Notes under the pieces: model-generated | Databases searched by the model: none | What the model was told of the DNA's origin: nothing | The model's input: only the letters and a program-made list of their open reading frames with translations | Virus genome (UHGV): UHGV-0293664 | Length of the DNA stretch: 64,000 nucleotides | Source: a virus | Direction: 5' to 3' (one strand) | Made by a program: the position numbers and the translations under genes | In this document: one piece after another, positions 1 through 64,000 of the stretch | How positions within the stretch are numbered: the stretch's first letter is position 1 | Layout: each line of letters starts with the position of its first letter

Positions 1-458
1 TTGACAGTATGAATGCGGGAATCATCACCAAGTGGAACTCTGTTGTGTCACCTGCAGACACTGTGTTCCACTTGGGAGATATTGCGTGCACTAATGATAA
101 GAATATCAACAACTTACTTCCAGATATTCTAAATATGTTGAACGGACATATTATTCTTGTTCGTGGCAACCATGACACAAGGACGACTGTCAGAATTATG
201 AAAGAGTTCGGTCATGAGGTTGTAGATTATTACGAGCTTCGCCACAACAAGAATTTGATCTGTATGAGCCATTACCAGTTTGCAAAGTGGAACAGAAAGC
301 CTCACGGATCAGTCCAACTGTTCGGTCATGCTCACGGAACCACACAGCAGTTGTTTGGCAGGCAGTTTGATGTCGGTTGGGATGTGTGGGGGAGACTCTT
401 ACCATTAGAAGAGGCATACCGTATTGCAATGAGTCTTGCTATTGACAGCGGGGAGTAA
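1..458 (+). CDS. Ser/Thr protein phosphatase-like metallophosphoesterase, 5' end outside window
   Basis: ORF 9..458 stays open to the window edge; motifs GDIACTND, RGNHD and GHAHG match calcineurin-like phosphoesterase motifs II, III and the GHxH motif; the first DxH motif is absent, so the N-terminus is probably upstream. Confidence 0.55.
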   Translation, partial: DSMNAGIITKWNSVVSPADTVFHLGDIACTNDKNINNLLPDILNMLNGHIILVRGNHDTRTTVRIMKEFGHEVVDYYELRHNKNLICMSHYQFAKWNRKPHGSVQLFGHAHGTTQQLFGRQFDVGWDVWGRLLPLEEAYRIAMSLAIDSGE

Positions 459-505
459 TCCCTGCTATTTTAAAGAAAATTGCCACACAAGGAGAATCAG
501 GAGAT

Positions 506-856
506 ATGAAAGATGGGGATAAGCTGCTATATCTTAAAGTCCCCCTTGAAATACTATCTATGTCAAAAGTTTTGAATGACACAACTGGGGAGGTTGTTGT
601 TCTTGACTTATATGACAAGATCGTATACTGCTACCTGCACAACTGGTATAAGCTTGGAGGAAATTCACGCTTCACACCCAGCACAAGGAAAATTGCAGCA
701 GATGTAGGGATAAAGAAAACAAAAGCAGCAGCGTGCGTTAAAACTTTAGAATGTGCAGGAGTGGTTGAAATATCCACACAAGGGAGAGGTAAAAGATGCA
801 CATTTTCCAAAGTTTTGCCACCAGAAGAGGTTATTCGAATGTCAACAACTGATTAG
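506..856 (+). CDS. small DNA-binding protein, winged-HTH-like (possible origin-binding or regulatory protein)
   Basis: 116-aa ORF with RBS GGAGAA upstream; C-terminal segment STRKIAADVGIKKTKAAACVKTLECAGVV looks like a helix-turn-helix; sits immediately upstream of an iteron array. Confidence 0.35.
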   Translation: MKDGDKLLYLKVPLEILSMSKVLNDTTGEVVVLDLYDKIVYCYLHNWYKLGGNSRFTPSTRKIAADVGIKKTKAAACVKTLECAGVVEISTQGRGKRCTFSKVLPPEEVIRMSTTD

Positions 857-928
857 ACCAGTAAAAACTTAAATATCTGTACTATAAGGATTCGTATGTT
901 TTATGTTCGCCATGGAACAGACACTGTT

Positions 929-1015
929 AACTGTCCGTGATACGGACACTACTGTCCGTCACGCGGACACATCTGCCCGTAATACGGACACTAACTGTCC
1001 GTGATACGGACACAT
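929..1015. repeat. four tandem copies (about 21-bp period) of palindrome GTCCGT-N3-ACGGAC; iteron or operator array
   Basis: Core 15-mers at 934-948 (gtccgtgatacggac), 954-968 (gtccgtcacgcggac), 975-989 (gcccgtaatacggac), 997-1011 (gtccgtgatacggac). Confidence 0.7.
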
Positions 1016-1144
1016 AAAGAATATAACTAAAATAACTAAATAATAAAAATAAAAAGATCTAGTACTTATGGTACTAAAGTACATATACTTAACTTATGTA
1101 GAATATACTAGATCCTAAGTACCATGTTTTAAAATTATTACTTA
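1016..1144. other. AT-rich tract with shuffled inverted repeats (gatctagta / tactagatc; atggtact / agtaccat); possible DNA unwinding element
   Basis: Very high A+T, no ORF, lies between the iterons and a GC-rich island. Confidence 0.4.
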
Positions 1145-1400
1145 CTATAGGTAGTGTCGGCCCTTCATTGGCACTCGCCTACGAGGGGCGAGATGCCGGG
1201 CCTCCATGGTGCACACAATAACAGAAGTGCATACATGCAGGTCTGTTAACATGTGTGGGAGCGAAGCGATAGCGCAGGCCAAAGGCCGAGCACTGATGTG
1301 GACCACCGACGAAAGCTTGCCAGCGCCGTAAGGAGTCGGTTGAGAGTCTCCCGCGCGAGCTTGGATGAAGTTTATGTGTGGAAACGGACAAGAAGGCACC
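1145..1400. other. GC-rich non-coding island, candidate structured RNA or foreign insert
   Basis: Abrupt rise in G+C versus flanks; no plus-strand ORF; only overlapping minus-strand ORFs in two frames (1145..1399, 1179..1391) as expected for GC-rich non-coding DNA. Confidence 0.3.
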
Positions 1401-1517
1401 TAAATCGCTCCACAGCTATATAAACTGCACCAAGTAGGGCAATCACATCAGTTTGATAGAAAAGCTCGTTACAAAGCGATACAGTGAGTTTTTCTATAAC
1501 TTGAAGAGGAGGCTGCT

Positions 1518-2096
1518 ATGAGTTCACGCAAAGATTCCCGTGAAAAGATTGCAAAACGTTATCAGAATGAAGAACAGATGGAGAAAACTTTCAAGTGGAA
1601 GCCAGGTTTCCAGCGTAATCATTCTAACGCTCGTGATCGTAAGCATCCGGATAAGTGGTTAACACCGCCAAATGATGGCATGCAGGCTGGTGATGAGAAG
1701 GAGCTGTCACCTGGAAAAGATGGCAACTACATTCGCACTAAGGAAGCAGGTCCAAAGGATGACAGTTATCTTGTAGATAAGGTTCTTGACGGTATTGATG
1801 TAGATGTTGACACTGCACGAAACCTTTTTCTTGGTTGGTATCGCACAGGGTTTTTCGACATCAAGGCTATTCGTCGTGTTTGTGATATTAAAAAGTCTGC
1901 CTATGATGATGACTCCCTACATCGCACTCTGAGACAATACTCGGAGAGATACGGTCATCCAGTTATCACTCTTGACGATATTAACGAAGTGATGTATCAT
2001 GCAGAGGTTGTTGCAGGTAGATTCGGTGATGCATACCTGGACATCCTTTCTGCAAAGGATGAGGTAATGTTGAATAAGATTTACTATGAACGCTGA
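1518..2096 (+). CDS. hypothetical early protein
   Basis: 192-aa ORF preceded by RBS AGGAGG (1508-1513); no recognisable motif. Confidence 0.5.
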   Translation: MSSRKDSREKIAKRYQNEEQMEKTFKWKPGFQRNHSNARDRKHPDKWLTPPNDGMQAGDEKELSPGKDGNYIRTKEAGPKDDSYLVDKVLDGIDVDVDTARNLFLGWYRTGFFDIKAIRRVCDIKKSAYDDDSLHRTLRQYSERYGHPVITLDDINEVMYHAEVVAGRFGDAYLDILSAKDEVMLNKIYYER

Positions 2097-2295
2097 GGAG
2101 CGCTTAATGAACAATCTGGTAGCAAAGAACTGTAATAGGTTTAACAAGTCTGCGATTCACACTGACAGGAAAAAGAGCTGGTCTCCTGACATCGACGATG
2201 AGCTTGAGAGTTACTTTGAAGACCTGGTCACTAATGCAGATGAGATTGCGATTAAAGAATACGCAGACAGGCGAGATAAGGCCGGAATCTGTTGA
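2086..2295 (+). CDS. hypothetical small protein
   Basis: 69-aa ORF whose start overlaps the stop of the upstream gene (translational coupling). Confidence 0.35.
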   Translation: MNAEERLMNNLVAKNCNRFNKSAIHTDRKKSWSPDIDDELESYFEDLVTNADEIAIKEYADRRDKAGIC

Positions 2296-2371
2296 CAAAA
2301 ATAATCTTACCTGATAAGATCTGCAATATGATGTGATACAATTTTAACTTACGAGGTCTACAGGTAATGTT

Positions 2372-2614
2372 ATGTTTAAGGTTAAGCTCGTTTTTCGTTC
2401 CATGAATGAGGATTATTTAGAAGATGAAGGTGAATTTCGTGCACTAGATGATGCAATAGATTTTGCCAACGACTTAGCTTGTATGAATACTGGTTATGGG
2501 TTATGCTGTTGGGATGGTGGTGTTCAGATTGGCGATAGCAAGATCTTCTACTTCTACCCAGAGCCGGATAACAAACAAATTAAGTATGTTTTATTTATTT
2601 GTGCTTTACAATGA
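2372..2614 (+). CDS. hypothetical small protein
   Basis: 80-aa ORF; TTGACA at 2292-2297 upstream suggests a promoter. Confidence 0.35.
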   Translation: MFKVKLVFRSMNEDYLEDEGEFRALDDAIDFANDLACMNTGYGLCCWDGGVQIGDSKIFYFYPEPDNKQIKYVLFICALQ

Positions 2615-2639
2615 GGTTGTTTTCGTGTATCATGATGAA

Positions 2640-2900
2640 TATCCAATTTAAAGATGAATTTGATGGCTTTATCTCCGGATGCTTTGAAACAGGGTTCGGA
2701 GAAGACTGAGTTCCCCTTAGAGGGCTTGATAGTGCACCACACTCAAAATGGTAGGGGCAGCCAGCACATGACGATGTGACCCCAGCCAACCTGTAATAAG
2801 GTCGAGCCCAAGTGCGGTAATGGGTATAGCTGGTAACCCACTTGTTGGGTCTTGTTGGTCCAGGACGCTGGGCAAGTCGCAGGGAACACCACCCTGCGGC
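2640..2900. other. second GC-rich non-coding island, candidate structured RNA
   Basis: High G+C; four overlapping minus-strand ORFs of about 62-64 aa in different frames and no credible coding frame. Confidence 0.3.
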
Positions 2901-2904
2901 GAAC

Positions 2905-2933
2905 TTGACAATCAGTATTTGCTATGATAAAAT
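2905..2933 (+). promoter_or_regulatory. sigma70-type promoter TTGACA-N17-TAAAAT
   Basis: TTGACA 2905-2910, 17-nt spacer, TAAAAT 2928-2933. Confidence 0.65.
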
Positions 2934-2938
2934 CCACC

Positions 2939-2950
2939 TATCACGTGATA
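2939..2950. promoter_or_regulatory. perfect 12-bp palindrome TATCACGTGATA, putative operator
   Basis: Self-complementary sequence at the predicted transcription start, between the -10 element and the RBS of CDS 2962..3300. Confidence 0.5.
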
Positions 2951-2961
2951 ATGGAGGAAAC

Positions 2962-3300
2962 ATGGCGGATACAACTAAAAAGCGTCGCCGTAGAGGCAGA
3001 CCTCTGAAAGAGGAGTCCAACGCCATTCAGCTAGAGAAGAACATCCTTGATATGAAGGAATCTTTTATAGCGATGGTTCCAGAAGCTCACAAAGTTTTAA
3101 GAGAGCTGATGTTGGACCCGAAAACCAAACAAAATATTCGTCAAAGCATTGCAGAGTATGTTCTTGATAAGGCAGAACGAATGCAGGAAGAATATGATGA
3201 GATGTTTGGTGAAGAGGAAGAGGTGGTAGTGGAAGAGGCTGAAAAACCAGCACCCTTTATGCCATTTACCACAGAAATACAGCCTGTTGGCAATAGTTAA
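2962..3300 (+). CDS. basic/acidic small protein with KKRRRRGRP motif, putative nucleic-acid-binding regulator
   Basis: ATG at 2962 after RBS GGAGGA; Arg/Lys patch at N-terminus, acidic C-terminus; the track ORF 2842..3300 was trimmed because its upstream part covers the promoter. Confidence 0.5.
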   Translation: MADTTKKRRRRGRPLKEESNAIQLEKNILDMKESFIAMVPEAHKVLRELMLDPKTKQNIRQSIAEYVLDKAERMQEEYDEMFGEEEEVVVEEAEKPAPFMPFTTEIQPVGNS

Positions 3301-3309
3301 AATATTTTC

Positions 3310-3338
3310 TTGACAAACTTTGCTTAACAGTGTAATAT
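3310..3338 (+). promoter_or_regulatory. sigma70-type promoter for the tRNA cluster (TTGACA-N17-TAATAT)
   Basis: TTGACA 3310-3315, 17-nt spacer, TAATAT 3333-3338. Confidence 0.6.
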
Positions 3339-3396
3339 TGTAAACATGGTCTCCCACCTTTTCTGGCGGCTCAGGTGTAAAAGAAAGCCACCCAGT

Positions 3397-3471
3397 GCCC
3401 TGTTAGCTTAGTGGATAAAGCAGCGGCCTTCTAAGCCGTTGACACTGGTTCGAGTCCAGTACGGGGTGCCA
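3397..3471 (+). tRNA. tRNA-Arg (anticodon TCT)
   Basis: Hand-folded cloverleaf: 7-bp acceptor stem (two G-U pairs), D-loop with GG, anticodon loop cttctaa, T-arm actgg-ttcgagt-ccagt, encoded CCA. Confidence 0.7.
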
Positions 3472-3601
3472 AGTTCTTTTTAATGTAGCTTACTTTAGCA
3501 GAGTAAATCTTCGGCAAGTGGCGGTAACCACTTTACCGATACCTCATAGTTAGTGGTGAGAACACTAGCTATTTTAAAAAGAATTTAAATATTAGTATTT
3601 A

Positions 3602-3689
3602 GGTGAGTTAATTCCGTAGGGGTAGCGGGGCAGACTGTAAATCTGTTATCATTGCGATTCGGGTGGTTCGACTCCATCACTCACCACCA
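3602..3689 (+). tRNA. tRNA-Tyr (anticodon GTA), long variable arm
   Basis: Acceptor ggtgagt/actcacc, anticodon loop ctgtaaa, long variable arm, T-loop ttcgact, encoded CCA. Confidence 0.7.
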
Positions 3690-3803
3690 AATTTATATTT
3701 TTAAATGCATAAATCATACAGATAATGGCATTGATATTTATCGTCGTTTATACTAGTCACTAACTGCTCGAAAATCAGTGTCATTATCAGTATTGTTTAT
3801 AAA

Positions 3804-3894
3804 AGAGGGTAGGGAGCAATGGTGCTCAAGCGGTCTTGAAAACCGTCCCGTTGAGGATGACTCGATGATGGTTCGATTCCATTATCCTCTGCCA
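3804..3894 (+). tRNA. tRNA-Ser (anticodon TGA), long variable arm
   Basis: Acceptor agagggt/atcctct, anticodon stem gcggt/accgt with loop cttgaaa, long variable arm, T-loop ttcgatt, encoded CCA. Confidence 0.7.
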
Positions 3895-3992
3895 TATTGT
3901 TGACCTTGTAATTAAGCGAAAGCCGGAAGCAGAACCGGATTATCAAATGTTACAGTCGTCATCGCCGACTAGCAACATGGTCAACATACTGA

Positions 3993-4089
3993 GCTAGGTA
4001 AGCCCTTTGGCAAGGGCGAGGATTTTTAATCCTGAAAATAGACGAGGTAGTCGTTGAATACATAGGTGGTTCGATTCCATCACCTAGCA
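3993..4089 (+). tRNA. aberrant 97-nt tRNA-like gene (possible anticodon TTT; isotype unresolved; may be a pseudogene)
   Basis: Perfect 7-bp acceptor stem gctaggt/acctagc, canonical D-arm gccc-tttggcaa-gggc and T-arm ggtgg-ttcgatt-ccatc, but about 30 extra nt between anticodon and T arms and no encoded CCA. Confidence 0.4.
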
Positions 4090-4096
4090 CCTTTTT

Positions 4097-4172
4097 GCTG
4101 ATGTAGCACAATTGGTAGTGCAATTGATTTGTAATCAATAGGTTGCAGGTTCGAGTCCTGCTATCAGCACCA
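4097..4172 (+). tRNA. tRNA-Thr (anticodon TGT)
   Basis: Acceptor gctgatg/tatcagc, anticodon stem attga/tcaat with loop tttgtaa, T-arm gcagg-ttcgagt-cctgc, encoded CCA. Confidence 0.75.
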
Positions 4173-4173
4173 T

Positions 4174-4248
4174 GGCCCTGTAGCTGGAAGGTTCAAGCAA
4201 GCGACTCATAATCGCCAGACGGTGGTTCAATTCCACCCAGGGCCACCA
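4174..4248 (+). tRNA. tRNA with CAT anticodon (Met, or Ile if lysidine-modified)
   Basis: Perfect acceptor ggccctg/cagggcc, anticodon loop ctcataa, T-arm ggtgg-ttcaatt-ccacc, encoded CCA; D-stem and first anticodon-stem pair are imperfect. Confidence 0.6.
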
Positions 4249-4259
4249 AATAATAAATA

Positions 4260-4336
4260 CTCCGCGTAGCTCAGCTTGGTAGAGCGCCTGATTTGGGATC
4301 AGGAGGTCGAGTGTTCGAATCACTCCGTGGAGACCA
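4260..4336 (+). tRNA. tRNA-Pro (anticodon TGG)
   Basis: Acceptor ctccgcg/cgtggag, D-arm gctc-agcttggtag-agcg, anticodon stem cctga/tcagg with loop tttggga (G37), T-arm gagtg-ttcgaat-cactc, encoded CCA. Confidence 0.75.
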
Positions 4337-4383
4337 CTTTCAGTTATACTTTAAACATATACAAACAAAAGGAACCTTTAAAA

Positions 4384-4653
4384 ATGTATACACTTAAAAT
4401 TGTAGAGCGTGTAAATCCAACCCATACCGTAGATTTTCGTGACGATTTCAATCCTCTGGCTGTAAATCTTCGAGAGTCATATCATGAACTCAGCTGCGAT
4501 GCAGTGGTGGTCTTTTTTGAAGACAACTCTGAAGGGGCGGTAGCTTGTGTTGTTGATAGTGAGCAGAAGTTTTATATTTACAGAGATGTAGATGCATACT
4601 TGATGAATGAAAATGCAGTTACTGTTAGAATCATCCACCGAGTGCCTCGATAA
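4384..4653 (+). CDS. hypothetical small protein
   Basis: ATG at 4384 after RBS-like AAAGGAA; the longer track ORF 4276..4653 overlaps tRNA-Pro and was trimmed. Confidence 0.4.
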   Translation: MYTLKIVERVNPTHTVDFRDDFNPLAVNLRESYHELSCDAVVVFFEDNSEGAVACVVDSEQKFYIYRDVDAYLMNENAVTVRIIHRVPR

Positions 4654-4705
4654 GTATTAGTCTCCTTTTAGTTAGTTTCGATCTATTTAGGTTACTCAAT
4701 TTTAA

Positions 4706-4741
4706 CCCGCCCCGTTAGCTGTATAGCTGCGGGGTTTTTTC
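4706..4741 (+). terminator. intrinsic terminator
   Basis: Stem ccccg/cgggg with internal palindromic loop, followed by TTTTTTCGTTT. Confidence 0.5.
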
Positions 4742-4758
4742 GTTTCTGGAGCCTTAAA

Positions 4759-5157
4759 ATGATTTCAGTTTTAACATGGCTGAGCAGGTATAGAGGGGTC
4801 ATAAAAGGTTTAGTTTTTGCAGCTGCGATAGGTACAGCTTATCTTGGGGCCGTATATTGGTTTAACTCTAAGATTAATGAAGCCTACCAAGAGGGTGTAT
4901 CAGCAACAGAGTTAAAGTGGGAACGGATCCTTGATCAGCAACAAAAGCAGGCCGACAAAATTAAAATGGGCCACGCAGAGGAGGTTAAAAACCTTGAAAA
5001 ATCCCTTTCTGATCTGCAGGATAAATTAAATATGGCTGAGAAGGCAGGTAAAGAAAAGCAGATTATCTACCTCCAGTCACCTGAGGGCAAGAAGTCAACA
5101 CTTCCTGATCAGCTTATAGATATTTATAATGAGAGTATCAATCAGGAGGATCAATGA
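4759..5157 (+). CDS. i-spanin (Rz-like inner-membrane spanin)
   Basis: N-terminal hydrophobic segment GLVFAAAIGTAYLGAVYWF followed by a charged coiled-coil region; next gene overlaps its 3' end. Confidence 0.5.
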   Translation: MISVLTWLSRYRGVIKGLVFAAAIGTAYLGAVYWFNSKINEAYQEGVSATELKWERILDQQQKQADKIKMGHAEEVKNLEKSLSDLQDKLNMAEKAGKEKQIIYLQSPEGKKSTLPDQLIDIYNESINQEDQ

Positions 5158-5441
5158 GAGTTGCTACACTGTTTATTGTGTGCTTGTTATTATGTGGGTG
5201 TGCAACCAGCGTTGAGAGAGAATACAAGATTGACCCTCCTGATGTAGGAAGGTTGATTGTTAAACCCCCGGAAGGTGCCATGAAACCACCTGCTAAAGCT
5301 ATGCCTTTGAAGAAAGGTGCGCCAGATGCAGTGAATTCTGGCATTATGAGGGATAATAATCTGTCTTGTAGCAATGATAGAGTTAAATTGATCATTTTGC
5401 AAGACTATATTAGAACACTGTTTCCAAAGGAGAGAGGTTAA
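5154..5441 (+). CDS. o-spanin (Rz1-like outer-membrane lipoprotein)
   Basis: Signal peptide with lipobox-like LLLCGCAT, Pro-rich mature part (PPDVGRLIVKPPEGAMKPPAKAMP); start overlaps the i-spanin stop. Confidence 0.5.
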   Translation: MRVATLFIVCLLLCGCATSVEREYKIDPPDVGRLIVKPPEGAMKPPAKAMPLKKGAPDAVNSGIMRDNNLSCSNDRVKLIILQDYIRTLFPKERG

Positions 5442-5866
5442 TGTCTAAGATTTACGGACCGTGTTCTGAAAAGCAGAAGATGATCCTAGAAAACGATGCA
5501 GATATTTTGGTAATCGGCGGTGCCGCAGGGTCTGGCAAGTCGTTCCTCCTGCAGTTGATGCCGCTTAAAATTATTGATGACCCACACAGCTCTGTGGTTA
5601 TGTTCCGAAGAACAACTCCACAGTTGGAAGGTGAGGGTGGGCTATGGCCTAAAGCAGTAGCTATTTACAGTGATCTGCCTGAAAACATTAAACCAAAGTT
5701 CAGAGAAAAGGATCATAAGTTTATTTTTCCACGGTTTGATCCGAGCACTGGCAAGTGGGATAGGAGCAAAAAGGGGGCCGTTGTAAAATACTGCCACATG
5801 GAGTATGTCCAAGATAAGCTTAACCATCAAGGCCTTGAGTACACAATGGTTTGCTTCGATGAGGGT
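5441..5866 (+). CDS. terL: terminase large subunit, exon 1 (ATPase N-terminal part)
   Basis: Walker A GGAAGSGKS and Walker B MVCFDE; the ORF stops at TAA straight after the Walker B region, where terminases normally continue. Confidence 0.75.
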
Positions 5867-6749
5867 TAATTTGTAGCTCTCGTAAAACCTCCCTAATTGC
5901 GGGGAAATCTTTATTATTGACACCACCAACCTGTCATGGTAACATGATAGAGGCTTCGAAGAGAGATCGAAGGTATGGTAACAGTGTGTTAATTTAGATA
6001 ATCCGCAGCGAAGCATCCGAAAGGATGAACGTTCAACGACTAGTCGAAAGACGTAGAATCAAGCGATTCGAAACGGGAGGGTGAATGTGTAATACTAAAA
6101 AATGTATGGATTGCCAAAGAGTTCTACCTCTTGATGATTTCTTTTTATCATCTAAGAGCAAGGATGGATACTCCGGTACATGCAAGGAATGCTATATGTA
6201 CTACAGGAAGAATGGATCTCGTAGAAACAAAAATATGGTTAAGAGAGATGATGCAGCATCTTTTATTCAAGACTTACTGAAGAAAGGTGAGCTTTTTGAA
6301 TGTAAATCTTGTCATGAAAGTATGCTTGCTGATAGTTTTTACACAAAACGTGACTATGGTAAAGTGTATCTGGTTACGAACAGGTGTAAGATGTGTGAAA
6401 AGTTTTATCAGATTGAGAAGAAATTTCACATAACAAAAGATGAATACTATCGTTTACTCTCAGATCAAGATCATAAGTGTGCCATTTGTAGAATATCTCT
6501 TGATGAGTATAGGACGCAAGGGTACAGAGATTTCTTTTGTGTTGATCATGACCATAAAACTGGTGCTGTAAGAGGGTTGCTTTGTGATAAATGCAACAGA
6601 GCTTTAGGTTTCTTCCAAGAGGATGAGGAAACCATTCTTAGAGCAGCAGAGTATTTGCACATTCATAAGATATAGTCTGGTCTGCATGGAGACATGCAGC
6701 TGCCTGAAAATGGCGGGGCAAGACTAGCGACCTTGCCCGAACATAAACG
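5867..6749 (+). mobile_element. putative group I-type self-splicing intron carrying an HNH homing endonuclease gene
   Basis: Separates the two terminase halves, which are in different frames; exon 1 ends in T and the proposed intron ends in G; hairpins with GAAA tetraloops (catcc-gaaa-ggatg, tcgaaaga); boundaries approximate. Confidence 0.5.
6085..6675 (+). CDS. HNH homing endonuclease (endonuclease VII-like HNH family)
   Basis: Motif CVDHDHKTGAVRGLLCDKCNRALG plus several CxxC zinc-ligand pairs; lies inside the terminase-interrupting insertion. Confidence 0.8.
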   Translation: MCNTKKCMDCQRVLPLDDFFLSSKSKDGYSGTCKECYMYYRKNGSRRNKNMVKRDDAASFIQDLLKKGELFECKSCHESMLADSFYTKRDYGKVYLVTNRCKMCEKFYQIEKKFHITKDEYYRLLSDQDHKCAICRISLDEYRTQGYRDFFCVDHDHKTGAVRGLLCDKCNRALGFFQEDEETILRAAEYLHIHKI

Positions 6750-7871
6750 ACGCAGTTCGAATGGGAGCAGATAGACTATCTGATGTCTCGTCTGCGATCT
6801 CAGTCAAAGTATCCATCAAGAATGGTTATCAGCTGTAACCCCGATTCAGAACACATGCTTGCCAAACTGGTTAGGTGGTGGTTGGACGATGAAGGGTATC
6901 CAGATCCGGAGAAATGCGGTAAGAAAAGATATTTTATCCGACGCGACGGTGAATTTATCTGGGGAGACTCTAAAGAAGAGTTGATAGAGAAATACACCAC
7001 GGTTAACGGACTGGGTGTAGAGATCAAGCCGAGACCGTTGTCATTCTCGTTTATAGGCGCAACAATCTTCGATAATCCTGTCTGTTTGAGAGACAACCCA
7101 GAATACCTTGCTTTCCTTGAAGGTCTACCCGAGCTTGAAAAAGCTCAGCTTCTTCATGGCAACTGGTTTGCCAAACCTGAGGGTGCGAACTATTTCCAAA
7201 GATCTTTCCTTCGTGATGCCGATAGAGTACCACTTGGATCAGTATCTTGCAGGGCATGGGATAAAGCTGGAACTGAAAGAACTTCAGGTAATAAATTCCC
7301 TGACTTTACCGCCAGTGTTAAGGTAAGTAAAGATAGCGACGGCTTTTATTACCTGTCCGGTTATTATTGTCCTGAGAACGTGGATGACGGGAGGTATTCC
7401 ACAGGTCTGGAAGGTAAGTTCTGTAAAAAGGCTGGTGAACGAGATGTGATCATCAGGAAACAGGCACAGTTTGATGGTGATGATTGTATAATCGTATTCT
7501 CTGTGGACCCCGGTCAGGCAGGTAAGAGTGAGTTCTTAACTTCCTCCAGATCCTTACTCGCCGAAGGGTTTAGGGTTGAAGAAGACCCAATGCCTTCCAA
7601 CAAATCTAAACTAACAAGGTTCTCACCTTTTGCCAATCTTGCCCAACAAGGAATGGTGAGGATTGTAAAATCCAGTTTTCATCCTGATACTCTGGAAGCA
7701 TTTCTGACTGAACTTGAAAAATTCAACGGGGAAAGATCAACATTTAACAGAAAAGACGACTGGGCCGACTGTGTAGCTTCTGCGATTAATTTCCTGGAGA
7801 AAGAGGAGGTAGCACTTCCTTGTGTTATTCCATCAATCTCATCACCTTCTATGTTCAAGCGTTTTATCTAA
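6750..7871 (+). CDS. terL: terminase large subunit, exon 2 (coupling and nuclease C-terminal part)
   Basis: Frame open from 6747; proposed junction gives ...MVCFDEG|TQFEWEQIDYLMSRLR...; SRMVISCNPDSEH coupling-like motif, acidic nuclease-like motifs FSVDPGQAGK and DDWADCVASAINF. Confidence 0.7.
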   Translation, partial: TQFEWEQIDYLMSRLRSQSKYPSRMVISCNPDSEHMLAKLVRWWLDDEGYPDPEKCGKKRYFIRRDGEFIWGDSKEELIEKYTTVNGLGVEIKPRPLSFSFIGATIFDNPVCLRDNPEYLAFLEGLPELEKAQLLHGNWFAKPEGANYFQRSFLRDADRVPLGSVSCRAWDKAGTERTSGNKFPDFTASVKVSKDSDGFYYLSGYYCPENVDDGRYSTGLEGKFCKKAGERDVIIRKQAQFDGDDCIIVFSVDPGQAGKSEFLTSSRSLLAEGFRVEEDPMPSNKSKLTRFSPFANLAQQGMVRIVKSSFHPDTLEAFLTELEKFNGERSTFNRKDDWADCVASAINFLEKEEVALPCVIPSISSPSMFKRFI

Positions 7872-7874
7872 GTG

Positions 7875-7903
7875 TTGCCAATCTTGATCAGATGTGGTAC
7901 AAT
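7875..7903 (+). promoter_or_regulatory. sigma70-type promoter with extended -10 (TTGCCA-N17-TGgTACAAT)
   Basis: TTGCCA 7875-7880; TG at 7895-7896; TACAAT 7898-7903. Confidence 0.5.
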
Positions 7904-7919
7904 AGAGTAATTGGAGATA

Positions 7920-7946
7920 ATAGCCCTCTGATGAGGGCTATTTTGT
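7920..7946 (+). terminator. hairpin plus T-tract just downstream of the promoter (possible attenuator)
   Basis: atagccctc-tgatg-agggctat followed by tttgtt, about 20 nt downstream of the -10 and upstream of the portal RBS. Confidence 0.4.
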
Positions 7947-7971
7947 TATACTGTTTTGAGGGGTAAAGCTT

Positions 7972-9528
7972 GTGTCCAAAAAGAACCGCAGGAAACACAA
8001 CGCCACAGCCAAAACTGTGAATAAATCTGGGAACGCAGGCGCACCAACTCATAATGTTCGTATGAGTGAGATCGGTTCTGGCGCACTTTCCCAAATTATG
8101 GCAGAATCGCAATCTATGATGGTTGAGGAATTGCGTTGGCCTCAGCTGATTGCCACCGTGGAGACTATGAAATGTGATTCCACAGTTGCTACTGCCTTAG
8201 ATACAAAATATGTTTTCATCACGAAAGCATTCAATGATTTTAAGATCCTTTATAATGTTAAAAGTGAAGACTCTAAGAAAGCTGCAGAGCTTATAGAGTA
8301 TTCTTTGCGTAATTTGGCAAACCAACAAACTCTTCGAGATATCGCAAGAAGCGCAGCTACCTTTAACGAGTATGGTTTTTCACTGTTTGAGAAAGTATAC
8401 CGCAGAGAGAAAGAAGGTAAATATGCCGGGATGCTTCTTATTGATAAAATTGCATTCCGACCTCAGGCCAGCTTGTCCAGATCAGAGCCGTTTGTTTTTG
8501 ACAAGAATAGTAGAACACTGACAGGTATTTATCAGTCACCTAATGCATTTCTAAACACTCAGAATGCACGCTGGGCTGGACCTCTTGCTGCAATGCCTTC
8601 AAAAGGCTTTAATGAGCCTGAAATTTTCATCCCTGCTAAAAAGCTTATGCTCATGACCCTGTCAGGAACAGAATCTAACCCTGCAGGTGTATCACCAATG
8701 ATAGGTTGCTACAGATCTTTCCGTGAGAAAGTTCTGATTGAAAACCTTGAGGTTGTTGGCTGTTCCAAAGACCTTGGTGGTGTGCTTGAGCTGAAAATTC
8801 CTTCCAATATTTTGAACAAGGCCAGCATTGACCCGAATTCAATGGAAGGGAGAATGGTTGCAGACCTTATGCTTGACGCAGCAAACGCCCATAGTGGTGA
8901 GCAAAGTTTCTTTATACTTCCGTCTGATAGAGATAAGTCTGGTAAAGAGCTTTACTCCATGACCCTGAAGGGGGTTGACGGTATGGGTAAGCAGTATTCC
9001 ACTAAAGATTTGATTGATGCCCGTAAGAAGGCGATTCTTGACCGTTTCGGTGCTGGCTTTATTAACCTTGGTAACGATAACGTCGGATCTTTCTCTCTGT
9101 CTGAGTCAAAACAGTCTATCCATGGTCATTTTGTTCAGCGTGATATAGATATTATCACTGAGGCCTTCAATAAAGATCTTATCCCACAGCTTCTGGCATT
9201 GAATGGTATCATCCTTGAAGATGATGATATGCCTAAACTGAAACCTGGTCTGATTGAAGAGGTGGACATGGAGAGCTTCTCCAAGTTTGTCCAGAGGATC
9301 GGTGCTGTAGGTTACTTGCCAAAAACTCCTGCAGTAATTAATAAGATTCTTGAAGTAGGCGGGTTTGATGAAAGATTTGACGAGGACATGGATCAGGAAG
9401 AGCTGATGAAGCTCTTGGGCCAGGACATTAGTAGGGCTGGTGATGGAATGGCTGCAGGATCCACTGGCAACGGCACTTCTAAGATGTCATCAACCAGAGA
9501 TAATTCCATATCCAACATGGAAAATTAA
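7972..9528 (+). CDS. portal protein
   Basis: 518-aa ORF (GTG start after RBS GAGGGG) directly downstream of terminase; size and position typical of portal; no motif check possible. Confidence 0.55.
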   Translation: MSKKNRRKHNATAKTVNKSGNAGAPTHNVRMSEIGSGALSQIMAESQSMMVEELRWPQLIATVETMKCDSTVATALDTKYVFITKAFNDFKILYNVKSEDSKKAAELIEYSLRNLANQQTLRDIARSAATFNEYGFSLFEKVYRREKEGKYAGMLLIDKIAFRPQASLSRSEPFVFDKNSRTLTGIYQSPNAFLNTQNARWAGPLAAMPSKGFNEPEIFIPAKKLMLMTLSGTESNPAGVSPMIGCYRSFREKVLIENLEVVGCSKDLGGVLELKIPSNILNKASIDPNSMEGRMVADLMLDAANAHSGEQSFFILPSDRDKSGKELYSMTLKGVDGMGKQYSTKDLIDARKKAILDRFGAGFINLGNDNVGSFSLSESKQSIHGHFVQRDIDIITEAFNKDLIPQLLALNGIILEDDDMPKLKPGLIEEVDMESFSKFVQRIGAVGYLPKTPAVINKILEVGGFDERFDEDMDQEELMKLLGQDISRAGDGMAAGSTGNGTSKMSSTRDNSISNMEN

Positions 9529-9595
9529 AAATTATCAACACAGGGGGTTGCAAAACCTCCTTTGGCGTGATAAAATAATCCACATGGGGAATAAG

Positions 9596-10015
9596 ATGCC
9601 ACAGGAAGAAATGATTTCCTACGAAATCATCTACGAGCCTGACACTAAAGATGCTCACGGTGAGTGGATGAGTAAAGACACCATCAAAAAGGCTAAAGAT
9701 AACTGGGACGCAGCATACGCCGCAGGCCTAGTTTCTGAAAACCTTTTTCACTTGACCTCTACAGATGCTTTCACCATTGAAAAGACGTGGATTCAAGAAG
9801 AGTTTGATGTTGTAGTGATTGGCACTGAGCAGGTCATCAAGGCTGGCTCTTGGGTTGCTAAAGTTAAATACAATAATCCTGAATTATGGGAAGCTAAGAA
9901 GGCTGGCATTGTTGGTGGCCTAAGCATTCAGGCAACAGGTAATGTTGATGAAGAAACTGGTGAAATTACCAACGTAAACTTCGGGATCAGTGTTGTAGAA
10001 GAGGGCAATGAATAA
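9596..10015 (+). CDS. head morphogenesis protein (possible prohead protease)
   Basis: Between portal and scaffold-like gene; start trimmed to the ATG at 9596 after GGGGAA, because the track ORF 9440..10015 overlaps the portal 3' end. Confidence 0.3.
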   Translation: MPQEEMISYEIIYEPDTKDAHGEWMSKDTIKKAKDNWDAAYAAGLVSENLFHLTSTDAFTIEKTWIQEEFDVVVIGTEQVIKAGSWVAKVKYNNPELWEAKKAGIVGGLSIQATGNVDEETGEITNVNFGISVVEEGNE

Positions 10016-10992
10016 TGTCTGAAAAAACGATTACTATTAAAGAGAAGGGGATTGCCCTGTGCCATAAGGCGCAAGGCTATAGCGCTAACAACAGACCTGT
10101 ATCTCTTTTGATGAAGAGTGATCTTCAGCCTGAGCAGTTGACAGACGATATTGTTAAGGCACTTCGCCAAGTTACTGTGGAGCTTAGTTTTGAAGAATAC
10201 CTGCGTCGTTTCTTCGATATGTGGTATGACGATGCCAAGGCACTTGCACACATGCTTGGTTTTGAGATTGAAGAGGAAGCTTGGGCTAAAGAGCATCCTG
10301 ATTGGGAATGGGCGCAAGCTGACGCAGAGTCTTGCATTGCATGGCTGGAAGAGCGTTGTGATAACGTGACCATTCATAAAGCTGCAAAAGAAGGCAAGCA
10401 GCTTAGTGTGGTAGATCAGTACAGCCTGTTAAAAACACAACAGATTTTTGAACAAGTAACCGCTGATCTCTTCGATAAAGAAGGGAACCTGATCAAGGCG
10501 GTACAGGAACCTACTGAGGTGGATAAAACTACCGAGGTGGATGATGTTGCAAAATCCGCAAATACCGAGGAGAATCCGGTGGACGTAACCAAAACTAAAG
10601 AGTATCTGGATCTGCTGAAGCAAGTAGAAGAGCTGAAAGCAACCCAGAGTAAAGCTGAAGAAATCATCAAGGCCCAGGTTGAAGTTGAAAAAGCTAAAAT
10701 GCTGGCTAAAGCTCAAGCTTTAAGCTTTGTTGGTGAAGAAGATCATGCAACCCTTGTTGACTTCATGCTGGAAAAAGCTAACGAACCTATCGTAGCTATG
10801 CTGGAGAAAGCTCAAGCCAAAATTAAAGAGCTGGAAGCAGAGGTGCATAAAACCAAAGAAGAGTTTGCCACCACTGAACATGGTAATGATGGCGAACCTG
10901 TTGTGGATGATATTGCAAAATCCGCAGAAGAAATTCTTGCTGAAAACGTTGCAAAAGCGCTTGCTCGTGCACGTGCAGAATCTAACAAATAA
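10015..10992 (+). CDS. scaffolding protein
   Basis: 325 aa, highly acidic and Ala/Glu/Lys-rich with coiled-coil character, placed between portal/protease and capsid genes. Confidence 0.5.
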   Translation: MSEKTITIKEKGIALCHKAQGYSANNRPVSLLMKSDLQPEQLTDDIVKALRQVTVELSFEEYLRRFFDMWYDDAKALAHMLGFEIEEEAWAKEHPDWEWAQADAESCIAWLEERCDNVTIHKAAKEGKQLSVVDQYSLLKTQQIFEQVTADLFDKEGNLIKAVQEPTEVDKTTEVDDVAKSANTEENPVDVTKTKEYLDLLKQVEELKATQSKAEEIIKAQVEVEKAKMLAKAQALSFVGEEDHATLVDFMLEKANEPIVAMLEKAQAKIKELEAEVHKTKEEFATTEHGNDGEPVVDDIAKSAEEILAENVAKALARARAESNK

Positions 10993-11012
10993 GACATTAA
11001 CGGGGGAAATAA

Positions 11013-11402
11013 ATGATTACCGCTCAATATTCTGATATCGTGCTCGGCAAAGTTGATTCTAGCGATGCTGGCTACAATTTTAAAGAGATGGAAATTACAC
11101 TGACAGAGCACCATCATGCTGGCACTGTTGTAACAAAAATTGGCACTATCGCTAACGATGATGGCTCAGATGTTTATGGTGTTCTTGTAGACCGAGCTCT
11201 GGTAAAAGATGCAGGAAAAGTTCATCTGGCTGAGCCTCTGCAAACAGGTCAGAAATATAAACTGGTTGTTGCAGTTCACGGTGTTACCTTTGCAAAAGAT
11301 AAGCTGCTAGGGTCTAACGGTGAAGCAGCTAAGCAGGCTGTTCTTGAAAAGCTGGAAGCTCTGGGTAACAAAGTTCACGTCCAGACTCTTGGTGAAGAGT
11401 AA
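11013..11402 (+). CDS. head decoration-like protein
   Basis: 129-aa ORF immediately upstream of the capsid candidate with strong RBS and highly biased codon usage; call by position only. Confidence 0.35.
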   Translation: MITAQYSDIVLGKVDSSDAGYNFKEMEITLTEHHHAGTVVTKIGTIANDDGSDVYGVLVDRALVKDAGKVHLAEPLQTGQKYKLVVAVHGVTFAKDKLLGSNGEAAKQAVLEKLEALGNKVHVQTLGEE

Positions 11403-11449
11403 GCCCTAAATAGTTCGGGAAATATTTAAGTTTTACTTTGGAGAAATAA

Positions 11450-12460
11450 ATGATTACTCGTAAAGATGAATTTGGCATTGTTGATTTAGGTGCTACTCTG
11501 GACCTTGTTCCGCGCCAATTCCGACTGATTACCGGTATGGATCTGTTCGAAACCCGTCTCGGCACCTCAACAATTGCTCAGATCGAGCGTGTTGATGAAG
11601 TCGTAACCGACATTCCGGCACGCCGTCGTGGTGGTGAGCGTAACTACGTTGGTAGTGAACGTGCTCAGGTTAAAAACCTGAACATCCCGTTCTTCCCTCT
11701 GGACAAAGGCATCACCGCAGCAGATGTTCAGAACTTCCGTCGTTACTTCACTCCTGATGCTCCGAAAACTGTTCAGGACGTAGTAACCCGCGTTGTTCGC
11801 CGTATCCGTGTTTCTCATGAAGCACTGCGTGAGAAAGCGCTGTTCCAGGCTATTCTGGGTAAATCCTATGCACCTGGTGACACAACCTGTCAGTATGACT
11901 ACTACACTCTGTGGGGTGTGACTCAGAAGTCTGTTGAGATTGACCCTGCAAAAGCAGATCAGGATCCGATGGAGGTTCTGGAAGAAGCTCGTCTGCACAT
12001 CGCGCTGCAAGCTGGCGATAACGCAGCTGGTTATCGTATTGTAGCCCTGTGCTCACCAGAGTTCTTCAGTGCTATTACCCATCACCCACTGGTAGAACTG
12101 GCATACACCTATTACGGCTCTGCTCAGGAACCTCTGCGTCGCCGTCTGGGTGCAGGTGGTCAAGACAGCGTATACCGTGTGTTTGAGCATAAAGGTATCA
12201 CCTTTATCGAAGATATCTCTGGCAATATTCCTAAGAAAGAAGCTCGCATTCTGCCGATGGGTATTGATCAGATGTTCCAGCTGCACTTTGCTCCGGCAGA
12301 TGATGTTAACGAAGCAAACACTCCAGCACAGGAACTGTACATGTGGTATAAACACTCTGCATACCTGCGTGAAGAGAAGATTGAATCTGAAACTTCCATG
12401 CTGGCAGTTAACACCCGTCCAGAGCTGGTTGTTAAAGCAACTCTGAAAGCTGGTGGCTAA
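11450..12460 (+). CDS. major capsid protein (candidate)
   Basis: 336 aa, strongly biased high-expression codon usage, follows scaffold and decoration-like genes, followed by a strong terminator. Confidence 0.5.
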   Translation: MITRKDEFGIVDLGATLDLVPRQFRLITGMDLFETRLGTSTIAQIERVDEVVTDIPARRRGGERNYVGSERAQVKNLNIPFFPLDKGITAADVQNFRRYFTPDAPKTVQDVVTRVVRRIRVSHEALREKALFQAILGKSYAPGDTTCQYDYYTLWGVTQKSVEIDPAKADQDPMEVLEEARLHIALQAGDNAAGYRIVALCSPEFFSAITHHPLVELAYTYYGSAQEPLRRRLGAGGQDSVYRVFEHKGITFIEDISGNIPKKEARILPMGIDQMFQLHFAPADDVNEANTPAQELYMWYKHSAYLREEKIESETSMLAVNTRPELVVKATLKAGG

Positions 12461-12484
12461 TCACTGATGTGATTCATCCCATAT

Positions 12485-12513
12485 GGGGAGGGGGTTCTCC
12501 CCTCCCCTTTTTA
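12485..12513 (+). terminator. strong intrinsic terminator after the capsid gene
   Basis: GGGGAGGGGG-ttct-CCCCTCCCC then TTTTTATTT. Confidence 0.75.
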
Positions 12514-12540
12514 TTTATTAGGGTTTACCAGGAGTGTCCC

Positions 12541-13389
12541 GTGAAGAGAGCTGTATATCCAGTCGAGTATGATCCTCTATTAAGAGTTTTCAACAATCAG
12601 TTAAGTTTTTATCAATTTTTAGCACAATATAACCCAGAAATCAATGTTGGTTTATCAGCCCTGCTGCCACCAACAGAATTCGTTATCGGCAGTGTTCACT
12701 ATCCGTGCAGAACGATTGTAGACTTCTTCGAGAAGATTGCAAAACATACAGGACTGCCAATTGATCCTGGTATTTCAACTATCCGTATGGGTGTTATTCT
12801 TCTGTTCTTCACAGAGAACCTTGATGAAAGCACTTTAACACTGCAAAGCGGGGATGTCAATATCACACTCACCCCGTCAGTGTTTAAAGAGGTAGATGCT
12901 GCTTTCCAAGTTTCCGTGGCAGAGGGCCATCTATGGGACCCTGTAGGGATGCCTAAAAAAGTGACCATAAACGATGAGCAATGCAATATTGTTTATGAAG
13001 AAGATACCCAAACCTTCACCATTGAGTGGCCTAAGAAACGTTCTCAGGTTGTAAATCTTGGACTGGTCTCTACGATAGCTCCACCGCCTGAACCAGAGCC
13101 GGAGCCGCCTGTAGGTCCTACTGAACCTGGTGGTGGTGGTGAAGAATCTCAAGGTCCGACTGTACCTGAGGAAGGCACTGAGCAGGATCCTGAACAGGCA
13201 CAAGAATCAAGATCTTCTCGCAGTGATGTTGATGCCATACTACAGCAGGCCGCAGCTCTTAACAACGAAGATGACAAAAGTGGTTCAAAAGATGCACTTC
13301 AAGCCTTCGCTAAAGAGTACGGTGTTACCTTAAGTAAGGCAAAAACTTTCCAAAATATGATGAAAGATTTTGAGGCTGCACTGGCATAA
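12541..13389 (+). CDS. hypothetical head/neck protein with Pro/Glu-rich linker
   Basis: GTG start after RBS AGGAG (the track start 12469 lies in the terminator); contains PPEPEPEPPVGPTEPGGGGEE linker. Confidence 0.4.
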   Translation: MKRAVYPVEYDPLLRVFNNQLSFYQFLAQYNPEINVGLSALLPPTEFVIGSVHYPCRTIVDFFEKIAKHTGLPIDPGISTIRMGVILLFFTENLDESTLTLQSGDVNITLTPSVFKEVDAAFQVSVAEGHLWDPVGMPKKVTINDEQCNIVYEEDTQTFTIEWPKKRSQVVNLGLVSTIAPPPEPEPEPPVGPTEPGGGGEESQGPTVPEEGTEQDPEQAQESRSSRSDVDAILQQAAALNNEDDKSGSKDALQAFAKEYGVTLSKAKTFQNMMKDFEAALA

Positions 13390-13398
13390 TTTTGTTAA

Positions 13399-13433
13399 GG
13401 CCCCTTCCAAATCAGGAATGGGGCTTTATTTTT
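13399..13433 (+). terminator. intrinsic terminator
   Basis: ggccccttcc-aaatca-ggaatggggc followed by tttattttt. Confidence 0.6.
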
Positions 13434-13448
13434 ACGAGGTATTTTCAA

Positions 13449-14069
13449 ATGGCATGGTATGAAGATGAAGAGATTATCCCGTCCCCGCCTAACCATGATG
13501 GTGTAGTTGATACCCCAGAAGAACCACCAAAAGAAGATCCTGTACCTCCGGAACCTGATCCAGACCAACCTCTTATTAATATTATGAGGTTGTTGCTTGG
13601 CAATGTTGATGAGGAAACCCTCCCTGACGAGGTAATTAAAACATTCCTTGACATGGAGAAGCTGAAACTAAATTATCCGGCAGACCCTGATAAGCTACCT
13701 CTGCTTAAGTACAATGTGCTTGTGCAGCTTGTGCGGTGGCTGATGATGCAGGAAGTGTCCAGCGGTAATGCAAGTATAACTTCTCGTCTGGAAAAAATAG
13801 GTGATGAGACCATAGAGATTCGTGGTGGATCTGCCTACGCCCAGTGGAAAGATTTCCTTGATTGGCTGCTGGCACACCCAGACTATGTAGACTCTGAGCT
13901 GGATGCTTACAGCAGAATGATTATCATTGGTGGTGTTCGTGTAGACGAAGGAATTCGGGTTAAATTTAATGAAAACAGCAACGGCCCGTTCGATGTCCAA
14001 GGGATTACACCTATCAGTGGTCTAAATAATCAACCTCCTCGCCACCCAAGACGCAAACGCAGTTTTTAA
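13449..14069 (+). CDS. hypothetical neck/head-tail joining protein
   Basis: ATG at 13449 (MAWYEDEE...); the track start 13392 lies inside the terminator hairpin. Confidence 0.35.
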   Translation: MAWYEDEEIIPSPPNHDGVVDTPEEPPKEDPVPPEPDPDQPLINIMRLLLGNVDEETLPDEVIKTFLDMEKLKLNYPADPDKLPLLKYNVLVQLVRWLMMQEVSSGNASITSRLEKIGDETIEIRGGSAYAQWKDFLDWLLAHPDYVDSELDAYSRMIIIGGVRVDEGIRVKFNENSNGPFDVQGITPISGLNNQPPRHPRRKRSF

Positions 14070-14075
14070 AAATTG

Positions 14076-14104
14076 TTGCTTTTGATGTATCTTTGTGGTA
14101 AAAT
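14076..14104 (+). promoter_or_regulatory. sigma70-type promoter with extended -10 (TTGCTT-N17-TGgTAAAAT)
   Basis: TTGCTT 14076-14081; TG 14096-14097; TAAAAT 14099-14104. Confidence 0.5.
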
Positions 14105-14122
14105 ACATTAGTGAGGAATATA

Positions 14123-14587
14123 ATGCTAAAGGTTAAATGTCAAACAAGGTTCAACTTAAAGCGTTTAGATCGCTTTTATAAAGACCTTGTGAAACTTGAA
14201 AGCAAAACAATAACCTACGGCTTTTATGACGAACCTCACCCGTCAGGCTTAAATATGGCAACATTGGCAGCTATTCACAACTTCGGTTGGAACGGGCTGC
14301 CTGTTCGCAATTTCATGGAGACGGCCTTTGCATTTCACAGCACGCAACTGCAAACCTTGACAGAAAAATTGTTGAGGGCTATGGCTAGAGGATCAAGTGC
14401 AGAGGCCGTTCTTAGGCAGATGGGGGACACAGGGGCTAAAGCTATCCAGTTTGTTATTGAGGCTGGTCAGTTTAGTAACCCTACTGTTAGTGAGCAGTGG
14501 GCACAAGAGAAGGGCTTCAACGAGGCTATGCGGCATTACGATGTGCTGCTGGAATCTGCAACCTTTAAAATTGGACAGCAAAAATAA
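14123..14587 (+). CDS. hypothetical head-tail connector protein
   Basis: ATG at 14123 after RBS GTGAGGA; position between capsid and tail genes. Confidence 0.35.
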   Translation: MLKVKCQTRFNLKRLDRFYKDLVKLESKTITYGFYDEPHPSGLNMATLAAIHNFGWNGLPVRNFMETAFAFHSTQLQTLTEKLLRAMARGSSAEAVLRQMGDTGAKAIQFVIEAGQFSNPTVSEQWAQEKGFNEAMRHYDVLLESATFKIGQQK

Positions 14588-14596
14588 GGGGGTTGA

Positions 14597-15022
14597 GTGG
14601 CAGCAGGTTATAAGCTGATAGGAAAGAACAGGCTAATACCCCGTAAAACATTTAAAGGTCGCCACAGAGTGTATAACAAAACAGTTGGTGGTCCTTTTGC
14701 TAACGAGGGGTTAGAACTTGAGTATGAAGAGTTTGATGTCTTAGAGTGTGTTGTGCAGCCGTTGACAGGAAGGGCAGCTAAAGATTACTCCTCTCAAATA
14801 AATCCCGAAGGTGACAGACAGTACGAGGCTTTTACAGTTTACTCCTCAACCAAGTTGTATAGTCCAGATGAAGGAACATATGCAATGGCTGATCAAATTC
14901 AGCTGCCTGACATCCGTGGTGACTTGAAATGGTTTACCGTTTTAAAATGCGATGCATATGTCACGTCTGGTGGTGGAAGATATAGATTTTTTGTGGTAGA
15001 AGAGCCTGAAGGAGAAGACTGA
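14597..15022 (+). CDS. hypothetical head-tail connector protein
   Basis: GTG start after RBS AAGGGGG; 141 aa. Confidence 0.35.
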   Translation: MAAGYKLIGKNRLIPRKTFKGRHRVYNKTVGGPFANEGLELEYEEFDVLECVVQPLTGRAAKDYSSQINPEGDRQYEAFTVYSSTKLYSPDEGTYAMADQIQLPDIRGDLKWFTVLKCDAYVTSGGGRYRFFVVEEPEGED

Positions 15023-15573
15023 TGGAAGCTTTCGAAAAAGTTTTTTCTGATCTTGAAACAACCATTGCTAAGCTTGTCAAGGTTGCCACAGGAAGAACTG
15101 TAGTTCTGGCAGAAAGCTTCACCATACCGAAGCCGGAAGGTGAGTTTGTACTTTTACAAACCTTGGCGATCAATCCCACCACTTGGGAAGATAACGAGTT
15201 CCAAGATGCGGAAGGTAATGCTTACGTAACACACAGTTACACTGTTACCTATCTGTTAACAGCTTATCGTGGCAGGGCATATGCTGCACTTAGCAGAGTA
15301 TTGCAAGCAATAAACCTTCCAATGTTTTATGACAAGTATTTCCCTCTGGGATCGTGCTTTGCCTACTCTAACAATTCAACAATCTCACCTCAAAGAGTGC
15401 CGTTGAATAAGCAGACGTATGAAAATAGGGCCACGGTAATGCTGACATTTAACGTAAGGTTTGTTGAGACAGACATTGGGGCTTTTGAGGATCTTCAGGG
15501 AATTAAGGCTGAAATAACCATACACTTCCCTTCACCCAATTCTGATAAATCGGTTACAGACAGTGGTCAGTAA
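15022..15573 (+). CDS. hypothetical tail completion/neck protein
   Basis: 183-aa ORF with start overlapping the upstream stop. Confidence 0.35.
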   Translation: MEAFEKVFSDLETTIAKLVKVATGRTVVLAESFTIPKPEGEFVLLQTLAINPTTWEDNEFQDAEGNAYVTHSYTVTYLLTAYRGRAYAALSRVLQAINLPMFYDKYFPLGSCFAYSNNSTISPQRVPLNKQTYENRATVMLTFNVRFVETDIGAFEDLQGIKAEITIHFPSPNSDKSVTDSGQ

Positions 15574-15645
15574 TCGTTATAATTGTGTAGTGTAATGATT
15601 ACACTGCGTGTTTGATATCCGTGCACAGATATTAAGAGGAAACAA

Positions 15646-17022
15646 ATGCCATATTTAGATAAAGTGGTAGATGTTACAGTTAACCTCGGAACCCAGCCTA
15701 TTGACACTGTAGGTTTCGAAACCCCGCTGTTCATCGCTATCCACAACAACTTTACTGAGCGAGCTCGCGTGTATGCTGAGCTGGACCAGATGGTGGAAGA
15801 CGGTTTCGCACAAGGCTCTGCAGCGTATGAGTTTGCAGCAAAAGCTTTCGGCGGTGTATTCCCTCCACAATACGTTATAATCGGCAGACAGGCTAAAGAA
15901 AAAACCACTGTAGATTTTAAAGGTATTGCTGCCGCAGCCGATACCGATGTCGTAATGACCATTGCAAAAGGCAGCTACAATACTTCTTTGATAGTGCCTA
16001 TCTCTGGTGGAACAGCTGCAACTCAGATTGCAGAATCAATGAAGACTAAAATCGAAGCAGATGATAACTTGGACGATATCACTGTAGCGGCTGAAGACGG
16101 TGTTATCACCATCACTGGTGACTGTACTGTAGGTTATCATACTGGTAACTATACAATCAAAAATATCGCCAATGCTGAAAAACCTTCTACAGTAGTTGAT
16201 AAGATCAATGCTGAGCGTGACAATTGGTACTTCCTGTGCCATGAAGACCACACCGACATTGAAGCATGTGCTAAGTGGGCTCAGGCCAACTACAAGCTGC
16301 ATGTTTACTCTACTGCAGAAGATGTGACTGGTAAAGATAATAACATCGCCACCAAACTGATGGCTGCACAATATGACAGTGTTGGCATGTACGATCCTCG
16401 TGCTGATAAAGATTTTCCAGAGGGTGGTATCGTAGGCGCTATGGCATCCAACGATCCGTCTTACGGTGACAGCTTGCACTTAAAACAGATGCCGGGTGTG
16501 ATTGCACCATCTCTGACTTTAACTCAGCGTATGGCGATTTGGGAAAACCACGTTAACTTCTACAGAATGATTAACGGTGTTGGCGCTTTCTGGGAAGGTA
16601 AGTGTGCTTCAGGTCAGTATGCAGACGCTATTCGTTTTGCACACTGGATCAAGTTCAGATCTGAAGAATCCATGTTTGGGTACATGCATCGTCGCTCTAA
16701 TATGGGTTTAAGCATGAAGATGTCCGATGATGATCTCCCGGTTATCAAGTCTGTCCTGATGAACAACCCAATCAACACTGGCATTAAGAATGGTGCGATC
16801 CTGACAGGTTTCGACGAAGACAATAATGTATTCTACGACCCGATCATTACAGTTCCTAAACGTGCAGAAATCCCAACCAATCAGTTGGCTGCTCGTGTTC
16901 TGGAAGGTGTGAAAGTAGAGCTGGTGTATAACAACGCCCTGCACTTCGTTCGTATCCGGATCAACGTCCTTCTGGACAAAGTTGGTTCTAAATCCACCAA
17001 TGCTGTTGCAATGACTGAATAA
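15646..17022 (+). CDS. tail sheath-like protein (candidate)
   Basis: 458-aa ORF with high-expression codon bias, immediately upstream of a 157-aa tube-like gene, the chaperone pair and tape measure; order sheath-tube-chaperone-TMP is typical of contractile tails; not motif-verified. Confidence 0.4.
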   Translation: MPYLDKVVDVTVNLGTQPIDTVGFETPLFIAIHNNFTERARVYAELDQMVEDGFAQGSAAYEFAAKAFGGVFPPQYVIIGRQAKEKTTVDFKGIAAAADTDVVMTIAKGSYNTSLIVPISGGTAATQIAESMKTKIEADDNLDDITVAAEDGVITITGDCTVGYHTGNYTIKNIANAEKPSTVVDKINAERDNWYFLCHEDHTDIEACAKWAQANYKLHVYSTAEDVTGKDNNIATKLMAAQYDSVGMYDPRADKDFPEGGIVGAMASNDPSYGDSLHLKQMPGVIAPSLTLTQRMAIWENHVNFYRMINGVGAFWEGKCASGQYADAIRFAHWIKFRSEESMFGYMHRRSNMGLSMKMSDDDLPVIKSVLMNNPINTGIKNGAILTGFDEDNNVFYDPIITVPKRAEIPTNQLAARVLEGVKVELVYNNALHFVRIRINVLLDKVGSKSTNAVAMTE

Positions 17023-17032
17023 GGAAGCCTAG

Positions 17033-17506
17033 ATGGAAACTCAAATTTTAACTCCTTATGCGTATGACCCTAAAAAGGTCAAACTGTATCTGATGCAGCA
17101 GCGTGTCACTGGCTTCGCTGCTGACACCAAGATTGTTGTTTCAAGAAACGAAGACAACATTTATCCCCACGTCGGTGTGGATGGCGAAATGTCTGCAGCT
17201 CTGTCCCGTAACCAATCTGGTGTTATGACTGTATCTTTGCAGAACACTTCTGTATGGAACGCTTACCTTTCTGACTGGCAGAAACAGGCATCGATTACTG
17301 GCCTGGTATTCTTCCCGGTTCTGCTGGAAGGTAGCCAGGGCCCTGGTATTTCCACAATCGGTTGGATCCAGAAACAGCCTGACCTGACTTACGGAACCGA
17401 AGTAGGTCAACTGGACTGGGATATCGGTATTCTGGATGCATGGCTCAACCGTGATAACATCACTGGTGCTCTTACTGGCCTCGCAGGTCTTGCAGGTATT
17501 ATCTAA
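17033..17506 (+). CDS. tail tube / major tail protein (candidate)
   Basis: 157-aa ORF directly before the chaperone genes, followed by a terminator. Confidence 0.4.
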   Translation: METQILTPYAYDPKKVKLYLMQQRVTGFAADTKIVVSRNEDNIYPHVGVDGEMSAALSRNQSGVMTVSLQNTSVWNAYLSDWQKQASITGLVFFPVLLEGSQGPGISTIGWIQKQPDLTYGTEVGQLDWDIGILDAWLNRDNITGALTGLAGLAGII

Positions 17507-17523
17507 GGGCACACTTTAGCATA

Positions 17524-17555
17524 AGCCTCACCTTCGGGTGGGGCTTTTTGCTTTT
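17524..17555 (+). terminator. intrinsic terminator
   Basis: gcctcacc-ttcg-ggtggggc followed by tttttgctttt. Confidence 0.65.
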
Positions 17556-17596
17556 ATGGTTTTGACACACGTTCTTGAATTGCTTGAAAGGTTAAA

Positions 17597-17625
17597 TTGA
17601 CAATGCACAATAATCATGGTAAAAT
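17597..17625 (+). promoter_or_regulatory. sigma70-type promoter with extended -10 (TTGACA-N17-TGgTAAAAT)
   Basis: TTGACA 17597-17602; TG 17617-17618; TAAAAT 17620-17625. Confidence 0.6.
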
Positions 17626-17668
17626 ACACAAATATGGTGCACAACATGACTAATAAGGATGCTATAAA

Positions 17669-18142
17669 ATGGCTATAAACTTTAGACCTACAACAGAGAT
17701 TGATTTAGCAGGGCACAACTTTGTGATCACCCACTGGGGACCGATGAAAGCAATGAAAAACATGCCTAAAATCGGTAAGATTGTGGCTGTCCCGCTAGGT
17801 GCTATCGGCGGATCTATTATCTCAGGCGGTCAGAACATGGCAGAAGTCCTTCCTACTGCTCTGGCTTACCTGTTCCAAGAACTTGATGATAACTCTATTG
17901 AAGAGTTATTTAAAATTTTGTTCGAAGATATTACCGTAGATGGTGTGGATAAGCTTAACCCGGATGTTGTGTTTGCAGGGCATCTGCTGGAGATGATTAA
18001 GCTGGCAGGTAAGGTTCTGGAGGTTAACTACGGCTGTTTTTTCACACAAGACGGTTTAGGAAGCCTTCTGGAGATGTTACAGCAGATGGGTATGATTCAG
18101 CAGGTGAACAACCTGGATCAGACTCCGGAAGAGCAGGAATAA
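17669..18142 (+). CDS. tail assembly chaperone (gpG-like, zero-frame product)
   Basis: 157-aa ORF directly upstream of the tape measure gene; contains slippery heptamer T_TTT_TTC. Confidence 0.6.
   Translation: MAINFRPTTEIDLAGHNFVITHWGPMKAMKNMPKIGKIVAVPLGAIGGSIISGGQNMAEVLPTALAYLFQELDDNSIEELFKILFEDITVDGVDKLNPDVVFAGHLLEMIKLAGKVLEVNYGCFFTQDGLGSLLEMLQQMGMIQQVNNLDQTPEEQE
18037..18043 (+). other. -1 programmed ribosomal frameshift slippery site T_TTT_TTC
   Basis: Heptamer is in X_XXY_YYZ register with the chaperone frame (codons tgT TTT TTC = C F F); the -1 frame is open from here to 18402. Confidence 0.55.
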
Positions 18143-18402
18143 GCAAGGTTGTTGTGAGGGCCAGTGAGTGGGCAGCCAAGAACAGTTCACTCAACTGGTT
18201 CGACTTTCTTTGGTGCAGGGTGCTCAAGAATTTCAAAGGGGAAAATTTTGAATCGCTAAATCTTGCAGATATGGCGTATTTCCTGAAGCTCTGTGAGTAT
18301 CTTGATATCGAAGAATTCCTAGATACCGTCCAAAACAGGGAAATGGAGCGGGAGCAGAAGGCTGCCGCAGCTGCTGCGAAAGCTAAGCGCAGGAGAGGAT
18401 AA
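18043..18402 (+). CDS. tail assembly chaperone frameshift extension (gpGT-like; fusion product about 244 aa)
   Basis: The -1 frame has no stop between 18043 and 18400; the track ORF 18154..18402 is its tail; position matches the conserved G/GT arrangement before the tape measure. Confidence 0.5.
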   Translation, partial: HTRRFRKPSGDVTADGYDSAGEQPGSDSGRAGISKVVVRASEWAAKNSSLNWFDFLWCRVLKNFKGENFESLNLADMAYFLKLCEYLDIEEFLDTVQNREMEREQKAAAAAAKAKRRRG

Positions 18403-18456
18403 TCTAAGGGCCGGATTCCTTTTCTGGGATCTGGCCCTTTTTATTATGAGGAAACC

Positions 18457-20793
18457 ATGGCTACAAACAAAATAGTTGCCACAACAGTCAACAAGATTGG
18501 CTTTGAGATAGAGAACTCCTCCTACAAAAAAGCTGTAGAGAAAATTCGCAGTATTGGGAGGGAGTTCAGGAAACTGGGCGAAGATTTTAACTCAGCCAAC
18601 CCCATGAGCAGATGGCAGGCGGTAGCTGTTAAAACCCAGCAGACAATGCAGCGGGTTGCCAGACAGCAATCTCAGGCAAATGCTAAACTGCACAGAGAGA
18701 GCGTAGCACAGGCCAAGAAAGAGGCTGCAGTAAGGGCTGCAATAGAACGTAGGGAGAATGCGAGACGTAAACAAGCTGTAGGTAATCTTACCGCTAAAAA
18801 TCCAGAAATGGCTAGGATGCGTAAGTTCTACCAGCAGCAAGCTAAAGAGGCCAAAAAGGCTGCCAAATCTGCACCAGTGTCTTACGGTGGTTATAAGGCA
18901 CCTAAGGCAAGAGTTTTGGCTAATGCCAAATCTTTCAAATATATCCCCGGTAACCCTAATATGGGTGGTGTGGCTTCCGACCCTAACCTTGTGAAAGCTC
19001 AGACAGCCGCTATGAATCGTTATCATAGACAGCTAAGAAGAGACAGTAAAGCTGGTATGGATAATAAGCTTATGTCGGATCGTGAGGCAAGGAGAACCCA
19101 CCTCTACAACTCCGCGATAAGACTTTCTGCCAAGTATGGGGCCGGATTCCGTGGAAGCTTGCCAGGATACTCAGAGTTAGAGTCCAGGTTTGCTCGCGGG
19201 GAGATGAAGAAGTCAACCTTTAACGCCCACCTGTCAGCGCTGCAGTCTGGGTTTAAAAGCGCCACCAGCCAAACGCTTACACTAGGTGATGCCATGAGAG
19301 ACCTACGTAGATCTGTTATTAATGCAACAGCTGCGTATACGGCTTTTTCTGGATTTGCTGCGGTTAACAGATCCGGTCACATGATGGAGGGGGCAAGTGC
19401 TGCTCTTACTGCTGTTACTGGAGATCCAAACAAAGCCAACAGTGAGGTTGCGTTTGTCCAGCAAGAGGCTATGCGTCTTGGTTTTGATCTCAAATCTGGT
19501 CTTCAAGGTTACGCCCAGATGTCGGTAAACGCCAAAAACCAGATGACAAATCAGGAAGTGCATGAGCTGTTTTCTGCATACTCACAGTATGCTGCTGCTT
19601 ATGGTGCCGATGAGGTAAAATACCAGCGCGGTATTATGGCTATCCAACAGATGCTAGGCAAGGGACAAGTAATGTCCGAAGAACTGAAGCAACAACTTGC
19701 TGAAGCATTGCCCGGTGCATACGAACCTTTTATCAAGGCCACCAAAGAGGCTTTTGGTCTTTCTGAACTCTCCATGGATCAGTTCATGGACATGATGAAG
19801 AAAGGTGAGGTTAAAACAGCCAAGATCATGAAGTATGTGGCTAAGTACATGAACGAGGCATCTGCAGCTGGTTATGAAAGAATGCAGAAGTCTAACGTGC
19901 TGGCAGAAAACAGACTGAAAACCTTCATCGAACTGACTCGTCAGAAACTGTTCACCCGTTGGTCCGACGAACTAACAGAGTTCTATTATACACTAATCCG
20001 CACTGGTGAGACTCTGCAATTTGTGTGGGATGCCTCTGGTGATTTTGTTAGCGGGTTTGTGAGAGGCCTTAACTGGGTAGTTGGTGAACTAAACAACACC
20101 ATAGTCAAGATCCGCATGTTTTTCCTTGAATGGGGGATTAAATGGGGATTCATAACAGCTAAGACGAAGGAATATTCTGAAGAGCTTCATGACACCTTTA
20201 GTTATGCTAAATGGGCAGGGTTTGCTGCTGCCATTATGCTGGTAGTGAACGCCCTAACAAAAGGTTTTGTCATGGCATCCATGCTTGTAAAAACCTTTAA
20301 ATTCCTTAACTCTCTAAGGGGTGCAGCCGGAGCAGCGGGTGCCGCTACTACAGAAGGATCTGGTGGTGGTGCTCCGGCAGGAAAAGGGGGAGGTGGCCTC
20401 AAGACACCTGGTGGCAAAGTTGGTCTGCTCGGTAAGTTGGGCATTATCGGTACAATACTAAGCGCCGGGGAATTGTTTAATGACCGTTACAACCCACTAA
20501 GTGAAAGAAATCAGCAGCTGGATACCATCAGTGATATGATTCGTAAAGATATCATATCTGGAGGTAACGGGTTTGTTAATCCTTTGGACACCTTACCGGG
20601 AGGGACTCTTCCGTTACCAGGTGGTCCTGGTTTTGCTTCTCAATTAAGAACTATGGAAATGCTGCCTTTAGAGATCAGTGATGGGAAAATCACGATTTCA
20701 ATAGATGAGGGTGAGTTTAACAAAATATTTGATGCAAAACTGGAGTGGGAGAACAATAAAGATATCAACTTCATGTCTACCGACCTTTGGTAA
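18457..20793 (+). CDS. tail tape measure protein
   Basis: 778 aa; follows the chaperone pair; long helical Ala/Lys/Gln-rich stretches and Gly-rich hydrophobic segment GAAGAAGAATTEGSGGGAPAGKGGGG. Confidence 0.65.
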   Translation: MATNKIVATTVNKIGFEIENSSYKKAVEKIRSIGREFRKLGEDFNSANPMSRWQAVAVKTQQTMQRVARQQSQANAKLHRESVAQAKKEAAVRAAIERRENARRKQAVGNLTAKNPEMARMRKFYQQQAKEAKKAAKSAPVSYGGYKAPKARVLANAKSFKYIPGNPNMGGVASDPNLVKAQTAAMNRYHRQLRRDSKAGMDNKLMSDREARRTHLYNSAIRLSAKYGAGFRGSLPGYSELESRFARGEMKKSTFNAHLSALQSGFKSATSQTLTLGDAMRDLRRSVINATAAYTAFSGFAAVNRSGHMMEGASAALTAVTGDPNKANSEVAFVQQEAMRLGFDLKSGLQGYAQMSVNAKNQMTNQEVHELFSAYSQYAAAYGADEVKYQRGIMAIQQMLGKGQVMSEELKQQLAEALPGAYEPFIKATKEAFGLSELSMDQFMDMMKKGEVKTAKIMKYVAKYMNEASAAGYERMQKSNVLAENRLKTFIELTRQKLFTRWSDELTEFYYTLIRTGETLQFVWDASGDFVSGFVRGLNWVVGELNNTIVKIRMFFLEWGIKWGFITAKTKEYSEELHDTFSYAKWAGFAAAIMLVVNALTKGFVMASMLVKTFKFLNSLRGAAGAAGAATTEGSGGGAPAGKGGGGLKTPGGKVGLLGKLGIIGTILSAGELFNDRYNPLSERNQQLDTISDMIRKDIISGGNGFVNPLDTLPGGTLPLPGGPGFASQLRTMEMLPLEISDGKITISIDEGEFNKIFDAKLEWENNKDINFMSTDLW

Positions 20794-20802
20794 TAAACTG
20801 TG

Positions 20803-20828
20803 CAGGGGGCTCTGGCCCCCTTTATTCT
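20803..20828 (+). terminator. intrinsic terminator
   Basis: gggggc-tctg-gccccc followed by tttattct. Confidence 0.6.
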
Positions 20829-20835
20829 ATCAGTG

Positions 20836-20864
20836 TTGTAAAAACGGCTATTTTATGATACAAT
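20836..20864 (+). promoter_or_regulatory. sigma70-type promoter with extended -10 (TTGTAA-N17-TGaTACAAT)
   Basis: TTGTAA 20836-20841; TG 20856-20857; TACAAT 20859-20864. Confidence 0.5.
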
Positions 20865-20897
20865 ATTTAGATGGTATCGGAGTGTCCTGGAGAGGTT

Positions 20898-21782
20898 ATG
20901 CAAAGTAATATAGTTGATGAAAAAGACCTGTACAAGCCTCGAGAGGTTAAATCTCCAAAGGCTGAAAAGGCAGAGCAGCAAACCGAAAGCGATGTAAAGT
21001 ACACTATGTTTGTCAGCGGTCTTAACTATGGCGGTCGCAACATAGAGATGAAGGGTAAAAACTTTACTAACGATCTTGCCATTATCTTCGATCAGGTTGA
21101 GAACTACTCTTTCAAACATTCTGTTGATAAGACGGGGTTTGCGGTGGAAGATAAATCTACCCTGTCAGACCACGCTGTAATTAAAGATGGTGTATTTTCT
21201 TTTACTGGTAGGGTAAATACATCTCCACATATAATCTATGAGCAAAACTACATCGATAGGAATACTGACTCTAAAAACCCTGCAGCATCTATGCGACCAA
21301 GTGCTGCACTGGAGGCTTTGACTGAGATCATTAATAAGCGACAGTTGGTTTCTTTGGTTACCGAGGAGAGACTTCTTGAGAACTACATCATAACCAGTCT
21401 TTCTGCCAGCAAGTCTGTTGGTGAAGGTGCTGCAATGGTTTTTGATGTAGAACTTACGGAGTTCCGCACATTCTACTTGAACAAGGTTGTTAATGCAACT
21501 GTATACAGCAATCCCAAGAAAGTAGGCAAGACTCAACAAAAAGGTGCTGTCAACGATTGTAAGAATGGCAGTAACGTAGGTAACAAGAGAGACACAGGGG
21601 CATTTGCAGACACTGCATCCACAAATGCTGCAGAGGAGTGGCAGCCATATAAATCTATGATGTGGACAGATGAAAACGGTGTTACCCAATCGGCTGCGGA
21701 TTGGTATTATCAGGAATATGGAAGACCTTCTACCATAGTCCCATCTGAGCAGGGAAACTACGACAAAGTTAACGGGAAATAA
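20898..21782 (+). CDS. hypothetical tail/baseplate protein
   Basis: ATG at 20898 after RBS GGAGAGG; first gene after the tape measure. Confidence 0.35.
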   Translation: MQSNIVDEKDLYKPREVKSPKAEKAEQQTESDVKYTMFVSGLNYGGRNIEMKGKNFTNDLAIIFDQVENYSFKHSVDKTGFAVEDKSTLSDHAVIKDGVFSFTGRVNTSPHIIYEQNYIDRNTDSKNPAASMRPSAALEALTEIINKRQLVSLVTEERLLENYIITSLSASKSVGEGAAMVFDVELTEFRTFYLNKVVNATVYSNPKKVGKTQQKGAVNDCKNGSNVGNKRDTGAFADTASTNAAEEWQPYKSMMWTDENGVTQSAADWYYQEYGRPSTIVPSEQGNYDKVNGK

Positions 21783-21793
21783 GGGGGCGCATA

Positions 21794-22174
21794 ATGGAGC
21801 TTAAAGATTGGTGCATAATCACCTTTGTGTGGGACATTGACGGCTTTCCTGATCAAACCATGCGTGTTGTTTTAGACAATGAAACGTATGAAATGCGTAT
21901 GCAATGGAATGAGAGGGATGAGTCCTGGTGGTTATCTCTTGGTCCAGTAGGTGACAGCCCTTTAGTAACCAGAAAAGTAACAGCTTGTCAAGATATTTTA
22001 GACGGACTGCATTACAGGGATGATTTACCGAAAGGTAGACTAATGGCGCTGTCGTTTAAAGACGATCAATATTGGGGCAGGGTTGGAAGATATAACCTTG
22101 GGGCAAGATCTGAGCTACAACTTGTATACGGCACCCCGGTTGATCTTTACAAGGAACAGCAAGGGTTAGAATAA
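21794..22174 (+). CDS. hypothetical tail/baseplate protein
   Basis: 126-aa ORF with start/stop coupling to neighbours. Confidence 0.35.
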   Translation: MELKDWCIITFVWDIDGFPDQTMRVVLDNETYEMRMQWNERDESWWLSLGPVGDSPLVTRKVTACQDILDGLHYRDDLPKGRLMALSFKDDQYWGRVGRYNLGARSELQLVYGTPVDLYKEQQGLE

Positions 22175-23178
22175 TGGCAGAGTACAGACGTAGAACATGG
22201 CGATTATTGTTTGGTCGTCCGGTAGAGCATGGTGGTAAATCAAAAACCAATATCCCAAAATCTGTTGAAAAGAAAGGGGAGAGTGATTCCGGAGTTTATG
22301 AAGTTAGCTCAGACACTGGTGCTGCCAATATAGAGTTTGACATACAAAAGGACAATACCAAAGAGCCAAACAAAGGTTATGTGACAGTTTACAACCTGTC
22401 TGACGATACAGTTAACTATCTGGATATGCATCAGGCTGATGCCCTTGCAGTTATGTTTGAAGCTGGCTATGATGATGAGAACCAGTTGATATTCTCCGGA
22501 ACTGTGGAGTTTGTTGAAGACAGATGGGAAGGTCCGACCAGAAAAACTAAGTTCATCTTTGGGGATGGTACTGAGAACATCATTAAGTGCCAAAGCACAA
22601 GATCTTATCAGAAAGGCACACCTCTGAACTCTGTGCTTAATGACCTACTGAAGGATATGAACTTGCCAAAAGGTAGGGTTGTTGGTTTTGGAAACCAGAC
22701 TTTGCAATACTCTATGGCTTTCTCTGGAAACACTGCAGAGAACCTCCGCAGGTTTGCAAGGCTGACCAACTCCACATTTAGCGTTCAGGATGGAGCTTTG
22801 TATTGGACCAAGGTTGGAAAAAGGTTCAAAGACTCTGTGTTTGAAATAAGTGCAGAGTCTGGGATGCACGGATCGCCTACCCCTAAAAACCCAGAACCTG
22901 CTAAAAAACGAAAAGCTAAAGCTGCTGCCAAAGGTGGTTCGACATCTAAAAAGAAAAAGAAAAACCCGAGAGAGGATGTTGGCCTTACTGTAACCACATG
23001 CCTTAACGGAGCTATCCTCCCAGAGTCAACTATTTATCTTAAAAGCAAGCAATATACAGGATTCTATAAGGTAATCACGGTGCATCATAAGGGCACCATA
23101 GAAGGAGGTGATTACACTACAGAGCTTGGCCTTGGGGAAACAGTGGGTGGAGTTGTTGACAAAACTGAGGAGGTATAA
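22174..23178 (+). CDS. baseplate hub-like protein (candidate)
   Basis: 334-aa ORF directly upstream of the spike gene; Lys-rich patch KKRKAKAAAKGGSTSKKKKK. Confidence 0.3.
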   Translation: MAEYRRRTWRLLFGRPVEHGGKSKTNIPKSVEKKGESDSGVYEVSSDTGAANIEFDIQKDNTKEPNKGYVTVYNLSDDTVNYLDMHQADALAVMFEAGYDDENQLIFSGTVEFVEDRWEGPTRKTKFIFGDGTENIIKCQSTRSYQKGTPLNSVLNDLLKDMNLPKGRVVGFGNQTLQYSMAFSGNTAENLRRFARLTNSTFSVQDGALYWTKVGKRFKDSVFEISAESGMHGSPTPKNPEPAKKRKAKAAAKGGSTSKKKKKNPREDVGLTVTTCLNGAILPESTIYLKSKQYTGFYKVITVHHKGTIEGGDYTTELGLGETVGGVVDKTEEV

Positions 23179-23855
23179 TGGCAATAAATAGGAAAGATGC
23201 TGCTGTAAGATCCTTCATAGAAAAAATAATGAGGGACTACCACACAAGTATCAGGGCCAGAGTTGTCAGTGTAGACTACAGTATCCCTTCTGCAGCCGTG
23301 CAGCCAATAGCTGAAACCACGTTTGATGACGGAGATGTGGAGAGATACCCTCTTATCTATGACGTTCCAATTCAGGTGATGTCTGCAAACAGCGGAAAGG
23401 CAAGGCTAACACTTCCTATTAAGGCTGGGGATGTTGTAGGATTGCAGTTTTCAGAGAGAAATGAAAACAATAACGACGATCAACAAACTCACGGCCTGTT
23501 TCCAGGGTGGGCAATCACCTCTGTCCATTCAGACTCAAACGCTTTACAGATTGATCCTGACAACGTAGAGTTATGGAATGATAGGGTTTATTTTAAACTG
23601 ACACCTTCTGGCGATTTTGAGCTTCAAACACCCGGTGGGACATTACGGTGCGACAGCAGTGGGGAGTTTTCTTTCACTAACGGGGCTGCCAATTTGCGAG
23701 CTGCTGTGGATGGAAATATCAGAATGAATGGTGCCACAATAGACCCATCGGGTAGAATTATAACTGCTGCTGGTGTGGATTTGGATTCATTCTATGCAGA
23801 ATATAAAGGTCATACCCACTCTTGCCCTGATGGCGAGACAAGTGGACCGCACTAA
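23178..23855 (+). CDS. baseplate central spike protein (gpV-like)
   Basis: 225 aa; C-terminal GHTHSCPDGETSGP (HxH metal-binding apex motif of gpV-type spikes). Confidence 0.55.
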   Translation: MAINRKDAAVRSFIEKIMRDYHTSIRARVVSVDYSIPSAAVQPIAETTFDDGDVERYPLIYDVPIQVMSANSGKARLTLPIKAGDVVGLQFSERNENNNDDQQTHGLFPGWAITSVHSDSNALQIDPDNVELWNDRVYFKLTPSGDFELQTPGGTLRCDSSGEFSFTNGAANLRAAVDGNIRMNGATIDPSGRIITAAGVDLDSFYAEYKGHTHSCPDGETSGPH

Positions 23856-23867
23856 TAGAGGGCTTTC

Positions 23868-24584
23868 ATGGCTACGCTTTATAGTGATATATTGATGGAC
23901 CCACAGACAGGCGATTTGGCGATAGACAAAGGTCTTGAGTTGATAGATTCAAACCAGGTAAGTCTGCGCCAGCGCTTGTGGATGAGGTTTAATACGTGGA
24001 AGGGGAGCTGGTACTTTGACGAGTTGTTTGGCTTCCCTTATATGGACTTTCTCAGTAAGAAGGTCATGAAGACTGTTCTTGATAACAAGATTATGGAAGT
24101 GGCAAGACAAGAGCCGGATGTGCTAAACATCATAAACTTCCAGTCTACCATGGATCGAAGATCGAGAACATACCAAGCGTTCTTTGAGGTTGTTACCAAA
24201 GAGAACGAGATTGTAAGACTGGCTTTCGTAGGTCTTGATCAGTTCACCTACCCACAGCCTGATTCTGGGACAACCTCTCTCTGTGATGATGAGGGTTGGA
24301 TTAAGTGGGCCAATAAACTGTACTATCTGATCAACTTCAGATTGCCTAGAACCGGAGATGCCACATGGTGGAACCAGTATGCTGGTCCCGAGATGGAAAA
24401 CCCGATCCCTGTAGGCTCTCTGTTGACTCAGGATAAAGATCTGCTGATGACTGAGGCAGAACAAACTATTAACCGCAATACCTGGACGCTTGCTCCAGAT
24501 GAGCGCGAATACTCTGGTGTTATTGCTACCTCCAACGATGAGGCTATTGCCAACCAGTCTGGTCGTGCTATTGATGTTAACTAA
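23868..24584 (+). CDS. baseplate protein (candidate)
   Basis: 238 aa; N-terminal GDLAIDKGLELIDSNQVSLRQRLWMRFNTWKGSWYFDELFGFPY pattern as in small conserved baseplate proteins; by position. Confidence 0.35.
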   Translation: MATLYSDILMDPQTGDLAIDKGLELIDSNQVSLRQRLWMRFNTWKGSWYFDELFGFPYMDFLSKKVMKTVLDNKIMEVARQEPDVLNIINFQSTMDRRSRTYQAFFEVVTKENEIVRLAFVGLDQFTYPQPDSGTTSLCDDEGWIKWANKLYYLINFRLPRTGDATWWNQYAGPEMENPIPVGSLLTQDKDLLMTEAEQTINRNTWTLAPDEREYSGVIATSNDEAIANQSGRAIDVN

Positions 24585-24593
24585 GGAGAAATC

Positions 24594-25262
24594 ATGGCTG
24601 TAGCTTATCCTACAATACCAATTCCAGATCTTGAAGATGCAGAAACAGTCCTGAGTGATGACTTCTTGGTTGTCAACCAGACTGATGGGACAAGAAAGGC
24701 TAAGATTGACGATGTTGTCAACGATCTTAGTATTACTAAGATAGTCTATTTCACAGAGGGTGGTTATCTTAAGAGCAAGAAGGACTTTGCTTATGACCCA
24801 GAAACTAAACGCTACTATACGTGGAACGGGGATTATCCTAAAATAATCCTCCCAGACTCCACTGTAGATGGTGCTGGGGGTGTGTCTGCAAATGCCTGGT
24901 CTGTTTTTGGTGAGCTTGCTGCAACTTCTTCTGGCAGAATAGTTGATTACGGATCTATCGGTGGTCAGCTTGATATGGATCTTGAAGTTGCGGATACCTT
25001 TAAGGTTCGACTAACTTCAAATACCACAATCTCTTTTGAAAATCAAACAGAAGGTCTTGAAGGGGTGGCGAGAACTATAACCGTATGCATTACTCAGACC
25101 TCTGGCGGCAACAAAGTCTATTGGCCTGGTAATGTTAAATGGTCCTACGGAAGAGATCCTATCCTAACATTTACAGCTGGTGCAACAGATATTTTTAAGT
25201 TGGAAACCTACGACAACGGGTTAACTTGGTACGGGGCACTGATCATCGCAGGAGCTATCTAA
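24594..25262 (+). CDS. tail protein sharing an N-terminal domain with the 27897 fibre
   Basis: N-terminal region aligns by eye with the N-terminus of the 1269-aa fibre (TEGGYLKSKKDFAYDPETKRYYTWNGDYP vs KEGGKLNGPMDFAYFEEEDLYLRWKGEFP). Confidence 0.4.
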   Translation: MAVAYPTIPIPDLEDAETVLSDDFLVVNQTDGTRKAKIDDVVNDLSITKIVYFTEGGYLKSKKDFAYDPETKRYYTWNGDYPKIILPDSTVDGAGGVSANAWSVFGELAATSSGRIVDYGSIGGQLDMDLEVADTFKVRLTSNTTISFENQTEGLEGVARTITVCITQTSGGNKVYWPGNVKWSYGRDPILTFTAGATDIFKLETYDNGLTWYGALIIAGAI

Positions 25263-25263
25263 G

Positions 25264-27861
25264 ATGCGTATTCAACACAACATTGATAACGTATTTCAGA
25301 TGATTGAGGGGCACAGGAAGTGCCTCGATAACAACACAGGTATTACCAACACACCTACACAAAATAAGCTAGTAAACCCTGATGGTCTTATAGCTGCAGG
25401 GTGGGCAGGTAATAAGATAAATAATGATTGGGCAATGCATGAGTCCCAAGCTGTGTTGATTCTGGGATACATTGAAGCATACAGGGCATCGAAAAGCGAT
25501 TTCTATCTGGATAGGGCAAAAGATGCTTGGGAAGCTTACAATAGTCATCTTCTGGGTGCATATGCTGTAGAAAGTAAAATGCAAAGATTGTCCCACCACC
25601 CTCTGTCCACAGACGGGGTTCCATCACATGGTGGGTTTAAAGATGTGGTGGTGTCTTTTACTAATGGTAGAGGAAAAATCCCAGCTGGATCTCCGACATG
25701 GGGAGAATACCTGGACAAGGCATTCCAAGCATATAACGGTGTGTTAGGAAGAAACACTGTAGACTCTGATGTTTACGGCGGCACAGATGCTAACCCAGAT
25801 TGGACAACATCCGGATTAAGTTGGTGGGTTGAGTGGTATATAGCATGGGATGGTAACCGCTATTGGGCTAACGGTAGCATAGCCGACAGTGGTCATACGT
25901 CTGTAGAGTTCGGCACAATCCAATTACAAGATAAGGGTGTTACAGGCAGCCACAAGGTGACCTATTGTGTAAGATTACCTCAAGAGCAGGGTGGATCGGT
26001 GATACCTGCAGGATCCCCTGTAATTGTAAATCCTATAAACGTGGTTGCAGATAACCAGGCCCCAGAGTTGGACGGGGAAGAGATGTGGTGTGACGCTTGT
26101 TATCAACTCTACACCTTGACAGGTGAGGAAAAGTATTACACCGCGTTTAAACAGTCTTACAACAAGTTGCTTAATTTCAGTGATATAAACGCCTACGATA
26201 AGCTGTTTAGAAAGACCACGTTGATTAAGGCACCGTTCACAGATGGTACTTGCCTAGTTGCAGGGACAGTTCCTGTCATGAGCAGGGACAGTGACGGGTA
26301 TATCAATTTTAGAATGAACGCACGCCAGCCTTGTGAAATAATTCAAAAAGGGACTACATACAAAATAGGCAGAGATGCTGAAATTGTTATGAATTTCGGA
26401 GGAGAAGGGGTTCTGTTCCAGCCACATTTCATCCTTAATGATGGCAACAATAACAAAAAACAGTACAGGATAGGGGTTCCTTTTGGAGGGGCAGAGGTAA
26501 CAGAAATAGTTGCCAAGGTTACTGATTTCGTAGAGGTGGTTGGTAAAGACGGTAATCCGTATCTCTTACCTAAAGAGGAAAACATTGCCGTAAGCGGTGG
26601 TGCTAGTGTTAGTATGCAGTATGATACCGACATTTACAACCACTCTGACAACTTCACCCGCTGTAATATAGCAAGAGGCAAAGTAACTTTCAATTTTGGA
26701 AGAGAGATTTCTTTAAACTCAGTAACTTATCGATCAGATGATGAGATGGTAAGGGTCAAATTTCTTGACAAAGACAGGTGGTTATGGTATGCTGATCTAT
26801 ATGCCACTAATGGACAATGGATAACAGAAACTCTTACTCTAGGAGATTTCAAACTAGATCCGACACAACCTCATCACACCGAAGAAGAGATTAAACCTTT
26901 CTTTGCTAATCCTAAGGGGCTCACCTCTGTAGATTTCAGCCTAAGCGACAGGCAGATAGGTAATGGCTTGTTTGATCTATATTGCGTCAACACACTACCG
27001 CAATTTTATATTGCAGATAGGGATGCCTATCTAATCTGGTTTAGCGTATGGATGGCAAGCAAGACAGAATCAACCGCTAAGGTTGGCGATTGCTATGTCA
27101 GAAACTACAAGCAAGGTGCATACAGGCACACACCGGGTGTGTTCCCTGCCGGAAAGGTGATAGATAAGGAAAACTATCTCTTAGAGGAAAAGCCAAATTG
27201 GCCCTACCCTGGCATGCAATACCCAGCAGTCTACTGCATGGGTGCAGAAAACATAGATCGCCATAGATTGTCAAATACAACAGGCTTTCTGTATGACGCT
27301 CAAGTCTGGTATAATAATACATTTAAGACAGAGGGTCCAGTTGCCTCACGTTATGTATGGCAAAGAGGTAATGAAGGGTTGACTGGTTGGTGGGAGATGG
27401 TAGATAACTCTAAACTCCAGTCAAGATCTTTTGTTGCTGCGTGCCGCACAATATATGAGCTCAAGAAACATAAAGAACCTGTTGATGAAAGACTGTTCCT
27501 GTTCTGCCAGAAATGGGCATGGTTCCTCAACAGATTCCAGTCATCTCATTCAGGAAATCTGCCTACAGACTTTAACACCTCTGGGGGATATTCTTATCAA
27601 GACAGGGGAGACAGGATGTGGGTGGTAGGTGAATGGCTTGCAGGTTGCTGCTGGCTAGGTCTGTGCGGGTATTCAGAGACAATACCTCAAATAGATATTG
27701 TTGTAGAAGCCTGTGTGAAGCTACTGCAAAAGCACCACTTCATTAATGGGGATAATGTTTTAAACGGCTGCTGGGCAGTTTCTGATCCGGTAGGCTATCA
27801 CTCTGGCGAAATCCTTCGCGGTCTGGGCCTCTATGCTCAATACCGTGGATTGTACCTTTAA
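25264..27861 (+). CDS. large tail-associated protein, function unknown (possible tail spike/enzymatic domain)
   Basis: 865-aa ORF in the tail gene block, Trp/Tyr-rich; no recognisable motif. Confidence 0.35.
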   Translation: MRIQHNIDNVFQMIEGHRKCLDNNTGITNTPTQNKLVNPDGLIAAGWAGNKINNDWAMHESQAVLILGYIEAYRASKSDFYLDRAKDAWEAYNSHLLGAYAVESKMQRLSHHPLSTDGVPSHGGFKDVVVSFTNGRGKIPAGSPTWGEYLDKAFQAYNGVLGRNTVDSDVYGGTDANPDWTTSGLSWWVEWYIAWDGNRYWANGSIADSGHTSVEFGTIQLQDKGVTGSHKVTYCVRLPQEQGGSVIPAGSPVIVNPINVVADNQAPELDGEEMWCDACYQLYTLTGEEKYYTAFKQSYNKLLNFSDINAYDKLFRKTTLIKAPFTDGTCLVAGTVPVMSRDSDGYINFRMNARQPCEIIQKGTTYKIGRDAEIVMNFGGEGVLFQPHFILNDGNNNKKQYRIGVPFGGAEVTEIVAKVTDFVEVVGKDGNPYLLPKEENIAVSGGASVSMQYDTDIYNHSDNFTRCNIARGKVTFNFGREISLNSVTYRSDDEMVRVKFLDKDRWLWYADLYATNGQWITETLTLGDFKLDPTQPHHTEEEIKPFFANPKGLTSVDFSLSDRQIGNGLFDLYCVNTLPQFYIADRDAYLIWFSVWMASKTESTAKVGDCYVRNYKQGAYRHTPGVFPAGKVIDKENYLLEEKPNWPYPGMQYPAVYCMGAENIDRHRLSNTTGFLYDAQVWYNNTFKTEGPVASRYVWQRGNEGLTGWWEMVDNSKLQSRSFVAACRTIYELKKHKEPVDERLFLFCQKWAWFLNRFQSSHSGNLPTDFNTSGGYSYQDRGDRMWVVGEWLAGCCWLGLCGYSETIPQIDIVVEACVKLLQKHHFINGDNVLNGCWAVSDPVGYHSGEILRGLGLYAQYRGLYL

Positions 27862-27896
27862 CATAGGGGGCTGTTTGCCCCCTTTCAGGAGAAAGA

Positions 27897-30800
27897 ATGG
27901 CTGATATTAAAGTTGTCAGAATTGAATCTCTTCCTGCCACTACCGCAGTGACAGAGGATGATTACCTGGTTGTTCAGCAACCAGACCTGACCCGTCGTGT
28001 AAAAATTGGCGATGTTGTCCATGTGGATGGGACTGTTTCTCATGTAATCTCCTTTAAGGAAGGTGGTAAGTTAAACGGCCCAATGGATTTTGCCTACTTC
28101 GAAGAGGAAGACCTCTACCTGCGTTGGAAAGGCGAATTTCCGCACACTGTTCCTGCACTGTCTTCACCGTACGCTGATGGTGGGATTACTGACGCTGCAT
28201 GGATGGTATATACTGACCCGTCCTTAAGGGAGGAGCTGGAATCTACCATTGGCGCATCTATGATCATGACAGCCGAAGGGCAGTCTGTCCAGGATGTAAT
28301 GGATGTTACTGTTCAGACAGCTAACGATGCTAAAGCACTTGCACAGCGTGTAGATTTTGGTACAGTGCACACTGTAGGCGATGTTATTCACCTTGATAAC
28401 TTTGTTGGCCCTGCAGTTATTGAAGAGGGAAGAACTACCAACTACCCTTCTGTAGCAGCTGGTGAAAAATTTCTGAACGGTGTGGTATCTCGTCGTGATA
28501 CTACAACTGTTGATGGTATTTTCCGTGGTGCTACCTCAGGAGCCATGTATACCATTGCAGTAACCAACGGTGTAGCAACAACAAAAAGAATAGCACTTCG
28601 TGATGAATTTAAACGCCTAGAGGCAAACAACCCAACAAGAACAGTTATCCGTGCTGGAGATGATTTAAACACAGCAGGGTACTTGCAGCTTGATGCAACA
28701 GGCCGTTGGGGTATGTGGAACCAACAAACAGCTTCGTGGCAACCTCTTGCTATAGAGCAAGGCGGTACAGGGGCCAGAGATGTAGCAGGTGCACGCATTA
28801 ACTTAGGGGCTTTCTATAAGCAACGTGCAGCCCTTGAGCCAAATTTCAATATCAATAACTTGACTGGTAATCAGGATGGTGTATACTACCAGCCGATGAC
28901 TGCTTATGCAACTGAGGCAAATGGTTACCCTGCAGGTTCTGGTGCTGGTCACTTGATTGTTTGGCAGAACAATGCTAACGGCGGTACAGGTTGTCGTCAG
29001 GAATACTATCCATTCTCTAACGTAGATGTTTGGTATTTGAGAACCTATCAGGCCAACACAAATCAGTGGACTGCATGGCAGCCGATGGTCAGACCTCGTA
29101 ATGATGATACCTTTAGAACGCACATCGGTCTTGGGTCCAGAAATTCCCCTACCTTCGGGCACCTTTACCTGTCTCAAAGCTCTGCTGATGTTAAGTCGGC
29201 ATCAGGTATTGTTAACGGGGACAAATATAGTGCTGACGGTGTCCTTGAGCATGGGTATAGGATCTACTCTGAGGTAAGAAACGACAATAAAGCTTGGTTG
29301 ACAATCCACCTGCACAAAGGTGCAAAAGGATCTGAAACTCATAGATATTTAGGTTTCCGCGAAGACGGTGTATTAGTCTGCCCTAAATATATGCAAGTTG
29401 GGGATCTTACTGGTCAGCTGACAAACTGGGGGCTTGGAGAGTGGATTCGTAGTTCAGGGGCAGAAAGAGGTTTCTGGGGGTCCAAGAAAGCCGCCAAGAT
29501 GGTCATCTGGGATGGCGGGATGGACGAATCCGGTAACGGCAGTTTGGAATGGGGTGTTTATAACAACCGGAAGGCCAAGTGGGAACCTTTACCTCACGCC
29601 GCAGGTGGTACCGGGGCTACAACTTTAGCAGATGCTCAGAATCTGTTCAAAGTTCCTATAGCAGCAGGTGTAAAAGACTTATTAACACTGCCAAGAACCG
29701 CAGGGATGGAAGATGGGAAATACTACCCAATTATCGTTAGAACAGATCCGTACTATGCTCCAGCAACTGGCACTGATATTACTATAGTCACCAGGTCTTC
29801 ATCTGGAAATGACCCTATGAACTGTGCGACCTTACAGTGTCACTATAGAACTGGTGGTTGGACAGACAGAGGAGACTCTTTCTACGGGGTAGTAAATTTC
29901 TACCAGAATGAAAAAGCAATTCTTGGGATGGTTGCTCCAACAAGGGGTAAACAAGAATATGTTGCTTTCTATGCAGAGGCGCGTGCTTTCCCTGTCAGCA
30001 TATACGCAAGTAGAAATGTTGTCGAGGTGTTTACCAGAGAGCAAGATTACCAGGTTGGCTCTGTAACAAACAATCAGGACGGTGTTAAATTCGTTGCACC
30101 TCTCCAGTCAGCAGATTTGAATCTTGCTGTTCTTGGAGATAACAACACCAATACCAGACCTATTGTTGACTTCAAAGGTACCTCTGGGTTCTACACTGGC
30201 GGCGGCACACAGTGGCACTATATAGGCACTGCTGAACGCTATGCTGTGATGAGCAAAATGAATATGCCAAAAGTTGAGCTGTGGGCAGATGGTCTTGACT
30301 ATTTGTGCTACGGCAGCTCTAGAAAGGCGTTATTCTCTAATGCAGGATTCCAGTGTGCCTCCGATGGGACAGAGGATCTGACTAACGGTACGTTTACCTC
30401 TAAATGCGGTAATGGTGCTGGTCTCAAAGGTCGGGCAGAGTTCAGATCTACTCCGGAAGCGGGTCAAGTTATTGTTCGCGATGTTGTAGGCACAGCTCAT
30501 AGATTCTACAACTTCAACAAAGATGGTACTTTCTCAGCACCTGGTGGTTTTGTATGCCACACTGGTGGAGACTGGAACAACCAGTTTGGGAATAATAATC
30601 CGTCCAAAATAATGGCTGGCAACGTCAACGGACCTGAAGGTTCAATGGTTGTTGGCGGGGTGTCTGTAGCATTTTCTGGAAATTATGCTTTCCAGATAGC
30701 TGGTCGCCTTGATAGGTTGTATACCAGATCTATCGAGGGTGGTGCTCACAGACCGTGGAACAAGATCTTCTCACACAGAGGTGTAGGTCTTGGTTCTACA

Positions 30801-31706
30801 GACCTAAACACTTACGATGGTACTTGTGAGGGCATCTACGACCAACCGCTTGATGCCAACTCGACATCTGAAAGACATTACCCAGCACCGTACGCTGGTA
30901 CTCTGATTGTTTACCAGAACAATGCAAACAATCCGAAAGGATGCGTACAGGAGTACATCACACGTTTTGGTGACAGATACACGCGTGTTGGTAACATGGA
31001 TAGAACTGGTTCCACTTACATGTGGGAAGTTTGGCGGCATGATTCTGGTAAAGCTATCCAGTTACGCCCGAATCGCAATGTTGATGAAACAGATAAAGAG
31101 CTGTGCATTCATGTTGGTGGTTCTGAAAATCCCAGCAACAACGGTAACTTACCTAAGGATGATGCTGTACTCCATTATTGGGGTAACGGCAGCACAGGGG
31201 ATCGTCCAAACGTGTTAGAGTTTAAGGTTCTTGACGAGTCTCAAGCAAATTGGGTATGGCATTGCGGTACCTTGCCGGATAAATCAAGATATCTTTCTGT
31301 AAACGGTGCTGTGAATTGCGCATCTGTCAATCAGAGTTCTGACAGGGACCTGAAAGATAACATAGCTGTTATTCCTGATGCATTAGAAGCTATTCGGAAG
31401 ATGAAGGGCTATACTTACACTCTTAAAGAGAACGGTATGCCTTATGCAGGTGTTATAGCACAAGAGGTGCTTGAAGCGCTGCCGGAAGCAGTTAGCTCTT
31501 TCGTGCAAAGAAAGGAAATCCCAAACCCTGATCAAGATGGAACCCCTTTGATAACAGAGGAAAGATTCTACAGCGTGGATTACGCAGCCGTAACAGGCTT
31601 GCTTGTCCAGGTTTGCAGGGAACAGGACGATAAAATAACCGCCCTTGAGGAGCAGGTTAAAAAATTGACAGAGGTTGTTACTGGGTTGCAAGAGAAACTG
31701 AAGTAA
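27897..31706 (+). CDS. tail fibre with C-terminal intramolecular chaperone (peptidase S74-like) domain
   Basis: C-terminal SDRDLKDNIAVIPDALEAIRKMKGYTYTLKE...YSVDYAAVTGLLVQVCREQ with terminal coiled coil; fibre-repeat-like GGTGA motifs; internal duplicated LIVWQNNANG..C.QEY segment. Confidence 0.65.
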   Translation: MADIKVVRIESLPATTAVTEDDYLVVQQPDLTRRVKIGDVVHVDGTVSHVISFKEGGKLNGPMDFAYFEEEDLYLRWKGEFPHTVPALSSPYADGGITDAAWMVYTDPSLREELESTIGASMIMTAEGQSVQDVMDVTVQTANDAKALAQRVDFGTVHTVGDVIHLDNFVGPAVIEEGRTTNYPSVAAGEKFLNGVVSRRDTTTVDGIFRGATSGAMYTIAVTNGVATTKRIALRDEFKRLEANNPTRTVIRAGDDLNTAGYLQLDATGRWGMWNQQTASWQPLAIEQGGTGARDVAGARINLGAFYKQRAALEPNFNINNLTGNQDGVYYQPMTAYATEANGYPAGSGAGHLIVWQNNANGGTGCRQEYYPFSNVDVWYLRTYQANTNQWTAWQPMVRPRNDDTFRTHIGLGSRNSPTFGHLYLSQSSADVKSASGIVNGDKYSADGVLEHGYRIYSEVRNDNKAWLTIHLHKGAKGSETHRYLGFREDGVLVCPKYMQVGDLTGQLTNWGLGEWIRSSGAERGFWGSKKAAKMVIWDGGMDESGNGSLEWGVYNNRKAKWEPLPHAAGGTGATTLADAQNLFKVPIAAGVKDLLTLPRTAGMEDGKYYPIIVRTDPYYAPATGTDITIVTRSSSGNDPMNCATLQCHYRTGGWTDRGDSFYGVVNFYQNEKAILGMVAPTRGKQEYVAFYAEARAFPVSIYASRNVVEVFTREQDYQVGSVTNNQDGVKFVAPLQSADLNLAVLGDNNTNTRPIVDFKGTSGFYTGGGTQWHYIGTAERYAVMSKMNMPKVELWADGLDYLCYGSSRKALFSNAGFQCASDGTEDLTNGTFTSKCGNGAGLKGRAEFRSTPEAGQVIVRDVVGTAHRFYNFNKDGTFSAPGGFVCHTGGDWNNQFGNNNPSKIMAGNVNGPEGSMVVGGVSVAFSGNYAFQIAGRLDRLYTRSIEGGAHRPWNKIFSHRGVGLGSTDLNTYDGTCEGIYDQPLDANSTSERHYPAPYAGTLIVYQNNANNPKGCVQEYITRFGDRYTRVGNMDRTGSTYMWEVWRHDSGKAIQLRPNRNVDETDKELCIHVGGSENPSNNGNLPKDDAVLHYWGNGSTGDRPNVLEFKVLDESQANWVWHCGTLPDKSRYLSVNGAVNCASVNQSSDRDLKDNIAVIPDALEAIRKMKGYTYTLKENGMPYAGVIAQEVLEALPEAVSSFVQRKEIPNPDQDGTPLITEERFYSVDYAAVTGLLVQVCREQDDKITALEEQVKKLTEVVTGLQEKLK

Positions 31707-31713
31707 CTGTTTT

Positions 31714-31738
31714 GCCCTCGCTTCGGCGGGGGCTTTTT
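31714..31738 (+). terminator. intrinsic terminator with UUCG tetraloop
   Basis: gccctcgc-ttcg-gcgggggc followed by ttttt. Confidence 0.65.
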
Positions 31739-31745
31739 GTTTGTA

Positions 31746-31774
31746 TTGCGTATTAACTCAAAATCTGGTAAAAT
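31746..31774 (+). promoter_or_regulatory. sigma70-type promoter with extended -10 (TTGCGT-N17-TGgTAAAAT)
   Basis: TTGCGT 31746-31751; TG 31766-31767; TAAAAT 31769-31774. Confidence 0.5.
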
Positions 31775-31805
31775 AGCTATCATGATTGTTTAACCGGGAG
31801 GCACA

Positions 31806-32396
31806 ATGTTTTTATGGGAAAGGCCTAGATACCTTCCAGATATTAGATTGGAGCTGCTGGCAGATATTGTTACGTTTAAAAGTCCGTTTACAGGTAAAAC
31901 GCAAAAAGTAACCTATGCCACACCTAACTGGAAAGGCACTTTGACGGTTTCCAATATCAGTGAGTCACAGTTGCTAGAGCTTAAGAGCTTTGTCGATCAG
32001 GTGTATAAAGATGGGAACATATTTCTTATTAAAACTTACGGTCACTCAGTAACAGCTAATGAGCCAATCGCCCTCGGGCCTACTGGTAACGACGATTTTT
32101 TGAAGACGGTTGGGTGGGAGCCAAACAGAGACATAGCCAGAGCCGGGGATAAAATATCTGTCAATGATGAATTGAAAGTGGTAACAGCTCCAGTGCGTAG
32201 CGATGGTGTTGGGTCTGCTGTTATAGGTATATCTCCAAGACTTAGAAAACCTATTGCCGCAGGGGACACCATGAAGATAATAACTCAATCTCCGAAGGGT
32301 AGGTTTCATATCAGAGATATTTATAAAATTAAGCAAAAAGTCGATGCTATGCAAAAAGGTGATAATATAGTTATCAACTTCTTTGAGGATTTTTAA
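31806..32396 (+). CDS. hypothetical tail protein
   Basis: 196-aa ORF after RBS GGGAGG; first of three short genes preceding the gpJ-like gene. Confidence 0.35.
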   Translation: MFLWERPRYLPDIRLELLADIVTFKSPFTGKTQKVTYATPNWKGTLTVSNISESQLLELKSFVDQVYKDGNIFLIKTYGHSVTANEPIALGPTGNDDFLKTVGWEPNRDIARAGDKISVNDELKVVTAPVRSDGVGSAVIGISPRLRKPIAAGDTMKIITQSPKGRFHIRDIYKIKQKVDAMQKGDNIVINFFEDF

Positions 32397-32949
32397 GATG
32401 ATCAGAGCGCCATTAGATAATTTATTTCTTGAAAAGCTGGAGCTTGATGGTGTTGAGATCTTAATTGCTGCAAAGCTGGAGCTACCGACAGGAACTGTCA
32501 GGGTGTGCTCAGGCACTGGTGTTGTAGTAATTGAGGGGCAACATTTTATAGGGATAGGGGGATCAGCAACATTAACTGCTGTGTCTGAGAAAGATGCCAC
32601 CAACTTCGGATCTGTGGTAGCAACATTAAACGGGTTTGATCCTAAGTATGTGGGTGATCTGCTGAAGACAGAGTATTCTGGTTGTCGTGCCACGTTGTAC
32701 ATTACCGCTATGGAGAATGGTCTGCCTGTCACAACCAATGGCTTGTTTGACGGTCTTATAACAGATATGGCTATTCAGACAGGAGAGAATAGTGCTTTGT
32801 CCATATCCATCTCTTCCATCTTCAACAGCTGGTTAAGAGGTTTTCCTTATCGGTACACTGAGGAAAGCCACAGCTCAAGAAACGATAACGACAGATTTTT
32901 TAAATATGTGGATCAGGTGGCGAGCCGCCCGATCATTTGGGAGGTTTAA
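32383..32949 (+). CDS. hypothetical tail protein
   Basis: 188-aa ORF overlapping its neighbours at both ends. Confidence 0.35.
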   Translation: MRIFKMIRAPLDNLFLEKLELDGVEILIAAKLELPTGTVRVCSGTGVVVIEGQHFIGIGGSATLTAVSEKDATNFGSVVATLNGFDPKYVGDLLKTEYSGCRATLYITAMENGLPVTTNGLFDGLITDMAIQTGENSALSISISSIFNSWLRGFPYRYTEESHSSRNDNDRFFKYVDQVASRPIIWEV

Positions 32950-33374
32950 TGAGCACACATCCTCGTTTAGTGGACTGGCAAGAAAGATTGTGGAAAGTGT
33001 TTGACGAAGAGGCCACCATACCTTTTGAATGGGGATTCCACGATTGTTGCACCTTTGCGGCTAAGTGTGTTGATGCCCAATACGGAACAGATTTTCTTTC
33101 TAACTTCGAAGGAACGTATAAAACAGAGTTGGAAAGCAAGAGATGGTGCATGCTTCATTTCAAAACCACACACCTGCCCACTATTTTTGATTTCTTTATG
33201 ACTCGGCTGGACACTCCTAAACAGGTTCAGCGTGGCGATATTGTTATCTTCAAAGGTCTGAACGGCCTCACAGCTGGTGTGTTCTGGAACAACCAGATTT
33301 GGGCGAAAGGTGATAAAGGGGTCTTTATGTTCGACATGAAAGATTCTATCGTTGTTGATGTCTGGAGGTATTAA
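32937..33374 (+). CDS. hypothetical tail protein with HDCC Cys/His motif
   Basis: 145-aa ORF with FHDCCTF and GDIVIF segments; resemblance to papain-like or NlpC/P60 folds is speculative. Confidence 0.3.
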   Translation: MGGLMSTHPRLVDWQERLWKVFDEEATIPFEWGFHDCCTFAAKCVDAQYGTDFLSNFEGTYKTELESKRWCMLHFKTTHLPTIFDFFMTRLDTPKQVQRGDIVIFKGLNGLTAGVFWNNQIWAKGDKGVFMFDMKDSIVVDVWRY

Positions 33375-36300
33375 TGCCAATTGCAATGATTGATAACATC
33401 GTTGCTTCTGCAAGATCTTCAAGTTATGACTGGAACGCATCCAAGGCAGCTCTGGCTGACAGCCTGAACACTGTTACCACCAGAACTCTGGATAAGATTT
33501 TTGAGGGCAACAAATCTTACAGAAGTCAGCAAGATAGACAAAAGCTTCTCAGATCTTCTGCTGCACCCTGCTCTGTAGTGTATGGGAAGACACGCACATC
33601 CGGATTGCTTGCGTTTTTGGAGCAGGACAGAGACAGAACCCTCCATTGTGCTATTGTTCTTGCCAATCATCCTCTAGAAGGTATAGAAGACATACTCATC
33701 GACGGTAATCCTATTTCCTCGTATGGAGATCTGGTATCGTGGGAGCTACATAACGACAGAAAAACATCTGATCCTTTCATGGGTACACACTGCCCATCAT
33801 GGTCACCTGACATGATAGGTAGAGGGATCAGTTGGCTACGTGCCAGCTTCAGGTTTGACCCTAACAAGTTTCCTTTTGGGTTGCCAAACGTTACACTCGT
33901 TAAGGTTGGTAAAAAATGCTATGATCCTCGCATCAGTAAAGAGGTGTATACCAATAACGCGGCCTTGGTGATTCTAGACTATTTAAGAACGTACCTTAAA
34001 TGTCCTGACGAAACCATCAACTGGGAGTCCTTCAAGGAGGCTGCTAACATATGCGACGAGGCGGTAAAAAACGCAGACGGAACCAGTGAGCGCCGATACA
34101 CCATTAATGGCGAGTTTGACATGGACGAGGCTCCGGCAAGCATTATGGCAGAAATGCTGAAAGCTTGTGGCGCAGATCTCAGCTATGTAGCTGGTAAGTA
34201 TGGTTTGCTGGTTGGTGCATACTATGGCCCGGCAACAATGACGCTGAGTGAGGATTGTGTCTGTGGTGAGGTTAAGATCTATCCGGAAGCCTCGTTTGAC
34301 AAAAGATCCAACACAATAACTGGCAGATTCACCAGTCCGACCAAAGGGTATTCTGAAACAGATTTTCCATCAGTGTTTGTCCCAGAGTGGATAGAGAAGG
34401 ATGGAGAAAGAAAGATAATCGATATAGACTACCGCTTTGTTACCAGCCCTTATCAAGCTCAGCGTGTTTCTGCAATATTTTTAAGACGTGCTAGAGCTGG
34501 CAGGATTATTGAAGTCACCTGCAATATGCGAGGTTTTAAATTTAAACCTGGCCGTTACGTTACAATGAATCTCCCAAGTATTGGTATAGTGGGCCAAGAA
34601 ATGAGGGTTCTTGAGTGGGAGTTCACCAAAAAGGGCGGTGTCAAGGTAAAACTTCGTCAAGATGCTAAAGAGTGGAATGATGCCACAGGGCAACTTCCGG
34701 ATTCTGGCGATGTAGATATTCCGATATCCCCATCCGGTGTAGCTCAACCGCAAAACTTCAGATACTCCGTCCTCCAAGCTGGGGAAATAACTCACGGTGT
34801 TCTGGCTTGGGACAACGTTGGGACTTACGCTCAAAATATTGTGCAGGTAAGAAAGAACGGAGAGATTGTTTGGACAGCACAGACAGTTGAGCAGTTTGTC
34901 CGAGTAGAAGGCTTGACCAAAGGGTCATACACAGCAACCGTGGTTGCAACATCCTATAAAGGTGGTGTATCTCCAGAAGCGTACTGCGAGTTTAACATTC
35001 AGGCACCTGAAGCTCCGGTTTCTGTAGAGGTTAAGCAGGGATATTTCGCTATCACCTTGATTCCGCATAGTAGGGATTTAGCAAGCGTAAGCACCCAGTA
35101 TGACTTTTGGACATCTGGTATGACAAGGTTGCCAGACACCAGTGATGCTACCGTTACTTCAAAAGCCACCCGTATGGGTGTTGGTTCAACTTGGACGTCT
35201 GAAGGTCTCCAGAACGATAAGGTTTATTATTGGTATATTCGAACCACAAACGCTTTTGGTAGCTCTCAGTTTGTAGAATGCGCTGCACGCTGCTATACCT
35301 CTATTGAGGATTTGATGCCTCAGATAGATGCTGAATTCAAAAAGACAGAAACTTATAAAGAGTTGATGAGCACTTTGGATTCCTCTATTGAAGAGGTTGA
35401 AAATCGTGTCACAGAACTTAACAGGTACATGGATGGTAGGGTAGATGAAGCGTTCCAACAACTTGGGGACAGAATAGGTGCGGTAGTTACAGAAACAACT
35501 CAGAAGTTTGAAGATGTCAATGGTAACATTACAGCGCTGGATAGGAAACTTGTTGCTGCACAGAACAAATTCACCAACGATCTGAACACTGAAAGTGGCA
35601 GACTGGCATCTCTGATCGAGACAACCAATAAAGCAACTACTGATCTTCTGAACAAAAAGACAGAGGCTTTAGATGAGAAATTGGTTGCCGCCAAAGGTGA
35701 GCTGGTAGAGCAGATAGAGGGAGTTGAGAGCGGGTATTTAGCCGGAGATAAAACTCTGGATGGTAAGATCAATACTCAGAGAACAGAACTTGACGCAAGC
35801 ATCTTGAGCACTAACCAGGCAACTGTGGATCTTTTGAACAGGACATCTGAAACTCTGGATCAAAAGATCAGTCAGACAAACGCGACGGTATCTAAAAACT
35901 ATACCACCCTGGATGGCAAGATAACCACCGCAAAAACTGACCTCAACACCTTGATTGCCAATACCAACAAGGCCACCACTGACTTGTTGAATCAGAAAAC
36001 ATCTGCACTGTCAGAGCAGATAACTTCTGCACGTGGGGAGATTTCTACCAACAAGCAGGCGATTGATGCTTTGGATGGAAAACTGACTTCCACAAAAACA
36101 GCGCTGGATGCTACAATTTCCGATACCAACAAAGCCACTGTGGACCTTATCAACGGCACAGCGTCAGCTATTCGTCAAGAACTTGCTGTTGCTAAGCAGG
36201 AGATCATTGATGATGTTGGGGATGTGTCCGAGATCAGGGCTGCAGTAGCTACAACATCTAAGGCTGTAACCGACTTGGAGGGTAAAGTAAATGCTCAGTG

Positions 36301-37213
36301 GGGTACAAAAATACAGGTGGACTCCGCAGGGAATAAATATGTTGCAGGTATCCAGTTGGGGATGGAAGGGTCTGGGGGCCAAGTTCAATCCTACTTCATG
36401 GTTAGCGCAAACAATTTTGCGGTATACAACCCCGGCAATGGAACAGCAACCCTTGCTTTCGCAATCAAGAACAACCAAGCGTTCTTGAAAGACGCTTTTA
36501 TAGAGAATGGCACGATCTCTTCTGCCAAGATCGCACAAGAAATTTCGTCAAACAACTACGATGGCAACGGGTACCATAAATACGGTTGGTATATTAACAA
36601 GAACGGGCACGCCCAATTTATGGATGTGTGGGTGAAAGGCAACATCAACGCCAGTTCTGGTAACTTCACAGGGGCAGTTAACGCCACTAGTGGTACCTTC
36701 CGTGGGGATGTTTATGCCAACAATGGTAGCTTTAGGGGCACCATAGATGCAACCGGAGGTACCTTCCGTGGGCGTGTAGAAGCTTCTGTTATCCGCGCTA
36801 ACCAGTTCGAAGGTGCAATTGTTGCACACAGGACTTACGGAGATTGTGCTCCAGTATATAACTCCCGGCAAAGGGTTTGCCGTTGGAGGTGGAGATATGT
36901 GGACAACGTGCAAGGCCAAGGTAAAAACGTAACATTCTTCTTTAAACTGAACGGTACTCGTGCCAACTCTCAACTAAATGCGTGGATAGCTGGTCACCAA
37001 CTACTTGCTGGCAAGAAGTACGGAAACGATAACGATGGCATGTGTGCAGTTGGGATAACAGGTCTAGGTGAACAAACTATAGACATTATTATCGAGATTT
37101 ACACACCATGGTCAACAGGGAACGTGACAGGCATTACAATATCTTGTCCTACAGTCGTTGTAAGTCGTTCTAACTCAAGTTTCCAAGGTCCTTGGAATGA
37201 GTCTCACGACTAA
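33374..37213 (+). CDS. lambda gpJ-like host specificity / central tail fibre protein
   Basis: Segments match lambda J as recalled: GYFAITLIPH vs GYFQITATPH, YYWYIRTTNAFGSSQFVE vs YYFYIRSVNTVGKSAFVE, YVAGIQLGMEG vs YVAGIGLSMED; four tandem coiled-coil repeats. Confidence 0.6.
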   Translation: MPIAMIDNIVASARSSSYDWNASKAALADSLNTVTTRTLDKIFEGNKSYRSQQDRQKLLRSSAAPCSVVYGKTRTSGLLAFLEQDRDRTLHCAIVLANHPLEGIEDILIDGNPISSYGDLVSWELHNDRKTSDPFMGTHCPSWSPDMIGRGISWLRASFRFDPNKFPFGLPNVTLVKVGKKCYDPRISKEVYTNNAALVILDYLRTYLKCPDETINWESFKEAANICDEAVKNADGTSERRYTINGEFDMDEAPASIMAEMLKACGADLSYVAGKYGLLVGAYYGPATMTLSEDCVCGEVKIYPEASFDKRSNTITGRFTSPTKGYSETDFPSVFVPEWIEKDGERKIIDIDYRFVTSPYQAQRVSAIFLRRARAGRIIEVTCNMRGFKFKPGRYVTMNLPSIGIVGQEMRVLEWEFTKKGGVKVKLRQDAKEWNDATGQLPDSGDVDIPISPSGVAQPQNFRYSVLQAGEITHGVLAWDNVGTYAQNIVQVRKNGEIVWTAQTVEQFVRVEGLTKGSYTATVVATSYKGGVSPEAYCEFNIQAPEAPVSVEVKQGYFAITLIPHSRDLASVSTQYDFWTSGMTRLPDTSDATVTSKATRMGVGSTWTSEGLQNDKVYYWYIRTTNAFGSSQFVECAARCYTSIEDLMPQIDAEFKKTETYKELMSTLDSSIEEVENRVTELNRYMDGRVDEAFQQLGDRIGAVVTETTQKFEDVNGNITALDRKLVAAQNKFTNDLNTESGRLASLIETTNKATTDLLNKKTEALDEKLVAAKGELVEQIEGVESGYLAGDKTLDGKINTQRTELDASILSTNQATVDLLNRTSETLDQKISQTNATVSKNYTTLDGKITTAKTDLNTLIANTNKATTDLLNQKTSALSEQITSARGEISTNKQAIDALDGKLTSTKTALDATISDTNKATVDLINGTASAIRQELAVAKQEIIDDVGDVSEIRAAVATTSKAVTDLEGKVNAQWGTKIQVDSAGNKYVAGIQLGMEGSGGQVQSYFMVSANNFAVYNPGNGTATLAFAIKNNQAFLKDAFIENGTISSAKIAQEISSNNYDGNGYHKYGWYINKNGHAQFMDVWVKGNINASSGNFTGAVNATSGTFRGDVYANNGSFRGTIDATGGTFRGRVEASVIRANQFEGAIVAHRTYGDCAPVYNSRQRVCRWRWRYVDNVQGQGKNVTFFFKLNGTRANSQLNAWIAGHQLLAGKKYGNDNDGMCAVGITGLGEQTIDIIIEIYTPWSTGNVTGITISCPTVVVSRSNSSFQGPWNESHD

Positions 37214-37220
37214 CAGTAAA

Positions 37221-37248
37221 GCCCCGCTTCGGCGGGGTTTATTTTTAT
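37221..37248 (+). terminator. intrinsic terminator with UUCG tetraloop
   Basis: gccccgc-ttcg-gcggggt followed by ttatttttat. Confidence 0.7.
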
Positions 37249-37255
37249 GCTCAGA

Positions 37256-37284
37256 TTGACTATTGTTACAAAATTTGGTAAAAT
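37256..37284 (+). promoter_or_regulatory. sigma70-type promoter with extended -10 (TTGACT-N17-TGgTAAAAT)
   Basis: TTGACT 37256-37261; TG 37276-37277; TAAAAT 37279-37284. Confidence 0.6.
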
Positions 37285-37317
37285 ACCTTGTAGAGATTTT
37301 CATACCGGAGGAGTGAC

Positions 37318-38808
37318 GTGGCTAAGTATGGATTGACAGAGGCTGGTTTCGTTATACCAACCCTAAATGACCTAATCGTTGAAACTAAGCAAAGCCTGAT
37401 CCGTGCTTTTGGCGAAAACTTCAACGTACAGAGTAACTCCGTTGCAGATAAGCTGACCACTATCTTCAACGAGCGAGAGTATCAACTTATTCTTATGGCA
37501 GCATCTGTATACGCATCACAGACGCTGTATGGGGCAGAAGGTATTTACCTGGATGAGCTTCTTGGAAGACAAGGTATTTACCGAAGAGGCCGTTCTAAAT
37601 CATCAGGTACCTGCCAGTTGACAATCAACACAACTGTGCCGTACAATATGATTTACGATTCCAAAACTTACACACTGGACAGTGGGAACTTTGTTCTTAG
37701 CAATGACGTGCAGGTAGCGGGAAATCTTATTGCTCATAGGATAAACGCTCCAGATCTAAGAATTGGGAAATACAACTTTCAAATTACCAACCAGACAGAT
37801 GGAAGTATCAAAACAAAAAGTCTGGTTTTAACAGATAAGGCTCTGGACTCTTCTGATCTGCCAAGCTTTTACGGAGAGATTAAGCAGTTCATTGTCGATA
37901 ATACAACCCTGTTGAACGACGATTTGATTCAGATCGATATGTTGACAGGAACGTTGTGGATAGGGTACAATTCGAATCTTGATCAAGTTGGACTTAATAG
38001 TAGAGTAGATTTCAGGGTATCCCCGATTGTAGGGGAAAGAACTATTACCCTGGATGTTATCGCTAACGAGGCTGGTGAGCTGTCAAGAGAGGCAGAAACC
38101 GTGACAACAATGTCGCCTACTCCCAGCGGATTTATCAAACTCACCAACCGAGAAAGATTCAATGAGGGTAGGGATGTTGAGAAAGACTCAGAGTATCGCT
38201 TAAGAGCTTCCAGCACAAAACAGTTAACATCTAAGGCTACCCGTCCTGCAATCCTTAGCGCTGTAAGCGAGGTGAAAGGTGTTGAGAAAGTGAGAGTGTT
38301 CTCCAACAACACCGATAAAACTGATGCTAAAGGTATACCTCCTTACAAGTTCCAAGTGGTTGTGTTTGGTGGTGCAACGGAAGACATTTGCCAAGCACTT
38401 TACCAAACTATAGCCTGCACGAACAGGACTTATGGTAATATTTTCTACGATGTCACTACATCTGACGGTCAAACTGAAAGAATTTATTACTCCAAGGCAA
38501 ATACCTACCGCCTAGATGTAAGAATTACCTACTCCGGTGCTGCGCTTTCCACAACCGAAAAAGATGCCATTACAGAGGCCCTTTTGCATGTTGTTAACGG
38601 ACTAGATGTTGCAGATACGTTGTACAATATCCAATTGGTCGGTGCTGCATCTGCTGCTGTGTCGATAGGCAGATTTAATAGACTGGTAATTCAAGTTAAA
38701 CCAGTAGGAGCTTCTGATGAAGCTTACACTACAAACGATATTGTTGCGAACATGACCGAGGTGTTTGACCTCGACGAAAGTAATATAACTTTCCAACAAA
38801 CTATTTAA
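37318..38808 (+). CDS. baseplate/tail structural protein (possibly baseplate J-like)
   Basis: 496-aa ORF with GTG start after RBS GGAGGAG; by size and context only. Confidence 0.3.
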   Translation: MAKYGLTEAGFVIPTLNDLIVETKQSLIRAFGENFNVQSNSVADKLTTIFNEREYQLILMAASVYASQTLYGAEGIYLDELLGRQGIYRRGRSKSSGTCQLTINTTVPYNMIYDSKTYTLDSGNFVLSNDVQVAGNLIAHRINAPDLRIGKYNFQITNQTDGSIKTKSLVLTDKALDSSDLPSFYGEIKQFIVDNTTLLNDDLIQIDMLTGTLWIGYNSNLDQVGLNSRVDFRVSPIVGERTITLDVIANEAGELSREAETVTTMSPTPSGFIKLTNRERFNEGRDVEKDSEYRLRASSTKQLTSKATRPAILSAVSEVKGVEKVRVFSNNTDKTDAKGIPPYKFQVVVFGGATEDICQALYQTIACTNRTYGNIFYDVTTSDGQTERIYYSKANTYRLDVRITYSGAALSTTEKDAITEALLHVVNGLDVADTLYNIQLVGAASAAVSIGRFNRLVIQVKPVGASDEAYTTNDIVANMTEVFDLDESNITFQQTI

Positions 38809-38819
38809 GGCGGCGAGAT

Positions 38820-39506
38820 ATGGCAGAGATTAAGTCGGATGTTAACCACATCCACACTCTGCCAGATTTTGTTCAGGGAGGTCTTGACTACCTGCCTGGA
38901 GATTTTCTGGCTGAGAAGGTTAATTTAGTCACATTCTTAACCGTGTACCTTAAAAGGTTGGAGGATGTTGATAAGATGCTGGTAGGTTTGGCTGAAGGAA
39001 GATTGCTTAACAATGCCAGCGGAAGATACCTTGACGAGGTTGGTAATCAACTTGGTATTCTTAGGAATGGACTTTCAGATGCTGATTTTCGTGCCACACT
39101 AATTATTCAGCAGGCCGCAGCATCAAGGGGCGGGACTCGCGAAGATGTCATCTCCACCTTGCGACAATTGTTCGGAAGAGACAATTTCGATACGTGGAAA
39201 GGAGACAACTTCCGGTTTGACATAAATATTAGAAAAACTTGCTTTGACATATTGCAGTCTATCGATCAGATCTTAGATATGCTACCATTGCCTTGTCATT
39301 TGCGTCTTACAGAATCGCAAGGGCAAGCTTTTGGTTTTGAAGGGGACTCTACAGCTCTTGGCTTCGGATCAGTGTGGGAAGAAAACCAATTCGGAGTTGG
39401 TGGGCTGGCTACTTTGCTGTATGTTCCTGACGTAAGACCTGATTGGGACACCACAACCATTTATTGTGAAAGTATTACAGTAAACGCAACTAGACAGGAG
39501 GGTTAA
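38820..39506 (+). CDS. hypothetical baseplate/tail protein
   Basis: 228-aa ORF coupled to the flanking genes. Confidence 0.3.
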   Translation: MAEIKSDVNHIHTLPDFVQGGLDYLPGDFLAEKVNLVTFLTVYLKRLEDVDKMLVGLAEGRLLNNASGRYLDEVGNQLGILRNGLSDADFRATLIIQQAAASRGGTREDVISTLRQLFGRDNFDTWKGDNFRFDINIRKTCFDILQSIDQILDMLPLPCHLRLTESQGQAFGFEGDSTALGFGSVWEENQFGVGGLATLLYVPDVRPDWDTTTIYCESITVNATRQEG

Positions 39507-41578
39507 TGGCAACAGCTGTTTTTAAACCTTACCGTGATTACTCTACAATGGCTGCACAGTTTCATTACCGCACAGTTCAGGATACTGCCGTTCCTGGTAG
39601 GGATTATGATCATGTTGAGGGCGATGTAACTATCCCAGTCGGGGCAACCAGTATTGAGATTCCGGTGGAAATTGTTGACAAATTGCCCAACAGATTGCCA
39701 AGAAGCTTCTTTATGGAGTTTTCATCAAAATCTCAAGGGGTGATGATTGGGACACAAAGGGCGAAATGTACAATAGTTTCAGATGAGAATCTTGACAGGA
39801 TATCTTGGGATACTGTCGAGGAGAGAATGTTCCACCCAAGATATTGGGTTACAAATACTCAGCAGACTGAAAGTACCTGTATTGTTGCAGATAACAACTG
39901 TTGTATTAACCGTTTAGTGTCAAGAACATATGGAGGTGTGGCTGGGTGCATTTGGGAAACAGTTGACAAGTATGACCATTTCGGTATTGGGTTTGATGAT
40001 CACTATGAGATGAGAAACACCAAGCTTTGGTTCAGAATGTCAATAACCAACGCCAGCAACTTCTCCACTCCTGAAAAGATGATTATGACTGTAGACCTTG
40101 TTGATGGCACAATCATCTATGTTCCTTTAGCTCAATATGCTGTCAGCATCTCAGAGGATAAGAATGTTGCAGAAATTCATATTGATTTTGAGGACTGCGT
40201 CGGGATGGACCAGAACAACAACATGATGGGTGTTGATCCTCGGCAGGTGAGAAGGATTTTAATACCGCTCATGCCTAAAGACTGGGTAAGTAATAGCACA
40301 GACCCGAGAACGGAAAATGTAGAGTGTGAGTTGCGCCTAGATTTGCTTCAGCCAGACACAGGCTGGAAAATGATGCAACTTAACAATATTCAGGTGAGAG
40401 AGCACGACGTTGGGATCTGCACCGCATATGACGATATGTGGAACGTATCTCCTTTAAGGGTGTTGAACAATATCAAGCGTCTGGGCTATACCGGAACCAT
40501 AAACCATTATGTTGGTATGAGTCATTATTATGACTACACATGGTCAGGAACCCAATGGTCTATAAACAGAACAGGAGCGCTAAACGCTGCAGCTTATAAA
40601 TGGCATGATGATTTTATGTACAATGCCAAACGACATAACTTCGACGTTATGCAATCTGTAAGTTTTGAGCTTTTCAGCGATGCCTGCCCGTTGGAATGGA
40701 CCCAAAGAGACTGGAACGATAACTATGCTAAAACAGGCTATACGCCTTGTAGTTACCTCCTATCTCCAACCATTGAAGAGGGTATGAATTTCCTTACTGC
40801 AGTATTTAAGAATTTTGCATCAGCCGCTATGAGAAACAATCTGCCAGTGATTATGCAGATTGGTGAACCGTGGTGGTGGTTCAATACCGATACTCGTAAG
40901 CCTTGTATTTATGACTACCCTACAAAACAGGCGTTTTATGATGAGACTGGTGAATATGCACTAGACATTGGGACTATTGACGATCCTAAAACTGGCGGTG
41001 TTTATGACAAGTATGTAGCATTTTGTCGTGGTAAGCTTGGCGCTCGTATTGCGGCTATTTCAAAGGCAATAAAGGCACACGCTGCATCAGCTCAGATGAC
41101 AGCTCTGCTGTTTTTCCCAACCATTATGGAAACCGAGCTTACGCAAAAGCTGAACCTTGCTGACCAATATAAAAAAGAAGCAGGTGCTCTTGATTTCTTC
41201 TGCACTGAGTGCTACGATTGGGTGATGCAGGGAGGTATTGAAAAGGCAAAAGAGTCTGTAAACATACCTATCGTTAAGTTAGGTTGGCAACCGTCTGAAA
41301 TACAATACCTTGCAGGGTTCGTTCCTAGCAAAGAGCTTGCTCCGGTATATGGCTACGACCCAACCAGGAATTACCAAGAATTTTTATGGAGATGTATCTG
41401 CGGAAACATGGCAACCATAGAGTATAGATACCCTGAGGTAAAACAGTATGTGTGGGCATACCCGCAAGTAATGTCTGACAGCATCACTGTTACCGCTAGG
41501 GATTCTACCGTGCTTCATATAGGGCAGGTTGCTCTGAAAGGGTATGTAGAAGATGTTGTCCCGCCAGACTTCTCATAA
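39506..41578 (+). CDS. tail protein with N-terminal Calx-beta-like domain
   Basis: N-terminal RDYDHVEGDVTIPVGATSIEIPVEIVDK resembles the Calx-beta motif; 690 aa, Trp-rich C-terminal part of unknown function. Confidence 0.35.
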   Translation: MATAVFKPYRDYSTMAAQFHYRTVQDTAVPGRDYDHVEGDVTIPVGATSIEIPVEIVDKLPNRLPRSFFMEFSSKSQGVMIGTQRAKCTIVSDENLDRISWDTVEERMFHPRYWVTNTQQTESTCIVADNNCCINRLVSRTYGGVAGCIWETVDKYDHFGIGFDDHYEMRNTKLWFRMSITNASNFSTPEKMIMTVDLVDGTIIYVPLAQYAVSISEDKNVAEIHIDFEDCVGMDQNNNMMGVDPRQVRRILIPLMPKDWVSNSTDPRTENVECELRLDLLQPDTGWKMMQLNNIQVREHDVGICTAYDDMWNVSPLRVLNNIKRLGYTGTINHYVGMSHYYDYTWSGTQWSINRTGALNAAAYKWHDDFMYNAKRHNFDVMQSVSFELFSDACPLEWTQRDWNDNYAKTGYTPCSYLLSPTIEEGMNFLTAVFKNFASAAMRNNLPVIMQIGEPWWWFNTDTRKPCIYDYPTKQAFYDETGEYALDIGTIDDPKTGGVYDKYVAFCRGKLGARIAAISKAIKAHAASAQMTALLFFPTIMETELTQKLNLADQYKKEAGALDFFCTECYDWVMQGGIEKAKESVNIPIVKLGWQPSEIQYLAGFVPSKELAPVYGYDPTRNYQEFLWRCICGNMATIEYRYPEVKQYVWAYPQVMSDSITVTARDSTVLHIGQVALKGYVEDVVPPDFS

Positions 41579-41590
41579 TCAGGAGATAAA

Positions 41591-42631
41591 ATGTCAAAAC
41601 CTAGTTTTCCATTAGAGATTTGGGCAGAGGAGGATCAGGTTCTGCCTAACACCCACAGACAGAACAGGCTACGCCCGATTGATGATTTGTGGAGAAAAGG
41701 TTGGGATCTTGGTCAAAAGCCATCCTGTGAAGAACTTAACTATATTTTCAATATGCTCGGGACTTGGGCAAAATACATTGCTGACGAGCAGATCCCCGCT
41801 CAAGAAGGCCGCTATCTGGTACGTGATAATAACTTGAGTGATCTTTTAAACATCCCTGTTGCCCGTAGAAACCTTGGAATTATTACTAAGGAAGAGGCAG
41901 ACGCCAGGTATGTAAAAGTTACAGGTGATACAATGACAGGCCCATTGGGTTTGCAACGTATCAACTTTAAAGCTGCCGAGACAGATAAGGCTTGGATAGA
42001 GACAACTATTGGCCCAGATAAGACAACTCTTGACTTTGGGTTAAGTGATAATATTGGGGCGTTCGATGATGGTGGCACATCTACAGTGGATGCGTTCCGT
42101 TGGAGATTCCAGCCAACTCAGCCGGACATTAATCCAGAGTTCACTTTAATGTACCTGAACGCAATCACGGCTAATCGTGCGTTGTTGAAAGTGGTGGGCA
42201 ATGTTGAAGTTGTTGATAACATGCGGTGTAATAACCTCACCATTAGTAGCACAGCAACATTCACTAACTGCAATGTAGCCAGTCAGTTGACAGCTGGGTC
42301 AGTATATGTCAATGGCGGTGCAAGTTGTGATAGTATGGTTGTAAGAAGCCAGCATTGTGTTGTCGGTAACAGAAATGTGGTGCGCTCTGTGAATGGAGTG
42401 ACGGCTAACGGCAACGGCGATGTAACGATCACCATCCCACAGACAGGTGTACAGGATATCAGAATCGGTGCAAGACTTGTTGATGGCGTTTCTGAATCTC
42501 CAATCCGCAACGGATACGTTGTCACAGGTTGGCATTTTGGTGACAAAAAAGAGATGCGTGGTTCAACTTACTGGGCAGGACCTTTACAAAAACTTGTAAA
42601 TGGTCAATGGATCACTGTTAATTATGCATAG
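41591..42631 (+). CDS. tail fibre protein, paralog 1
   Basis: 346 aa; paralogous along its whole length to 43646..44689; followed by a Tfa-like gene. Confidence 0.5.
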   Translation: MSKPSFPLEIWAEEDQVLPNTHRQNRLRPIDDLWRKGWDLGQKPSCEELNYIFNMLGTWAKYIADEQIPAQEGRYLVRDNNLSDLLNIPVARRNLGIITKEEADARYVKVTGDTMTGPLGLQRINFKAAETDKAWIETTIGPDKTTLDFGLSDNIGAFDDGGTSTVDAFRWRFQPTQPDINPEFTLMYLNAITANRALLKVVGNVEVVDNMRCNNLTISSTATFTNCNVASQLTAGSVYVNGGASCDSMVVRSQHCVVGNRNVVRSVNGVTANGNGDVTITIPQTGVQDIRIGARLVDGVSESPIRNGYVVTGWHFGDKKEMRGSTYWAGPLQKLVNGQWITVNYA

Positions 42632-42645
42632 ATCGGAGGACTAGC

Positions 42646-43230
42646 ATGAAAATACTTCAAGAGTTTAAACTTTACCAACCGGGATCTGGCGAATACCACG
42701 CCAACAAGGAAACCAAGGAGCTGACCCCTCAAGAGGTTGAGGACTACACCGCATACACTGGGTATTTTTTACGTAATGATGATGGCGATTGGTATGTGCA
42801 GTCACGAACATTACGACAAGAAAATCCGGGTTGTATCTTCCTACTTGTTGACGAGAAAGGAATTCTTAAGACATCTACAGAAGAACCTGATGCCTTATGG
42901 CCTGCTCCAGGTCTTCGTGTGGTTATCGCCAAAAAAGAAGAGGTACCAGAAAACATTATGCTTCACCACGACGCTTTGCGTTTAGTTGGTGATGAATTTG
43001 TCACAGATAATGAATTCTTTGTTCAACAGGCAGAGGGTGTCATAGAGACAGAACTTGCTTGGGCTACTGCTAGACTTGGTGCCTATCAAGACATGATTGA
43101 CCTTGAATATGATCTTACTGATGACCAGAAACGTAACATCAGAGATTTGAAAATGTACAGGGTAAAACTTCTTGAAATAGATACATCTAAAGCCCCTGAC
43201 ATTTTCTTCCCGGAGCGACCTACCCTCTAA
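42646..43230 (+). CDS. tail fibre assembly protein (Tfa-like chaperone)
   Basis: C-terminal LLEIDTSKAPDIFFPERP resembles the conserved Tfa C-terminal motif; sits directly downstream of a fibre gene. Confidence 0.55.
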   Translation: MKILQEFKLYQPGSGEYHANKETKELTPQEVEDYTAYTGYFLRNDDGDWYVQSRTLRQENPGCIFLLVDEKGILKTSTEEPDALWPAPGLRVVIAKKEEVPENIMLHHDALRLVGDEFVTDNEFFVQQAEGVIETELAWATARLGAYQDMIDLEYDLTDDQKRNIRDLKMYRVKLLEIDTSKAPDIFFPERPTL

Positions 43231-43241
43231 GAGGAGGTGTT

Positions 43242-43556
43242 GTGGAGTTGGATTTGGCGGCATTGTACGGTATCTGTATGGGTACCGTTGTCCCGATCTG
43301 TGTATGGGCTTTCAACCAGTGGCACACCAAATGGAAAGGCATTTCCCAGAGGTTGGATGAACTGGAGAAAGACCTCATCTTAGTGAAAAATAGTATGGTT
43401 ACAAAAGATAGACTTGATTCCGTTATCGAGACCCGGTTAAGCAAGCTAGAGGCCGATATTAACGACCTTAAGCAGGATGTCAGGACAGATGTCTCCGGCA
43501 TCCGAGCTGATGTACAAAAGATTTTGCACATGCTCGTAGAGCATAGTAAAAGGTAA
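43242..43556 (+). CDS. small membrane-anchored coiled-coil protein
   Basis: GTG start; N-terminal hydrophobic segment then heptad-like LDELEKDL...LSKLEADINDLKQDV. Confidence 0.3.
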   Translation: MELDLAALYGICMGTVVPICVWAFNQWHTKWKGISQRLDELEKDLILVKNSMVTKDRLDSVIETRLSKLEADINDLKQDVRTDVSGIRADVQKILHMLVEHSKR

Positions 43557-43565
43557 ACAAAGGTC

Positions 43566-43597
43566 AGAACGGAAAGGACTCCGTTCTTGCATTTTGT
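43566..43597 (+). terminator. intrinsic terminator
   Basis: agaacgg-aaaggact-ccgttct followed by tgcattttgtt. Confidence 0.55.
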
Positions 43598-43615
43598 TCT
43601 CTAAAGTGTTAAAAT
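43587..43615 (+). promoter_or_regulatory. sigma70-type promoter with extended -10 (TTGCAT-N17-TGtTAAAAT)
   Basis: TTGCAT 43587-43592; TG 43607-43608; TAAAAT 43610-43615. Confidence 0.5.
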
Positions 43616-43645
43616 AGTCCTAAGGAATTTTCTCAGGAGAACGCG

Positions 43646-44689
43646 ATGACTAAACCAGTTATCCCTCTTGATATTTGGGCCAATCAGGATGTTGTGCTTG
43701 AAAATACGGGAGAGTTGAATAAATCTCAACCAAAAAAAGAAGAGAGATTGAAAGGTTGGGATATGACACAAAGAATGGCATGTGAAGTTGTTAACTTTGA
43801 ACTTCACATGCTTTCTGCGTGGTTGAAGCATTTAACAGAAGATGTTGTCCCAGGATGGGATAATAGATTCTTAAGGGTCACTAATAACCTAGCAGACGTT
43901 CCAGACAAAGCTGCTGCACGTCAAGTTCTCAATGTATACTCACCTGAAGAAATGGACGATCTATATGTTGACAAGTCTGGAGACATAATGACTCAGACTC
44001 AAACTTTAGGTCTTCAAAGAATCGAGTTTGCATCTGCGTCAACAGACAGTGCGGCAATATACACCACCATAACTCCAGACAAGACGACGATGGATTTCTG
44101 GATTATGGACAACATCGGTGGTGCTGACGGCACAGACCTTGATGATCCTTCTCACCAAATAGACGGGTTCCGTTGGAGATTTCAACCTTCTGGTGGGCAG
44201 CCTGTGTTTTCGGCTATGAAGCTCAATGCTATAACTGCCAACCGTGCAAGACTGGCTATCCAAGGAAATCTTGAATGTAACGATGCAAAAAGTTCCTCTG
44301 CAAATGCCAATGCGGTCACGATACCAAGAGCCACTGTTAACGGACAACAATCCTGCGGAAGCGCTCAAATAGGTGGAAGAGTTGATTGTAACGATGAAAC
44401 CGTTAGGGGCCAATATGCAACCGTTGGTGGAAGAAACGTGGTCCGCAGGGTAAATGGTAACAGCGCAGACGGTAGTGGTAACCTTACTATCCCTATGCCT
44501 AGCAGAGGGGTTGATGATGTAAGGATAGCGAACCGTTTCAAAACCACCTACAGAGAGTCAAGAGTCTACCCTGGACATGTGATGTGCTCTGGTAACTACG
44601 CCTATAAACACCCTTATCAAGGTGATTACTGGACAGGTGCTATCCAAAAACTTGTAAATGGTCAATGGATCACTATATCTTATGCTTAA
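43646..44689 (+). CDS. tail fibre protein, paralog 2
   Basis: 347 aa; shares the N-terminal P(L/I)(E/D)IWA..D.VL.NT pattern and C-terminal QKLVNGQWIT(V/I).YA with 41591..42631. Confidence 0.5.
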   Translation: MTKPVIPLDIWANQDVVLENTGELNKSQPKKEERLKGWDMTQRMACEVVNFELHMLSAWLKHLTEDVVPGWDNRFLRVTNNLADVPDKAAARQVLNVYSPEEMDDLYVDKSGDIMTQTQTLGLQRIEFASASTDSAAIYTTITPDKTTMDFWIMDNIGGADGTDLDDPSHQIDGFRWRFQPSGGQPVFSAMKLNAITANRARLAIQGNLECNDAKSSSANANAVTIPRATVNGQQSCGSAQIGGRVDCNDETVRGQYATVGGRNVVRRVNGNSADGSGNLTIPMPSRGVDDVRIANRFKTTYRESRVYPGHVMCSGNYAYKHPYQGDYWTGAIQKLVNGQWITISYA

Positions 44690-44700
44690 AAAGAGGGTAA

Positions 44701-44967
44701 ATGAAACTAACTCAGTTTTTATGGGGACTGGTTGCGGCATCTGATGACCCTACGAAAGTGTCCCAATCTAAGCTATGGTCGAACATAGGTATGGCGGTGA
44801 TGACTGGGGTGTTTATTCATATGGGGTATAATGATACGCTTCCTGAATGGTATGCGTGGATATACGCGCCTTCAGTAGCTTGCCCCCAGCTTATTAGCAA
44901 ATTCATCTCGCTCCGGTGGGGTTGCCAGCACCCTGACCACGTTAAAAACGAAGAGCAAAAAGCTTAA
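44701..44967 (+). CDS. small hydrophobic protein downstream of fibre paralog 2
   Basis: 88-aa ORF with two hydrophobic segments. Confidence 0.3.
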   Translation: MKLTQFLWGLVAASDDPTKVSQSKLWSNIGMAVMTGVFIHMGYNDTLPEWYAWIYAPSVACPQLISKFISLRWGCQHPDHVKNEEQKA

Positions 44968-44976
44968 GGAGAAATC

Positions 44977-46722
44977 ATGGCGCAAGACATGACAAGCTTT
45001 GAGCAGGCGGTAGATCAAGTAATTGTTGATTCTGAACGTTTGCACCTGATTGTCAACGGTAACGCTGTGGATGAAGTTGTCGTAGAGGATGGGACCACCA
45101 TCCCTACGGTACGAAAAGCCATGCTTGACACCCTTTATTTTAAAACGCCACCGATCCCTTGGGCGTATGGTGCATCCACAACAGTTTTTAACCAGCTGTA
45201 CGAGTTTAAGGGGGACACAGGCCCTCAGTGGTGGTACGCTCCCGCAGCATCAAAATCTAACCCGGTTAGAATGCCAGCAGATCCTTCACAATCTCCAAAC
45301 TGGAGATTATATACAGATTCTGCAGTAATGGCAAAATACTACGCAAAACTTAACAGTCCGAGGTTCGAAGGTGACCCGCGAGTACCGACACCTCCAATGG
45401 ACGACAAATCCGAGTCTATAGCAAACACAGAGTTTGTTGTTGACTACGTGGATAGCATATTTGAAGCCATGGAGGGGATGAAAGTTACTGTAGGGTCTTT
45501 GGTGGTAAAAGGTCTTACAGAACTTGCTAACACCATAGTTGGTGGCACACTCACCCTACATGGGCCTGTTAATGGAGCAGATTCTACTGCACGCTTCAGG
45601 AACCTAATCCTCACGGCAAACACTTCTACACTTACTTTTGCGTGGAGCGATCCTAAGCATGCAGACTGGAGAAGTACAGAGCTGCAGCCTCATGAAGTGT
45701 CCACCCACAGGATTATAGCTGACACTATAACTTCTGGGAAACCAGTGGCTAATAATAACGATGTGCATTTTGATGGTCTAGGTAATAACTTTTTTGACTA
45801 CGTGTACATTCGTGGTAATGCCATGAAGGCAGCAACCGAACCGACATTGCAGGTAGATGGAACCACCAGGGTTAAGAACCTTGAGGTGACAGGTACTGTT
45901 ACAGGAATAACCTACTCTGTCGATGGCACCATGATCTACCCTAGCTATATTGAAAGCACGGGGGACGCATTAATAAATGGTGATTTAGAAGTTGGCGGAT
46001 CTGTAGTTATTCGAGGTACAGCCTCTATCCAAAACATAGCTCTGAATACCTTAAGAGTCAATGAGCGTGCAACTTTTGAAGGAGAAGGGCTTGCAGCCAA
46101 TAAAGGTACAATTACCGAGCTGACCACCACCACTCTAACTGCAACAACTGCAAACTCTGAAAACTGCAACGTTACCAGAAACTTGCAGGTAAATGGGGAT
46201 GTTAGTTTAAACGCAGCAGGTACTGGCACCACCTACCTGCACAACCTTGAAATATCCGGCACAGTGACTGGGTGGCTGCCAGACTTCTCTAATGTCAACT
46301 TTGTTTGTAATGGCATTAACTCTAGCGGTAAGATAACCACCTCTCAAGGAATTGAAGCTGGTAAAACCATTACTGCCCCTACTTTCCACGCAGGGAAGGT
46401 AGATTTTGATTTAGAGGAGGTTGACGCGTCCAGTGGGACATGGACACCTAACGGGCAGGCCAGTATGTATGTTGTCCACGCGAAAGGGGATTTTACAATA
46501 GGACAGTGGCCTGGGACATCAGCGGAAGATAAACCTTATCCATTCACTGCAGTTATCTATGTAATTCAGGATGCTGTAGGTCACAACGTGACTTTGCACG
46601 ATAAGTATGCCATCCTGTCGGCAACACCTGTTATTAACAACAAGGCTAACAGTGTTACCTTGCTGCAATTAACGTATTGTGGTGTTGGTGATATTGTAGA
46701 CGTAGTAATTGCACAACGTTAA
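44977..46722 (+). CDS. tail fibre/spike-like protein
   Basis: 581 aa, Thr/Gly/Asn-rich repetitive composition typical of fibre shafts; RBS AAGGAGA. Confidence 0.4.
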   Translation: MAQDMTSFEQAVDQVIVDSERLHLIVNGNAVDEVVVEDGTTIPTVRKAMLDTLYFKTPPIPWAYGASTTVFNQLYEFKGDTGPQWWYAPAASKSNPVRMPADPSQSPNWRLYTDSAVMAKYYAKLNSPRFEGDPRVPTPPMDDKSESIANTEFVVDYVDSIFEAMEGMKVTVGSLVVKGLTELANTIVGGTLTLHGPVNGADSTARFRNLILTANTSTLTFAWSDPKHADWRSTELQPHEVSTHRIIADTITSGKPVANNNDVHFDGLGNNFFDYVYIRGNAMKAATEPTLQVDGTTRVKNLEVTGTVTGITYSVDGTMIYPSYIESTGDALINGDLEVGGSVVIRGTASIQNIALNTLRVNERATFEGEGLAANKGTITELTTTTLTATTANSENCNVTRNLQVNGDVSLNAAGTGTTYLHNLEISGTVTGWLPDFSNVNFVCNGINSSGKITTSQGIEAGKTITAPTFHAGKVDFDLEEVDASSGTWTPNGQASMYVVHAKGDFTIGQWPGTSAEDKPYPFTAVIYVIQDAVGHNVTLHDKYAILSATPVINNKANSVTLLQLTYCGVGDIVDVVIAQR

Positions 46723-46730
46723 TATATCTA

Positions 46731-46757
46731 ACCGCTCCTGACGGGGCGGTTTTCTTA
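46731..46757 (+). terminator. intrinsic terminator
   Basis: accgctcc-tgac-ggggcggt followed by tttctt. Confidence 0.55.
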
Positions 46758-46770
46758 TCTGGAGAACACA

Positions 46771-49700
46771 ATGCTTCCAATCCCTTTGCTAAAACTTGGT
46801 CGTCATTTCCTCGATAAGAGGGGTGGAATTAAGGAACTTGCTGTTCTGTCATACCCAATAGACAACAGTGATGGCACAAGCACTACAGTATCCTATGTAA
46901 ATAGTTTAGCTATACTTTTTGATGATGGTCAACTCAATATCACGGGCTATAACAGGTTCGGAGAGTGCCGCACTGGGGGTCTTGACACGATAAACTACCC
47001 CAACGAGGCTGCCTGGAACGTTGATCATGTGTGGAGAGCAGACCGTGCGTTTGTGATCCGAACTTTTGATAACCAGTTTTTCTACATCGGCTGCACTGCA
47101 GGGCTTATTGGGTCTGATGCTGCAGGCGGTAATGATGTTTGTGTAAGAGAGTGGACACCTCTTCCTGAACAGATCGTTAAAGGGTTGCACCTTGACACCC
47201 ACCCAGAGCGCCTTATTGAAGTAATGGGCGGTATTAACAACACTATCTGGGTTATTGCAGAGGCAGAAGGCACTGGCATACTTAACCTGTATGGATCTGG
47301 TAACAACACCTACGGATCTTTGCATGTAGATAAAAATCAGCATGCAACCCCTGTAAAGATCGGTGAGACATCGGAAAATCCTGAAACAGGCCCTTGGAAA
47401 AACCCAAGCATCAACTGCGAGGTGCATGACAACTCTGTTATTTTCGGTGGTCCTAGAGGTTTCTGGATTGCTGGATACGACTTTCTGAGAAATAACAGTA
47501 GAAACGATCTTGTTTGGCCTCCTGTGCAGATTACTCGTAACGATTTGAGGGGCATTCCTGCAGATGAGGAGTGGAAAGGGTTTATGTGTGGTCCTAACGG
47601 GGCAATAATTGCCACACAGAGGATGCATAGACCCGATGACCAGCAGCTTGTTAACGTATTCTACGGGCAAGACGTTTGGGGAGATGACACATGGCGTTCC
47701 TTAAATATCACCTACACCCATGAGGTAATAATGGCTCGTGGGTACGGCACAAGTGGCATTTTCTTCAATAATGGCACTAAGCAGTATCGTGGATTCTCTC
47801 GCAACTTGTGTAATGATATTGGCGCACAATCTGCAAACAATAGCCCTAGGGCCAATTTTATCCACTATCAAGCTCTTGCTACAGCTAAATATGTTGAGCA
47901 ACGCCTGCCAGTTAGCTGGACAGAGAGTGTTTATTTCCAAGGCATCCACAGGGAAGGTTTCTTAGGAACCTTTACTGTTGTTAATGGTAAACTTTGGTGG
48001 TCAGGCATCCCAAGGGGGAGTTTTGCAGGCTCTAACAACCTGTTTGGCGGCAGACTTAATAGTCAGGGGTTCACAGAGGTTCCTGAGAATTGGTATAAAA
48101 ATGTCCCAGTAGACAGTTGGGATGTTGATGATATTTTCGACGTTAACGGTGTTAGCAGCGTTAGCAATATTTACATTGGTGACACGGTCAAGATGAAATT
48201 GAAGCCTCAGCCAGAAGGGGCTACGTTCATTATTGACAAGATTGAACTGGTAAATGCTGCAGGCACGGTTGTTACAGATGCAAATTACCAATTCTCCACC
48301 AACTGGAACCACGGCGGGGCCAATGAAGTTGTTGTTACCCAGTATAACAGAAATGTTAACAGACGTGGCCTGTACTCTGTAAAAATAACTTATCATGACA
48401 AGCATGGCACAGGCAGAACCCATACGACAAGGACTTTGAACTGGAACACCATAGTTCCTGCGTATCCGTCTAACGGCAAGTGGCATACCGTTGGTAGAAA
48501 CAAGCAGTTCCATGTTAACGATACTGTATACTTTGGGCTGAATGGTACTCAGCCTGCAGTAGAAGGTGATACATCATATATGGTCCGACTCCACAGAATG
48601 GATGCTGGATCAGTCACTTACGATGTTACCCAAGAGATTTATGATCAGAGAAGAAATACCTACAACAACTTGGTGCAGACACAGGCCGTATGGGAGTTCA
48701 ACCCTAACGGCAGAGGTGGTAAAATGTTGCAGGTTAACGAGCAAAACGGAACGTCGTTAACTGTCCACAAACACCCAGACCCTTGGCCTGATCCTGGAAA
48801 ACCTCACCCAGGCGCTCGTACGCTGAAAATTGTCAGCCATGATGTAGGATATTTCGGAATACGCTGGGAAGCTACAGTAAGGTATGCCGACGGGACAACA
48901 AACAACATAGGGATTACACTTGGTGGCACCAGTGAAGATAACTCGCTGAAAATTGCCTACACTCCTAGAGGTATATCTATTGACAATATGGATGTTGTTC
49001 GCAATGGTTACGGCGATGTGAATGTCAAAGTTACTCTTGGCGAACATCTTGGTGGGGAAAGGATCATCATGTATGCTTTTGATCATGACCCGCGTACCAA
49101 CGGAACTTATGCAAATCAGGCATGGAGTTACCTGATAAATGCACCTGGGCCGAATACTAAAGAGTTCTACTACGGCATGAAGCGAGATGTGTGCAAGAAA
49201 ACAGGAACACATGACTGGATTGCTATCTGCGTTAAAGATGAGCGCACAGCTTGGGATGAGCCTGTTAACAGATGGTTCATAGGTATTCCTACCAGAAGTG
49301 ATAAGTATGTCGCAGAATATATTGTATGCATGGGCGGTACCAACCTGAACATGTGTTGGAACGAGGATGCAAACAAATACTCTGATTATGACTATATGAG
49401 GGACTACTCTTGTAATCAGTGGTTTAACCAATCAACAGGATACCCTCCACGTCAGGCGAGAGTAAACCCTGCAATCTTCACAGATACGCAGGTTTTCTTG
49501 ACAAAACAGGCCAACAAGGTTCAGACCTTCAAGAATAAATACGATCCTAACAAGTGGTTCTACAACTGTTACGGCGCATTTTTCTGGGGACCTGGTGAGT
49601 TACCTGGTGGAGGATCTTGCTTGAATGAGGCAACTTACGCCAGTGACTACATCATGGGGCAGGTCAAGAAGTATAAGATAATCCCCGGTCCTGAGACTCT

Positions 49701-52398
49701 GGGCAATGCCGTTGACCCTTATATCATCATGACTGCACTGAGATCAAACATGGACGGGACATCCATGTCTATGCAAATTCCGGTAACAAACGGGTACAAA
49801 CGTGTTGTGATGATCATTAAGTGCGACTTAATAGGTAAACAAGTTCTTGCAGAAAACGGGACATCCACACATCCTTTTGAGATTGCTCTGCACTATCAGT
49901 TTGCTGACTCGCCTTTTGCAGGTGATAAGAGAATATCTGATACAGATGCACAGCGTTGTAAGAAAGTATTGTTGGGTGCAGGTTGGTGGTGGTATGAGTT
50001 TGATTTAACAGACAAATTCACCGACACGTCTAAAGTTGTAACAGGACTTCGTCTAGACCTTGGCGAGAACATGCACAAAGCTGTTTGTGATGGCACCTAT
50101 GGTGACCCTACAATATACCTAAAATATATTTCTTTTGAGCATCCGGAAGATGTTGTCTACGGTCCAAAACTGAGATTGTTTGGCAGTTGGATTGCAAAAG
50201 ATAGGGTAGGCATGGGTAAGAAGGTGAGAGGGTTCTTGGTTGATGCAGGAACAGAAGACATGCTGGTTAATGCAGTATGGCCTGAATTACCTGGGACTCA
50301 GTGGAACAACTCAGCCAAATCTATAAACTGGTTTAACATCCACAGGGCTATGTGGACCACTAACTGCTACTTGTGGAGAGAGCTTAACGATCAGGCTTTT
50401 GGCTTCAGTGATGGCAGGAGGATGGCGATCATTTGCTGGACAACGCTGCAAAGATGCTATGACCATGACTACGAGATTGGTGGTAGGGCATGGAAAAATA
50501 TCAGGGACAGAATCATAACCAATTTTGCAGACGACAACGGTGGTGGAGCACATAACTTTGGCACAAGCCGACTTATCCATTTGAATGGATCCTCGGCCTA
50601 CAAGAAAGAAGGTTACTCAGGGTCCATGATCGAGTGGGGTCTGGTGAAAGATGCTCGCGTATTGATGGGCCAGCAACTTGCTGCCGCAATAGGCCCAAGC
50701 GCAGTGCAGTCGGTTAAACCAGCGTGGTTCGATATCCCATTGTGGTCACCAGGAACACCGGGAACTGCTGCAATCAACCCTACCACTGGGGATCTAGAAA
50801 TATCCTGGGAGGACTTGAAGCAGGTCGGTGGTTGGGATAAAACGGGGTATCAGGTCCAGTGGTGGAGGGCTGATGGATCTTTAGCCTCTGATGAGTTTGT
50901 TAAGGACAATTTCTACACCATGTCCTCTGCAAAAGCACAGCAATTATTTGGTCAGGCCACTCCGTCAACGATCACCATGTCTATGTGCTGTAAAGACAAC
51001 AGGACTGGAGCTTTGGGGCCAAGGGTTGCTAAGGTTTTCTCAGGTATTAAATGGAATCTCCCTGTTCAAAGTGTTTCATGGAAGCAAATAGGTGATAACA
51101 AGCTGCTGGTTACCCCTGCCTGTCAGTTCAACGCAACTCTTAACGTTGATCCTGCTGTTGCGGCAAACTCAGCTAAAGCTTCTGACTTCTCTGTGTCTAA
51201 CACTGCTATGGCAGATGTGAGGAAGATTGACACACTGAACGCCAGAATTACCTGTAAAAACACTTATGGCACATTCCAAATCATCAACAACTTCACAGAT
51301 GCTGATTCTAAGGTAGTAAGGACAGCAAGCCAGACTCTGAGTTTAGGGACTCTGGCCTATGCGGCCCTGATCACCGAACAGTCGGCAACACTCCAAGGAG
51401 GCGGTGTAGGCAAGTCCATTGCAACACCTGTGTGGAAGCCGAATGAGTGGGTTGTGTTTGATTTGACTGTGGACTTCTCCAGTGATAATAACTGGACATG
51501 GGTAAGGAATTGTTTGTCACAGTTGATGGGCGGTCCAAGCTCCATTAGCGATAGTCACGACTCTACTGACCCGAGCGTGTTCCAGGTGGGTAAAACTCAC
51601 CCAGAGACTGGAGAAACGTTGCCTGACAGGAAGTATGCTTTGGTTTGCATCTCTTACGGGAAGGCAGATGTCACCTTCTCAGGGACACACACTTATAACG
51701 GAACCTACAACTTCTCAAGGAAGTATAGTCTCAAAGCAGGGAACATTGTAGACGAGGTTGGTGTGCTGTATAATCCAGGTAACGGCATAGGGATTGTGGG
51801 TGGTCAACTGCAGATGCAGGAACCTTCTATTACACCTTCCAACGTATCCGGGATTAGAAAGACTTGGGAAAGTAGTAATACCAACATTGCAACAGTGGAT
51901 GCCACCACAGGACTGGTAACATTTAAAGCCACTGGGAATGTCACCATAAAGTTTGTAGTTACAGATGATGCAGGCCGCAAAACGTCTTCAACATCATTCA
52001 CTGTCAAACAGATGGCACCTCAGTGGTTTATTTGGGAAGGAAATCCTCTTGACGGGGCTTACCCTAGACCTGCAGGAACGTCTAATATGAGGGTCTTTAC
52101 CGGTCCGGTCATGAACAATCCGACCACAACCACCAACCCTACATTTTTTGGTGCTTACATACCTGAAATCATTGGCCTACCAAGGAACCAGATACAACTG
52201 CTTTTCGGAGCAGGTGTTGATGGTCTAGCCACCTTTGGGTACAGTGACAACATTGATGCAGCCAGAAGCTCGGGTTGGATTGGATTTAAGTTCCAGTGGA
52301 ACCCTGGTGGTAGAACATTAGGTCTTGCAAGCATAGGTGTTATGCTACCTGGTAACCAGCAATACCATCTCGAAGCTTATACAAACTTCCCTAGTTAA
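46771..52398 (+). CDS. giant virion-associated protein (1875 aa) with C-terminal Big_2-like Ig domain
   Basis: Uninterrupted 5.6-kb ORF after RBS GGAGAA; C-terminal SNVSGIRKTWESSNTNIATVDATTGLVTFKATGNVTIKFVVTDDAGRKTSSTSFTV resembles a bacterial Ig-like group 2 domain. Confidence 0.45.
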   Translation: MLPIPLLKLGRHFLDKRGGIKELAVLSYPIDNSDGTSTTVSYVNSLAILFDDGQLNITGYNRFGECRTGGLDTINYPNEAAWNVDHVWRADRAFVIRTFDNQFFYIGCTAGLIGSDAAGGNDVCVREWTPLPEQIVKGLHLDTHPERLIEVMGGINNTIWVIAEAEGTGILNLYGSGNNTYGSLHVDKNQHATPVKIGETSENPETGPWKNPSINCEVHDNSVIFGGPRGFWIAGYDFLRNNSRNDLVWPPVQITRNDLRGIPADEEWKGFMCGPNGAIIATQRMHRPDDQQLVNVFYGQDVWGDDTWRSLNITYTHEVIMARGYGTSGIFFNNGTKQYRGFSRNLCNDIGAQSANNSPRANFIHYQALATAKYVEQRLPVSWTESVYFQGIHREGFLGTFTVVNGKLWWSGIPRGSFAGSNNLFGGRLNSQGFTEVPENWYKNVPVDSWDVDDIFDVNGVSSVSNIYIGDTVKMKLKPQPEGATFIIDKIELVNAAGTVVTDANYQFSTNWNHGGANEVVVTQYNRNVNRRGLYSVKITYHDKHGTGRTHTTRTLNWNTIVPAYPSNGKWHTVGRNKQFHVNDTVYFGLNGTQPAVEGDTSYMVRLHRMDAGSVTYDVTQEIYDQRRNTYNNLVQTQAVWEFNPNGRGGKMLQVNEQNGTSLTVHKHPDPWPDPGKPHPGARTLKIVSHDVGYFGIRWEATVRYADGTTNNIGITLGGTSEDNSLKIAYTPRGISIDNMDVVRNGYGDVNVKVTLGEHLGGERIIMYAFDHDPRTNGTYANQAWSYLINAPGPNTKEFYYGMKRDVCKKTGTHDWIAICVKDERTAWDEPVNRWFIGIPTRSDKYVAEYIVCMGGTNLNMCWNEDANKYSDYDYMRDYSCNQWFNQSTGYPPRQARVNPAIFTDTQVFLTKQANKVQTFKNKYDPNKWFYNCYGAFFWGPGELPGGGSCLNEATYASDYIMGQVKKYKIIPGPETLGNAVDPYIIMTALRSNMDGTSMSMQIPVTNGYKRVVMIIKCDLIGKQVLAENGTSTHPFEIALHYQFADSPFAGDKRISDTDAQRCKKVLLGAGWWWYEFDLTDKFTDTSKVVTGLRLDLGENMHKAVCDGTYGDPTIYLKYISFEHPEDVVYGPKLRLFGSWIAKDRVGMGKKVRGFLVDAGTEDMLVNAVWPELPGTQWNNSAKSINWFNIHRAMWTTNCYLWRELNDQAFGFSDGRRMAIICWTTLQRCYDHDYEIGGRAWKNIRDRIITNFADDNGGGAHNFGTSRLIHLNGSSAYKKEGYSGSMIEWGLVKDARVLMGQQLAAAIGPSAVQSVKPAWFDIPLWSPGTPGTAAINPTTGDLEISWEDLKQVGGWDKTGYQVQWWRADGSLASDEFVKDNFYTMSSAKAQQLFGQATPSTITMSMCCKDNRTGALGPRVAKVFSGIKWNLPVQSVSWKQIGDNKLLVTPACQFNATLNVDPAVAANSAKASDFSVSNTAMADVRKIDTLNARITCKNTYGTFQIINNFTDADSKVVRTASQTLSLGTLAYAALITEQSATLQGGGVGKSIATPVWKPNEWVVFDLTVDFSSDNNWTWVRNCLSQLMGGPSSISDSHDSTDPSVFQVGKTHPETGETLPDRKYALVCISYGKADVTFSGTHTYNGTYNFSRKYSLKAGNIVDEVGVLYNPGNGIGIVGGQLQMQEPSITPSNVSGIRKTWESSNTNIATVDATTGLVTFKATGNVTIKFVVTDDAGRKTSSTSFTVKQMAPQWFIWEGNPLDGAYPRPAGTSNMRVFTGPVMNNPTTTTNPTFFGAYIPEIIGLPRNQIQLLFGAGVDGLATFGYSDNIDAARSSGWIGFKFQWNPGGRTLGLASIGVMLPGNQQYHLEAYTNFPS

Positions 52399-52404
52399 CA
52401 AGAG

Positions 52405-52442
52405 GAAAATAAAAAGGGGCCGTTTGGCCCCTTTCTTTTTAT
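52405..52442. terminator. bidirectional intrinsic terminator between convergent transcription units
   Basis: A-tract, stem ggggcc-gttt-ggcccc, T-tract; lies between the plus-strand stop (52398) and the minus-strand stop (52445). Confidence 0.7.
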
Positions 52443-52444
52443 AA

Positions 52445-52645
52445 TTAGTAATATTCCCAACACGACCCATCTTCAGACGGCTGGACACGCTTACCTTCAT
52501 GATCGACATAGGTGTAACCACAGCCTTCACAGATAACAGGTGCCGCATAACCTTCCTTCCACTGCTTCTCCGTGATCAATCCTTTCAGATCTCCGCAGTC
52601 ACGACCAAACAACTCTTCAGAACAGTCTTTACAAAAATCAGCCAT
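52445..52645 (-). CDS. small zinc-ribbon-like protein
   Basis: 66 aa with CKDC...CEGC cysteine pairs. Confidence 0.4.
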   Translation of the reverse strand: MADFCKDCSEELFGRDCGDLKGLITEKQWKEGYAAPVICEGCGYTYVDHEGKRVQPSEDGSCWEYY

Positions 52646-52714
52646 CTCTATCAGTCTCCATATTTAACCAATCTGTATTACATATTGCCGAAGAAACAGT
52701 ATTTCATTTCATCA

Positions 52715-52933
52715 TTACAGATCTCCAACAACTTCCCAAATACCCCAGTGAGCATCCATATCCTTGATAAAGTATCTTTCTCCACGGTTTGTCCACACAC
52801 CTATCCCAACTTTACCATCTATCCCATTGTATACATCTGCCTCATACTCTTTGCCCGGTGTAAAGTGTACACCCATCATAAGGGCTGTTATTCCGTTAGG
52901 ATTTTTAAATTTAACAAATTTTACTTTGCTCAT
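52715..52933 (-). CDS. hypothetical small protein
   Basis: 72-aa ORF in a tightly packed minus-strand gene block. Confidence 0.35.
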   Translation of the reverse strand: MSKVKFVKFKNPNGITALMMGVHFTPGKEYEADVYNGIDGKVGIGVWTNRGERYFIKDMDAHWGIWEVVGDL

Positions 52934-52934
52934 A

Positions 52935-53264
52935 TTACTTAATCCTTGCAGTTACAGTAGCGCTATACCCCATGTAGTTATGAGACATAAAGAATGTAAG
53001 CCCTTTAAGTTCAGGATTCTTTCTAAGAAATCGTTTCAATTTTCGAATGCAATTAACACCATGATCATAGTTTGAGAAATTAAATTTAATACCCTGCTCT
53101 ATCATAGTGCACACTTCTTCATGGGTATGCCATTGTCTATCGTGGTCACAAAACCAGTAACCAATACTTTCTTTTTCTTGGATATGCAACCCCCAAAATA
53201 CTTTATGCATTGGATATTTTGGTTTTCTACCATGATAATGTAGTTTAATATTCACATGTGCCAT
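52935..53264 (-). CDS. hypothetical His/Trp-rich protein
   Basis: 109-aa ORF; stop adjacent to the downstream gene start. Confidence 0.35.
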   Translation of the reverse strand: MAHVNIKLHYHGRKPKYPMHKVFWGLHIQEKESIGYWFCDHDRQWHTHEEVCTMIEQGIKFNFSNYDHGVNCIRKLKRFLRKNPELKGLTFFMSHNYMGYSATVTARIK

Positions 53265-53434
53265 TTTTTTGTTACTCCGTTCTGTATCTGTGATAATGAG
53301 AATAGCAAACTGGAGTGTGTGCTGTCAACAACATTTTTTAAGCGTTTTGGGGAAGTTTTTTGAAAGGTGGGTGTAATCACAAGAGGGGGTAGAGTTATTG
53401 AAGGCACAGGCCTCGTTTGAGGCCTTAAAACAGA

Positions 53435-53815
53435 TTATGATGCTTTGACGTAGCGCTCTGACAAAGCTGGGAAGCCAAAAGCAGCACCTACACTGCCGTA
53501 CGCTATCCACCATTGAAGTTCATCGTGACACCATTTTCCGATCAGAAAGGTGCTGGGGTAGCGGGTCAATATTTTGGCATAAGCTTTAGGGTCTGCATCC
53601 TCTGGGATAATGATGCTTGGAACATCTTTGTTATGACCACAGCAGCAGTTTAGAGTTTTCAATCCTGCCGCCCATAGACTCATGATAGGCTTAGCCATGC
53701 ACTTATCAAGGCACACACGTTTTTTGCCGTCTCGAAGTTTTTTAGGCACATCAACGATAACATTTGGATGCTTGGCACCTTTCACTTTCCAATTATAGGA
53801 TTTACACTTGCACAT
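53435..53815 (-). CDS. hypothetical Cys-rich protein
   Basis: 126-aa ORF with CKCK and NCCCGHN cysteine clusters. Confidence 0.35.
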   Translation of the reverse strand: MCKCKSYNWKVKGAKHPNVIVDVPKKLRDGKKRVCLDKCMAKPIMSLWAAGLKTLNCCCGHNKDVPSIIIPEDADPKAYAKILTRYPSTFLIGKWCHDELQWWIAYGSVGAAFGFPALSERYVKAS

Positions 53816-54117
53816 TTAATCAGTCTCCGTCTAGAAAGCTCTGTAACTAAAATGATGCACAAAACTACCTAGCAATGCAATCTTATGCCTGCGGTGAGTT
53901 AAGTGCGCTACAGGGACTCCTGTTGCGTTTTAAGGCATATTTTACTTAAAGTCTTTATCACCTGCCACGATTGCATGAATCCACTCATTGTGATGCTTAA
54001 TAGCGGTGAGATGTAACATGATGTAGTGATCGTCATTGCCAAACATGGTATGATAGGCTTTGGCAGCATTTTGATATAACTTCCACATCAGGTAATAATA
54101 TCTTCGCCTCATGGCTC

Positions 54118-54588
54118 TTACTCCGGTTCAGGATCTGGGTAATCTTCAATAATAAAGGGCCATCCGTTCCGCTTAGCCTCAGACTTATACTCGATCTCCT
54201 TCATTGCAAACTCTAACTGATTCTTAGCCGGAATACATGCCGGAGAATCATCAATCCAGATATCTGGGTAGATATCAAACTGCGCCAGATAGGCTGCCTT
54301 CTGAACACCCCCAGTATAAAACACACCAACATCAAGCTCCTTGCGCCAATACTCAATGTCTACATTGTCTTGAGTAATGAATCGGGAAGTCACAAGGTAG
54401 ACTGTCCACCCCTCCTTCTTCAGATCCCTGATCAGGCGGGAGAAGATGAAAGGGCTCGCATTAAACGTTCCATCAAAGTCAATGGCAATGATGTGCGTGC
54501 CGTGGCGAGTCTCATATGGATTGCTCGTGGTAAGATTGCTGTAGTTAAAAGGAACTTCTTCCCCGCAGTAGCTGTAGTCCATATTCAC
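54118..54588 (-). CDS. HAD-superfamily phosphatase (possible nucleotidase)
   Basis: Motif I IIAIDFDGT, motif II LVTSR, motif IV IWIDDSP. Confidence 0.55.
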   Translation of the reverse strand: MNMDYSYCGEEVPFNYSNLTTSNPYETRHGTHIIAIDFDGTFNASPFIFSRLIRDLKKEGWTVYLVTSRFITQDNVDIEYWRKELDVGVFYTGGVQKAAYLAQFDIYPDIWIDDSPACIPAKNQLEFAMKEIEYKSEAKRNGWPFIIEDYPDPEPE

Positions 54589-54860
54589 ACCTTCTCGTTG
54601 ATAAATTTACGGGCGGTTTGGTGAGTTGTTTCTGCTGTCTTCAGAATGATGTTAATTTTATTGTCAAGATCATTCATCTCTGCAGTTAATTCAGGAATCT
54701 CTCCGGCGTGCATAGTGAAATCATACATAGACATGCCCAGAATCTCATTGATGCGGCGGTTGCATTCTGCAGCACGCTGGTTCATTTTCCAAGCTAACAC
54801 CAAAGCCTCCTGCGTAGCCTCTAGTGCAAAATCTAATACGTCGGCCTCTTCTTTCGTCAT
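54585..54860 (-). CDS. hypothetical small protein
   Basis: 91-aa ORF overlapping the downstream gene start by 4 nt. Confidence 0.35.
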   Translation of the reverse strand: MTKEEADVLDFALEATQEALVLAWKMNQRAAECNRRINEILGMSMYDFTMHAGEIPELTAEMNDLDNKINIILKTAETTHQTARKFINEKV

Positions 54861-54917
54861 GTCAGTCTCTCCTGTTGTATTGTTGGTAGGTGTATGAATA
54901 CCTTATAACTCACCTTT

Positions 54918-55484
54918 TTATTCAAACTGCAATAGTAAATCCACCACCGCGCTAGGTCTGTCAACAAATTCCCCTGGTCCACATGCCCATAAAGGGTATC
55001 CGTCTACATACCGCCAAATCCAACCTGCAGTGTGGAGTTCGAGCAGGGCAGTACCGTCCTTACTGTCAACCACTCTTTCCCACAGTGTCGGGCAGCGAAG
55101 CTTGAGGATCGGATCCCCTCCCTTATACCCGTCCATGTAGATACCCATTGCAAAGTTCAGCATCATCTTTTTGTGCACCGATCTCTTACTGAGAGTGCTC
55201 ATCACTTCCTCTTTGTGAATGTTTGTAAGCTTCTCCTTGGCTATCCGCAGATCGTTGCAACCATTGTTCAGCAAATCTTCTAGACACCTGATCCGAAGGT
55301 CGTGAATGTCTTTGTCGTGTACCGTTGGCACAGGGTCGTAGCGGTATAGCACTGTTGATACAAGGTTGCTCGGGTGTGGGTCTGACAGCAACCCATAACC
55401 CCAATACTCTTCTGTATCTGAAAGGACAAGACACCCAATGTCTCTGTCAAGCTTTCCTGTGTTGTAAGCCACATTGACCGCCAT
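54918..55484 (-). CDS. hypothetical protein
   Basis: 188-aa ORF. Confidence 0.35.
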   Translation of the reverse strand: MAVNVAYNTGKLDRDIGCLVLSDTEEYWGYGLLSDPHPSNLVSTVLYRYDPVPTVHDKDIHDLRIRCLEDLLNNGCNDLRIAKEKLTNIHKEEVMSTLSKRSVHKKMMLNFAMGIYMDGYKGGDPILKLRCPTLWERVVDSKDGTALLELHTAGWIWRYVDGYPLWACGPGEFVDRPSAVVDLLLQFE

Positions 55485-55486
55485 GA

Positions 55487-55732
55487 CTATAGCTCCACTA
55501 GCAAAGTGCTTTCAAAGTGCCGTTCATGCAGACCGTTGTAAGGGACCACCTCCACAACGCCATCACGAACATATGGGGTCATCATAGTGGTATAATCTCC
55601 AAACGGGTTGGTATTGTCACTAACCACAACCACCTTCTGCCCTTCCTTGGCAGAGTGCCAAATAGATCTGCACTTCATCAGGTGTTCGAGAGCTCCAGGT
55701 AAAATTTTGTTACGTTCTTTACGGGTCTTCAT
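55487..55732 (-). CDS. hypothetical small protein
   Basis: 81-aa ORF. Confidence 0.35.
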   Translation of the reverse strand: MKTRKERNKILPGALEHLMKCRSIWHSAKEGQKVVVVSDNTNPFGDYTTMMTPYVRDGVVEVVPYNGLHERHFESTLLVEL

Positions 55733-56178
55733 AACAGGTATAGCTCCTTATGAAAGTGATCTTTTAATTTCTCACTGAGAAACTTCTTGATACCTTCCTC
55801 TAAAGTGTTTTCGATGTAGTCCAGCTTAACTGCTTCGATAGACATATCATAGATCGCCAGCTCTAAGCTGTCAAGTCCCATCATAGCATGAACCATAAGA
55901 TTTTCATCTTCAGATACATTCAGGGGACTTCCTATAACATCTGGAGGCAGAATAGTTTCCCAATTATTCTGGGTGGTAGTTCTCCCCCCCTCTGCTTTAC
56001 GGCGCAGTTCGAATGTGTTCTTAGTATAGAACACTTCATAAGAAACGATACGACTGTCGCTCTCATAATAAACGAAGTTCAGGTAGGAGCCTAGCCGCAG
56101 TCGGCAAACTTCCACCCCAAACCATTGTTTCTTATAAGAATTCAGGCTAATGCTGTCGCATTCACGTTTGCTCAACAC
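55729..56178 (-). CDS. hypothetical protein
   Basis: 149-aa ORF overlapping the downstream start. Confidence 0.35.
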   Translation of the reverse strand: MLSKRECDSISLNSYKKQWFGVEVCRLRLGSYLNFVYYESDSRIVSYEVFYTKNTFELRRKAEGGRTTTQNNWETILPPDVIGSPLNVSEDENLMVHAMMGLDSLELAIYDMSIEAVKLDYIENTLEEGIKKFLSEKLKDHFHKELYLL

Positions 56179-56194
56179 GGCTCTCTCCTTTTTG

Positions 56195-56428
56195 TTAATC
56201 TTCGTAAATCAGGATTTCTGCTTTAGGTTTTCGTGCTTTCAGATCCAGCTCTATCCAATGCACCATGGCTGTTTCAAGAAAAACAGCCTGGATGCATCCG
56301 TCCTCAGCGTGCCCTACCAACATAACAAGATCTTCACCTTCGTCATCTGCATCACGAACATACAGAATCTCTCCAGATTCAAAGTCTTTCACAACCTGAT
56401 TGCTGGATAATTTACGAATTTTTGCCAT
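56195..56428 (-). CDS. small protein, possible distant member of the 87-aa paralog family
   Basis: 77-aa ORF immediately downstream of the three paralogs, similar size and acidic character. Confidence 0.35.
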   Translation of the reverse strand: MAKIRKLSSNQVVKDFESGEILYVRDADDEGEDLVMLVGHAEDGCIQAVFLETAMVHWIELDLKARKPKAEILIYED

Positions 56429-56429
56429 A

Positions 56430-56693
56430 TCAGAAACCCTCTAAAAAGCTCTTGTAGAAAACAATCTCAGTGTCCACACCAGTCACAATCTTGTCGTTCC
56501 TGATTTCATCGGTAAGATAGGTGTCAAAACGCAGAACCTGTGTGGTGTTGTCACACATCCACTCAGCTGTGACCATTGCGAAAATCTTAGCATCTTCATT
56601 ATCCGGTGTAAATGTTACCACCTCACCGCATTTAAACTTTTCGATAGGTTGAGTGTTAGCTTTCGGCTCTGCGATAGTGATTTTTGTGGTCAT
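56430..56693 (-). CDS. 87-aa paralog family member 3
   Basis: Identical length (87 aa) and shared pattern with the two upstream copies (cGeVV...VTgvDteI). Confidence 0.45.
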   Translation of the reverse strand: MTTKITIAEPKANTQPIEKFKCGEVVTFTPDNEDAKIFAMVTAEWMCDNTTQVLRFDTYLTDEIRNDKIVTGVDTEIVFYKSFLEGF

Positions 56694-56956
56694 TATTCTC
56701 CTCCTTGTTTTGAATAGCTTGTCTCTCCAAGGATGGTAATTTTGGTATCAAGCTCTGTAACTTTCATGTTTGGTGGCAGATCGTACAACTCCTTATTTTC
56801 TAAATCGAACCCCCACACACAATGTTCTCCTGTTTTGACAATCATAACTATGTTTTGAATGCCGTCTCCGTCGCAACTTACCACGGTCCCACACGGAAAA
56901 CTATCTGCACGCTTTTTGTTCTTCACCTTAGAATTGAATACAATGCTAGTAGCCAT
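56693..56956 (-). CDS. 87-aa paralog family member 2
   Basis: MATSIVFNSKVKNKK..GTVV..GFDL..VTELDTKITILGE aligns with member 1; start overlaps the upstream stop. Confidence 0.5.
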   Translation of the reverse strand: MATSIVFNSKVKNKKRADSFPCGTVVSCDGDGIQNIVMIVKTGEHCVWGFDLENKELYDLPPNMKVTELDTKITILGETSYSKQGGE

Positions 56957-57219
56957 TATTGTTCCTCCACCATAACTTCGCCAAGAATTTCTATGCAGGC
57001 ATCCATTTCTGTAACAACCAAGGTGTGAGGTAGTTCTGCAAACACCTTTCTGAACAGGTCAAATACCCCAACATATATGTTTGCAGGATGTGATTTTACA
57101 ACAAGTGCTGTATTCACATCCCCAAGTTCATCAACAAACATCACCACAGTGCCTGGAGCTACTGAAGACAGATACTTCTTAGTTTTACGGTTTGATGCAA
57201 ATTTTAACTCTGTTGCCAT
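56956..57219 (-). CDS. 87-aa paralog family member 1
   Basis: MATELKFASNRKTKK..GTVV..GVFDL..VTEMDACIEILGE aligns with member 2. Confidence 0.5.
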   Translation of the reverse strand: MATELKFASNRKTKKYLSSVAPGTVVMFVDELGDVNTALVVKSHPANIYVGVFDLFRKVFAELPHTLVVTEMDACIEILGEVMVEEQ

Positions 57220-57234
57220 AAATAATCTCCTCCT

Positions 57235-58716
57235 TTATTTAGCGTACTCGATTAATTCCACAGTTTTCCCAAAGCTCGGGATATAATTTTTATTATACCC
57301 CTCGGTGAGAACCCATAAAGTATCGTACTTTTTCCACTTGTTGTCAACAGCCTTTTGTTCAAAGTTATGCTCAAAGTATAGGTCGGTCAGGACGATGACA
57401 TCTTTTGCATTCGGTATATTGGCATCCAGATACTCGAACACGCAAGCAGCTGTTGTGCCCCATGTTGAGTGGACCTCATAGTTGATCATCTCATCTATGT
57501 TACCGCGAGTGTATACTTTAACCTCTCCAACCTCAGTTGACCAACAGAACATTGTAACCTTAAACTCTTTATACAGATTGCACAATCCGGTGATTTCATT
57601 GAACATTTTCTTTAAAGTTCTTTGAGAGATCGAGCCAGAAACGTCTAAAGCCACCACAATATCTATGGTGTTTTCCGGATTACGACCAGGAACAATAACG
57701 TGCTGGTTCTTGTTTATAGCCCCAACTTTTCGCATTGTGCTGGTCAAAGACCCAGATCGGCGACCAGGTTTTCTGTAGGTCAGTTCAGCCTTTCGTTTAG
57801 ACAACATGCGTTGCTTAATGATATCTATATAGTTGATTACAGGCTTGCCTCTGTTCTTGACAAACTCACGCACCGCCTCAGGGCAACGACCTCCGGAAGC
57901 TTGCATTGCTGCCTCCAGCATGTCACCAGAATCCTGCATGGCCTGATCTTTATCAGATTGGCTGATTACAGGTTGTGGCCGATCATACCCCATAGCCTTC
58001 CCAAGATCATCGCTGGTGCCACCGTTCCCGCTCATGTGATCATCGGTTTGTCGCTTATCTCCTTGGGAGTTATCACCTTTACCGCTCTTACTTTTACCGT
58101 TATTTTGATCTCTTTGCCTATCAAGAACTGCATAGACGTTCTCAGCAATCCATCCATGAAACTTCATGTCGCAGTAGCAGCTGGCTAAGAAACCAAAAGG
58201 CTTACCTTTTACGAACGTAGTGCTTTTCCCCTTCGGGAAGAAAACACAAGGGGGCTTGCTAAAGTCAACCACAAGACCTGTGTTGATAACGTGATCACAA
58301 GCAATATTGAACAGTTCCGGCTCAAAGCTTTTGCCACGGACCAGGTGATCACAGATAATATGCCCCACCTCATGTGACAGAAGGAAAGCCACCTCTTTCA
58401 CAGATTTGGGGGAATAGAAAACTTCAGCCATCTCAAACTGCTCTCCAGTTAGAGAGGCCTTGAGAATAGCCTTGCGTTCATCAGCCAACCCCATAATGAA
58501 CTCAGGACTGTAATAGATGCGTTTATGGTCGGTTGCCATGGTGGAGCACCATGTGTGGTTTTCTACGAACTGTAACCCTGACAGCAGTGTGCCATAAAAC
58601 GGCAGCTTTTCAAGGAGATACATACGTGCAGCCTGTAACATTCTCAGGGCATCATCTTTCTGTGAGGCAATGATTTCTGAACTTCTGCTATCCATTAAAA
58701 CTCCAGAAGGGGCCAT
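57235..58716 (-). CDS. VWA-domain protein with N-terminal HExxH metallopeptidase-like domain
   Basis: HEVGH zinc-binding motif at N-terminus; MIDAS motif VVALDVSGSIS in the C-terminal half. Confidence 0.6.
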   Translation of the reverse strand: MAPSGVLMDSRSSEIIASQKDDALRMLQAARMYLLEKLPFYGTLLSGLQFVENHTWCSTMATDHKRIYYSPEFIMGLADERKAILKASLTGEQFEMAEVFYSPKSVKEVAFLLSHEVGHIICDHLVRGKSFEPELFNIACDHVINTGLVVDFSKPPCVFFPKGKSTTFVKGKPFGFLASCYCDMKFHGWIAENVYAVLDRQRDQNNGKSKSGKGDNSQGDKRQTDDHMSGNGGTSDDLGKAMGYDRPQPVISQSDKDQAMQDSGDMLEAAMQASGGRCPEAVREFVKNRGKPVINYIDIIKQRMLSKRKAELTYRKPGRRSGSLTSTMRKVGAINKNQHVIVPGRNPENTIDIVVALDVSGSISQRTLKKMFNEITGLCNLYKEFKVTMFCWSTEVGEVKVYTRGNIDEMINYEVHSTWGTTAACVFEYLDANIPNAKDVIVLTDLYFEHNFEQKAVDNKWKKYDTLWVLTEGYNKNYIPSFGKTVELIEYAK

Positions 58717-58728
58717 TGGCCCCTGTTA

Positions 58729-59718
58729 TTATTTAACGTGTTTGAAAATACCTGCCAACTCGGTCATTGTCATGCGGGTGGTCTTCATAAGATCTGTCAT
58801 AGCTTTCTCCATAATTGGGGATACTACCATAAAGTTTCCTTTAGTGAAACCTTTATTCCAGTCGGTCACCAACAGTGGTTTAAGTCCAGCTCCGAGACGT
58901 TCACCAGTTAAAGCACAACATTTTCGAATGTATGTGCTCTTAAACTGGCTGAATGACAGATCCACTTTCATACCTGCATCGTAGAACGTCTGGCAATAGA
59001 AAGTGTAAGCTTTGGCAATCTCAACATCGTCAGGCAGTGCAGGAACCTCTTCTGTAAGCTCTTCTTCGACCCCTTGAGGCTCTTTTTCCTCTTCGTAAGC
59101 CTGTTGCGTCATCTCTTCAATCTCCTCTACTACAGGCTCGTTTACAATGTCAGAAATGTGCTTGTTGGCTCCACGATTAGCCATGAAGTTTTTAAAATCC
59201 TGCATTGGTGACATATCTTCCTCCCATTCTTCGTCAAAGAGTGCCAGTTTATCCTCTTCCGTTCCATATTGCAAGATGAAATCTTCAAAAGTGTAATCAC
59301 CTTTCAATTTCTCCATACGCTCTTCGCTCAGGTGGAGCATCATCTGCTGGACAATTTTTCGATCAGTTTTGTCTTTAATCAAGACTGCGGTCTTTTTATC
59401 TACCAGACAGTCCTTTAGAGAGTTGCATCTCAACCCTACCACACAACAGTTATCAACCGCATAAGGGCCTTCATCATCTATCCGCTCTAGAGATGGGTAG
59501 AAAGGATTTCCCAGTCCGTTTTCATCCGTGTGCATGTCGAAAGGTATAAGGGTATAGTCGCATACTCCATCTCCTAAAAGTTTTTTACCAAATAGGAGAT
59601 ATTCTTCCCATGACAGGTTGAACTCTATATCTCGTTTCCGTGCATTATTCTGTTTGCGTCTGTATTTTTTGAGCAAGCGCTCTAACTCTTCTGGTGTATA
59701 ATATTTTTCAAGATTCAT
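58729..59718 (-). CDS. hypothetical protein with HNH-like cysteine motifs
   Basis: Start trimmed to the ATG at 59718 because the track start 59784 lies upstream of the predicted minus-strand promoter; motifs ERIDDEGPYAVDNCCVVGLRCNSLK and a second Cys-containing segment near the C-terminus. Confidence 0.35.
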   Translation of the reverse strand: MNLEKYYTPEELERLLKKYRRKQNNARKRDIEFNLSWEEYLLFGKKLLGDGVCDYTLIPFDMHTDENGLGNPFYPSLERIDDEGPYAVDNCCVVGLRCNSLKDCLVDKKTAVLIKDKTDRKIVQQMMLHLSEERMEKLKGDYTFEDFILQYGTEEDKLALFDEEWEEDMSPMQDFKNFMANRGANKHISDIVNEPVVEEIEEMTQQAYEEEKEPQGVEEELTEEVPALPDDVEIAKAYTFYCQTFYDAGMKVDLSFSQFKSTYIRKCCALTGERLGAGLKPLLVTDWNKGFTKGNFMVVSPIMEKAMTDLMKTTRMTMTELAGIFKHVK

Positions 59719-59749
59719 GAGTTGTCTCTTGTGCTCTGTGGGTGGAGAA

Positions 59750-59779
59750 ATCTTACCAAGGGCCTGGGAAGATGTCAAC
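59750..59779 (-). promoter_or_regulatory. minus-strand sigma70-type promoter (TTGACA-N18-TAAGAT on the complement)
   Basis: Plus-strand tgtcaa 59774-59779 and atctta 59750-59755. Confidence 0.45.
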
Positions 59780-59791
59780 CTCAAAAACGTG

Positions 59792-59820
59792 TTGACTTTA
59801 CTCTAAATCCTCGATATAGT
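59792..59820 (+). promoter_or_regulatory. plus-strand sigma70-type promoter (TTGACT-N17-TATAGT)
   Basis: TTGACT 59792-59797; TATAGT 59815-59820; back to back with the minus-strand promoter. Confidence 0.5.
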
Positions 59821-59860
59821 GCACCCATTCGAAAGAAAACTAGCATAGGAGTACTTATTC

Positions 59861-60760
59861 ATGGCAAATCTTAACAGTTTTAGCACCAGGTGGCAACAGG
59901 ATATAACAACCAATCTTTCAGCTGGAGATATCCTTTCTGCAATTTACGAGGCTTTGGATGATAAAGCTACTTCAAGATCGGTTTGTACTAATCCGCTAAT
60001 TCCTATAGTGATGAAGGTAATTGAGCGGAGGTTGGTATCCGGGTCTGATAAGTGGACATACCTTGATAATGGAGGGCATACTTACTCCAACGGATATGTT
60101 GATATAAAAGTGGAATACGCAGTATCATACCGCCGGAGCGGTTCTGTAACTTTCAACTTCTCTGGAGGTTTTCGATCTCTGGCTACTTCACCTTTTGTTT
60201 CCTCAGAGGAGAAGTATGAGCTGCCATTTCTTTGGATGATGGCTAACGCGACAGGAAAAACCCCCGTTAGCATCCGAGTAAAATACAACTACAACGGATC
60301 TAGTAAGATCTATGCCGAAAGTGCCTCAGCAAGTTTTTATTTTGTGATGGGGGATGGAATCCTCAAACATATAAAGATGTGCGATATGCATGATGTTATA
60401 AATGAAGTGACTGATAAGAATGTTCTAGTGAAAGACCTCAATAATTTTTATACACCTGGAGACTATTACGTCAACCGCCCACTGTGCATCTTTAATGCCG
60501 CACACCCTTTAGGTGAGTATTTGATCGCCAATAGCGATATTGCCAATAACCGCTTCGAGGTAGCAAGAGTACAGAATGAGGTATTGACATCTTGCAAGAG
60601 CGGTGATAAGTTTACCGAAGAAGAGATGGGTGTTTTAGAAATGATGGGATATAAGTGTAGCCTTTGGGTAGATGAGGTGTTTAATGACTGCATCTATGGA
60701 CAGGATATTTACCCGTTAAAGAAGTATACTGATTCCAGTTTAATTTACGCGGAGATTTGA
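59861..60760 (+). CDS. hypothetical protein
   Basis: 299-aa ORF after RBS AGGAG; first gene of a coupled plus-strand block. Confidence 0.45.
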   Translation: MANLNSFSTRWQQDITTNLSAGDILSAIYEALDDKATSRSVCTNPLIPIVMKVIERRLVSGSDKWTYLDNGGHTYSNGYVDIKVEYAVSYRRSGSVTFNFSGGFRSLATSPFVSSEEKYELPFLWMMANATGKTPVSIRVKYNYNGSSKIYAESASASFYFVMGDGILKHIKMCDMHDVINEVTDKNVLVKDLNNFYTPGDYYVNRPLCIFNAAHPLGEYLIANSDIANNRFEVARVQNEVLTSCKSGDKFTEEEMGVLEMMGYKCSLWVDEVFNDCIYGQDIYPLKKYTDSSLIYAEI

Positions 60761-61035
60761 CTATGATGAAGTCATGTGGTAGTGTATATTATGTTGGTGA
60801 GAATGTTCAGGCAGACAGCGTGTGGAAATCCATTAAGTCTACCACCGACGATGCCTTCTTGAGCGGGTTATGTTTTCCCAGCCCTGGGGACACTCTCCCT
60901 TACCCTGGAGATTTTGTTGTCAACAAGATGGACGGTTATACCGTGTGCCTGATGGTTGAAAAAATCTTTTTAGACACTAGACACAATCACCGTCTTGTGT
61001 TAAAATTTCAAGAATGTAAAATGACAATTGCCTAA
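60757..61035 (+). CDS. hypothetical small protein
   Basis: 92-aa ORF overlapping its neighbours. Confidence 0.35.
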   Translation: MTMMKSCGSVYYVGENVQADSVWKSIKSTTDDAFLSGLCFPSPGDTLPYPGDFVVNKMDGYTVCLMVEKIFLDTRHNHRLVLKFQECKMTIA

Positions 61036-61405
61036 GGAGGCCTTGCCTATGTCTAAAGTTACGTATCGTGCAGCTATTTACTGCAATGAACACCCAATCA
61101 ATAATGATGGTCACTGCCTTTTTAAAGAAAATCAGTTGGGCTGTATTGTCCTCCCTGATGAAGGGAAAGGTTATCTGATTGCATTGACAGGGTTTGAGCC
61201 TGAAGCTTTGGAAGCCAATCTGGACTACCTGGTAGAAGAGGGTGCTGCAGACCTGGTTGCCAATGGCCTCTCCATAAACCTTGACGAAGTGGAGCGCTTC
61301 ATGGGCAATTACCGTGTAGTGCGTGAGTTTACTATCGAGGTGGAAACTCCAGAGTGGGGTAGCCCTGAAACTAATACCGAAGAAAAAGAAGAGGAGGTAG
61401 AATAA
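61028..61405 (+). CDS. hypothetical acidic protein
   Basis: 125-aa ORF after RBS AAGGAGG. Confidence 0.4.
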   Translation: MPKEALPMSKVTYRAAIYCNEHPINNDGHCLFKENQLGCIVLPDEGKGYLIALTGFEPEALEANLDYLVEEGAADLVANGLSINLDEVERFMGNYRVVREFTIEVETPEWGSPETNTEEKEEEVE

Positions 61406-61662
61406 TGAAAGTGCAGATTTTGACTAATGCCGAGAAGATGTTTATTGAAGATACACCTTTTGAAGCTGGTGAGCTACAGTTCGTTTATTTTGTTGACTTA
61501 GATAAGGTGTTCCCTGCACTGAATCTGGGTCTGGATGAAGTTCCTCATAAGGTTTTGTGCCAAGTTGTTCGTGCTTTAGCGGCAGATGGGGAGTTCCACA
61601 CTCTTGAAGATATCCAGACCTACGGGTATCTTGAACTACAACGAGAAGAAGAGGTGGATTGA
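61405..61662 (+). CDS. hypothetical small acidic protein
   Basis: 85-aa ORF after RBS GAGGAGG, coupled to the upstream gene. Confidence 0.4.
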   Translation: MKVQILTNAEKMFIEDTPFEAGELQFVYFVDLDKVFPALNLGLDEVPHKVLCQVVRALAADGEFHTLEDIQTYGYLELQREEEVD

Positions 61663-62045
61663 TAATGGCCCGATGGAAGACAACGGTTGACCTGCATGAT
61701 CAGTGGTTAGGACGCATCACTGAAGACGGGAAACTAGTAGAGTGGGACAATAAACATGTCAGCGAGTTGGCAAGTATTGTGGCTGGCAAGTTACGCTCCA
61801 AGTTCCCTGAACAACTGGATCCTGATAATTCAAAGTTCGATCCTGAGTTGGAGGATGTTGTATACTACTTCGATACCGTGGATGACTACGATGCGTGGTT
61901 TGCAGCACGGGAGCTTTACCCACAAGGCTCCGCTATGCGTCAGATGGAAGAAGATTATCCTCCGTGCGAGCAATTCAATAGCGCAATGACTTGCCTCTAT
62001 GATTGGGCAGATAAGAACCTTGTCTGGATCCGGACTGCATTCTAG
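61659..62045 (+). CDS. hypothetical protein
   Basis: 128-aa ORF overlapping the upstream stop. Confidence 0.4.
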   Translation: MIMARWKTTVDLHDQWLGRITEDGKLVEWDNKHVSELASIVAGKLRSKFPEQLDPDNSKFDPELEDVVYYFDTVDDYDAWFAARELYPQGSAMRQMEEDYPPCEQFNSAMTCLYDWADKNLVWIRTAF

Positions 62046-62051
62046 CAGGCT

Positions 62052-62354
62052 GTGGCAAGGATGCCACTTAAAAGAGTAATAAGCATGTTATACCAGAAAC
62101 ACAAACTTTGTGCAGAAAAAGAGTTAAATTTTGACAAAGTTATCCACAGATATTGTTATGGGAAAACCGGAAGACAACTAAGAAGGTGTACCCCAACATT
62201 CTTTCACCCCAGTAGACGGCTAAGTCCTGAAGAAGCAACAGCAGAAAGGGTTGCATACAACTGGGAAGTTGTGTACGATATTGACAGATCCGATGTGGCA
62301 TCTGTTTTGGAAAACTTTGAAAACACTTACACACAAGTAGAGGACTTTTACTAA
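62052..62354 (+). CDS. hypothetical protein
   Basis: 100-aa ORF. Confidence 0.35.
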   Translation: MARMPLKRVISMLYQKHKLCAEKELNFDKVIHRYCYGKTGRQLRRCTPTFFHPSRRLSPEEATAERVAYNWEVVYDIDRSDVASVLENFENTYTQVEDFY

Positions 62355-63538
62355 TGTCAAGAAACGTATTTGAAAGTGGTCAAATCACTGTCCGTGAGTT
62401 GCCAGCTATCATTCAGTTTGCCCAGCGTCATAACCGATCTGTCCTGATTTTAGGACCAATGGGCGTGGGGAAGAGCCAGGTGATGAAGCAGATTGCCGAT
62501 AATATGTTCGGTGAGCGAGATGACAACCTGGTTGACGTGCGACTGTCAGATAAAGATCCTGCCGACTTATCTGGGCTACCTATCCCTGTAGAAGCGGATG
62601 GAACTACACGTACAGTGTTTGCAATTCCAGAATTCTGGCCTGCAGATCCAGACTGGAGCGGGATTATCTTTCTGGATGAGCTTACTCATGCAGATAACTA
62701 TCTACAAAAGGTTGCAATGCAGATTATGCTCGACCACAAGTGCGGCACCTATGCATTCCCTAAAGGCTCTGTTTTTGTGGCTGCGGGTAACCGTTCTACA
62801 GATGGTGCGGTTCTTTCGGCGCTCGAAGCCCCTCTGGCTAACCGTTTTATCATTGTAGAAGTTACAAGCAATGCAGAGGTGTTTATTGAGGACTACGCAT
62901 TCCTTAATGGGGTGCATTCCTCTGTAATTGGGTATCTGAAAAGAGTTCCATCAGCTATCGATAATTATGAGGCTATGGCTGAGATTAATTGTCCATCTTT
63001 TGCCACACCGCGATCTTGGGTTGCTGCATCTGACATCTTGCACGATTTTGACAGCGGTATTATTTCTGACGCTATGGCCCGTGTTCTTCTGCAAGGTGCT
63101 ATTGGTCACACTGCAGCGGTAGAGATCTGGACCTACCACACCAAGAAACGCAACTTACCGGAAATCGGTCGGATTATGGCAGGGGGTTGCAAAGAATACG
63201 TAGGTCCTAAACAGCCAGACATTTTGTGGATTCTTGGATCTGAAGGTTGTATCGCTATTCGTAATATGATGGAAAATGCAAGTATCTCCGACGAAGATCT
63301 TGTCAGCTGCGTGGCAAACTTCCTCGATTTCCTTTGGGAAAACTTCAAAGACGAGAACCGAGATTTTGTATTCTCAGTCTTTATGGCGATGATGAAACCT
63401 AATGCCTTAGGAAATGCCTTGCTTATCGGTAAAGGGCGTGACAAGATTGTTGCTCAGCTGATCAAAGCATACCCAAACCTGATGAAGATTGTAAAAGAGT
63501 TTGGTGAAGAGTTTAGCGCCATTTTGGCTAAAGCTTAA
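62354..63538 (+). CDS. MoxR-like AAA+ ATPase (CobS-like)
   Basis: Walker A GPMGVGKS, Walker B IIFLDELTHA, sensor-like AAGNRS. Confidence 0.65.
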   Translation: MSRNVFESGQITVRELPAIIQFAQRHNRSVLILGPMGVGKSQVMKQIADNMFGERDDNLVDVRLSDKDPADLSGLPIPVEADGTTRTVFAIPEFWPADPDWSGIIFLDELTHADNYLQKVAMQIMLDHKCGTYAFPKGSVFVAAGNRSTDGAVLSALEAPLANRFIIVEVTSNAEVFIEDYAFLNGVHSSVIGYLKRVPSAIDNYEAMAEINCPSFATPRSWVAASDILHDFDSGIISDAMARVLLQGAIGHTAAVEIWTYHTKKRNLPEIGRIMAGGCKEYVGPKQPDILWILGSEGCIAIRNMMENASISDEDLVSCVANFLDFLWENFKDENRDFVFSVFMAMMKPNALGNALLIGKGRDKIVAQLIKAYPNLMKIVKEFGEEFSAILAKA

Positions 63539-63547
63539 GGGGGTTGT

Positions 63548-63928
63548 ATGGCTAAAGTAGGTAAGCGGGGAAACTACCTGGTGGTATTGACCGAGGAGCC
63601 AGAGAAGGAGTACGAATGCAGCTCCACTTGCGTGATCGATATCCGAGAAAAAGATGTAGATGAAATCTGGTTTGAAATATTAGACGCTTGCGACAGCAGT
63701 GATTATTTCTTCATCTATGTCAACGATAAGGCTGGGTTCTTCCATGACGACGGAGAGTTGCCGTATGAAATCTATGAACTTGTAGAGGCTTGCCATCGCG
63801 GAGATGCGGAGTTGTTTGGCCTACGGCTGAAAAGCGGTAAATTCTTCTATCAAGATGAGTGCATGAATCTTCATAACTTTGTAGAGGGAACTTGCAACGA
63901 TGGAGAGATTTTGGCACACTACGATTAA
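63548..63928 (+). CDS. hypothetical acidic protein
   Basis: 126-aa ORF after RBS AAGGGGG, followed by a terminator. Confidence 0.4.
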   Translation: MAKVGKRGNYLVVLTEEPEKEYECSSTCVIDIREKDVDEIWFEILDACDSSDYFFIYVNDKAGFFHDDGELPYEIYELVEACHRGDAELFGLRLKSGKFFYQDECMNLHNFVEGTCNDGEILAHYD

Positions 63929-63939
63929 TTTCTAAGACA

Positions 63940-63966
63940 CCCCGCTTCGGCGGGGATTTTCTATTT
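63940..63966 (+). terminator. intrinsic terminator with UUCG tetraloop
   Basis: ccccgc-ttcg-gcgggg followed by attttctattt. Confidence 0.7.
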
Positions 63967-64000
63967 GGAGTTATTGTGAAAATTAAGATCTTTGCTATTA

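Follow-up and report, generated by a model that had tools for sequence, protein, structure and literature searches.

How does a phage make a working terminase from a large subunit gene (terL) that lies in two pieces? The question is posed by the window, a stretch of 64,000 nucleotides from the virus genome UHGV-0293664, in which an endonuclease ORF stands between an ATPase half and a nuclease half of terL. The window derives from an rV5-like coliphage (Vequintavirus) and is ~97% identical to many GenBank records. We assign a probability of about 0.93 to the reading that terL of this phage is interrupted, after the Walker B sequence ..DEG, by a mobile phage group I intron of the IA type, with an Endonuclease VII-family homing endonuclease gene in its P8 loop. 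The locus is composed of the following elements.

5441..5866, + strand: terL exon 1 (ORF list; Pfam Terminase_6N positions 2-104; intron-less alleles collinear up to U5866)
5867..6749, + strand: group I intron, subgroup IA-type, 883 nt (full-length Rfam RF00028 match; exact 883-nt presence/absence in relatives)
6085..6675, + strand: homing-endonuclease ORF, 196 aa, complete (Pfam PF02945; PDB matches; ORF list)
6750..7871, + strand: terL exon 2 (Pfam Terminase_6N positions 110-211 and Terminase_6C; stop codon 7869-7871)
7066..7067, + strand: empty second terL intron site, ..ACA AU/C UUC.. (breakpoints in rV5, HdK5 and RudolfGeigy)

Exon 1 encodes the N-terminal part of the ATPase domain and ends with U5866, the 5' splice site. 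Its ORF (5441..5869, 142 aa) contains Walker A (GGAAGSGKS, aa 26-34) and Walker B (MVCFDE, aa 136-141), and stops at TAA 5867-5869 directly after ..DEG, as the preliminary description had observed. The second half is indeed read in a different frame, open from 6747 after TAA 6744-6746 and running to 7871 (883 = 3 × 294 + 1). Exon 2 supplies the remaining ATPase domain, which starts TQFEWEQIDYL.., and an RNase H-like nuclease domain. Both exons are intact. The proposed join of 5866 to 6750 does give a continuous terminase of 515 aa, and this product matches Terminase_6N in one stretch (2-211 of 215) at 72.6 bits, against 26.1 bits (positions 2-104) and 31.8 bits (110-211) for the separate halves. 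It also matches Terminase_6C, with the Walker A/B ATPase and the RNase H-like nuclease on a single chain. The spliced protein is identical to the intron-less TerL of JeffSchatz at 513 of 515 positions and is collinear with uninterrupted TerL proteins of other genera (34-69% identity); a comparison with PDB sequences gave no match at E<=0.01. Since unspliced translation stops at UAA 5867-5869, full-length TerL would need splicing, and there is a strong case that packaging depends on it.

The identity of the insert is supported by a covariance search, one of the checks suggested beforehand. The Rfam model RF00028 (Intron_gpI) is covered in full by 5857..6699, including the P3-P7 core, at 47 bits (E 1.5e-10 in a 1.2-kb search; E 8e-9 in a window-wide search). 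This score falls 3 bits short of the model's gathering threshold of 50 bits, and an Rfam scan of the window at gathering thresholds reports no intron. The 582-nt ORF insert alone accounts for the shortfall, and the negative scan does not signify absence of the intron. An ORF-less form of the same intron, near-identical outside the insert, reaches 84-85 bits in phages magaca, rV5 and RudolfGeigy. No other group I intron, even below threshold, turned up when the whole window was scanned by E-value, and a promoter and terminator scan gave no excess over shuffled expectation (9 promoter-like sites vs 5.1±2.5).

Both boundaries are defined to the nucleotide. The intron begins UAAUUUGUAG and ends ..CAUAAACG, so that, as anticipated, exon 1 closes with U (U5866) and the insert with G (omega-G 6749). 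In P1, the Rfam model pairs U5866 with G5876, which yields the same 5' splice site as had been proposed. At the other end, G6749 directly precedes exon 2, a boundary set by the intron-less alleles. Comparison with these alleles, likewise recommended in advance, showed that intron-less phages (~96% identical) lack exactly 5867..6749 and read ..GATGAGGGC/ACGCAG... The 3' 77 nt of the ribozyme (J8/7-P7-P9 region) are ~82% identical to the T4 td intron. Three other candidates, a group II intron, an intein and programmed frameshifting, were set aside: the insert encodes no reverse transcriptase, stop codons interrupt the terL frame within it, and its match to the ribozyme model leaves no ambiguity. 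The ribozyme is built from these parts.

5861..5881, + strand: P1, 5861-5868 (GAGGGU/UA) with the internal guide 5874-5881 (UAGCUCUC); cmscan alignment, 8/8 pairs
5882..6082, + strand: 5' ribozyme core; cmscan alignments, all helices fully paired in a script check
5888-5893/6075-6080, + strand: P3; cmscan and pair check
5898-5903/6002-6007, + strand: P4; cmscan and pair check
5907-5910/5996-5999, + strand: P5, with a P5 extension of ~85 nt; cmscan and pair check
6008-6009/6031-6032, + strand: P6; cmscan and pair check
6014-6027, + strand: P6a, GAAA loop; cmscan and pair check
6038-6042/6673-6677, + strand: P7, GACUA with UAGUC; pair check
6043-6052, + strand: P7.1, GUC-GAAA-GAC, GAAA loop; cmscan and pair check
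6056-6069, + strand: P7.2, GAAUC-AAGC-GAUUC; cmscan and pair check
6083..6664, + strand: P8 with the ORF insert in its loop, GAAUGUG 6083-6089 with CACAUUC 6658-6664, 7/7 pairs; BLAST breakpoints 6082/6665
6665..6749, + strand: 3' ribozyme part, comprising J8/7, the P7 3' strand, P9, P9.1, P9.2, the tail GAACAUAAACG and omega-G 6749; cmscan and pair check
6682-6699, + strand: P9, GAGA loop; pair check
6702-6714, + strand: P9.1; cmscan and pair check
6716-6738, + strand: P9.2; cmscan and pair check

P1 is 8 bp long and places the U5866·G5876 wobble pair at the 5' splice site, and P7, the guanosine-binding site, forms a pseudoknot with P3. The hairpins noted earlier around the ORF correspond to P6a, P7.1 and P9. 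Two extra helices between P7 and the 3' strand of P3, P7.1 and P7.2, define subgroup IA in the Michel-Westhof classification, and both were found in the window intron. In ORF-less relatives, an 18-nt hairpin, AAGCGGUUGUUGUCGCUU, takes the place of the whole 6083..6664 segment; the P8 helices of the two intron forms differ and are equally well paired. A possible P10 joins U5872-U5874 to exon 2 bases 6750-6752 (3/3 pairs), although it is only 3 bp long and includes one G·U pair in the window allele, in which exon 2 position +3 is G rather than A.

That weakened P10, together with the Rfam score below the gathering threshold, would fit an intron that has lost the ability to splice through decay in this particular genome, perhaps a defective or metagenomic sequence, with terL reduced to a pseudogene. 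We regard such decay as highly improbable. The ribozyme parts differ at only two positions from those of DrSchubert, an isolated viable phage, one in the P5 extension and the other a GAAA to GAGA loop change (both GNRA). Every helix is intact, as are both exons and the endonuclease ORF, and the 582 nt inserted in the P8 loop account for the low score.

The ORF within the insert had been called a complete HNH endonuclease. It is complete, at 196 aa, but the family name holds only in the broad His-Me-finger sense: the protein matches Pfam Endonuclease_7 (PF02945) at 76 bits (E 2e-21) and is not assigned to the Pfam HNH family. Two N-terminal CxxC...CxxC modules precede a C-terminal Endonuclease VII-type His-Me finger with residues C132/C135, D154-H155-D156-H157, C167/C170 and N171. 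In a PDB search, Hpy99I (E 1.6e-5) and T4 endonuclease VII (E 7e-4) were recovered. The C-terminal ~80 aa align with both and share the conserved CxxC...DHxH...CxxC-N pattern, and the Hpy99I alignment extends over 130 aa to include the upstream Cys module. By its sequence, the protein thus belongs to the Endonuclease VII branch of His-Me/HNH-like nucleases. T4 endonuclease VII resolves Holliday junctions and Hpy99I is a restriction enzyme, whereas the context in the window points to a homing role, which is indicated by the position of the ORF in a ribozyme loop and by its presence/absence polymorphism. The reading frame is interwoven with the ribozyme. Its Shine-Dalgarno (SD) sequence (GGGAGG, 6075-6080) coincides with the 3' strand of P3, its ATG lies within the P8 5' strand, and its stop, TAG 6673-6675, lies within the P7 3' strand.

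The location inside terL also suggests another function, in which the protein would not, or not solely, be a homing enzyme and would act as an accessory packaging nuclease, like the HNH proteins that assist cos-phage terminases. The passage of the CB7 paper that raises HNH-assisted terminases credits the idea to Kala et al. 2014 (PMC7344957). Endonuclease VII/HNH genes often adjoin terminase genes in other phages, and one match, from Mycobacterium phage RomaT, is labelled 'terminase'. Yet the ORF is missing from roughly three in four rV5-like phages whose TerL is >99% identical, and these natural isolates suggest that packaging proceeds normally without it. In addition, one metagenomic copy is frameshifted (the window copy is intact), and a ribozyme loop is the typical place for a mobile endonuclease gene. 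An accessory packaging role therefore has very little to recommend it over homing.

The distribution of alleles among rV5-like phages is consistent with mobility. At this first site, three states occur in ~123 rV5-like records: 30 carry the intron with the ORF, ~25 the ORF-less form (319 nt), and the others are empty. The same 883-nt intron is found in DrSchubert, ECP26, JES2013, APECc02 and others. Copies of the endonuclease with 97-100% amino acid identity are confined to the rV5-like terL intron, and the next relative is 41% identical. The allele survey draws chiefly on 17 alleles (the window, 12 GenBank records and 4 IMG/VR contigs), since a search of IMG/VR for the patterns of both junction types yielded no more than 2+2 contigs. 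Intron-less terL reads ..GATGAGGGCACGCAG.. across the site (..GGC/ACG..). The same intron resides on different exon haplotypes, and the haplotype around the window intron is otherwise known from intron-less phages, unlike those of other intron-bearing alleles; the window allele has a very short co-conversion tract. Haplotype spread and the short tract lend indirect support to homing by the endonuclease. Exon base -1 is T in all seven intron-bearing alleles and C in all ten intron-less ones, with a Gly codon either way. This perfect tracking of U at -1 with the intron supports selection for splicing.

The same alleles bear on whether the insert might simply stay in the RNA, in which case active terminase would have to assemble from two separately translated polypeptides of 142 aa and 362 aa (from M6783). 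A reported precedent for an endonuclease-split gene with separate polypeptides is nrdA of Aeromonas phage Aeh1, which is split by mobE. An ATG is present at 6783, and several GenBank records list two separate 'terminase large subunit' CDSs, of 429 nt and 1089 nt. However, the insert is a complete group I ribozyme, and its ORF-less 319-nt form interrupts the gene at the same place without an endonuclease. The nearest SD-like sequence, GGGAG (6763-6767), lies 15 nt upstream of the ATG, beyond the normal ribosome-binding-site distance. The 11 codons of 6750-6782, which have no in-frame start upstream, would go untranslated, yet they vary only synonymously among intron-bearing alleles, and U at -1 is fixed in those alleles alone. 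Production of TerL as two polypeptides can hence be given scarcely any weight beside a spliced product.

The anatomy is what the window displays; the RNA steps and endonuclease expression outlined here follow established group I intron and homing biology. Upon transcription of the terL precursor, the intron RNA would fold into P1-P9.2, with P3/P7 as the core pseudoknot. An exogenous guanosine would attack after U5866 of the P1 U·G pair, and the freed 3'-OH of exon 1 would then attack after omega-G 6749, joining ..GAU GAG GGU to ACG CAG... The ligated mRNA, with the expected junction ..GAUGAGGGU/ACGCAGUUC.. (..GAUGAGGGU/ACGCAG..), would encode the 515-aa TerL. The endonuclease would be translated from unspliced or excised intron RNA. 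In a mixed infection, it would be expected to cut intron-less terL alleles (..GGC/ACG..), and repair from the intron-bearing genome would copy the intron along with a short stretch of flanking exon. In the literature, no demonstration of splicing or endonuclease activity was found for rV5-like terL introns.

The terL intron of rV5-like phages is already a described and annotated feature. The terL of rV5 (NC_011041; 'ORF64ABC', three pieces) is annotated as a joined CDS, and BASEL phages such as DrSchubert (MZ501060) have a joined terL CDS and a 'putative homing endonuclease' in GenBank. The rV5 paper contains a section entitled 'Introns in terminase' (Kropinski et al. 2013, PMC3606486). These records agree with the group I interpretation put forward in the preliminary description, and terL of the window phage is presumably spliced. 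The rV5 and BASEL introns share with the window the gene, the site after ..DEG and a ribozyme ~97-99% identical outside the ORF. In contrast to the window, rV5 has the ORF-less 319-nt form at site 1 and, at 7066/7067, a further intron whose HNH ORF is unrelated. This second site, 317 nt into exon 2, holds a group I intron in some relatives and is empty in the window; the RudolfGeigy copy scores 95.6 bits in Rfam, and its P1 sets the splice site after ..CCAU.

Comparable arrangements exist in more distant phages. The T4 td intron (group IA2, self-splicing, encoding I-TevI) also has P7.1/P7.2 and an endonuclease ORF looped out of the ribozyme, although its host gene is thymidylate synthase instead of terL. 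In td, the start of the endonuclease ORF is sequestered by structure. I-TevI is a GIY-YIG enzyme whose ORF lies in P6, whereas the window enzyme is of the Endonuclease VII type and lies in P8. Group I introns in large terminase genes are known from Lactobacillus phage LL-H (Mikkonen and Alatossava 1995, as cited in PMC3606486) and Pectobacterium phage CB7 (Certrevirus), where splicing was verified by RT-PCR (PMC7344957). CB7 also has an HNH-type ORF and belongs to the same subfamily, Vequintavirinae; the likeness of LL-H and CB7 to the window consists in host gene and intron class. A single Certrevirus match to the window ribozyme was inspected. It comes from phiTE and falls in an intron of the ribonucleotide reductase gene instead of terL, so a Certrevirus terL link through it was dropped. 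Introns of phiKZ-like Pseudomonas phages are ~72% identical to the 3' 190 nt of the window ribozyme. Like the window protein, PhiPA3 gp210 is a His-Me/HNH-type endonuclease encoded by an intron that interrupts an essential gene (Birkholz et al. 2024, PMC11620839). Experiments on gp210 demonstrated that it acts in competition between phages infecting the same cell (PMC11620839).

By analogy with PhiPA3 gp210, an endonuclease that cuts the intron-less terL of co-infecting rV5-like phages could give its carrier a competitive advantage. Moreover, with the SD sequence in P3 and the start codon in P8, ribozyme folding and endonuclease translation should compete, and owing to these overlaps terL splicing and translation of the endonuclease could exclude each other. 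We consider it rather unlikely that the endonuclease is in this sense more than a selfish passenger, blocking the packaging of rivals, or that such exclusion times its production.

The locus represents a textbook mobile group I intron at the catalytic motif of an essential late gene, and the terL intron of the window raises no new question. The correct annotation of terL is a single joined CDS, join(5441..5866, 6750..7871), whereas many rV5-like GenBank records still divide it into two or three fragments called 'terminase', alongside a 'recombination endonuclease VII'. If competition between phages does operate through the endonuclease, it would help explain the coexistence of three site-1 states among near-identical phages; mutual exclusion, if it occurs, would tie production of the endonuclease to when the late genes are expressed. 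With a three-state first site and a second polymorphic site, rV5-like phages lend themselves well to the study of homing and co-conversion in nature, and of possible competition between phages.

The terminase large subunit gene (terL) of this rV5-like coliphage is interrupted by a group I intron that carries an endonuclease gene. The feature is real, and the preliminary description interpreted it correctly; it has already been described for rV5-like phages.

5441..5866 (+), terL exon 1
5867..6749 (+), intron at site 1
6085..6675 (+), complete endonuclease ORF, 196 aa
6750..7871 (+), terL exon 2

The ORF list and raw sequence reproduce the two frame-shifted halves originally reported. The first ORF (5441..5869, 142 aa) contains Walker A (GGAAGSGKS) and Walker B (MVCFDE) and stops at TAA 5867-5869. 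Following TAA 6744-6746, the second frame stays open from 6747 to 7871, shifted by one base (883 = 3 × 294 + 1). Pfam matches are split accordingly, with Terminase_6N positions 2-104 in the first fragment and 110-211 plus Terminase_6C in the second. The proposed join of 5866 to 6750 restores a continuous terminase: the predicted spliced TerL (515 aa) gives a single Terminase_6N match (2-211/215, 72.6 bits), is identical to JeffSchatz TerL at 513/515 residues, and is collinear with uninterrupted TerL from other genera (34-69% identity).

Directly upstream lie the genes for i-spanin (4759..5157) and o-spanin (5154..5441); the latter's stop codon and the terL start codon overlap (TAATG, 5439-5443). 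A tRNA cluster at 3397-4336 (Arg-tct, Ser-tga, Thr-tgt, Met-cat, Pro-tgg) precedes the lysis and terL genes. Within this region, the tRNA at 3602-3686 was called by Rfam only (39 bits), and a 99-nt tRNA-like element at 3993-4091 has an undetermined 4-base anticodon in ARAGORN (Rfam tRNA, 35.5 bits). A terminator-like hairpin (7919-7942) separates terL from the portal gene (7972..9528).

At gathering thresholds, Rfam reported no intron in the window, only tRNAs. In E-value mode, the RF00028 match (5857..6699) spanned the whole model and scored 47 bits (E 1.5e-10, or 8e-9 with the whole window as search space), 3 bits below its threshold of 50. The otherwise near-identical ORF-less ribozyme of relatives, in which an 18-nt hairpin replaces 6083..6664, reaches 84-85 bits (E about 1e-20), and the shortfall is therefore attributed to the ORF sitting inside the ribozyme. 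The alignment sets U5866, the 5' splice site first proposed, opposite G5876 in P1; the last intron base is G6749.

Helices of the site 1 intron; all fully paired in a script check
P1: 5861-5868 / 5874-5881
P3: 5888-5893 / 6075-6080
P4: 5898-5903 / 6002-6007
P5, plus long extension: 5907-5910 / 5996-5999
P6: 6008-6009 / 6031-6032
P6a, GAAA loop: 6014-6027
P7: 6038-6042 / 6673-6677
P7.1, GAAA loop: 6043-6052
P7.2: 6056-6069
P8: 6083-6089 / 6658-6664
P9, GAGA loop: 6682-6699
P9.1: 6702-6714
P9.2: 6716-6738

P7.1 and P7.2 together mark the phage-typical subgroup IA, and the T4 td intron is about 82% identical to the 3' 77 nt. P8 is formed by a different helix with the ORF (GAAUGUG/CACAUUC) and without it (AAGCG../..CGCUU), the two being equally well paired. 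A decayed intron is contradicted by these intact helices and by near-identity of the ribozyme to those of isolated, viable phages. Within the P5 extension, 5' of the endonuclease ORF, a sigma-70-like site (5917-5945; TTGACA, 17 nt, TG-TAACAT; 10/12) could drive endonuclease expression, but the region holds no excess of such sites over shuffled sequence.

The endonuclease matches Endonuclease_7 (Pfam, E 2e-21) as an Endonuclease VII-family His-Me finger (C132/C135, D154-H155-D156-H157, C167/C170, N171) with two N-terminal CxxC...CxxC modules; its best solved-structure relatives are Hpy99I and T4 endonuclease VII. Copies with 97-100% identity are confined to the rV5-like site 1 intron, and the next relative shares 41%. 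Its Shine-Dalgarno sequence (GGGAGG, 6075-6080) is the P3 3' strand, its ATG lies within P8 and its TAG within P7, so ribozyme folding and endonuclease translation should interfere with each other. Comparable interference is known for T4 I-TevI. The nuclease is unlikely to be a packaging accessory: among relatives whose TerL is >99% identical, about three quarters do without the ORF. In one IMG/VR contig (IMGVR_UViG_3300010279_000001; intron 884 nt) a frameshift cuts the ORF short at 89 aa; the homing gene is thus apparently decaying, consistent with the usual gain-decay cycle.

Many rV5-like coliphages (Vequintavirus) match the intron region at about 97% identity, and in them site 1 holds the full 883-nt intron (30 records), a 319-nt ORF-less intron (e.g., magaca, rV5, RudolfGeigy) or none (e.g., JeffSchatz, Murica). 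Intron-less alleles lack exactly 5867..6749, the limits first proposed, and read GATGAGGGC directly followed by ACGCAGTTC. Several features contradict a split gene that yields two separate TerL polypeptides: the ribozyme is complete, its ORF-less form occupies the same site, and ATG 6783 has a poor ribosome-binding context. Furthermore, the 11 codons at 6750-6782 have no in-frame start upstream, yet vary only synonymously.

Among 17 alleles (the window, 12 GenBank records and four IMG/VR contigs), the last exon 1 base (5866 in the window) is T in every intron-bearing allele (7/7) and C in every intron-less one (10/10). Either base gives a Gly codon, and T fits the U·G pair required in P1. Exon 2 starts ACA CAA in most intron-bearing alleles, whereas the window (6752/6755) shares ACG CAG with intron-less alleles, and its wider haplotype resembles intron-less phages 206, phita32 and SYGMH1. 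It follows that the intron occupies another exon background and that its co-conversion tract is very short, both as expected after homing or nearby recombination. The window and DrSchubert differ at 2 positions in the ribozyme parts and 18 in the ORF region.

Intron-less Escherichia phage V18 (NC_041937) carries a duplication of 9 nt (GGTTTGCTT) and lacks one G (GATGAGG-C) around the exon junction, so its terL is annotated as two CDSs, probably through sequencing or assembly error rather than biology. Eighteen GenBank MG0656xx records are named "Campylobacter phage" and give C. jejuni as host, yet share 96-97% identity with rV5-like coliphages here; these host labels look doubtful.

The window has no insertion at a second terL intron site, 7066/7067 (between ACA AT and C TTC). 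At this position rV5, HdK5 and ECML-10 have a group I intron of 983 nt that houses an unrelated HNH ORF, and the RudolfGeigy intron is ORF-less and 272 nt long (Rfam, 95.6 bits). The sampled phages include each of the four possible combinations of the two sites.

Site 2 introns in comparison loci (within-locus coordinates)
L005: 1501-2483
L006: 1501-1772
L002: 2765-3747

In GenBank, the rV5 terL CDS is already joined from three pieces ("ORF64ABC") and its second intron contains an HNH endonuclease; BASEL records give a joined terL and a "putative homing endonuclease". Kropinski et al. 2013 (PMC3606486) devote a section, "Introns in terminase", to the subject, with thanks to D. Shub for defining where the intron lies. 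According to the BASEL paper, its intron boundaries were annotated by comparative genomics (PMC8594841). We found no splicing experiment on an rV5-like terL in the literature; RT-PCR demonstrated terL intron splicing in the related Certrevirus CB7 (PMC7344957).

In Pectobacterium phage phiTE (NC_020201, 1804-2619), two ribonucleotide reductase fragments enclose an HNH ORF and, next to it, the 3' part of a related ribozyme (89% identity over 53 nt). Intron cores of this kind thus occupy different genes across Vequintavirinae. The present analysis makes small additions: U at -1 accompanies the intron without exception, the window allele has a short co-conversion tract, the endonuclease translation signals lie inside P3, P8 and P7, and the second intron site (7066/7067) is empty.

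What the first reader, a model, noticed from the sequence alone, without database searches (positions are those of the whole stretch)
18037..18402. Programmed -1 frameshift site T_TTT_TTC in the tail assembly chaperone
The heptamer is in exact X_XXY_YYZ register with the chaperone frame, and the -1 frame is open from 18043 to 18400. This predicts a gpG/gpGT-like pair (157 aa and a fusion of about 244 aa) just before the tape measure gene. The site lies about 100 nt before the zero-frame stop, so the two products differ by a long C-terminal swap.
Basis: partly seen in the sequence, partly recalled or inferred. Interest (0 to 1): 0.4.

Follow-up and report, generated by a model that had tools for sequence, protein, structure and literature searches.

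The report
Frameshifted tail chaperone, rV5-like phage
The window comes from an rV5-like E. coli phage, and its tail assembly chaperone gene almost certainly uses the classic lambda G/GT-style -1 ribosomal slip (T_TTT_TTC) to make a short and a long chaperone just before the tape measure gene; this is an ordinary, well-known phage device that public records of this phage group leave unannotated.

Summary
T_TTT_TTC (18037-18043) is in X_XXY_YYZ register with the 157-aa chaperone ORF 17669..18142. The -1 frame is open from 18028 to 18399 (stop 18400-18402). A slip would give a 244-aa fusion, join(17669..18043,18043..18402).

The window is about 99% identical to rV5-like Vequintavirus phages. The ORF is a Pfam Phage_TAC_15 chaperone and lies between the sheath/tube genes and the tape measure gene.

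The strongest evidence is comparative. All 56 related loci examined (50 unique sequences, down to about 28% protein identity) keep an in-register slippery heptamer at this position and a -1 ORF running 73-97 codons past the stop. In 48 sequences the site is NNT_TTT_TTC, even though the preceding residue varies (Cys, Pro, Ser) and flanking synonymous sites vary. Two lineages use other heptamers instead: C_CCT_TTT and G_GGA_AAG. The -1 ORF has no conserved start codon.

I found no downstream stimulatory RNA structure. An upstream GGAGG (18019-18023) is a possible stimulator but is not universally conserved. None of about 20 GenBank records inspected annotates the fusion. A 2025 paper describes the same device in sister phage families.

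Verdict: a real, ordinary -1 programmed frameshift; a new member of a known kind; no experimental proof here.

The parts
17033..17506 (+). Tail tube gene (157 aa), directly upstream. It is the presumed client of the long chaperone's C-terminal domain; that role is inferred by analogy with lambda gpV.
   Evidence: Pfam PF11681 and phrog_280; annotated as tail tube in relatives.
17523..17546 (+). Terminator-like hairpin plus T-run after the tube gene.
17597..17625 (+). Sigma-70-like promoter (TTGACA, 17 nt, TAAAAT, with TG before the -10) in front of the chaperone gene.
   Evidence: 11 of 12 matches. rV5 RefSeq annotates promoter P51 at the equivalent place.
17669..18142 (+). Short tail assembly chaperone (gpG-like / TAC-N), 157 aa, made by standard 0-frame translation.
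   Evidence: Pfam Phage_TAC_15 2.3e-23 and phrog_3840 5e-69. In the AF2 model residues 1-124 are folded and 125-157 have pLDDT below 50.
18019..18023 (+). Shine-Dalgarno-like GGAGG, 13 nt upstream of the heptamer. It is a candidate 5' stimulator and is unproven.
   Evidence: anti-SD duplex energy is -10.5 kcal/mol, and only 1.9% of background coding segments reach -9.5 or lower. A comparably strong element is present in 8 of 19 lineages and absent in 7.
18037..18043 (+). Slippery heptamer T_TTT_TTC in register (codons 124-125, Phe-Phe). This is the proposed site of tandem -1 slippage of tRNA-Phe.
   Evidence: Invariant in 48 of 50 unique homologous sequences; replaced by C_CCT_TTT or G_GGA_AAG in the other two.
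18043..18402 (+). The -1 frame extension (119 codons plus stop). It comprises a Gly/Ser/Pro-rich linker that overlaps the 0-frame tail (18043-18139) and a conserved gpT-like C-terminal domain. The full long product is join(17669..18043,18043..18402), 244 aa.
   Evidence: phrog_10409 8.5e-51 on the last 82 residues. No conserved start codon.
18406..18439 (+). Strong terminator-like hairpin (14 pairs) plus T-run. It lies immediately after the -1 frame stop and 18 nt before the tape measure ATG.
   Evidence: Also annotated in rV5. Found at the same position in PVP-SE1.
18457..20793 (+). Tape measure protein gene (778 aa), the client of the chaperone.
   Evidence: Pfam TMP_3 and phrog_5255.

Best explanation
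This is a lambda G/GT-type programmed -1 ribosomal frameshift in the tail assembly chaperone gene of an rV5-like (Vequintavirus) myovirus.

Most ribosomes read 17669..18142 in frame and make a 157-aa chaperone. A minority do something different when codons UUU-UUC (18038-18043) occupy the P and A sites. Both tRNA-Phe slip back one base onto UUU-UUU (18037-18042), and translation continues in the -1 frame from 18043 to the stop at 18400-18402. The result is a 244-aa protein. It shares the folded N-terminal chaperone domain (residues 1-125), then carries a flexible Gly/Ser/Pro-rich linker and a conserved C-terminal domain of about 85 residues in place of the short form's 32-residue tail.

By analogy with lambda gpG/gpGT and P2 gpE/E+E', both forms would coat the tape measure protein (18457..20793). 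The extra domain of the long form would recruit the tube protein (17033..17506). The slip efficiency would fix the ratio of the two forms.

Shown here: the sequence anatomy, membership of the chaperone family, the gene order, and deep conservation of the site and of the -1 ORF. Inferred: that the slip occurs, its efficiency, and the roles of the two products.
For: - **Register and open -1 frame.**
- **Gene identity and context.** Pfam Phage_TAC_15 at 83.6 bits, phrog_3840 'tail assembly chaperone', and the gene order sheath, tube, chaperone, tape measure, Dit-like.
- **Uniqueness in the window.** This is the only one of 44 in-register heptamers whose -1 frame passes the stop: 119 codons against at most 29 for the others.
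- **Conservation.** All 56 loci (50 unique sequences) keep an in-register heptamer at the aligned N-Y-G-x-F-F position and a -1 ORF extending 73-97 codons (67 in one locus cut off by its contig end). They come from Vequintavirus, Seunavirus, Avunavirus, Mydovirus, Certrevirus, Plateaulakevirus, Stephanstirmvirinae, Barbavirus and metagenomes, at 28-100% chaperone identity.
- **Selection on the nucleotides.** The codon before Phe-Phe encodes Cys, Pro or Ser but always ends in T (TGT, CCT, AGT, TCT). Phe-1 is always TTT and Phe-2 always TTC, while neighbouring synonymous sites vary (TAC/TAT, GGC/GGA/GGT).
- **Alternative heptamers.** The two lineages without Phe-Phe carry other canonical heptamers: C_CCT_TTT in KLEP7 and the lambda-type G_GGA_AAG in Barbavirus.
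- **No conserved start.** The -1 ORF lacks a conserved start codon. In the Klebsiella phage K54_rec2 and Proteus phage Mydo the first ATG/GTG/TTG is codon 84 of the extension, 45 residues into the conserved domain. It is codon 61-64 in Certrevirus and KLEP7.
- **Same site in a sister subfamily.** An Ounavirinae phage (Zyzzx) has T_TTT_TTC in an N-F-S-S-F-F context with a 77-aa extension.
- **Domain boundary.** The site lies at the end of the folded domain in the AF2 model of the short form; residues 125-157 have pLDDT below 50.
- **Literature.**
  - UUY A-site codons and all-pyrimidine heptamers are among the shift-prone classes in E. coli (PMC4066793).
  - G/GT frameshifting is widely conserved in long-tailed phages (PMC5009743).
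  - A conserved -1 frameshift at a GTTTTT motif was proposed for the chaperone locus of the related Vandenendeviridae and Andersonviridae (PMC12846349).
Against: - There is no experimental detection of the fusion for this phage group. The rV5 genome/proteome paper does not mention it.
- None of about 20 GenBank records inspected annotates a join.
- No downstream stimulatory structure was found and there is no Rfam match. Heptamers without stimulators gave at most about 10 times a 0.055% background in E. coli reporters, so reaching a few percent would probably need a stimulator that I could not establish.
- The upstream GGAGG is absent from 7 of 19 lineages, and it is partly explained by the conserved Leu-Glu-Val codons.
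- In this particular phage a GTG at 18154, preceded by AAGG, could support some independent initiation.
- No natural in-frame fusion of the two halves was found among database homologues.
Confidence: 0.88

Rival explanations
1. The downstream ORF is an independent small gene (82 aa, GTG 18154..18402) translated from its own start, as most GenBank records annotate it. On this view the heptamer is incidental.
For: GTG at 18154 is preceded by AAGG at 18145-18148, with 5-nt spacing. Many records call it a separate CDS, some with an annotated ribosome binding site. Gene callers produce 80-82 aa proteins for it.
Against: - Annotated starts differ between relatives, giving CDS lengths from 132 to 369 nt.
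- No start codon is conserved. In K54_rec2 and Mydo the first start is codon 84, and in several other lineages codon 50-64, which is inside or after the beginning of the conserved domain.
- The -1 frame is stop-free from the heptamer onward in all 50 unique sequences, including through the 0-frame overlap, where an independent gene would not need it to be.
- The heptamer is preserved at synonymous positions.
Confidence: 0.05
2. The fusion is made by transcriptional slippage. RNA polymerase adds one U at the T6 run, giving U7 mRNAs that encode exactly the same 244-aa protein. The ribosome does not slip.
For: The site is a homopolymer (T6, 18037-18042). The protein product would be identical, so sequence analysis alone cannot separate the two mechanisms in this phage. 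A paper cited in PMC12846349 (Vladimirov et al. [quoted passage not shown]
Against: - Homologues replace the T-run with G_GGA_AAG (Barbavirus) or C_CCT_TTT (KLEP7). Both are ribosomal tandem-slippage motifs without a long homopolymer.
- What is conserved is the codon register (X_XXY_YYZ), which matters to ribosomes and not to RNA polymerase.
- From general knowledge, E. coli RNA polymerase slips appreciably only on runs of about 8-9 or more A or T.
Confidence: 0.05
3. Coincidence: a Phe-Phe dipeptide happens to be encoded TTT-TTC after a T, next to an open -1 frame, and no fusion is made.
For: About 0.1 in-register heptamers are expected by chance in the 38-codon permissive window.
Against: The heptamer, its register and the long -1 ORF are conserved across all 56 loci down to 28% protein identity, with substitute heptamers in the two lineages that lack Phe-Phe.
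Confidence: 0.02

Closest known systems
Phage lambda gpG/gpGT tail assembly chaperones (-1 frameshift at G_GGA_AAG; Levin, Hendrix & Casjens 1993; Xu, Hendrix & Duda 2004, 2013, 2014, as summarised in PMC5009743)
   Same: Two overlapping ORFs lie between the tail tube gene and the tape measure gene. The first is a tail assembly chaperone. A -1 slip on an in-register heptamer gives a minor long form that carries an extra C-terminal domain. The second ORF has no dependable start of its own. The Barbavirus homologues even use the lambda heptamer G_GGA_AAG.
   Different: - The heptamer here is T_TTT_TTC.
- The host virus is a contractile-tailed myovirus of about 137 kb.
- The slip is 96 nt (32 codons) before the 0-frame stop, so the short form has a sizeable tail of its own.
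- The chaperone belongs to a different Pfam family (PF21822), and the C-terminal domain matches no named family.
- The ratio of the two forms is unknown here (30:1 in lambda).
Phage P2 gpE / gpE+E' (-1 frameshift at T_TTT_TTG in the FETUD tail operon; Christie et al. 2002, recalled from memory; cited as B141 in PMC5009743)
   Same: A contractile-tailed phage with a T-run heptamer (six T's followed by one other base). The chaperone pair lies immediately upstream of the tape measure gene.
   Different: The last base is C rather than G. There is no detectable sequence relationship. P2's efficiency is reported as 2-3 times that of lambda; it is unknown here.
TAC-N / TAC-NC locus of Vandenendeviridae (Pakpunavirus Adele) and Andersonviridae (Felix O1-like and Mooglevirus), proposed -1 frameshift at an invariant GTTTTT motif (PMC12846349, Dec 2025)
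   Same: - These are evolutionarily related virion modules. The paper links these families to Vequintavirinae and Stephanstirmvirinae.
- The gene order is the same.
[quoted passage not shown]
- The downstream region is routinely mis-annotated as a hypothetical protein.
- The argument rests on the same evidence, an uninterrupted -1 frame across divergent genomes.
- I confirmed T_TTT_TTC with a 77-aa extension in an Ounavirinae phage.
- The window's TGTTTTTTC contains that GTTTTT motif.
   Different: In the passages I read, the paper does not analyse Vequintavirinae or Stephanstirmvirinae for this feature. A Flaumdravirus locus I checked has the -1 ORF but no strict X_XXY_YYZ heptamer, whereas the window's clade has a canonical one.
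E. coli dnaX tau/gamma frameshift (A_AAA_AAG with an upstream Shine-Dalgarno-like element and a downstream hairpin; from general knowledge)
   Same: A -1 tandem slip in E. coli. A Shine-Dalgarno-like GGAGG lies 13 nt upstream of the site in the window, within the range I recall as stimulatory for -1 shifts (about 10-14 nt).
   Different: There is no downstream hairpin here. The upstream element is not conserved in all relatives. In dnaX the shifted frame terminates almost at once, whereas here it adds 119 residues.

Membership tests
G/GT-type tail assembly chaperone frameshift (Xu, Hendrix & Duda 2004) | A pair of overlapping ORFs located between the major tail/tube gene and the tape measure gene | tested here: met
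   Tube 17033..17506, chaperone 17669..18142, -1 ORF ending at 18402, tape measure 18457..20793.
G/GT-type tail assembly chaperone frameshift (Xu, Hendrix & Duda 2004) | The upstream ORF is a tail assembly chaperone | tested here: met
   Pfam PF21822 Phage_TAC_15, 83.6 bits against a cut-off of 22; phrog_3840 5.4e-69.
G/GT-type tail assembly chaperone frameshift (Xu, Hendrix & Duda 2004) | A canonical slippery sequence, in register, inside the stretch where both frames are open | tested here: met
   T_TTT_TTC at 18037-18043. The -1 frame is open from 18028 and the 0-frame stop is at 18140.
G/GT-type tail assembly chaperone frameshift (Xu, Hendrix & Duda 2004) | The site and the two-frame arrangement are conserved among diverged relatives despite low sequence similarity | tested here: met
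   56 of 56 loci (50 unique sequences, 28-100% identity) keep it. Heptamer substitutions are C_CCT_TTT and G_GGA_AAG.
G/GT-type tail assembly chaperone frameshift (Xu, Hendrix & Duda 2004) | The downstream ORF lacks its own conserved translation start | tested here: met
   The first possible start varies from codon 36 to codon 84 of the extension and often lies inside the conserved domain.
G/GT-type tail assembly chaperone frameshift (Xu, Hendrix & Duda 2004) | The fusion protein is actually made, at a low fixed ratio to the short form | not testable with these tools
   Needs mass spectrometry, a western blot or a reporter assay. No report was found.
G/GT-type tail assembly chaperone frameshift (Xu, Hendrix & Duda 2004) | Both products are required for tail assembly, bind the tape measure protein, and are absent from virions | not testable with these tools
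   Genetic and biochemical property; inferred by analogy only (PMC5009743).
Tail assembly chaperone fold (HK97 gp10-like helical 'spiral' structure) | Structural similarity of the N-terminal domain to solved chaperone structures | tested here: inconclusive
   - The AF2 model has mean pLDDT 67.3 and pTM 0.62.
- These scores are weak.
- A sequence search of the PDB found nothing.
-1 frameshift signals with RNA stimulators (dnaX / IS911 / IS3 type) | A stable downstream hairpin or pseudoknot a few nt after the heptamer | tested here: not met
   Fold z-scores are 0.72, -0.27 and -1.67 against shuffles. The consensus structure of 8 homologues is -2.8 kcal/mol with no convincing covariation. No Rfam hit.
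-1 frameshift signals with RNA stimulators (dnaX / IS911 / IS3 type) | An upstream Shine-Dalgarno-like element at stimulatory spacing | tested here: inconclusive
   GGAGG at 18019-18023 has duplex energy -10.5 kcal/mol, in the top 2% of coding background. A comparably strong element occurs in only 8 of 19 lineages, and it is confounded by the conserved Leu-Glu-Val codons.

The most novel reading that the evidence does not exclude
The ratio of the two chaperone forms in this clade might be set not by a 3' RNA structure but by a 5' stimulator lying in the almost invariant L-E-V-N-Y-G-x-F-F stretch. That stimulator could be the GGAGG:anti-SD pairing 13 nt upstream, the nascent peptide itself, or both.

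Separately, because the slip lies 32 codons before the stop, the event is a true C-terminal swap. The moderately conserved 32-residue tail found only in the short form (G-F-x-x-L...L-D-Q) would then have a function of its own.

The promoter and terminator that bracket the unit (17597-17625 and 18406-18439) could add a second, transcriptional layer that sets chaperone-to-tape-measure stoichiometry.
Probability: 0.15. Interest if true: 0.45.

Novelty: new member of a known kind. Interest (0 to 1): 0.22.

Why it matters
The main value is for annotation. More than 100 near-identical Vequintavirus genomes, and about 490 phage records carrying this chaperone family, appear to lack the long chaperone form. 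They either call an arbitrary 'hypothetical protein' of 43-122 aa or leave a gap of about 300 bp. Annotating join(17669..18043,18043..18402) would correct a systematic error in a phage group that is being developed for therapy and biocontrol.

It also extends the G/GT rule to the rV5-like, phi92-like and phAPEC8-like myoviruses. The data show heptamer turnover at one homologous site (T_TTT_TTC, C_CCT_TTT, G_GGA_AAG), a small natural experiment on which slippery sequences are interchangeable.

It does not change any concept.

Tried and rejected
- **Downstream stimulatory structure.** I folded 57-, 87- and 117-nt stretches after the heptamer, and one 101-nt stretch around it. None differs from shuffles. 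The consensus fold of 8 homologues is negligible. Rejected.
- **Rfam.** Scan of 17400-18600 at E up to 1 gave only a sub-threshold chance hit.
- **Structure of the 244-aa fusion.** Predicted from a single sequence; mean pLDDT was 37.7, which is unusable, so no fold search was run on it.
- **PDB sequence search.** A chaperone profile found nothing credible. NCBIfam found nothing for either part.
- **Natural in-frame fusions of the two halves.** Searching 5.8 billion proteins with the fusion gave 73 hits, all 149-159 aa and covering only the N half. Searching with the -1 part gave 3 hits of 80-82 aa. This gives no support from a natural fused gene, and it is not evidence against the frameshift.
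- **Homology of the C-terminal domains across subfamilies.** Pairwise comparison of the window's domain with that of the Ounavirinae phage gave E = 0.18, which is not significant.
- **Existing join/ribosomal-slippage annotation.** None was found in about 20 records, including RefSeq and Center for Phage Technology annotations.
- **+1 frame.** It is closed (19 codons), so a +1 or -2 event is rejected.
- **Literature.** The rV5, phiTE and phi92 papers say nothing about a frameshift or a chaperone. Vladimirov et al. 2022 is not held in the library.
Full report
**What the window is.** The 3.8-kb stretch 17000-20800 is 98-99% identical over its full length to 116 Escherichia phages of the genus Vequintavirus (rV5, APECc02, Murica, the BASEL phage RudolfGeigy and others). 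The local gene order on the + strand is:
- tail sheath 15646..17022 (DUF3383, phrog_205);
- tail tube 17033..17506 (PF11681);
- a 157-aa ORF 17669..18142;
- tape measure protein 18457..20793 (PF20155, phrog_5255);
- a Dit-like protein 20871..21782.

The 157-aa ORF is a tail assembly chaperone by curated criteria: Pfam PF21822 Phage_TAC_15 at 83.6 bits against a cut-off of 22, and phrog_3840 at 5e-69.

**Checking the observation.** The sequence reads ...TAC GGC TGT TTT TTC ACA... with TTT at 18038-18040 as codon 124 and TTC at 18041-18043 as codon 125. T_TTT_TTC (18037-18043) is therefore exactly in X_XXY_YYZ register.
- The -1 frame has its last stop at 18025-18027. It is open from 18028 to 18399 and stops at 18400-18402.
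- A -1 slip gives join(17669..18043,18043..18402), that is 125 + 119 = 244 aa.
- The +1 frame is closed.
- Across 17,096 codons of the window's long ORFs there are 44 in-register heptamers, so about 0.1 is expected in the 38-codon permissive window.
- Only this one of the 44 leads into a -1 frame that passes the 0-frame stop (119 codons; the next longest is 29).

**Comparative evidence, which is decisive.** I collected homologous loci from four sources:
- tblastn of the chaperone against 50,697 phage records (491 records hit), from which 14 diverged loci were fetched;
- a scan of IMG/VR, which gave 33 loci;
- four metagenomic contigs found through protein homologues;
- four further GenBank records.

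Together with the window these make 56 loci and 50 unique sequences, at 28-100% chaperone identity. They span Vequintavirus, Seunavirus, Avunavirus, Mydovirus, Certrevirus, Plateaulakevirus, Stephanstirmvirinae (Phapecoctavirus and Justusliebigvirus), Barbavirus, the Pseudaeromonas phage KLEP7 and uncultured gut phages.

Every locus has an in-register slippery heptamer at the aligned N-Y-G-x-F-F position. Every locus also has a -1 ORF running 73-97 codons beyond the 0-frame stop, to just before the tape measure gene; one locus is truncated by its contig end.

In 48 unique sequences the site is NNT_TTT_TTC:
- the residue before Phe-Phe is Cys, Pro or Ser, but its codon always ends in T (TGT, CCT, AGT, TCT);
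- Phe-1 is always TTT;
- Phe-2 is always TTC;
- adjacent synonymous positions vary freely (TAC/TAT, GGC/GGA/GGT, and ten different following codons).

The IMG/VR loci were ascertained with a peptide pattern that contains Phe-Phe. That biases the amino acids in the sample but not the codon choice. The two lineages without Phe-Phe carry different canonical heptamers: C_CCT_TTT in KLEP7 and G_GGA_AAG, the lambda heptamer, in Barbavirus. This is selection on slipperiness and register rather than on the protein.

**Against an independent downstream gene.** Public records treat the -1 ORF inconsistently:
- rV5 RefSeq starts it at a CTG inside the chaperone gene (369 nt);
- other records use the GTG at 18154 (249 nt);
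- relatives annotate 132-267 nt;
- some records annotate nothing there.

An alignment of the -1 products shows a variable Gly/Ser/Pro-rich linker followed by a conserved domain (ISKVV.RA..YA.KNSSL.WFD.LW.R.LK.FKGE...L...DM.YLLKL.EYLD.EEF). The first ATG/GTG/TTG after the slip site falls at codon 36-84 depending on the lineage. In K54_rec2 and Mydo it is codon 84, 45 residues into the conserved domain, and in Certrevirus and KLEP7 it is codon 61-64.

So the conserved domain cannot be reached by conventional initiation in those phages. In this window the GTG at 18154 with an AAGG five bases upstream could allow some initiation, but nothing indicates it is the conserved route.

**Against transcriptional slippage.** Adding one U at the T6 run would produce the identical protein, so sequence analysis cannot exclude it for this phage. 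Two observations point to the ribosome instead. Barbavirus and KLEP7 replace the T-run with heptamers that have no long homopolymer, and what is conserved is the codon register.

**Stimulators.**
- *Downstream.* RNA folds of 57, 87 and 117 nt after the heptamer give z-scores of 0.72, -0.27 and -1.67 against dinucleotide shuffles. The consensus fold of eight Vequintavirinae sequences is -2.8 kcal/mol with no convincing covariation. Rfam finds nothing.
- *Upstream.* GGAGG at 18019-18023 lies 13 nt before the heptamer. It pairs with the anti-SD at -10.5 kcal/mol, and only 1.9% of coding segments in the window reach -9.5 or lower. A comparably strong element is present in 8 of 19 lineages, a weaker one in 4, and none in 7. 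It also coincides with conserved Leu-Glu-Val codons. It is a candidate and no more.
- *Why a stimulator may be needed.* Sharma et al. 2014 (PMC4066793) report that UUN A-site codons and homogeneous all-pyrimidine motifs are among the more shift-prone in E. coli. They also report that motifs without stimulators reach only 2-10 times a 0.055% background. A ratio like lambda's 30:1 (PMC5009743) would therefore probably need some help.

**Architecture of the two products.**
- An AlphaFold2 model of the short form from a 22-sequence alignment (mean pLDDT 67.3, pTM 0.62) is reasonably confident for residues 1-124 and falls below 50 from residue 125 to the end. The slip site thus sits at the boundary of the folded chaperone domain.
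- Among ten Vequintavirinae-like sequences, mean pairwise identity is 0.56 for the shared N domain, 0.38 for the short form's own tail, 0.39 for the overlapping -1 linker and 0.53 for the C-terminal domain. This is the pattern expected for two folded domains joined by a dual-coded flexible segment.
- The single-sequence model of the fusion was unusable (pLDDT 37.7).

**Mechanism proposed.** The ribosome carries tRNA-Phe on UUU (P site) and UUC (A site). Both tRNAs re-pair one base back on UUU-UUU, and decoding resumes at CAC (18043). The long form is then ...VNYGCFF-HTRRFRKPSG...KRRRG.

By analogy with lambda and P2 (PMC5009743), both forms would bind the tape measure protein through the shared domain. 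The C-terminal domain of the rare long form would recruit tube subunits. Neither form would stay in the virion. These functional steps are inferred and were not tested.

**Relation to what is known.**
- G/GT-type frameshifting is textbook (Levin 1993; Xu, Hendrix & Duda 2004; reviewed in PMC5009743).
- P2 uses a closely similar T-run heptamer, T_TTT_TTG (recalled from memory).
- A December 2025 paper (PMC12846349) argues, from the same kind of evidence, for a conserved -1 frameshift at an invariant GTTTTT motif in the chaperone locus of Vandenendeviridae and Andersonviridae. It names both as relatives of Vequintavirinae and Stephanstirmvirinae.
- I confirmed the same T_TTT_TTC site with a 77-aa extension in an Ounavirinae phage.
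- I found no paper or GenBank record stating it for rV5-like, phAPEC8-like or phi92-like phages. The searchable library is incomplete.
- The finding is therefore a new, unannotated member of a well-known kind.

**Verdict.**
- Confidence that this is a functional -1 programmed ribosomal frameshift producing a gpGT-like 244-aa protein: about 0.88.
- Residual alternatives: independent initiation (0.05), transcriptional slippage (0.05), coincidence (0.02).
- Interest is low to moderate (0.22). The finding is useful for correcting annotation of a therapeutically relevant phage group and as an example of heptamer turnover, but it would not surprise a specialist.

Noticed in passing
window 17523-17546, 17597-17625, 18406-18439: The chaperone unit is bracketed by transcription signals. 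There is a terminator-like hairpin after the tube gene, then a near-consensus sigma-70 promoter (TTGACA, 17 nt, TAAAAT, with an extended -10 TG). A strong 14-pair terminator follows, placed right after the -1 frame stop and only 18 nt before the tape measure ATG. No promoter-like site lies in between. The tape measure gene would then depend on terminator read-through, which could set chaperone-to-tape-measure stoichiometry. The terminator sits after the -1 ORF stop rather than after the 0-frame stop, which fits the -1 ORF belonging to the chaperone message.
   Followed up: partly
L003 2257-2286 (PVP-SE1); L011 1422-1441 (phAPEC8): The terminator between the -1 ORF and the tape measure gene is also present in Seunavirus PVP-SE1. 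In phAPEC8 the scan found a terminator only after the tube gene and none before the tape measure gene.
   Followed up: partly
GenBank MG0656xx records (for example MG065661.1, MG065646.1, MG065672.1, MG065639.1): About 18-23 records named 'Campylobacter phage', with host C. jejuni, are 98-100% identical in this region to E. coli rV5-like or phAPEC8-like phages. They are probably mislabelled or contaminant genomes.
   Followed up: no
window 18043-18139 (0-frame residues 126-157): The short form's private 32-residue tail (TQDGLGSLLEMLQQMGMIQQVNNLDQTPEEQE) keeps a recognisable pattern across Vequintavirinae (G-F/L-x-x-L...G...V..LDQ). The AF2 model predicts it with low confidence. It is longer than the few residues I recall for lambda gpG, so the two products differ by a real C-terminal swap. 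Whether the tail has a function is unknown.
   Followed up: partly
L059 3892-4496 (Pseudomonas phage KIL3b, Flaumdravirus): The chaperone locus has an 80-codon -1 extension but no strict X_XXY_YYZ heptamer in register. The C-terminal context is N-Y-G-S-V-F. The site may therefore work as a tetramer-type slip or by another route (compare the GTTTTT motif in PMC12846349).
   Followed up: no
L054 1-1097; MG963916.1 (phage PDX) 109731-115406: In a gut-metagenome relative at 74% identity, a 512-aa DUF723 protein gene lies directly upstream of the chaperone, where the tube gene is expected. In phage PDX the 3.8-kb query matches in two pieces spread over 5.7 kb. Both suggest mobile insertions, possibly homing endonuclease-type, in the tail module of some relatives.
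   Followed up: no
L014 2120-2758 (Rheinheimera phage Barba16S): A reverse-strand 'putative DNA binding protein' gene is inserted between the -1 ORF and the tape measure gene, breaking the otherwise tight chaperone-to-tape-measure adjacency.
   Followed up: no
L060 2408-3329 (deep-sea thermophilic phage D6E): A 0.9-kb unannotated gap lies between a tube homologue and the tape measure gene, with open reading frames in two frames. It is probably another unannotated chaperone pair.
   Followed up: no
[not shown]
   Followed up: no

Follow-up and report, generated by a model that had tools for sequence, protein, structure and literature searches.

The question raised by this locus is how a gene resembling lambda gpJ came to lie in the tail region of a phage with contractile-tail genes, and where in the particle its product would sit. 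The window, a 64-kb stretch of viral DNA (64,000 nucleotides), belongs to an rV5-like Vequintavirus and is ~96% identical at the DNA level to more than 100 published genomes. An earlier note, made from the letters alone, had described a 1279-aa product with several gpJ-like segments as a central fibre in a mosaic tail module.

The tail of the window phage is contractile. By gene order, its core (15646..23855) is orthologous to phi92 gp130-138, proteins of solved position, and the genes that the earlier note had called sheath-sized, tube-sized and gpV-like were assigned by profile search to a sheath, a tube and a phi92-type central spike, a spike described as P2-spike-like in the phi92 structure paper. 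In particular, the 458-aa protein proved to be a sheath rather than a non-contractile major tail protein, and its rV5 orthologue, gp53, has been detected in virions by mass spectrometry.

15646-17022, + strand: tail sheath (PHROG 205, E 6e-117; DUF3383)
17033-17506, + strand: tail tube (KPP10_Orf10; rV5 orthologue gp52; Pfam/PHROG)
17669-18142, + strand: chaperone (Pfam/PHROG)
18457-20793, + strand: tape measure (Pfam/PHROG)
20871-21782, + strand: tube initiator (Pfam/PHROG; order as in phi92)
21794-22174, + strand: plug (Pfam/PHROG; order as in phi92)
22174-23178, + strand: hub (Pfam/PHROG; order as in phi92)
23178-23855, + strand: central spike, phi92 type (PF18352)
37318-38808, + strand: Baseplate_J-type wedge protein (wedge pair: Pfam Baseplate_J, PHROG 6, PHROG 4056)
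38820-39506, + strand: wedge partner (same profiles, as a pair)

The phi92 and phiTE baseplates contain orthologues of the tube initiator, plug, hub, spike, sheath initiator and wedges, and several fibre sets as well; the phi92 baseplate inventory, unlike the window, holds no J-like protein. Nine large tail- or fibre-like genes were counted (24594, 25264, 27897, 33374, 39506, 41591, 43646, 44977 and 46771), in line with the earlier estimate of at least nine fibre, spike or large tail genes.

The 1279-aa reading frame was exact (ATG at 33374 to the stop at 37213, + strand), and its product is the homologue of rV5 gp37 (98.4% amino acid and 95.5% DNA identity). The similarity to gpJ was significant in profile searches and far exceeds chance, with Pfam, phmmer and PHROG 31 in agreement. 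In particular, Phage_Tail_Tip matched aa 957-1097 (E 1.2e-38) and Ig_J_second aa 547-652 (E 1.4e-30), with Ig_J at 24.7 bits, under its cutoff of 29; phmmer against solved lambda J (8iyk; E 1.4e-28) paired residues 497-678 with J 666-844 and 957-1116 with J 844-991; and PHROG 31 'central tail fiber J' covered aa 143-1137 (E 9.5e-164). The hub matched lambda J weakly (hhalign of an aa 1-496 profile with J 218-481, E 4e-6, probability 87%). These matches indicate a genuine homologue of the lambda-J tail-tip family, and the gp37 family also takes in T5 pb3 and the 'J-like tail tip protein' of Queuovirinae. The gene has already been annotated in rV5-like phages, as 'central tail fiber J' in RefSeq (rV5 gp37, YP_002003539), as 'tip attachment protein J' or as 'lateral tail fiber protein', the last extended in the BASEL Bas55-59 orthologues by 'with fibronectin type III domain'; therefore, the finding of a J-like gene is not new. 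rV5 gp37 and its Vequintavirus orthologues share with the window the locus, the 1279-aa length and the upstream genes gp40 to gp38, and the window differs from rV5 gp37 by point differences only, concentrated in the last 150 aa (91% amino acid identity).

Since this J-family homologue sits within a contractile-tail operon, the tail module is mosaic, as the earlier note had proposed, and the mosaicism reaches beyond gp37, which is the final member of a four-gene tail-tip cassette (31806..37213) whose three upstream genes (31806..33374) are likewise of siphovirus type.

31806..32396, + strand: T5 pb9-type Dit (distal tail protein); rV5 gp40 homologue, 196 aa
32398..32949, + strand: gpL-like hub protein with a tube-like beta-sandwich (HDI); rV5 gp39 homologue, 183 aa
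32949..33374, + strand: DUF6950 protein in the gpK position with an NlpC/P60-like Cys motif (Pfam DUF6950); rV5 gp38 homologue, 141 aa
33374..37213, + strand: J-like tail-tip hub and fibre protein, rV5 gp37 homologue (Pfam, phmmer, PHROG 31)

Alternative TTG starts were given by the ORF lister for the gp39 homologue (32383) and the gp38 homologue (32937). The predicted fold of gp40 is that of Dit, matching the two-domain pb9, and that of gp39 is a gpL-type HDI hub protein, matching the HDI of pb3. The gp38 homologue was recognized by Pfam DUF6950 (E 7e-33) and is 43% identical to KS_A3 CDS0020. In its family, a WG..DC motif is invariant and RGD(V/I)V nearly so, and the alignment held no invariant His; hhalign paired the two motifs weakly with HGVTDCY and PGDVLL of lambda gpK (E 0.0035, probability 9%), and the best match in a PDB profile search, MepS, was not significant (E 0.3).

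Against the products of four consecutive genes behind the tape-measure gene of Seuratvirus KS_A3, the four proteins show 33%, 40%, 43% and 54% identity, and against their PY54 counterparts 29-42%; the same gene order was also found in siphoviruses of Vibrio, Pseudomonas, Acinetobacter and Pantoea. The nearest relatives are the E. coli Queuovirinae (33-54% identity; Seuratvirus and Nonagvirus, including KS_A3 and ChristophMerian), whose 'J-like tail tip protein' or 'central tail fiber J' is colinear with gp37 from residue 48. The KS_A3 protein is 54% identical over 711 aa (aa 48-758) and then 51% identical over the fibre domain, and the upstream Queuovirinae Dit, hub and DUF6950 genes match those of the window at 33-43% identity. 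However, in Queuovirinae the tape-measure gene of a non-contractile tail lies immediately before the cassette, whose J-like protein starts with a hydrophobic Ala/Gly-rich segment, has a shorter stalk and ends in an unrelated C-terminal tip. The order of Dit, HDI hub, C40 peptidase-like Cys-motif gene and J is shared with lambda gpM, gpL, gpK and gpJ, and the likeness to gpJ (8iyk) comprises the hub (weak), the FNIII/Ig pair and the fibre domain until J residue 991. In contrast to lambda, whose tail is non-contractile, the cassette lacks a gpI gene, its gpL-like protein lacks the four-Cys iron-sulfur motif, and gp37 lacks the LamB-binding C-terminus (NCBIfam lambda_TipJ, 153 bits against a cutoff of 1950). 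In T5, HDI to HDIV and the plug form one polypeptide and the fibre pb4 is separate, whereas the window encodes HDI separately and has hub and fibre in one protein. RcGTA g12-g15 and the JBD30 baseplate (Dit, DUF2163 hub protein, peptidase, and J or 'megatron') form axial tips on non-contractile tails, at <30% identity.

We addressed the distribution of the cassette by tblastn with the hub part of gp37. The search returned 117 records at >=95% identity, all Vequintavirus-type, and nothing between this group and siphoviruses below 60%; the same gap was seen in IMG/VR. Beside the wedge genes of Seunavirus SSE121, phi92-like JLBYU50 and Septuagintavirus W70 there was no cassette, and these wedge genes come after other myoviral baseplate or fibre genes, whereas in the window they directly adjoin the cassette on its downstream side. 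According to the LL12 paper, six of the seven LL12 fibre proteins are detectable in phi92. Thus, the cassette is restricted to one genus, Vequintavirus. We proposed that a Vequintavirus ancestor acquired it horizontally from a siphovirus, with insertion into an otherwise ordinary contractile-tail baseplate operon at the junction of its fibre and wedge genes. The two flanking spacers carry similar elements.

31714..31733, + strand: terminator-like GC hairpin with T-run right after the stop of the gp41-homologue fibre gene (8 stem pairs, 7 GC; consensus scan only)
31760..31775, + strand: AAAATCTGGTAAAATA, a promoter-like motif of the extended -10 type that precedes the cassette (motif scan)
37219..37240, + strand: terminator-like hairpin past the gp37 stop (9 stem pairs, 6 GC; consensus scan only)
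37270..37285, + strand: the promoter-like motif again, as AAAATTTGGTAAAATA, before the wedge gene (motif scan)

These two are the only matches to the promoter-like motif within the window, and spacers 31707-31805 and 37214-37317 are identical at 72 of 107 positions, which points to a duplicated terminator-plus-promoter-like spacer; in the sister phage SSE121, such a spacer occurs once. The duplication may have accompanied the insertion, and the cassette appears to form its own transcription unit.

Purifying selection on each of the four genes is strong (dN/dS 0-0.06 against rV5 and EduardKellenberger). In a divergent Vequintavirus-like lineage whose flanking genes show 81-92% amino acid identity, the cassette is kept and its proteins are 60-87% identical, in a comparison with saturated synonymous sites. 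The gp37 protein itself can be divided as follows.

33374..33559, + strand: aa 1-62, hydrophilic N-terminal segment (Kyte-Doolittle, charge count)
33560..34861, + strand: aa 63-496, lambda J / T5 pb3-type hub domains (profile searches, hhalign)
34850..35329, + strand: aa 493-652, two J-type Ig/FNIII-like domains (Ig_J, below cutoff; Ig_J_second; lambda J 666-844)
35306..36253, + strand: aa 645-960, Pro-poor helical stalk (composition, ~52-aa repeats)
36242..36721, + strand: aa 957-1116, J-type central-fibre domain (Phage_Tail_Tip; lambda J 844-991)
36764..37210, + strand: aa 1131-1279, distal tip domain (tblastn)

The N-terminus reaches a Kyte-Doolittle maximum over 19 aa of 0.31, compared with 1.7-2.2 in six siphoviral homologues, and has 9 charged residues in its first 45 aa, compared with 1-4; this hydrophilic segment is kept in the divergent lineage. 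Residues 1-62 thus stand in place of the siphoviral hydrophobic Ala/Gly-rich segment, lost in the myoviral copy. A seven-sequence profile of the hub matched the T5 baseplate hub pb3 (E 1.4e-18; profile 170-490 with pb3 421-765), as did the single gp37 sequence (E 2.4e-4). The stalk has a single Pro within its 316 aa and autocorrelation peaks at offsets 51-54 and 105, and coiled-coil families match it weakly; if fully coiled, it would be ~47 nm long. The 1199-aa and 1174-aa alleles of many other Vequintavirus isolates differ from the 1279-aa form in this stalk only. The helical segment of lambda J is short by comparison. The myoviral gp37 has gained a coiled coil of ~316 aa, placed between the FNIII domains and the fibre, and a genus-confined tip domain; the intervening fibre domain has further matches in the F2-pyocin and T1 tail-tip fibres.

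The earlier placement of the fibre as central was not supported. The tail axis already consists of phi92-orthologous proteins (tube initiator, plug, hub and spike), so an axial J fibre is unlikely. We weighed a Dit/gpL-like/J cone lying coaxially under the baseplate, encircling the spike or beneath it, that contraction would release or open. All known gp37 homologues are axial, the Dit ring is six-fold symmetric like the baseplate, and the RefSeq name implies a central fibre; however, the axis is filled by the tube initiator, hub and iron-tipped spike, gp37 lacks the plug-like hydrophobic N-terminus, the cassette lies 11 kb from the tape-measure gene that it directly follows in all siphoviruses examined, and published micrograph descriptions give several thin lateral fibres and no central one. 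We consider this arrangement quite improbable.

That the cassette is a decaying or selfish recombination leftover from a siphovirus, with no role in the particle, is very improbable and largely refuted by the selection data. On E. coli K-12, the reported host changes that compromise these phages are LPS-core defects and ECA/NGR loss only, so gp37 carries no assigned phenotype, nor does the cassette, and mass-spectrometric support for gp37 in rV5 virions is thin (5 spectra, essentially one good tryptic peptide). Nevertheless, at least that one peptide is confident, 117 phage records and the divergent lineage keep the four reading frames intact, the proteins of that lineage staying similar despite synonymous saturation, and promoter-like and terminator-like elements flank the cassette.

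It is also unlikely, less markedly so, that gp37 alone is structural, as a lateral fibre, with gp40, gp39 and gp38 as non-virion folding or trimerisation factors. Lambda gpK acts in such a way and is not present in virions, gp38-gp40 are absent among the 19 proteins reported for rV5, and gp38 is the fastest-evolving member (in the divergent lineage it keeps 60% amino acid identity, its neighbours 75-87%). On the other hand, with no more than 15 spectra even for the sheath, the rV5 run lacked the depth to serve as negative evidence. Every solved siphovirus tip contains Dit and the gpL-type HDI protein as stoichiometric structural components, with gpL providing the hub domain missing from J, and the constraint on gp40 and gp39 is as strong as that on gp37 (dN/dS 0-0.02).

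We favour, at a probability of about 0.62, a siphovirus-derived cassette that now builds an extra off-axis trimeric fibre in Vequintavirus. Because the myoviral hub and spike occupy the axis, gp37 most likely serves as an accessory fibre away from it, and the cassette most likely no longer gates DNA exit; the lost hydrophobic N-terminus, the expanded and variable stalk and the genus-specific tip likewise suggest a changed role. Against this reading, a Dit hexamer is normally docked on the tail tube. Searches for a baseplate docking partner of the cassette Dit and for an N-terminal motif common to gp37 and other fibre proteins found none, and the wedge proteins carry no extra domain relative to cassette-less SSE121. 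In its favour, gp37 was detected in rV5 virions by mass spectrometry, on the thin evidence given above, and in rV5 micrographs five to six thin fibres ~70 nm long are seen on occasion. The proposed fibre would probably have a hub-like head, with gp39 completing it and gp40 as its cap or adaptor, followed by the two Ig/FNIII domains, a helical stalk of at most ~47 nm with strain-dependent length, the J-type fibre domain and a genus-specific tip that may bind a putative cell-surface ligand. This distal tip is a candidate receptor-binding part: tblastn found it in 117 records of Vequintavirus type only, at 80-99% identity, and it is the most divergent part of the gene, with 86% nucleotide identity to rV5 and a dS of ~0.7, compared with ~0.1 elsewhere.

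The 3.84-kb target showed 95-96.5% DNA identity to >100 phage records, with rV5, FFH2, Murica-type phages, and BASEL Vequintavirus isolates among the near-identical ones, and a gene-for-gene match with rV5 and EduardKellenberger extended over 44 kb of gene order. Because of this DNA identity and shared gene order, the window is assigned, on its sequence, to the genus Vequintavirus. Members of this genus are E. coli myoviruses with genomes of 131-140 kb. The ORF at 33374..37213 starts with ATG and encodes a 1279-aa orthologue of rV5 gp37 (98.4% aa identity), after which we named it; public records call the protein 'central tail fiber J', 'tip attachment protein J', 'host specificity protein J', or 'lateral tail fiber protein with fibronectin type III domain'. 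Approximately 18-23 unannotated GenBank records labelled 'Campylobacter phage' (MG0656xx; host, Campylobacter jejuni) were also 95-99% identical to the sequence of this E. coli Vequintavirus window, and give the impression of mislabelled or contaminant assemblies, not of genuine Campylobacter phages. The gp37 gene is the last of four consecutive genes, hereafter termed the cassette.

The cassette, its flanks, and the segments of gp37
31707-31805, spacer copy upstream of the cassette
31806..32396 (+), gp40, candidate distal tail protein (Dit)
32398..32949 (+), gp39, candidate gpL-like hub protein
32949..33374 (+), gp38, DUF6950 protein
33374..37213 (+), gp37, J-like protein
37214-37317, spacer copy downstream of the cassette
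37318..39506, wedge genes
gp37 aa 1-62, hydrophilic N-terminal segment
gp37 aa 63-496, hub domains matching pb3 and lambda J
gp37 aa 493-652, two Ig/FNIII domains
gp37 aa 645-960 (35306-36253), helical stalk with 1 Pro in 316 aa, ~52-aa repeats, and weak matches to coiled-coil families
gp37 aa 957-1116, J-type fibre domain, followed by G-x-F-x-G repeats
gp37 aa 1131-1279, Cys-containing tip

The similarity of gp37 to lambda gpJ, which the earlier note had noticed in several segments, proved real, extensive, and highly significant. Pfam detected Ig_J_second (E 1.4e-30) and Phage_Tail_Tip (PF09327; E 1.2e-38, with the profile matched over its full length), phmmer against the solved lambda J gave E 1.4e-28 (gp37 497-678 with J 666-844, and 957-1116 with J 844-991), and PHROG 31, 'central tail fiber J', covered aa 143-1137 (E 9.5e-164); Ig_J scored 24.7 bits, under its cutoff of 29, and Phage-tail_3 alone was sub-threshold (E 0.11). 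The N-terminal 496 aa, a region outside the Pfam hits, matched the T5 baseplate hub pb3 as a single sequence (E 2.4e-4), and a 7-sequence homologue profile of this part matched pb3 with E 1.4e-18 and lambda J 218-481 with an hhalign E of 4e-6. A similarity confined to adhesion-type Ig domains was rejected, since the hub and fibre domains matched too. The protein thus carries the hub domains HDII-HDIV homologous to lambda J, T5 pb3, and gp27-like hubs, an Ig/FNIII pair after the hub, and the tail-tip fibre domain of the J family, and Dit, gpL-like, and gpK-like partner genes lie directly upstream, the gpK-like assignment being the weakest. It is not lambda gpJ proper: with NCBIfam lambda_TipJ (NF049904), it scored 153 bits (cutoff, 1950), and it lacks the LamB-binding C-terminal domain, the phmmer alignments stopping at J 991. 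A homologue search with aa 1-700 returned nothing except sequences at least 95% identical.

In each of the six siphoviruses examined, the cassette comes after the tape-measure gene, either directly or with one large gene between (Loki). In the window, it is not located directly downstream of a non-contractile tape-measure gene: myoviral genes for hub, spike, and fibres occupy the interval from the end of the tape-measure gene (20793) to the start of the cassette (31806), and the tail is a sheathed one. In PY54 and Seuratvirus KS_A3, the tape-measure gene is directly followed by four genes encoding a 'distal tail protein' (~195 aa), a 'tail protein' (~194 aa), a DUF6950 protein (~135-145 aa), and a 'central tail fiber J', and the rV5 GenBank notes state that ORFs 40, 39, 38, and 37 each resemble a PY54 siphovirus protein. 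Identities to KS_A3 in the same order were 33% for gp40, 40% for gp39, 43% for gp38, and 54% for gp37, and the same four-gene arrangement was observed in Vibrio, Pseudomonas, Acinetobacter, and Pantoea siphoviruses.

Against solved structures, gp40, gp39, and gp38 gave nothing significant as single sequences or as 7-sequence profiles; gp40 and gp39 had no match in Pfam (E up to 10) or NCBIfam, hhalign against lambda gpM and gpL gave no signal either, and only fold comparison, using models of moderate confidence, placed gp40 and gp39. All of the top 11 Foldseek matches of the gp40 AF2 model (pLDDT 75.7) were distal tail proteins (E 6.6e-9 to 1e-7), including DT57C and T5 pb9, and the model appears to combine the tube-like N-terminal beta-sandwich with the second domain of a T5 pb9-type Dit; the siphovirus counterpart of gp40 is the first gene after the tape measure. 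The modelled gp39 has the tube-like HDI fold of a gpL-type hub protein. The C-terminal four-Cys [4Fe-4S] domain of lambda gpL, the motif of which has been described (PMC10721106), is missing in gp39, as no Cys is conserved in the alignment and the two Cys of the window's protein are both non-conserved. The remaining partner, gp38, occupies the lambda gpK position and is likely, but unproven, to be gpK-like: an invariant WG..DC and a nearly invariant RGD(V/I)V in its family aligned with TDCY (containing the catalytic Cys) and PGDVLL of lambda K, in an alignment that is weak (hhalign probability 9%, E 0.0035), and PDB profile matches reached MepS at E 0.3. Because the DUF6950 family alignment contains no invariant His, the gp38 family may have descended from an NlpC/P60 peptidase as a pseudo-enzyme. 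Although gp38 is the fastest-evolving cassette gene, a divergent Vequintavirus-like lineage (L092) keeps its WG.HDCCTFAA and RGD(I/V)VIF motifs. From the four-gene colinearity and the fold and motif matches, we therefore concluded that the block is a tail-tip gene set of the lambda/T5/GTA type (lambda architecture described in PMC10721106), consisting of Dit, an HDI hub, a peptidase-like protein, and an HDII-IV hub fused to a fibre.

This siphovirus-type cassette is embedded in a contractile-tail operon, and the tail is mosaic as the earlier note had suggested. Genes for sheath, tube, chaperone, tape measure, tube initiator, plug, hub, central spike (PF18352), and a Baseplate_J-type wedge are present, and the sheath, tube, gp27-like hub, central spike, sheath initiator, and Baseplate_J wedge of a myovirus tail module are found in one operon; PF10934 (Sheath_initiator) and PF18352 were detected in a close relative. 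The sheath- and tube-sized genes (15646..17022 and 17033..17506) that had been guessed from the sequence are both real by profile match, the presumed spike gene of the tail block encodes the PF18352 central spike, and the expected minimum of nine fibre-like or very large tail genes agrees with the nine that we counted. A non-contractile major tail protein was rejected for the 458-aa product, which matched the PHROG 205 tail sheath (E 6e-117) and whose FV3 orthologue forms polysheaths; sheath and tube proteins have been shown experimentally for the rV5 and FV3 orthologues.

In the phage collection, the gp37 hub region showed at least 95% identity in 117 Vequintavirus-type records and then only <60%; among the matches listed, every record in this lower band was annotated or sized as a siphovirus, and the closest were Queuovirinae at 57%. 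The same identity gap was observed in IMG/VR. The downstream wedge gene has clear orthologues among related myoviruses, with identities of 60% (Seunavirus), 49-51% (Pectobacterium and Enterobacter phages), and 32% (phi92-like phages). The cassette is lacking in Seunavirus SSE121, in which the wedge gene directly follows the fibre gene, in phi92-like JLBYU50, with just two tiny ORFs between the fibre and wedge genes, and in Septuagintavirus W70, in which the wedge gene abuts the sheath-initiator gene, and the published phi92 baseplate inventory includes no J-like protein. Two ~100-bp spacer copies, 67% identical, bracket the cassette, each with a GC hairpin (at 31714 and 37219) followed by a T-run, the motif AAAAT(C/T)TGGTAAAATA (two matches only in the 64-kb window, one per spacer, at 31760-31775 and 37270-37285), and a ribosome-binding site, and SSE121 has a single such spacer at the fibre-wedge junction. 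The simplest reading of these sequences would be one horizontal acquisition of the cassette by an ancestor of the genus from a Queuovirinae-like siphovirus, the direction of transfer being read from the distribution. Its insertion would have duplicated the spacer, and the block would thereby have gained its own promoter-like and terminator-like elements, both called as consensus matches only.

Within gp37, variation was concentrated in the stalk and the tip. In lambda J, the fibre domain directly adjoins the FNIII pair, and we therefore regard the stalk of gp37 as an expansion; it also exceeds that of the closest siphoviral homologue in length. Vequintavirus alleles of 1279, 1199, and 1174 aa differ in the stalk only, by whole ~52-aa repeats, one difference being a clean 105-aa deletion (aa 816-920, equal to two repeats), and the 1199-aa allele showed 43-78% identity in the stalk and 96-100% over the rest of gp37. 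The tip, with homologues in 117 records only, all Vequintavirus-type, is the most diverged part of gp37 (86% nt identity to rV5; dS ~0.7 vs ~0.1 elsewhere in the gene). The N-terminus differs in another way. All of the six siphoviral J-like homologues compared (L004-L009) have a strongly hydrophobic, Ala/Gly-rich start spanning the first 45-60 codons, with a maximum Kyte-Doolittle value over 19 aa of 1.7-2.2, whereas that of the gp37 segment is 0.31; the first 45 residues of gp37 include nine charged ones, and only the first few are shared with the siphoviral start (MPIAMI vs MPPAII). The hydrophilic N-terminus is also kept in the divergent lineage. Judging from its position just upstream of the first hub domain, the siphoviral hydrophobic segment may be a fused equivalent of lambda gpI or of the T5 pb3 plug, which have been proposed to block the lumen and contact the membrane (PMC10721106). 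We found no description of this segment of siphoviral J-like proteins in the searched literature, and one Vibrio phage record annotates it as 'TMhelix'.

Decay of the cassette into a pseudogenised relic was rejected on the dN/dS values, which were 0-0.06 for the four genes in comparison with rV5 and EduardKellenberger. The four genes are intact in every record examined, and the divergent lineage, with flanking genes at 81-92% aa identity, has the same cassette organization (gp40, 83%; gp39, 87%; gp38, 60%; gp37, 75%; synonymous sites saturated). In siphoviruses, the tail-tip complex is axial, closing the tube and opening for DNA exit. The phi92 structure has resolved where the tube initiator, plug, hub, and iron-tipped spike sit, and orthologues of these proteins build the tail axis encoded in the window; this occupied axis, together with the loss of the hydrophobic N-terminus, argues indirectly against an axial, tube-closing position for gp37. 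Neither a docking motif shared by the N- or C-terminus of gp37 and the other structural proteins of the window (none with E <0.1) nor paralogy of gp37 with the myoviral hub (no match below E 0.1) was detected. Given the lost plug-like segment, the expanded, length-variable stalk, and the faster-evolving, genus-specific tip, we proposed that the cassette complex, once a DNA gate, most likely became an accessory receptor-binding fibre, which would be mounted off-axis. As a size argument only, the thin fibres occasionally seen on rV5 (~70 nm) would be matched by a fully coiled stalk (~47 nm) together with the hub, Ig, and fibre parts. A more specific version, which we consider rather unlikely, is that the complete tail-tip complex (Dit ring, gpL-like subunits, and J trimer) still assembles, without a tube and off-axis on the baseplate, into a self-contained fibre that may be present in six copies. 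If true, this would be, as far as our literature search showed, the first whole DNA-gating tail tip turned into a lateral adhesin, and the missing hydrophobic plug segment would be the sign of this changed role. The searched literature contained no Vequintavirus baseplate structure and no host-range mutations in gp37; in E. coli K-12, only LPS-core defects and ECA/NGR loss have been reported to compromise rV5-type phages.

Mass spectrometry of rV5 virions lists gp37, and the raw table (PMC3606486, Additional file 5) contains five spectra for it, essentially one convincing tryptic peptide; on this basis, we graded its presence in virions as likely. The data are shallow, the 19 proteins reported do not include gp38-gp40, and no other virion proteomics covering these three proteins was found in the searched literature. 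Many of the 19 'detected' proteins (e.g., gp235, gp237, and gp106) have two non-tryptic, low-scoring peptides (PMC3606486), and the rV5 list of structural proteins, gp37 included, should be treated with caution.

The J-like gp37 gene is already known: public sources contain the gene and its J-like nature (COG4733 and Phage-tail_3 were assigned to gp37 in the 2013 rV5 paper), as well as its mass-spectrometric detection and the resemblance of its neighbours to PY54 proteins. The discovery is modest for this reason, and the points added here refine the existing picture and offer testable hypotheses; they do not describe a new kind of system. We found no explicit statement in the searched literature that the four genes together make up a full tail-tip cassette, that this cassette is Vequintavirus-specific, that a duplicated spacer brackets it, or that a plug-like segment was lost. 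The cassette cleanly illustrates how a module can pass from a non-contractile tail architecture to a contractile one. The rV5-type phages belong to the most frequently isolated coliphages of broad host range and are therapy candidates. Which genes build which fibres was considered unclear by the BASEL authors, and it is useful for this assignment that gp37 comes in one unit together with a Dit and a hub partner of its own, that the unit is Vequintavirus-specific, and that stalk length and tip vary between strains; together, these properties make it a testable module for fibre assignment and host-range engineering.

Several further features were observed in the structural region. The fibre gene at 27897-31706 (gp41 homologue; 1269 aa) encodes Tail_spike_N and, at its C-terminus, a Peptidase_S74 chaperone domain. 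Compared with rV5, it is a mosaic, mostly 95-100% identical and 44-87% around aligned columns 800-1100; because of this local divergence, we regard it as one of the variable alleles mentioned in the BASEL paper. Two paralogous short-tail-fibre genes (41591-42631 and 43646-44689; 45% identical) flank a Caudo_TAP-type chaperone gene (42646-43230), an arrangement noted earlier in the rV5 and BASEL papers. Three abutting 87-aa tandem ORFs at 56430-57219 (-), two of them 40% identical and the third 22-25% identical to these, form a small array of diverged paralogues equivalent to rV5 gp14-16. Over ~52400-59800, the coding strand turns minus and the GC and AT skews invert alongside, which marks the end of the long structural operon, and the rV5 annotation places a bidirectional terminator at the equivalent strand-switch boundary.
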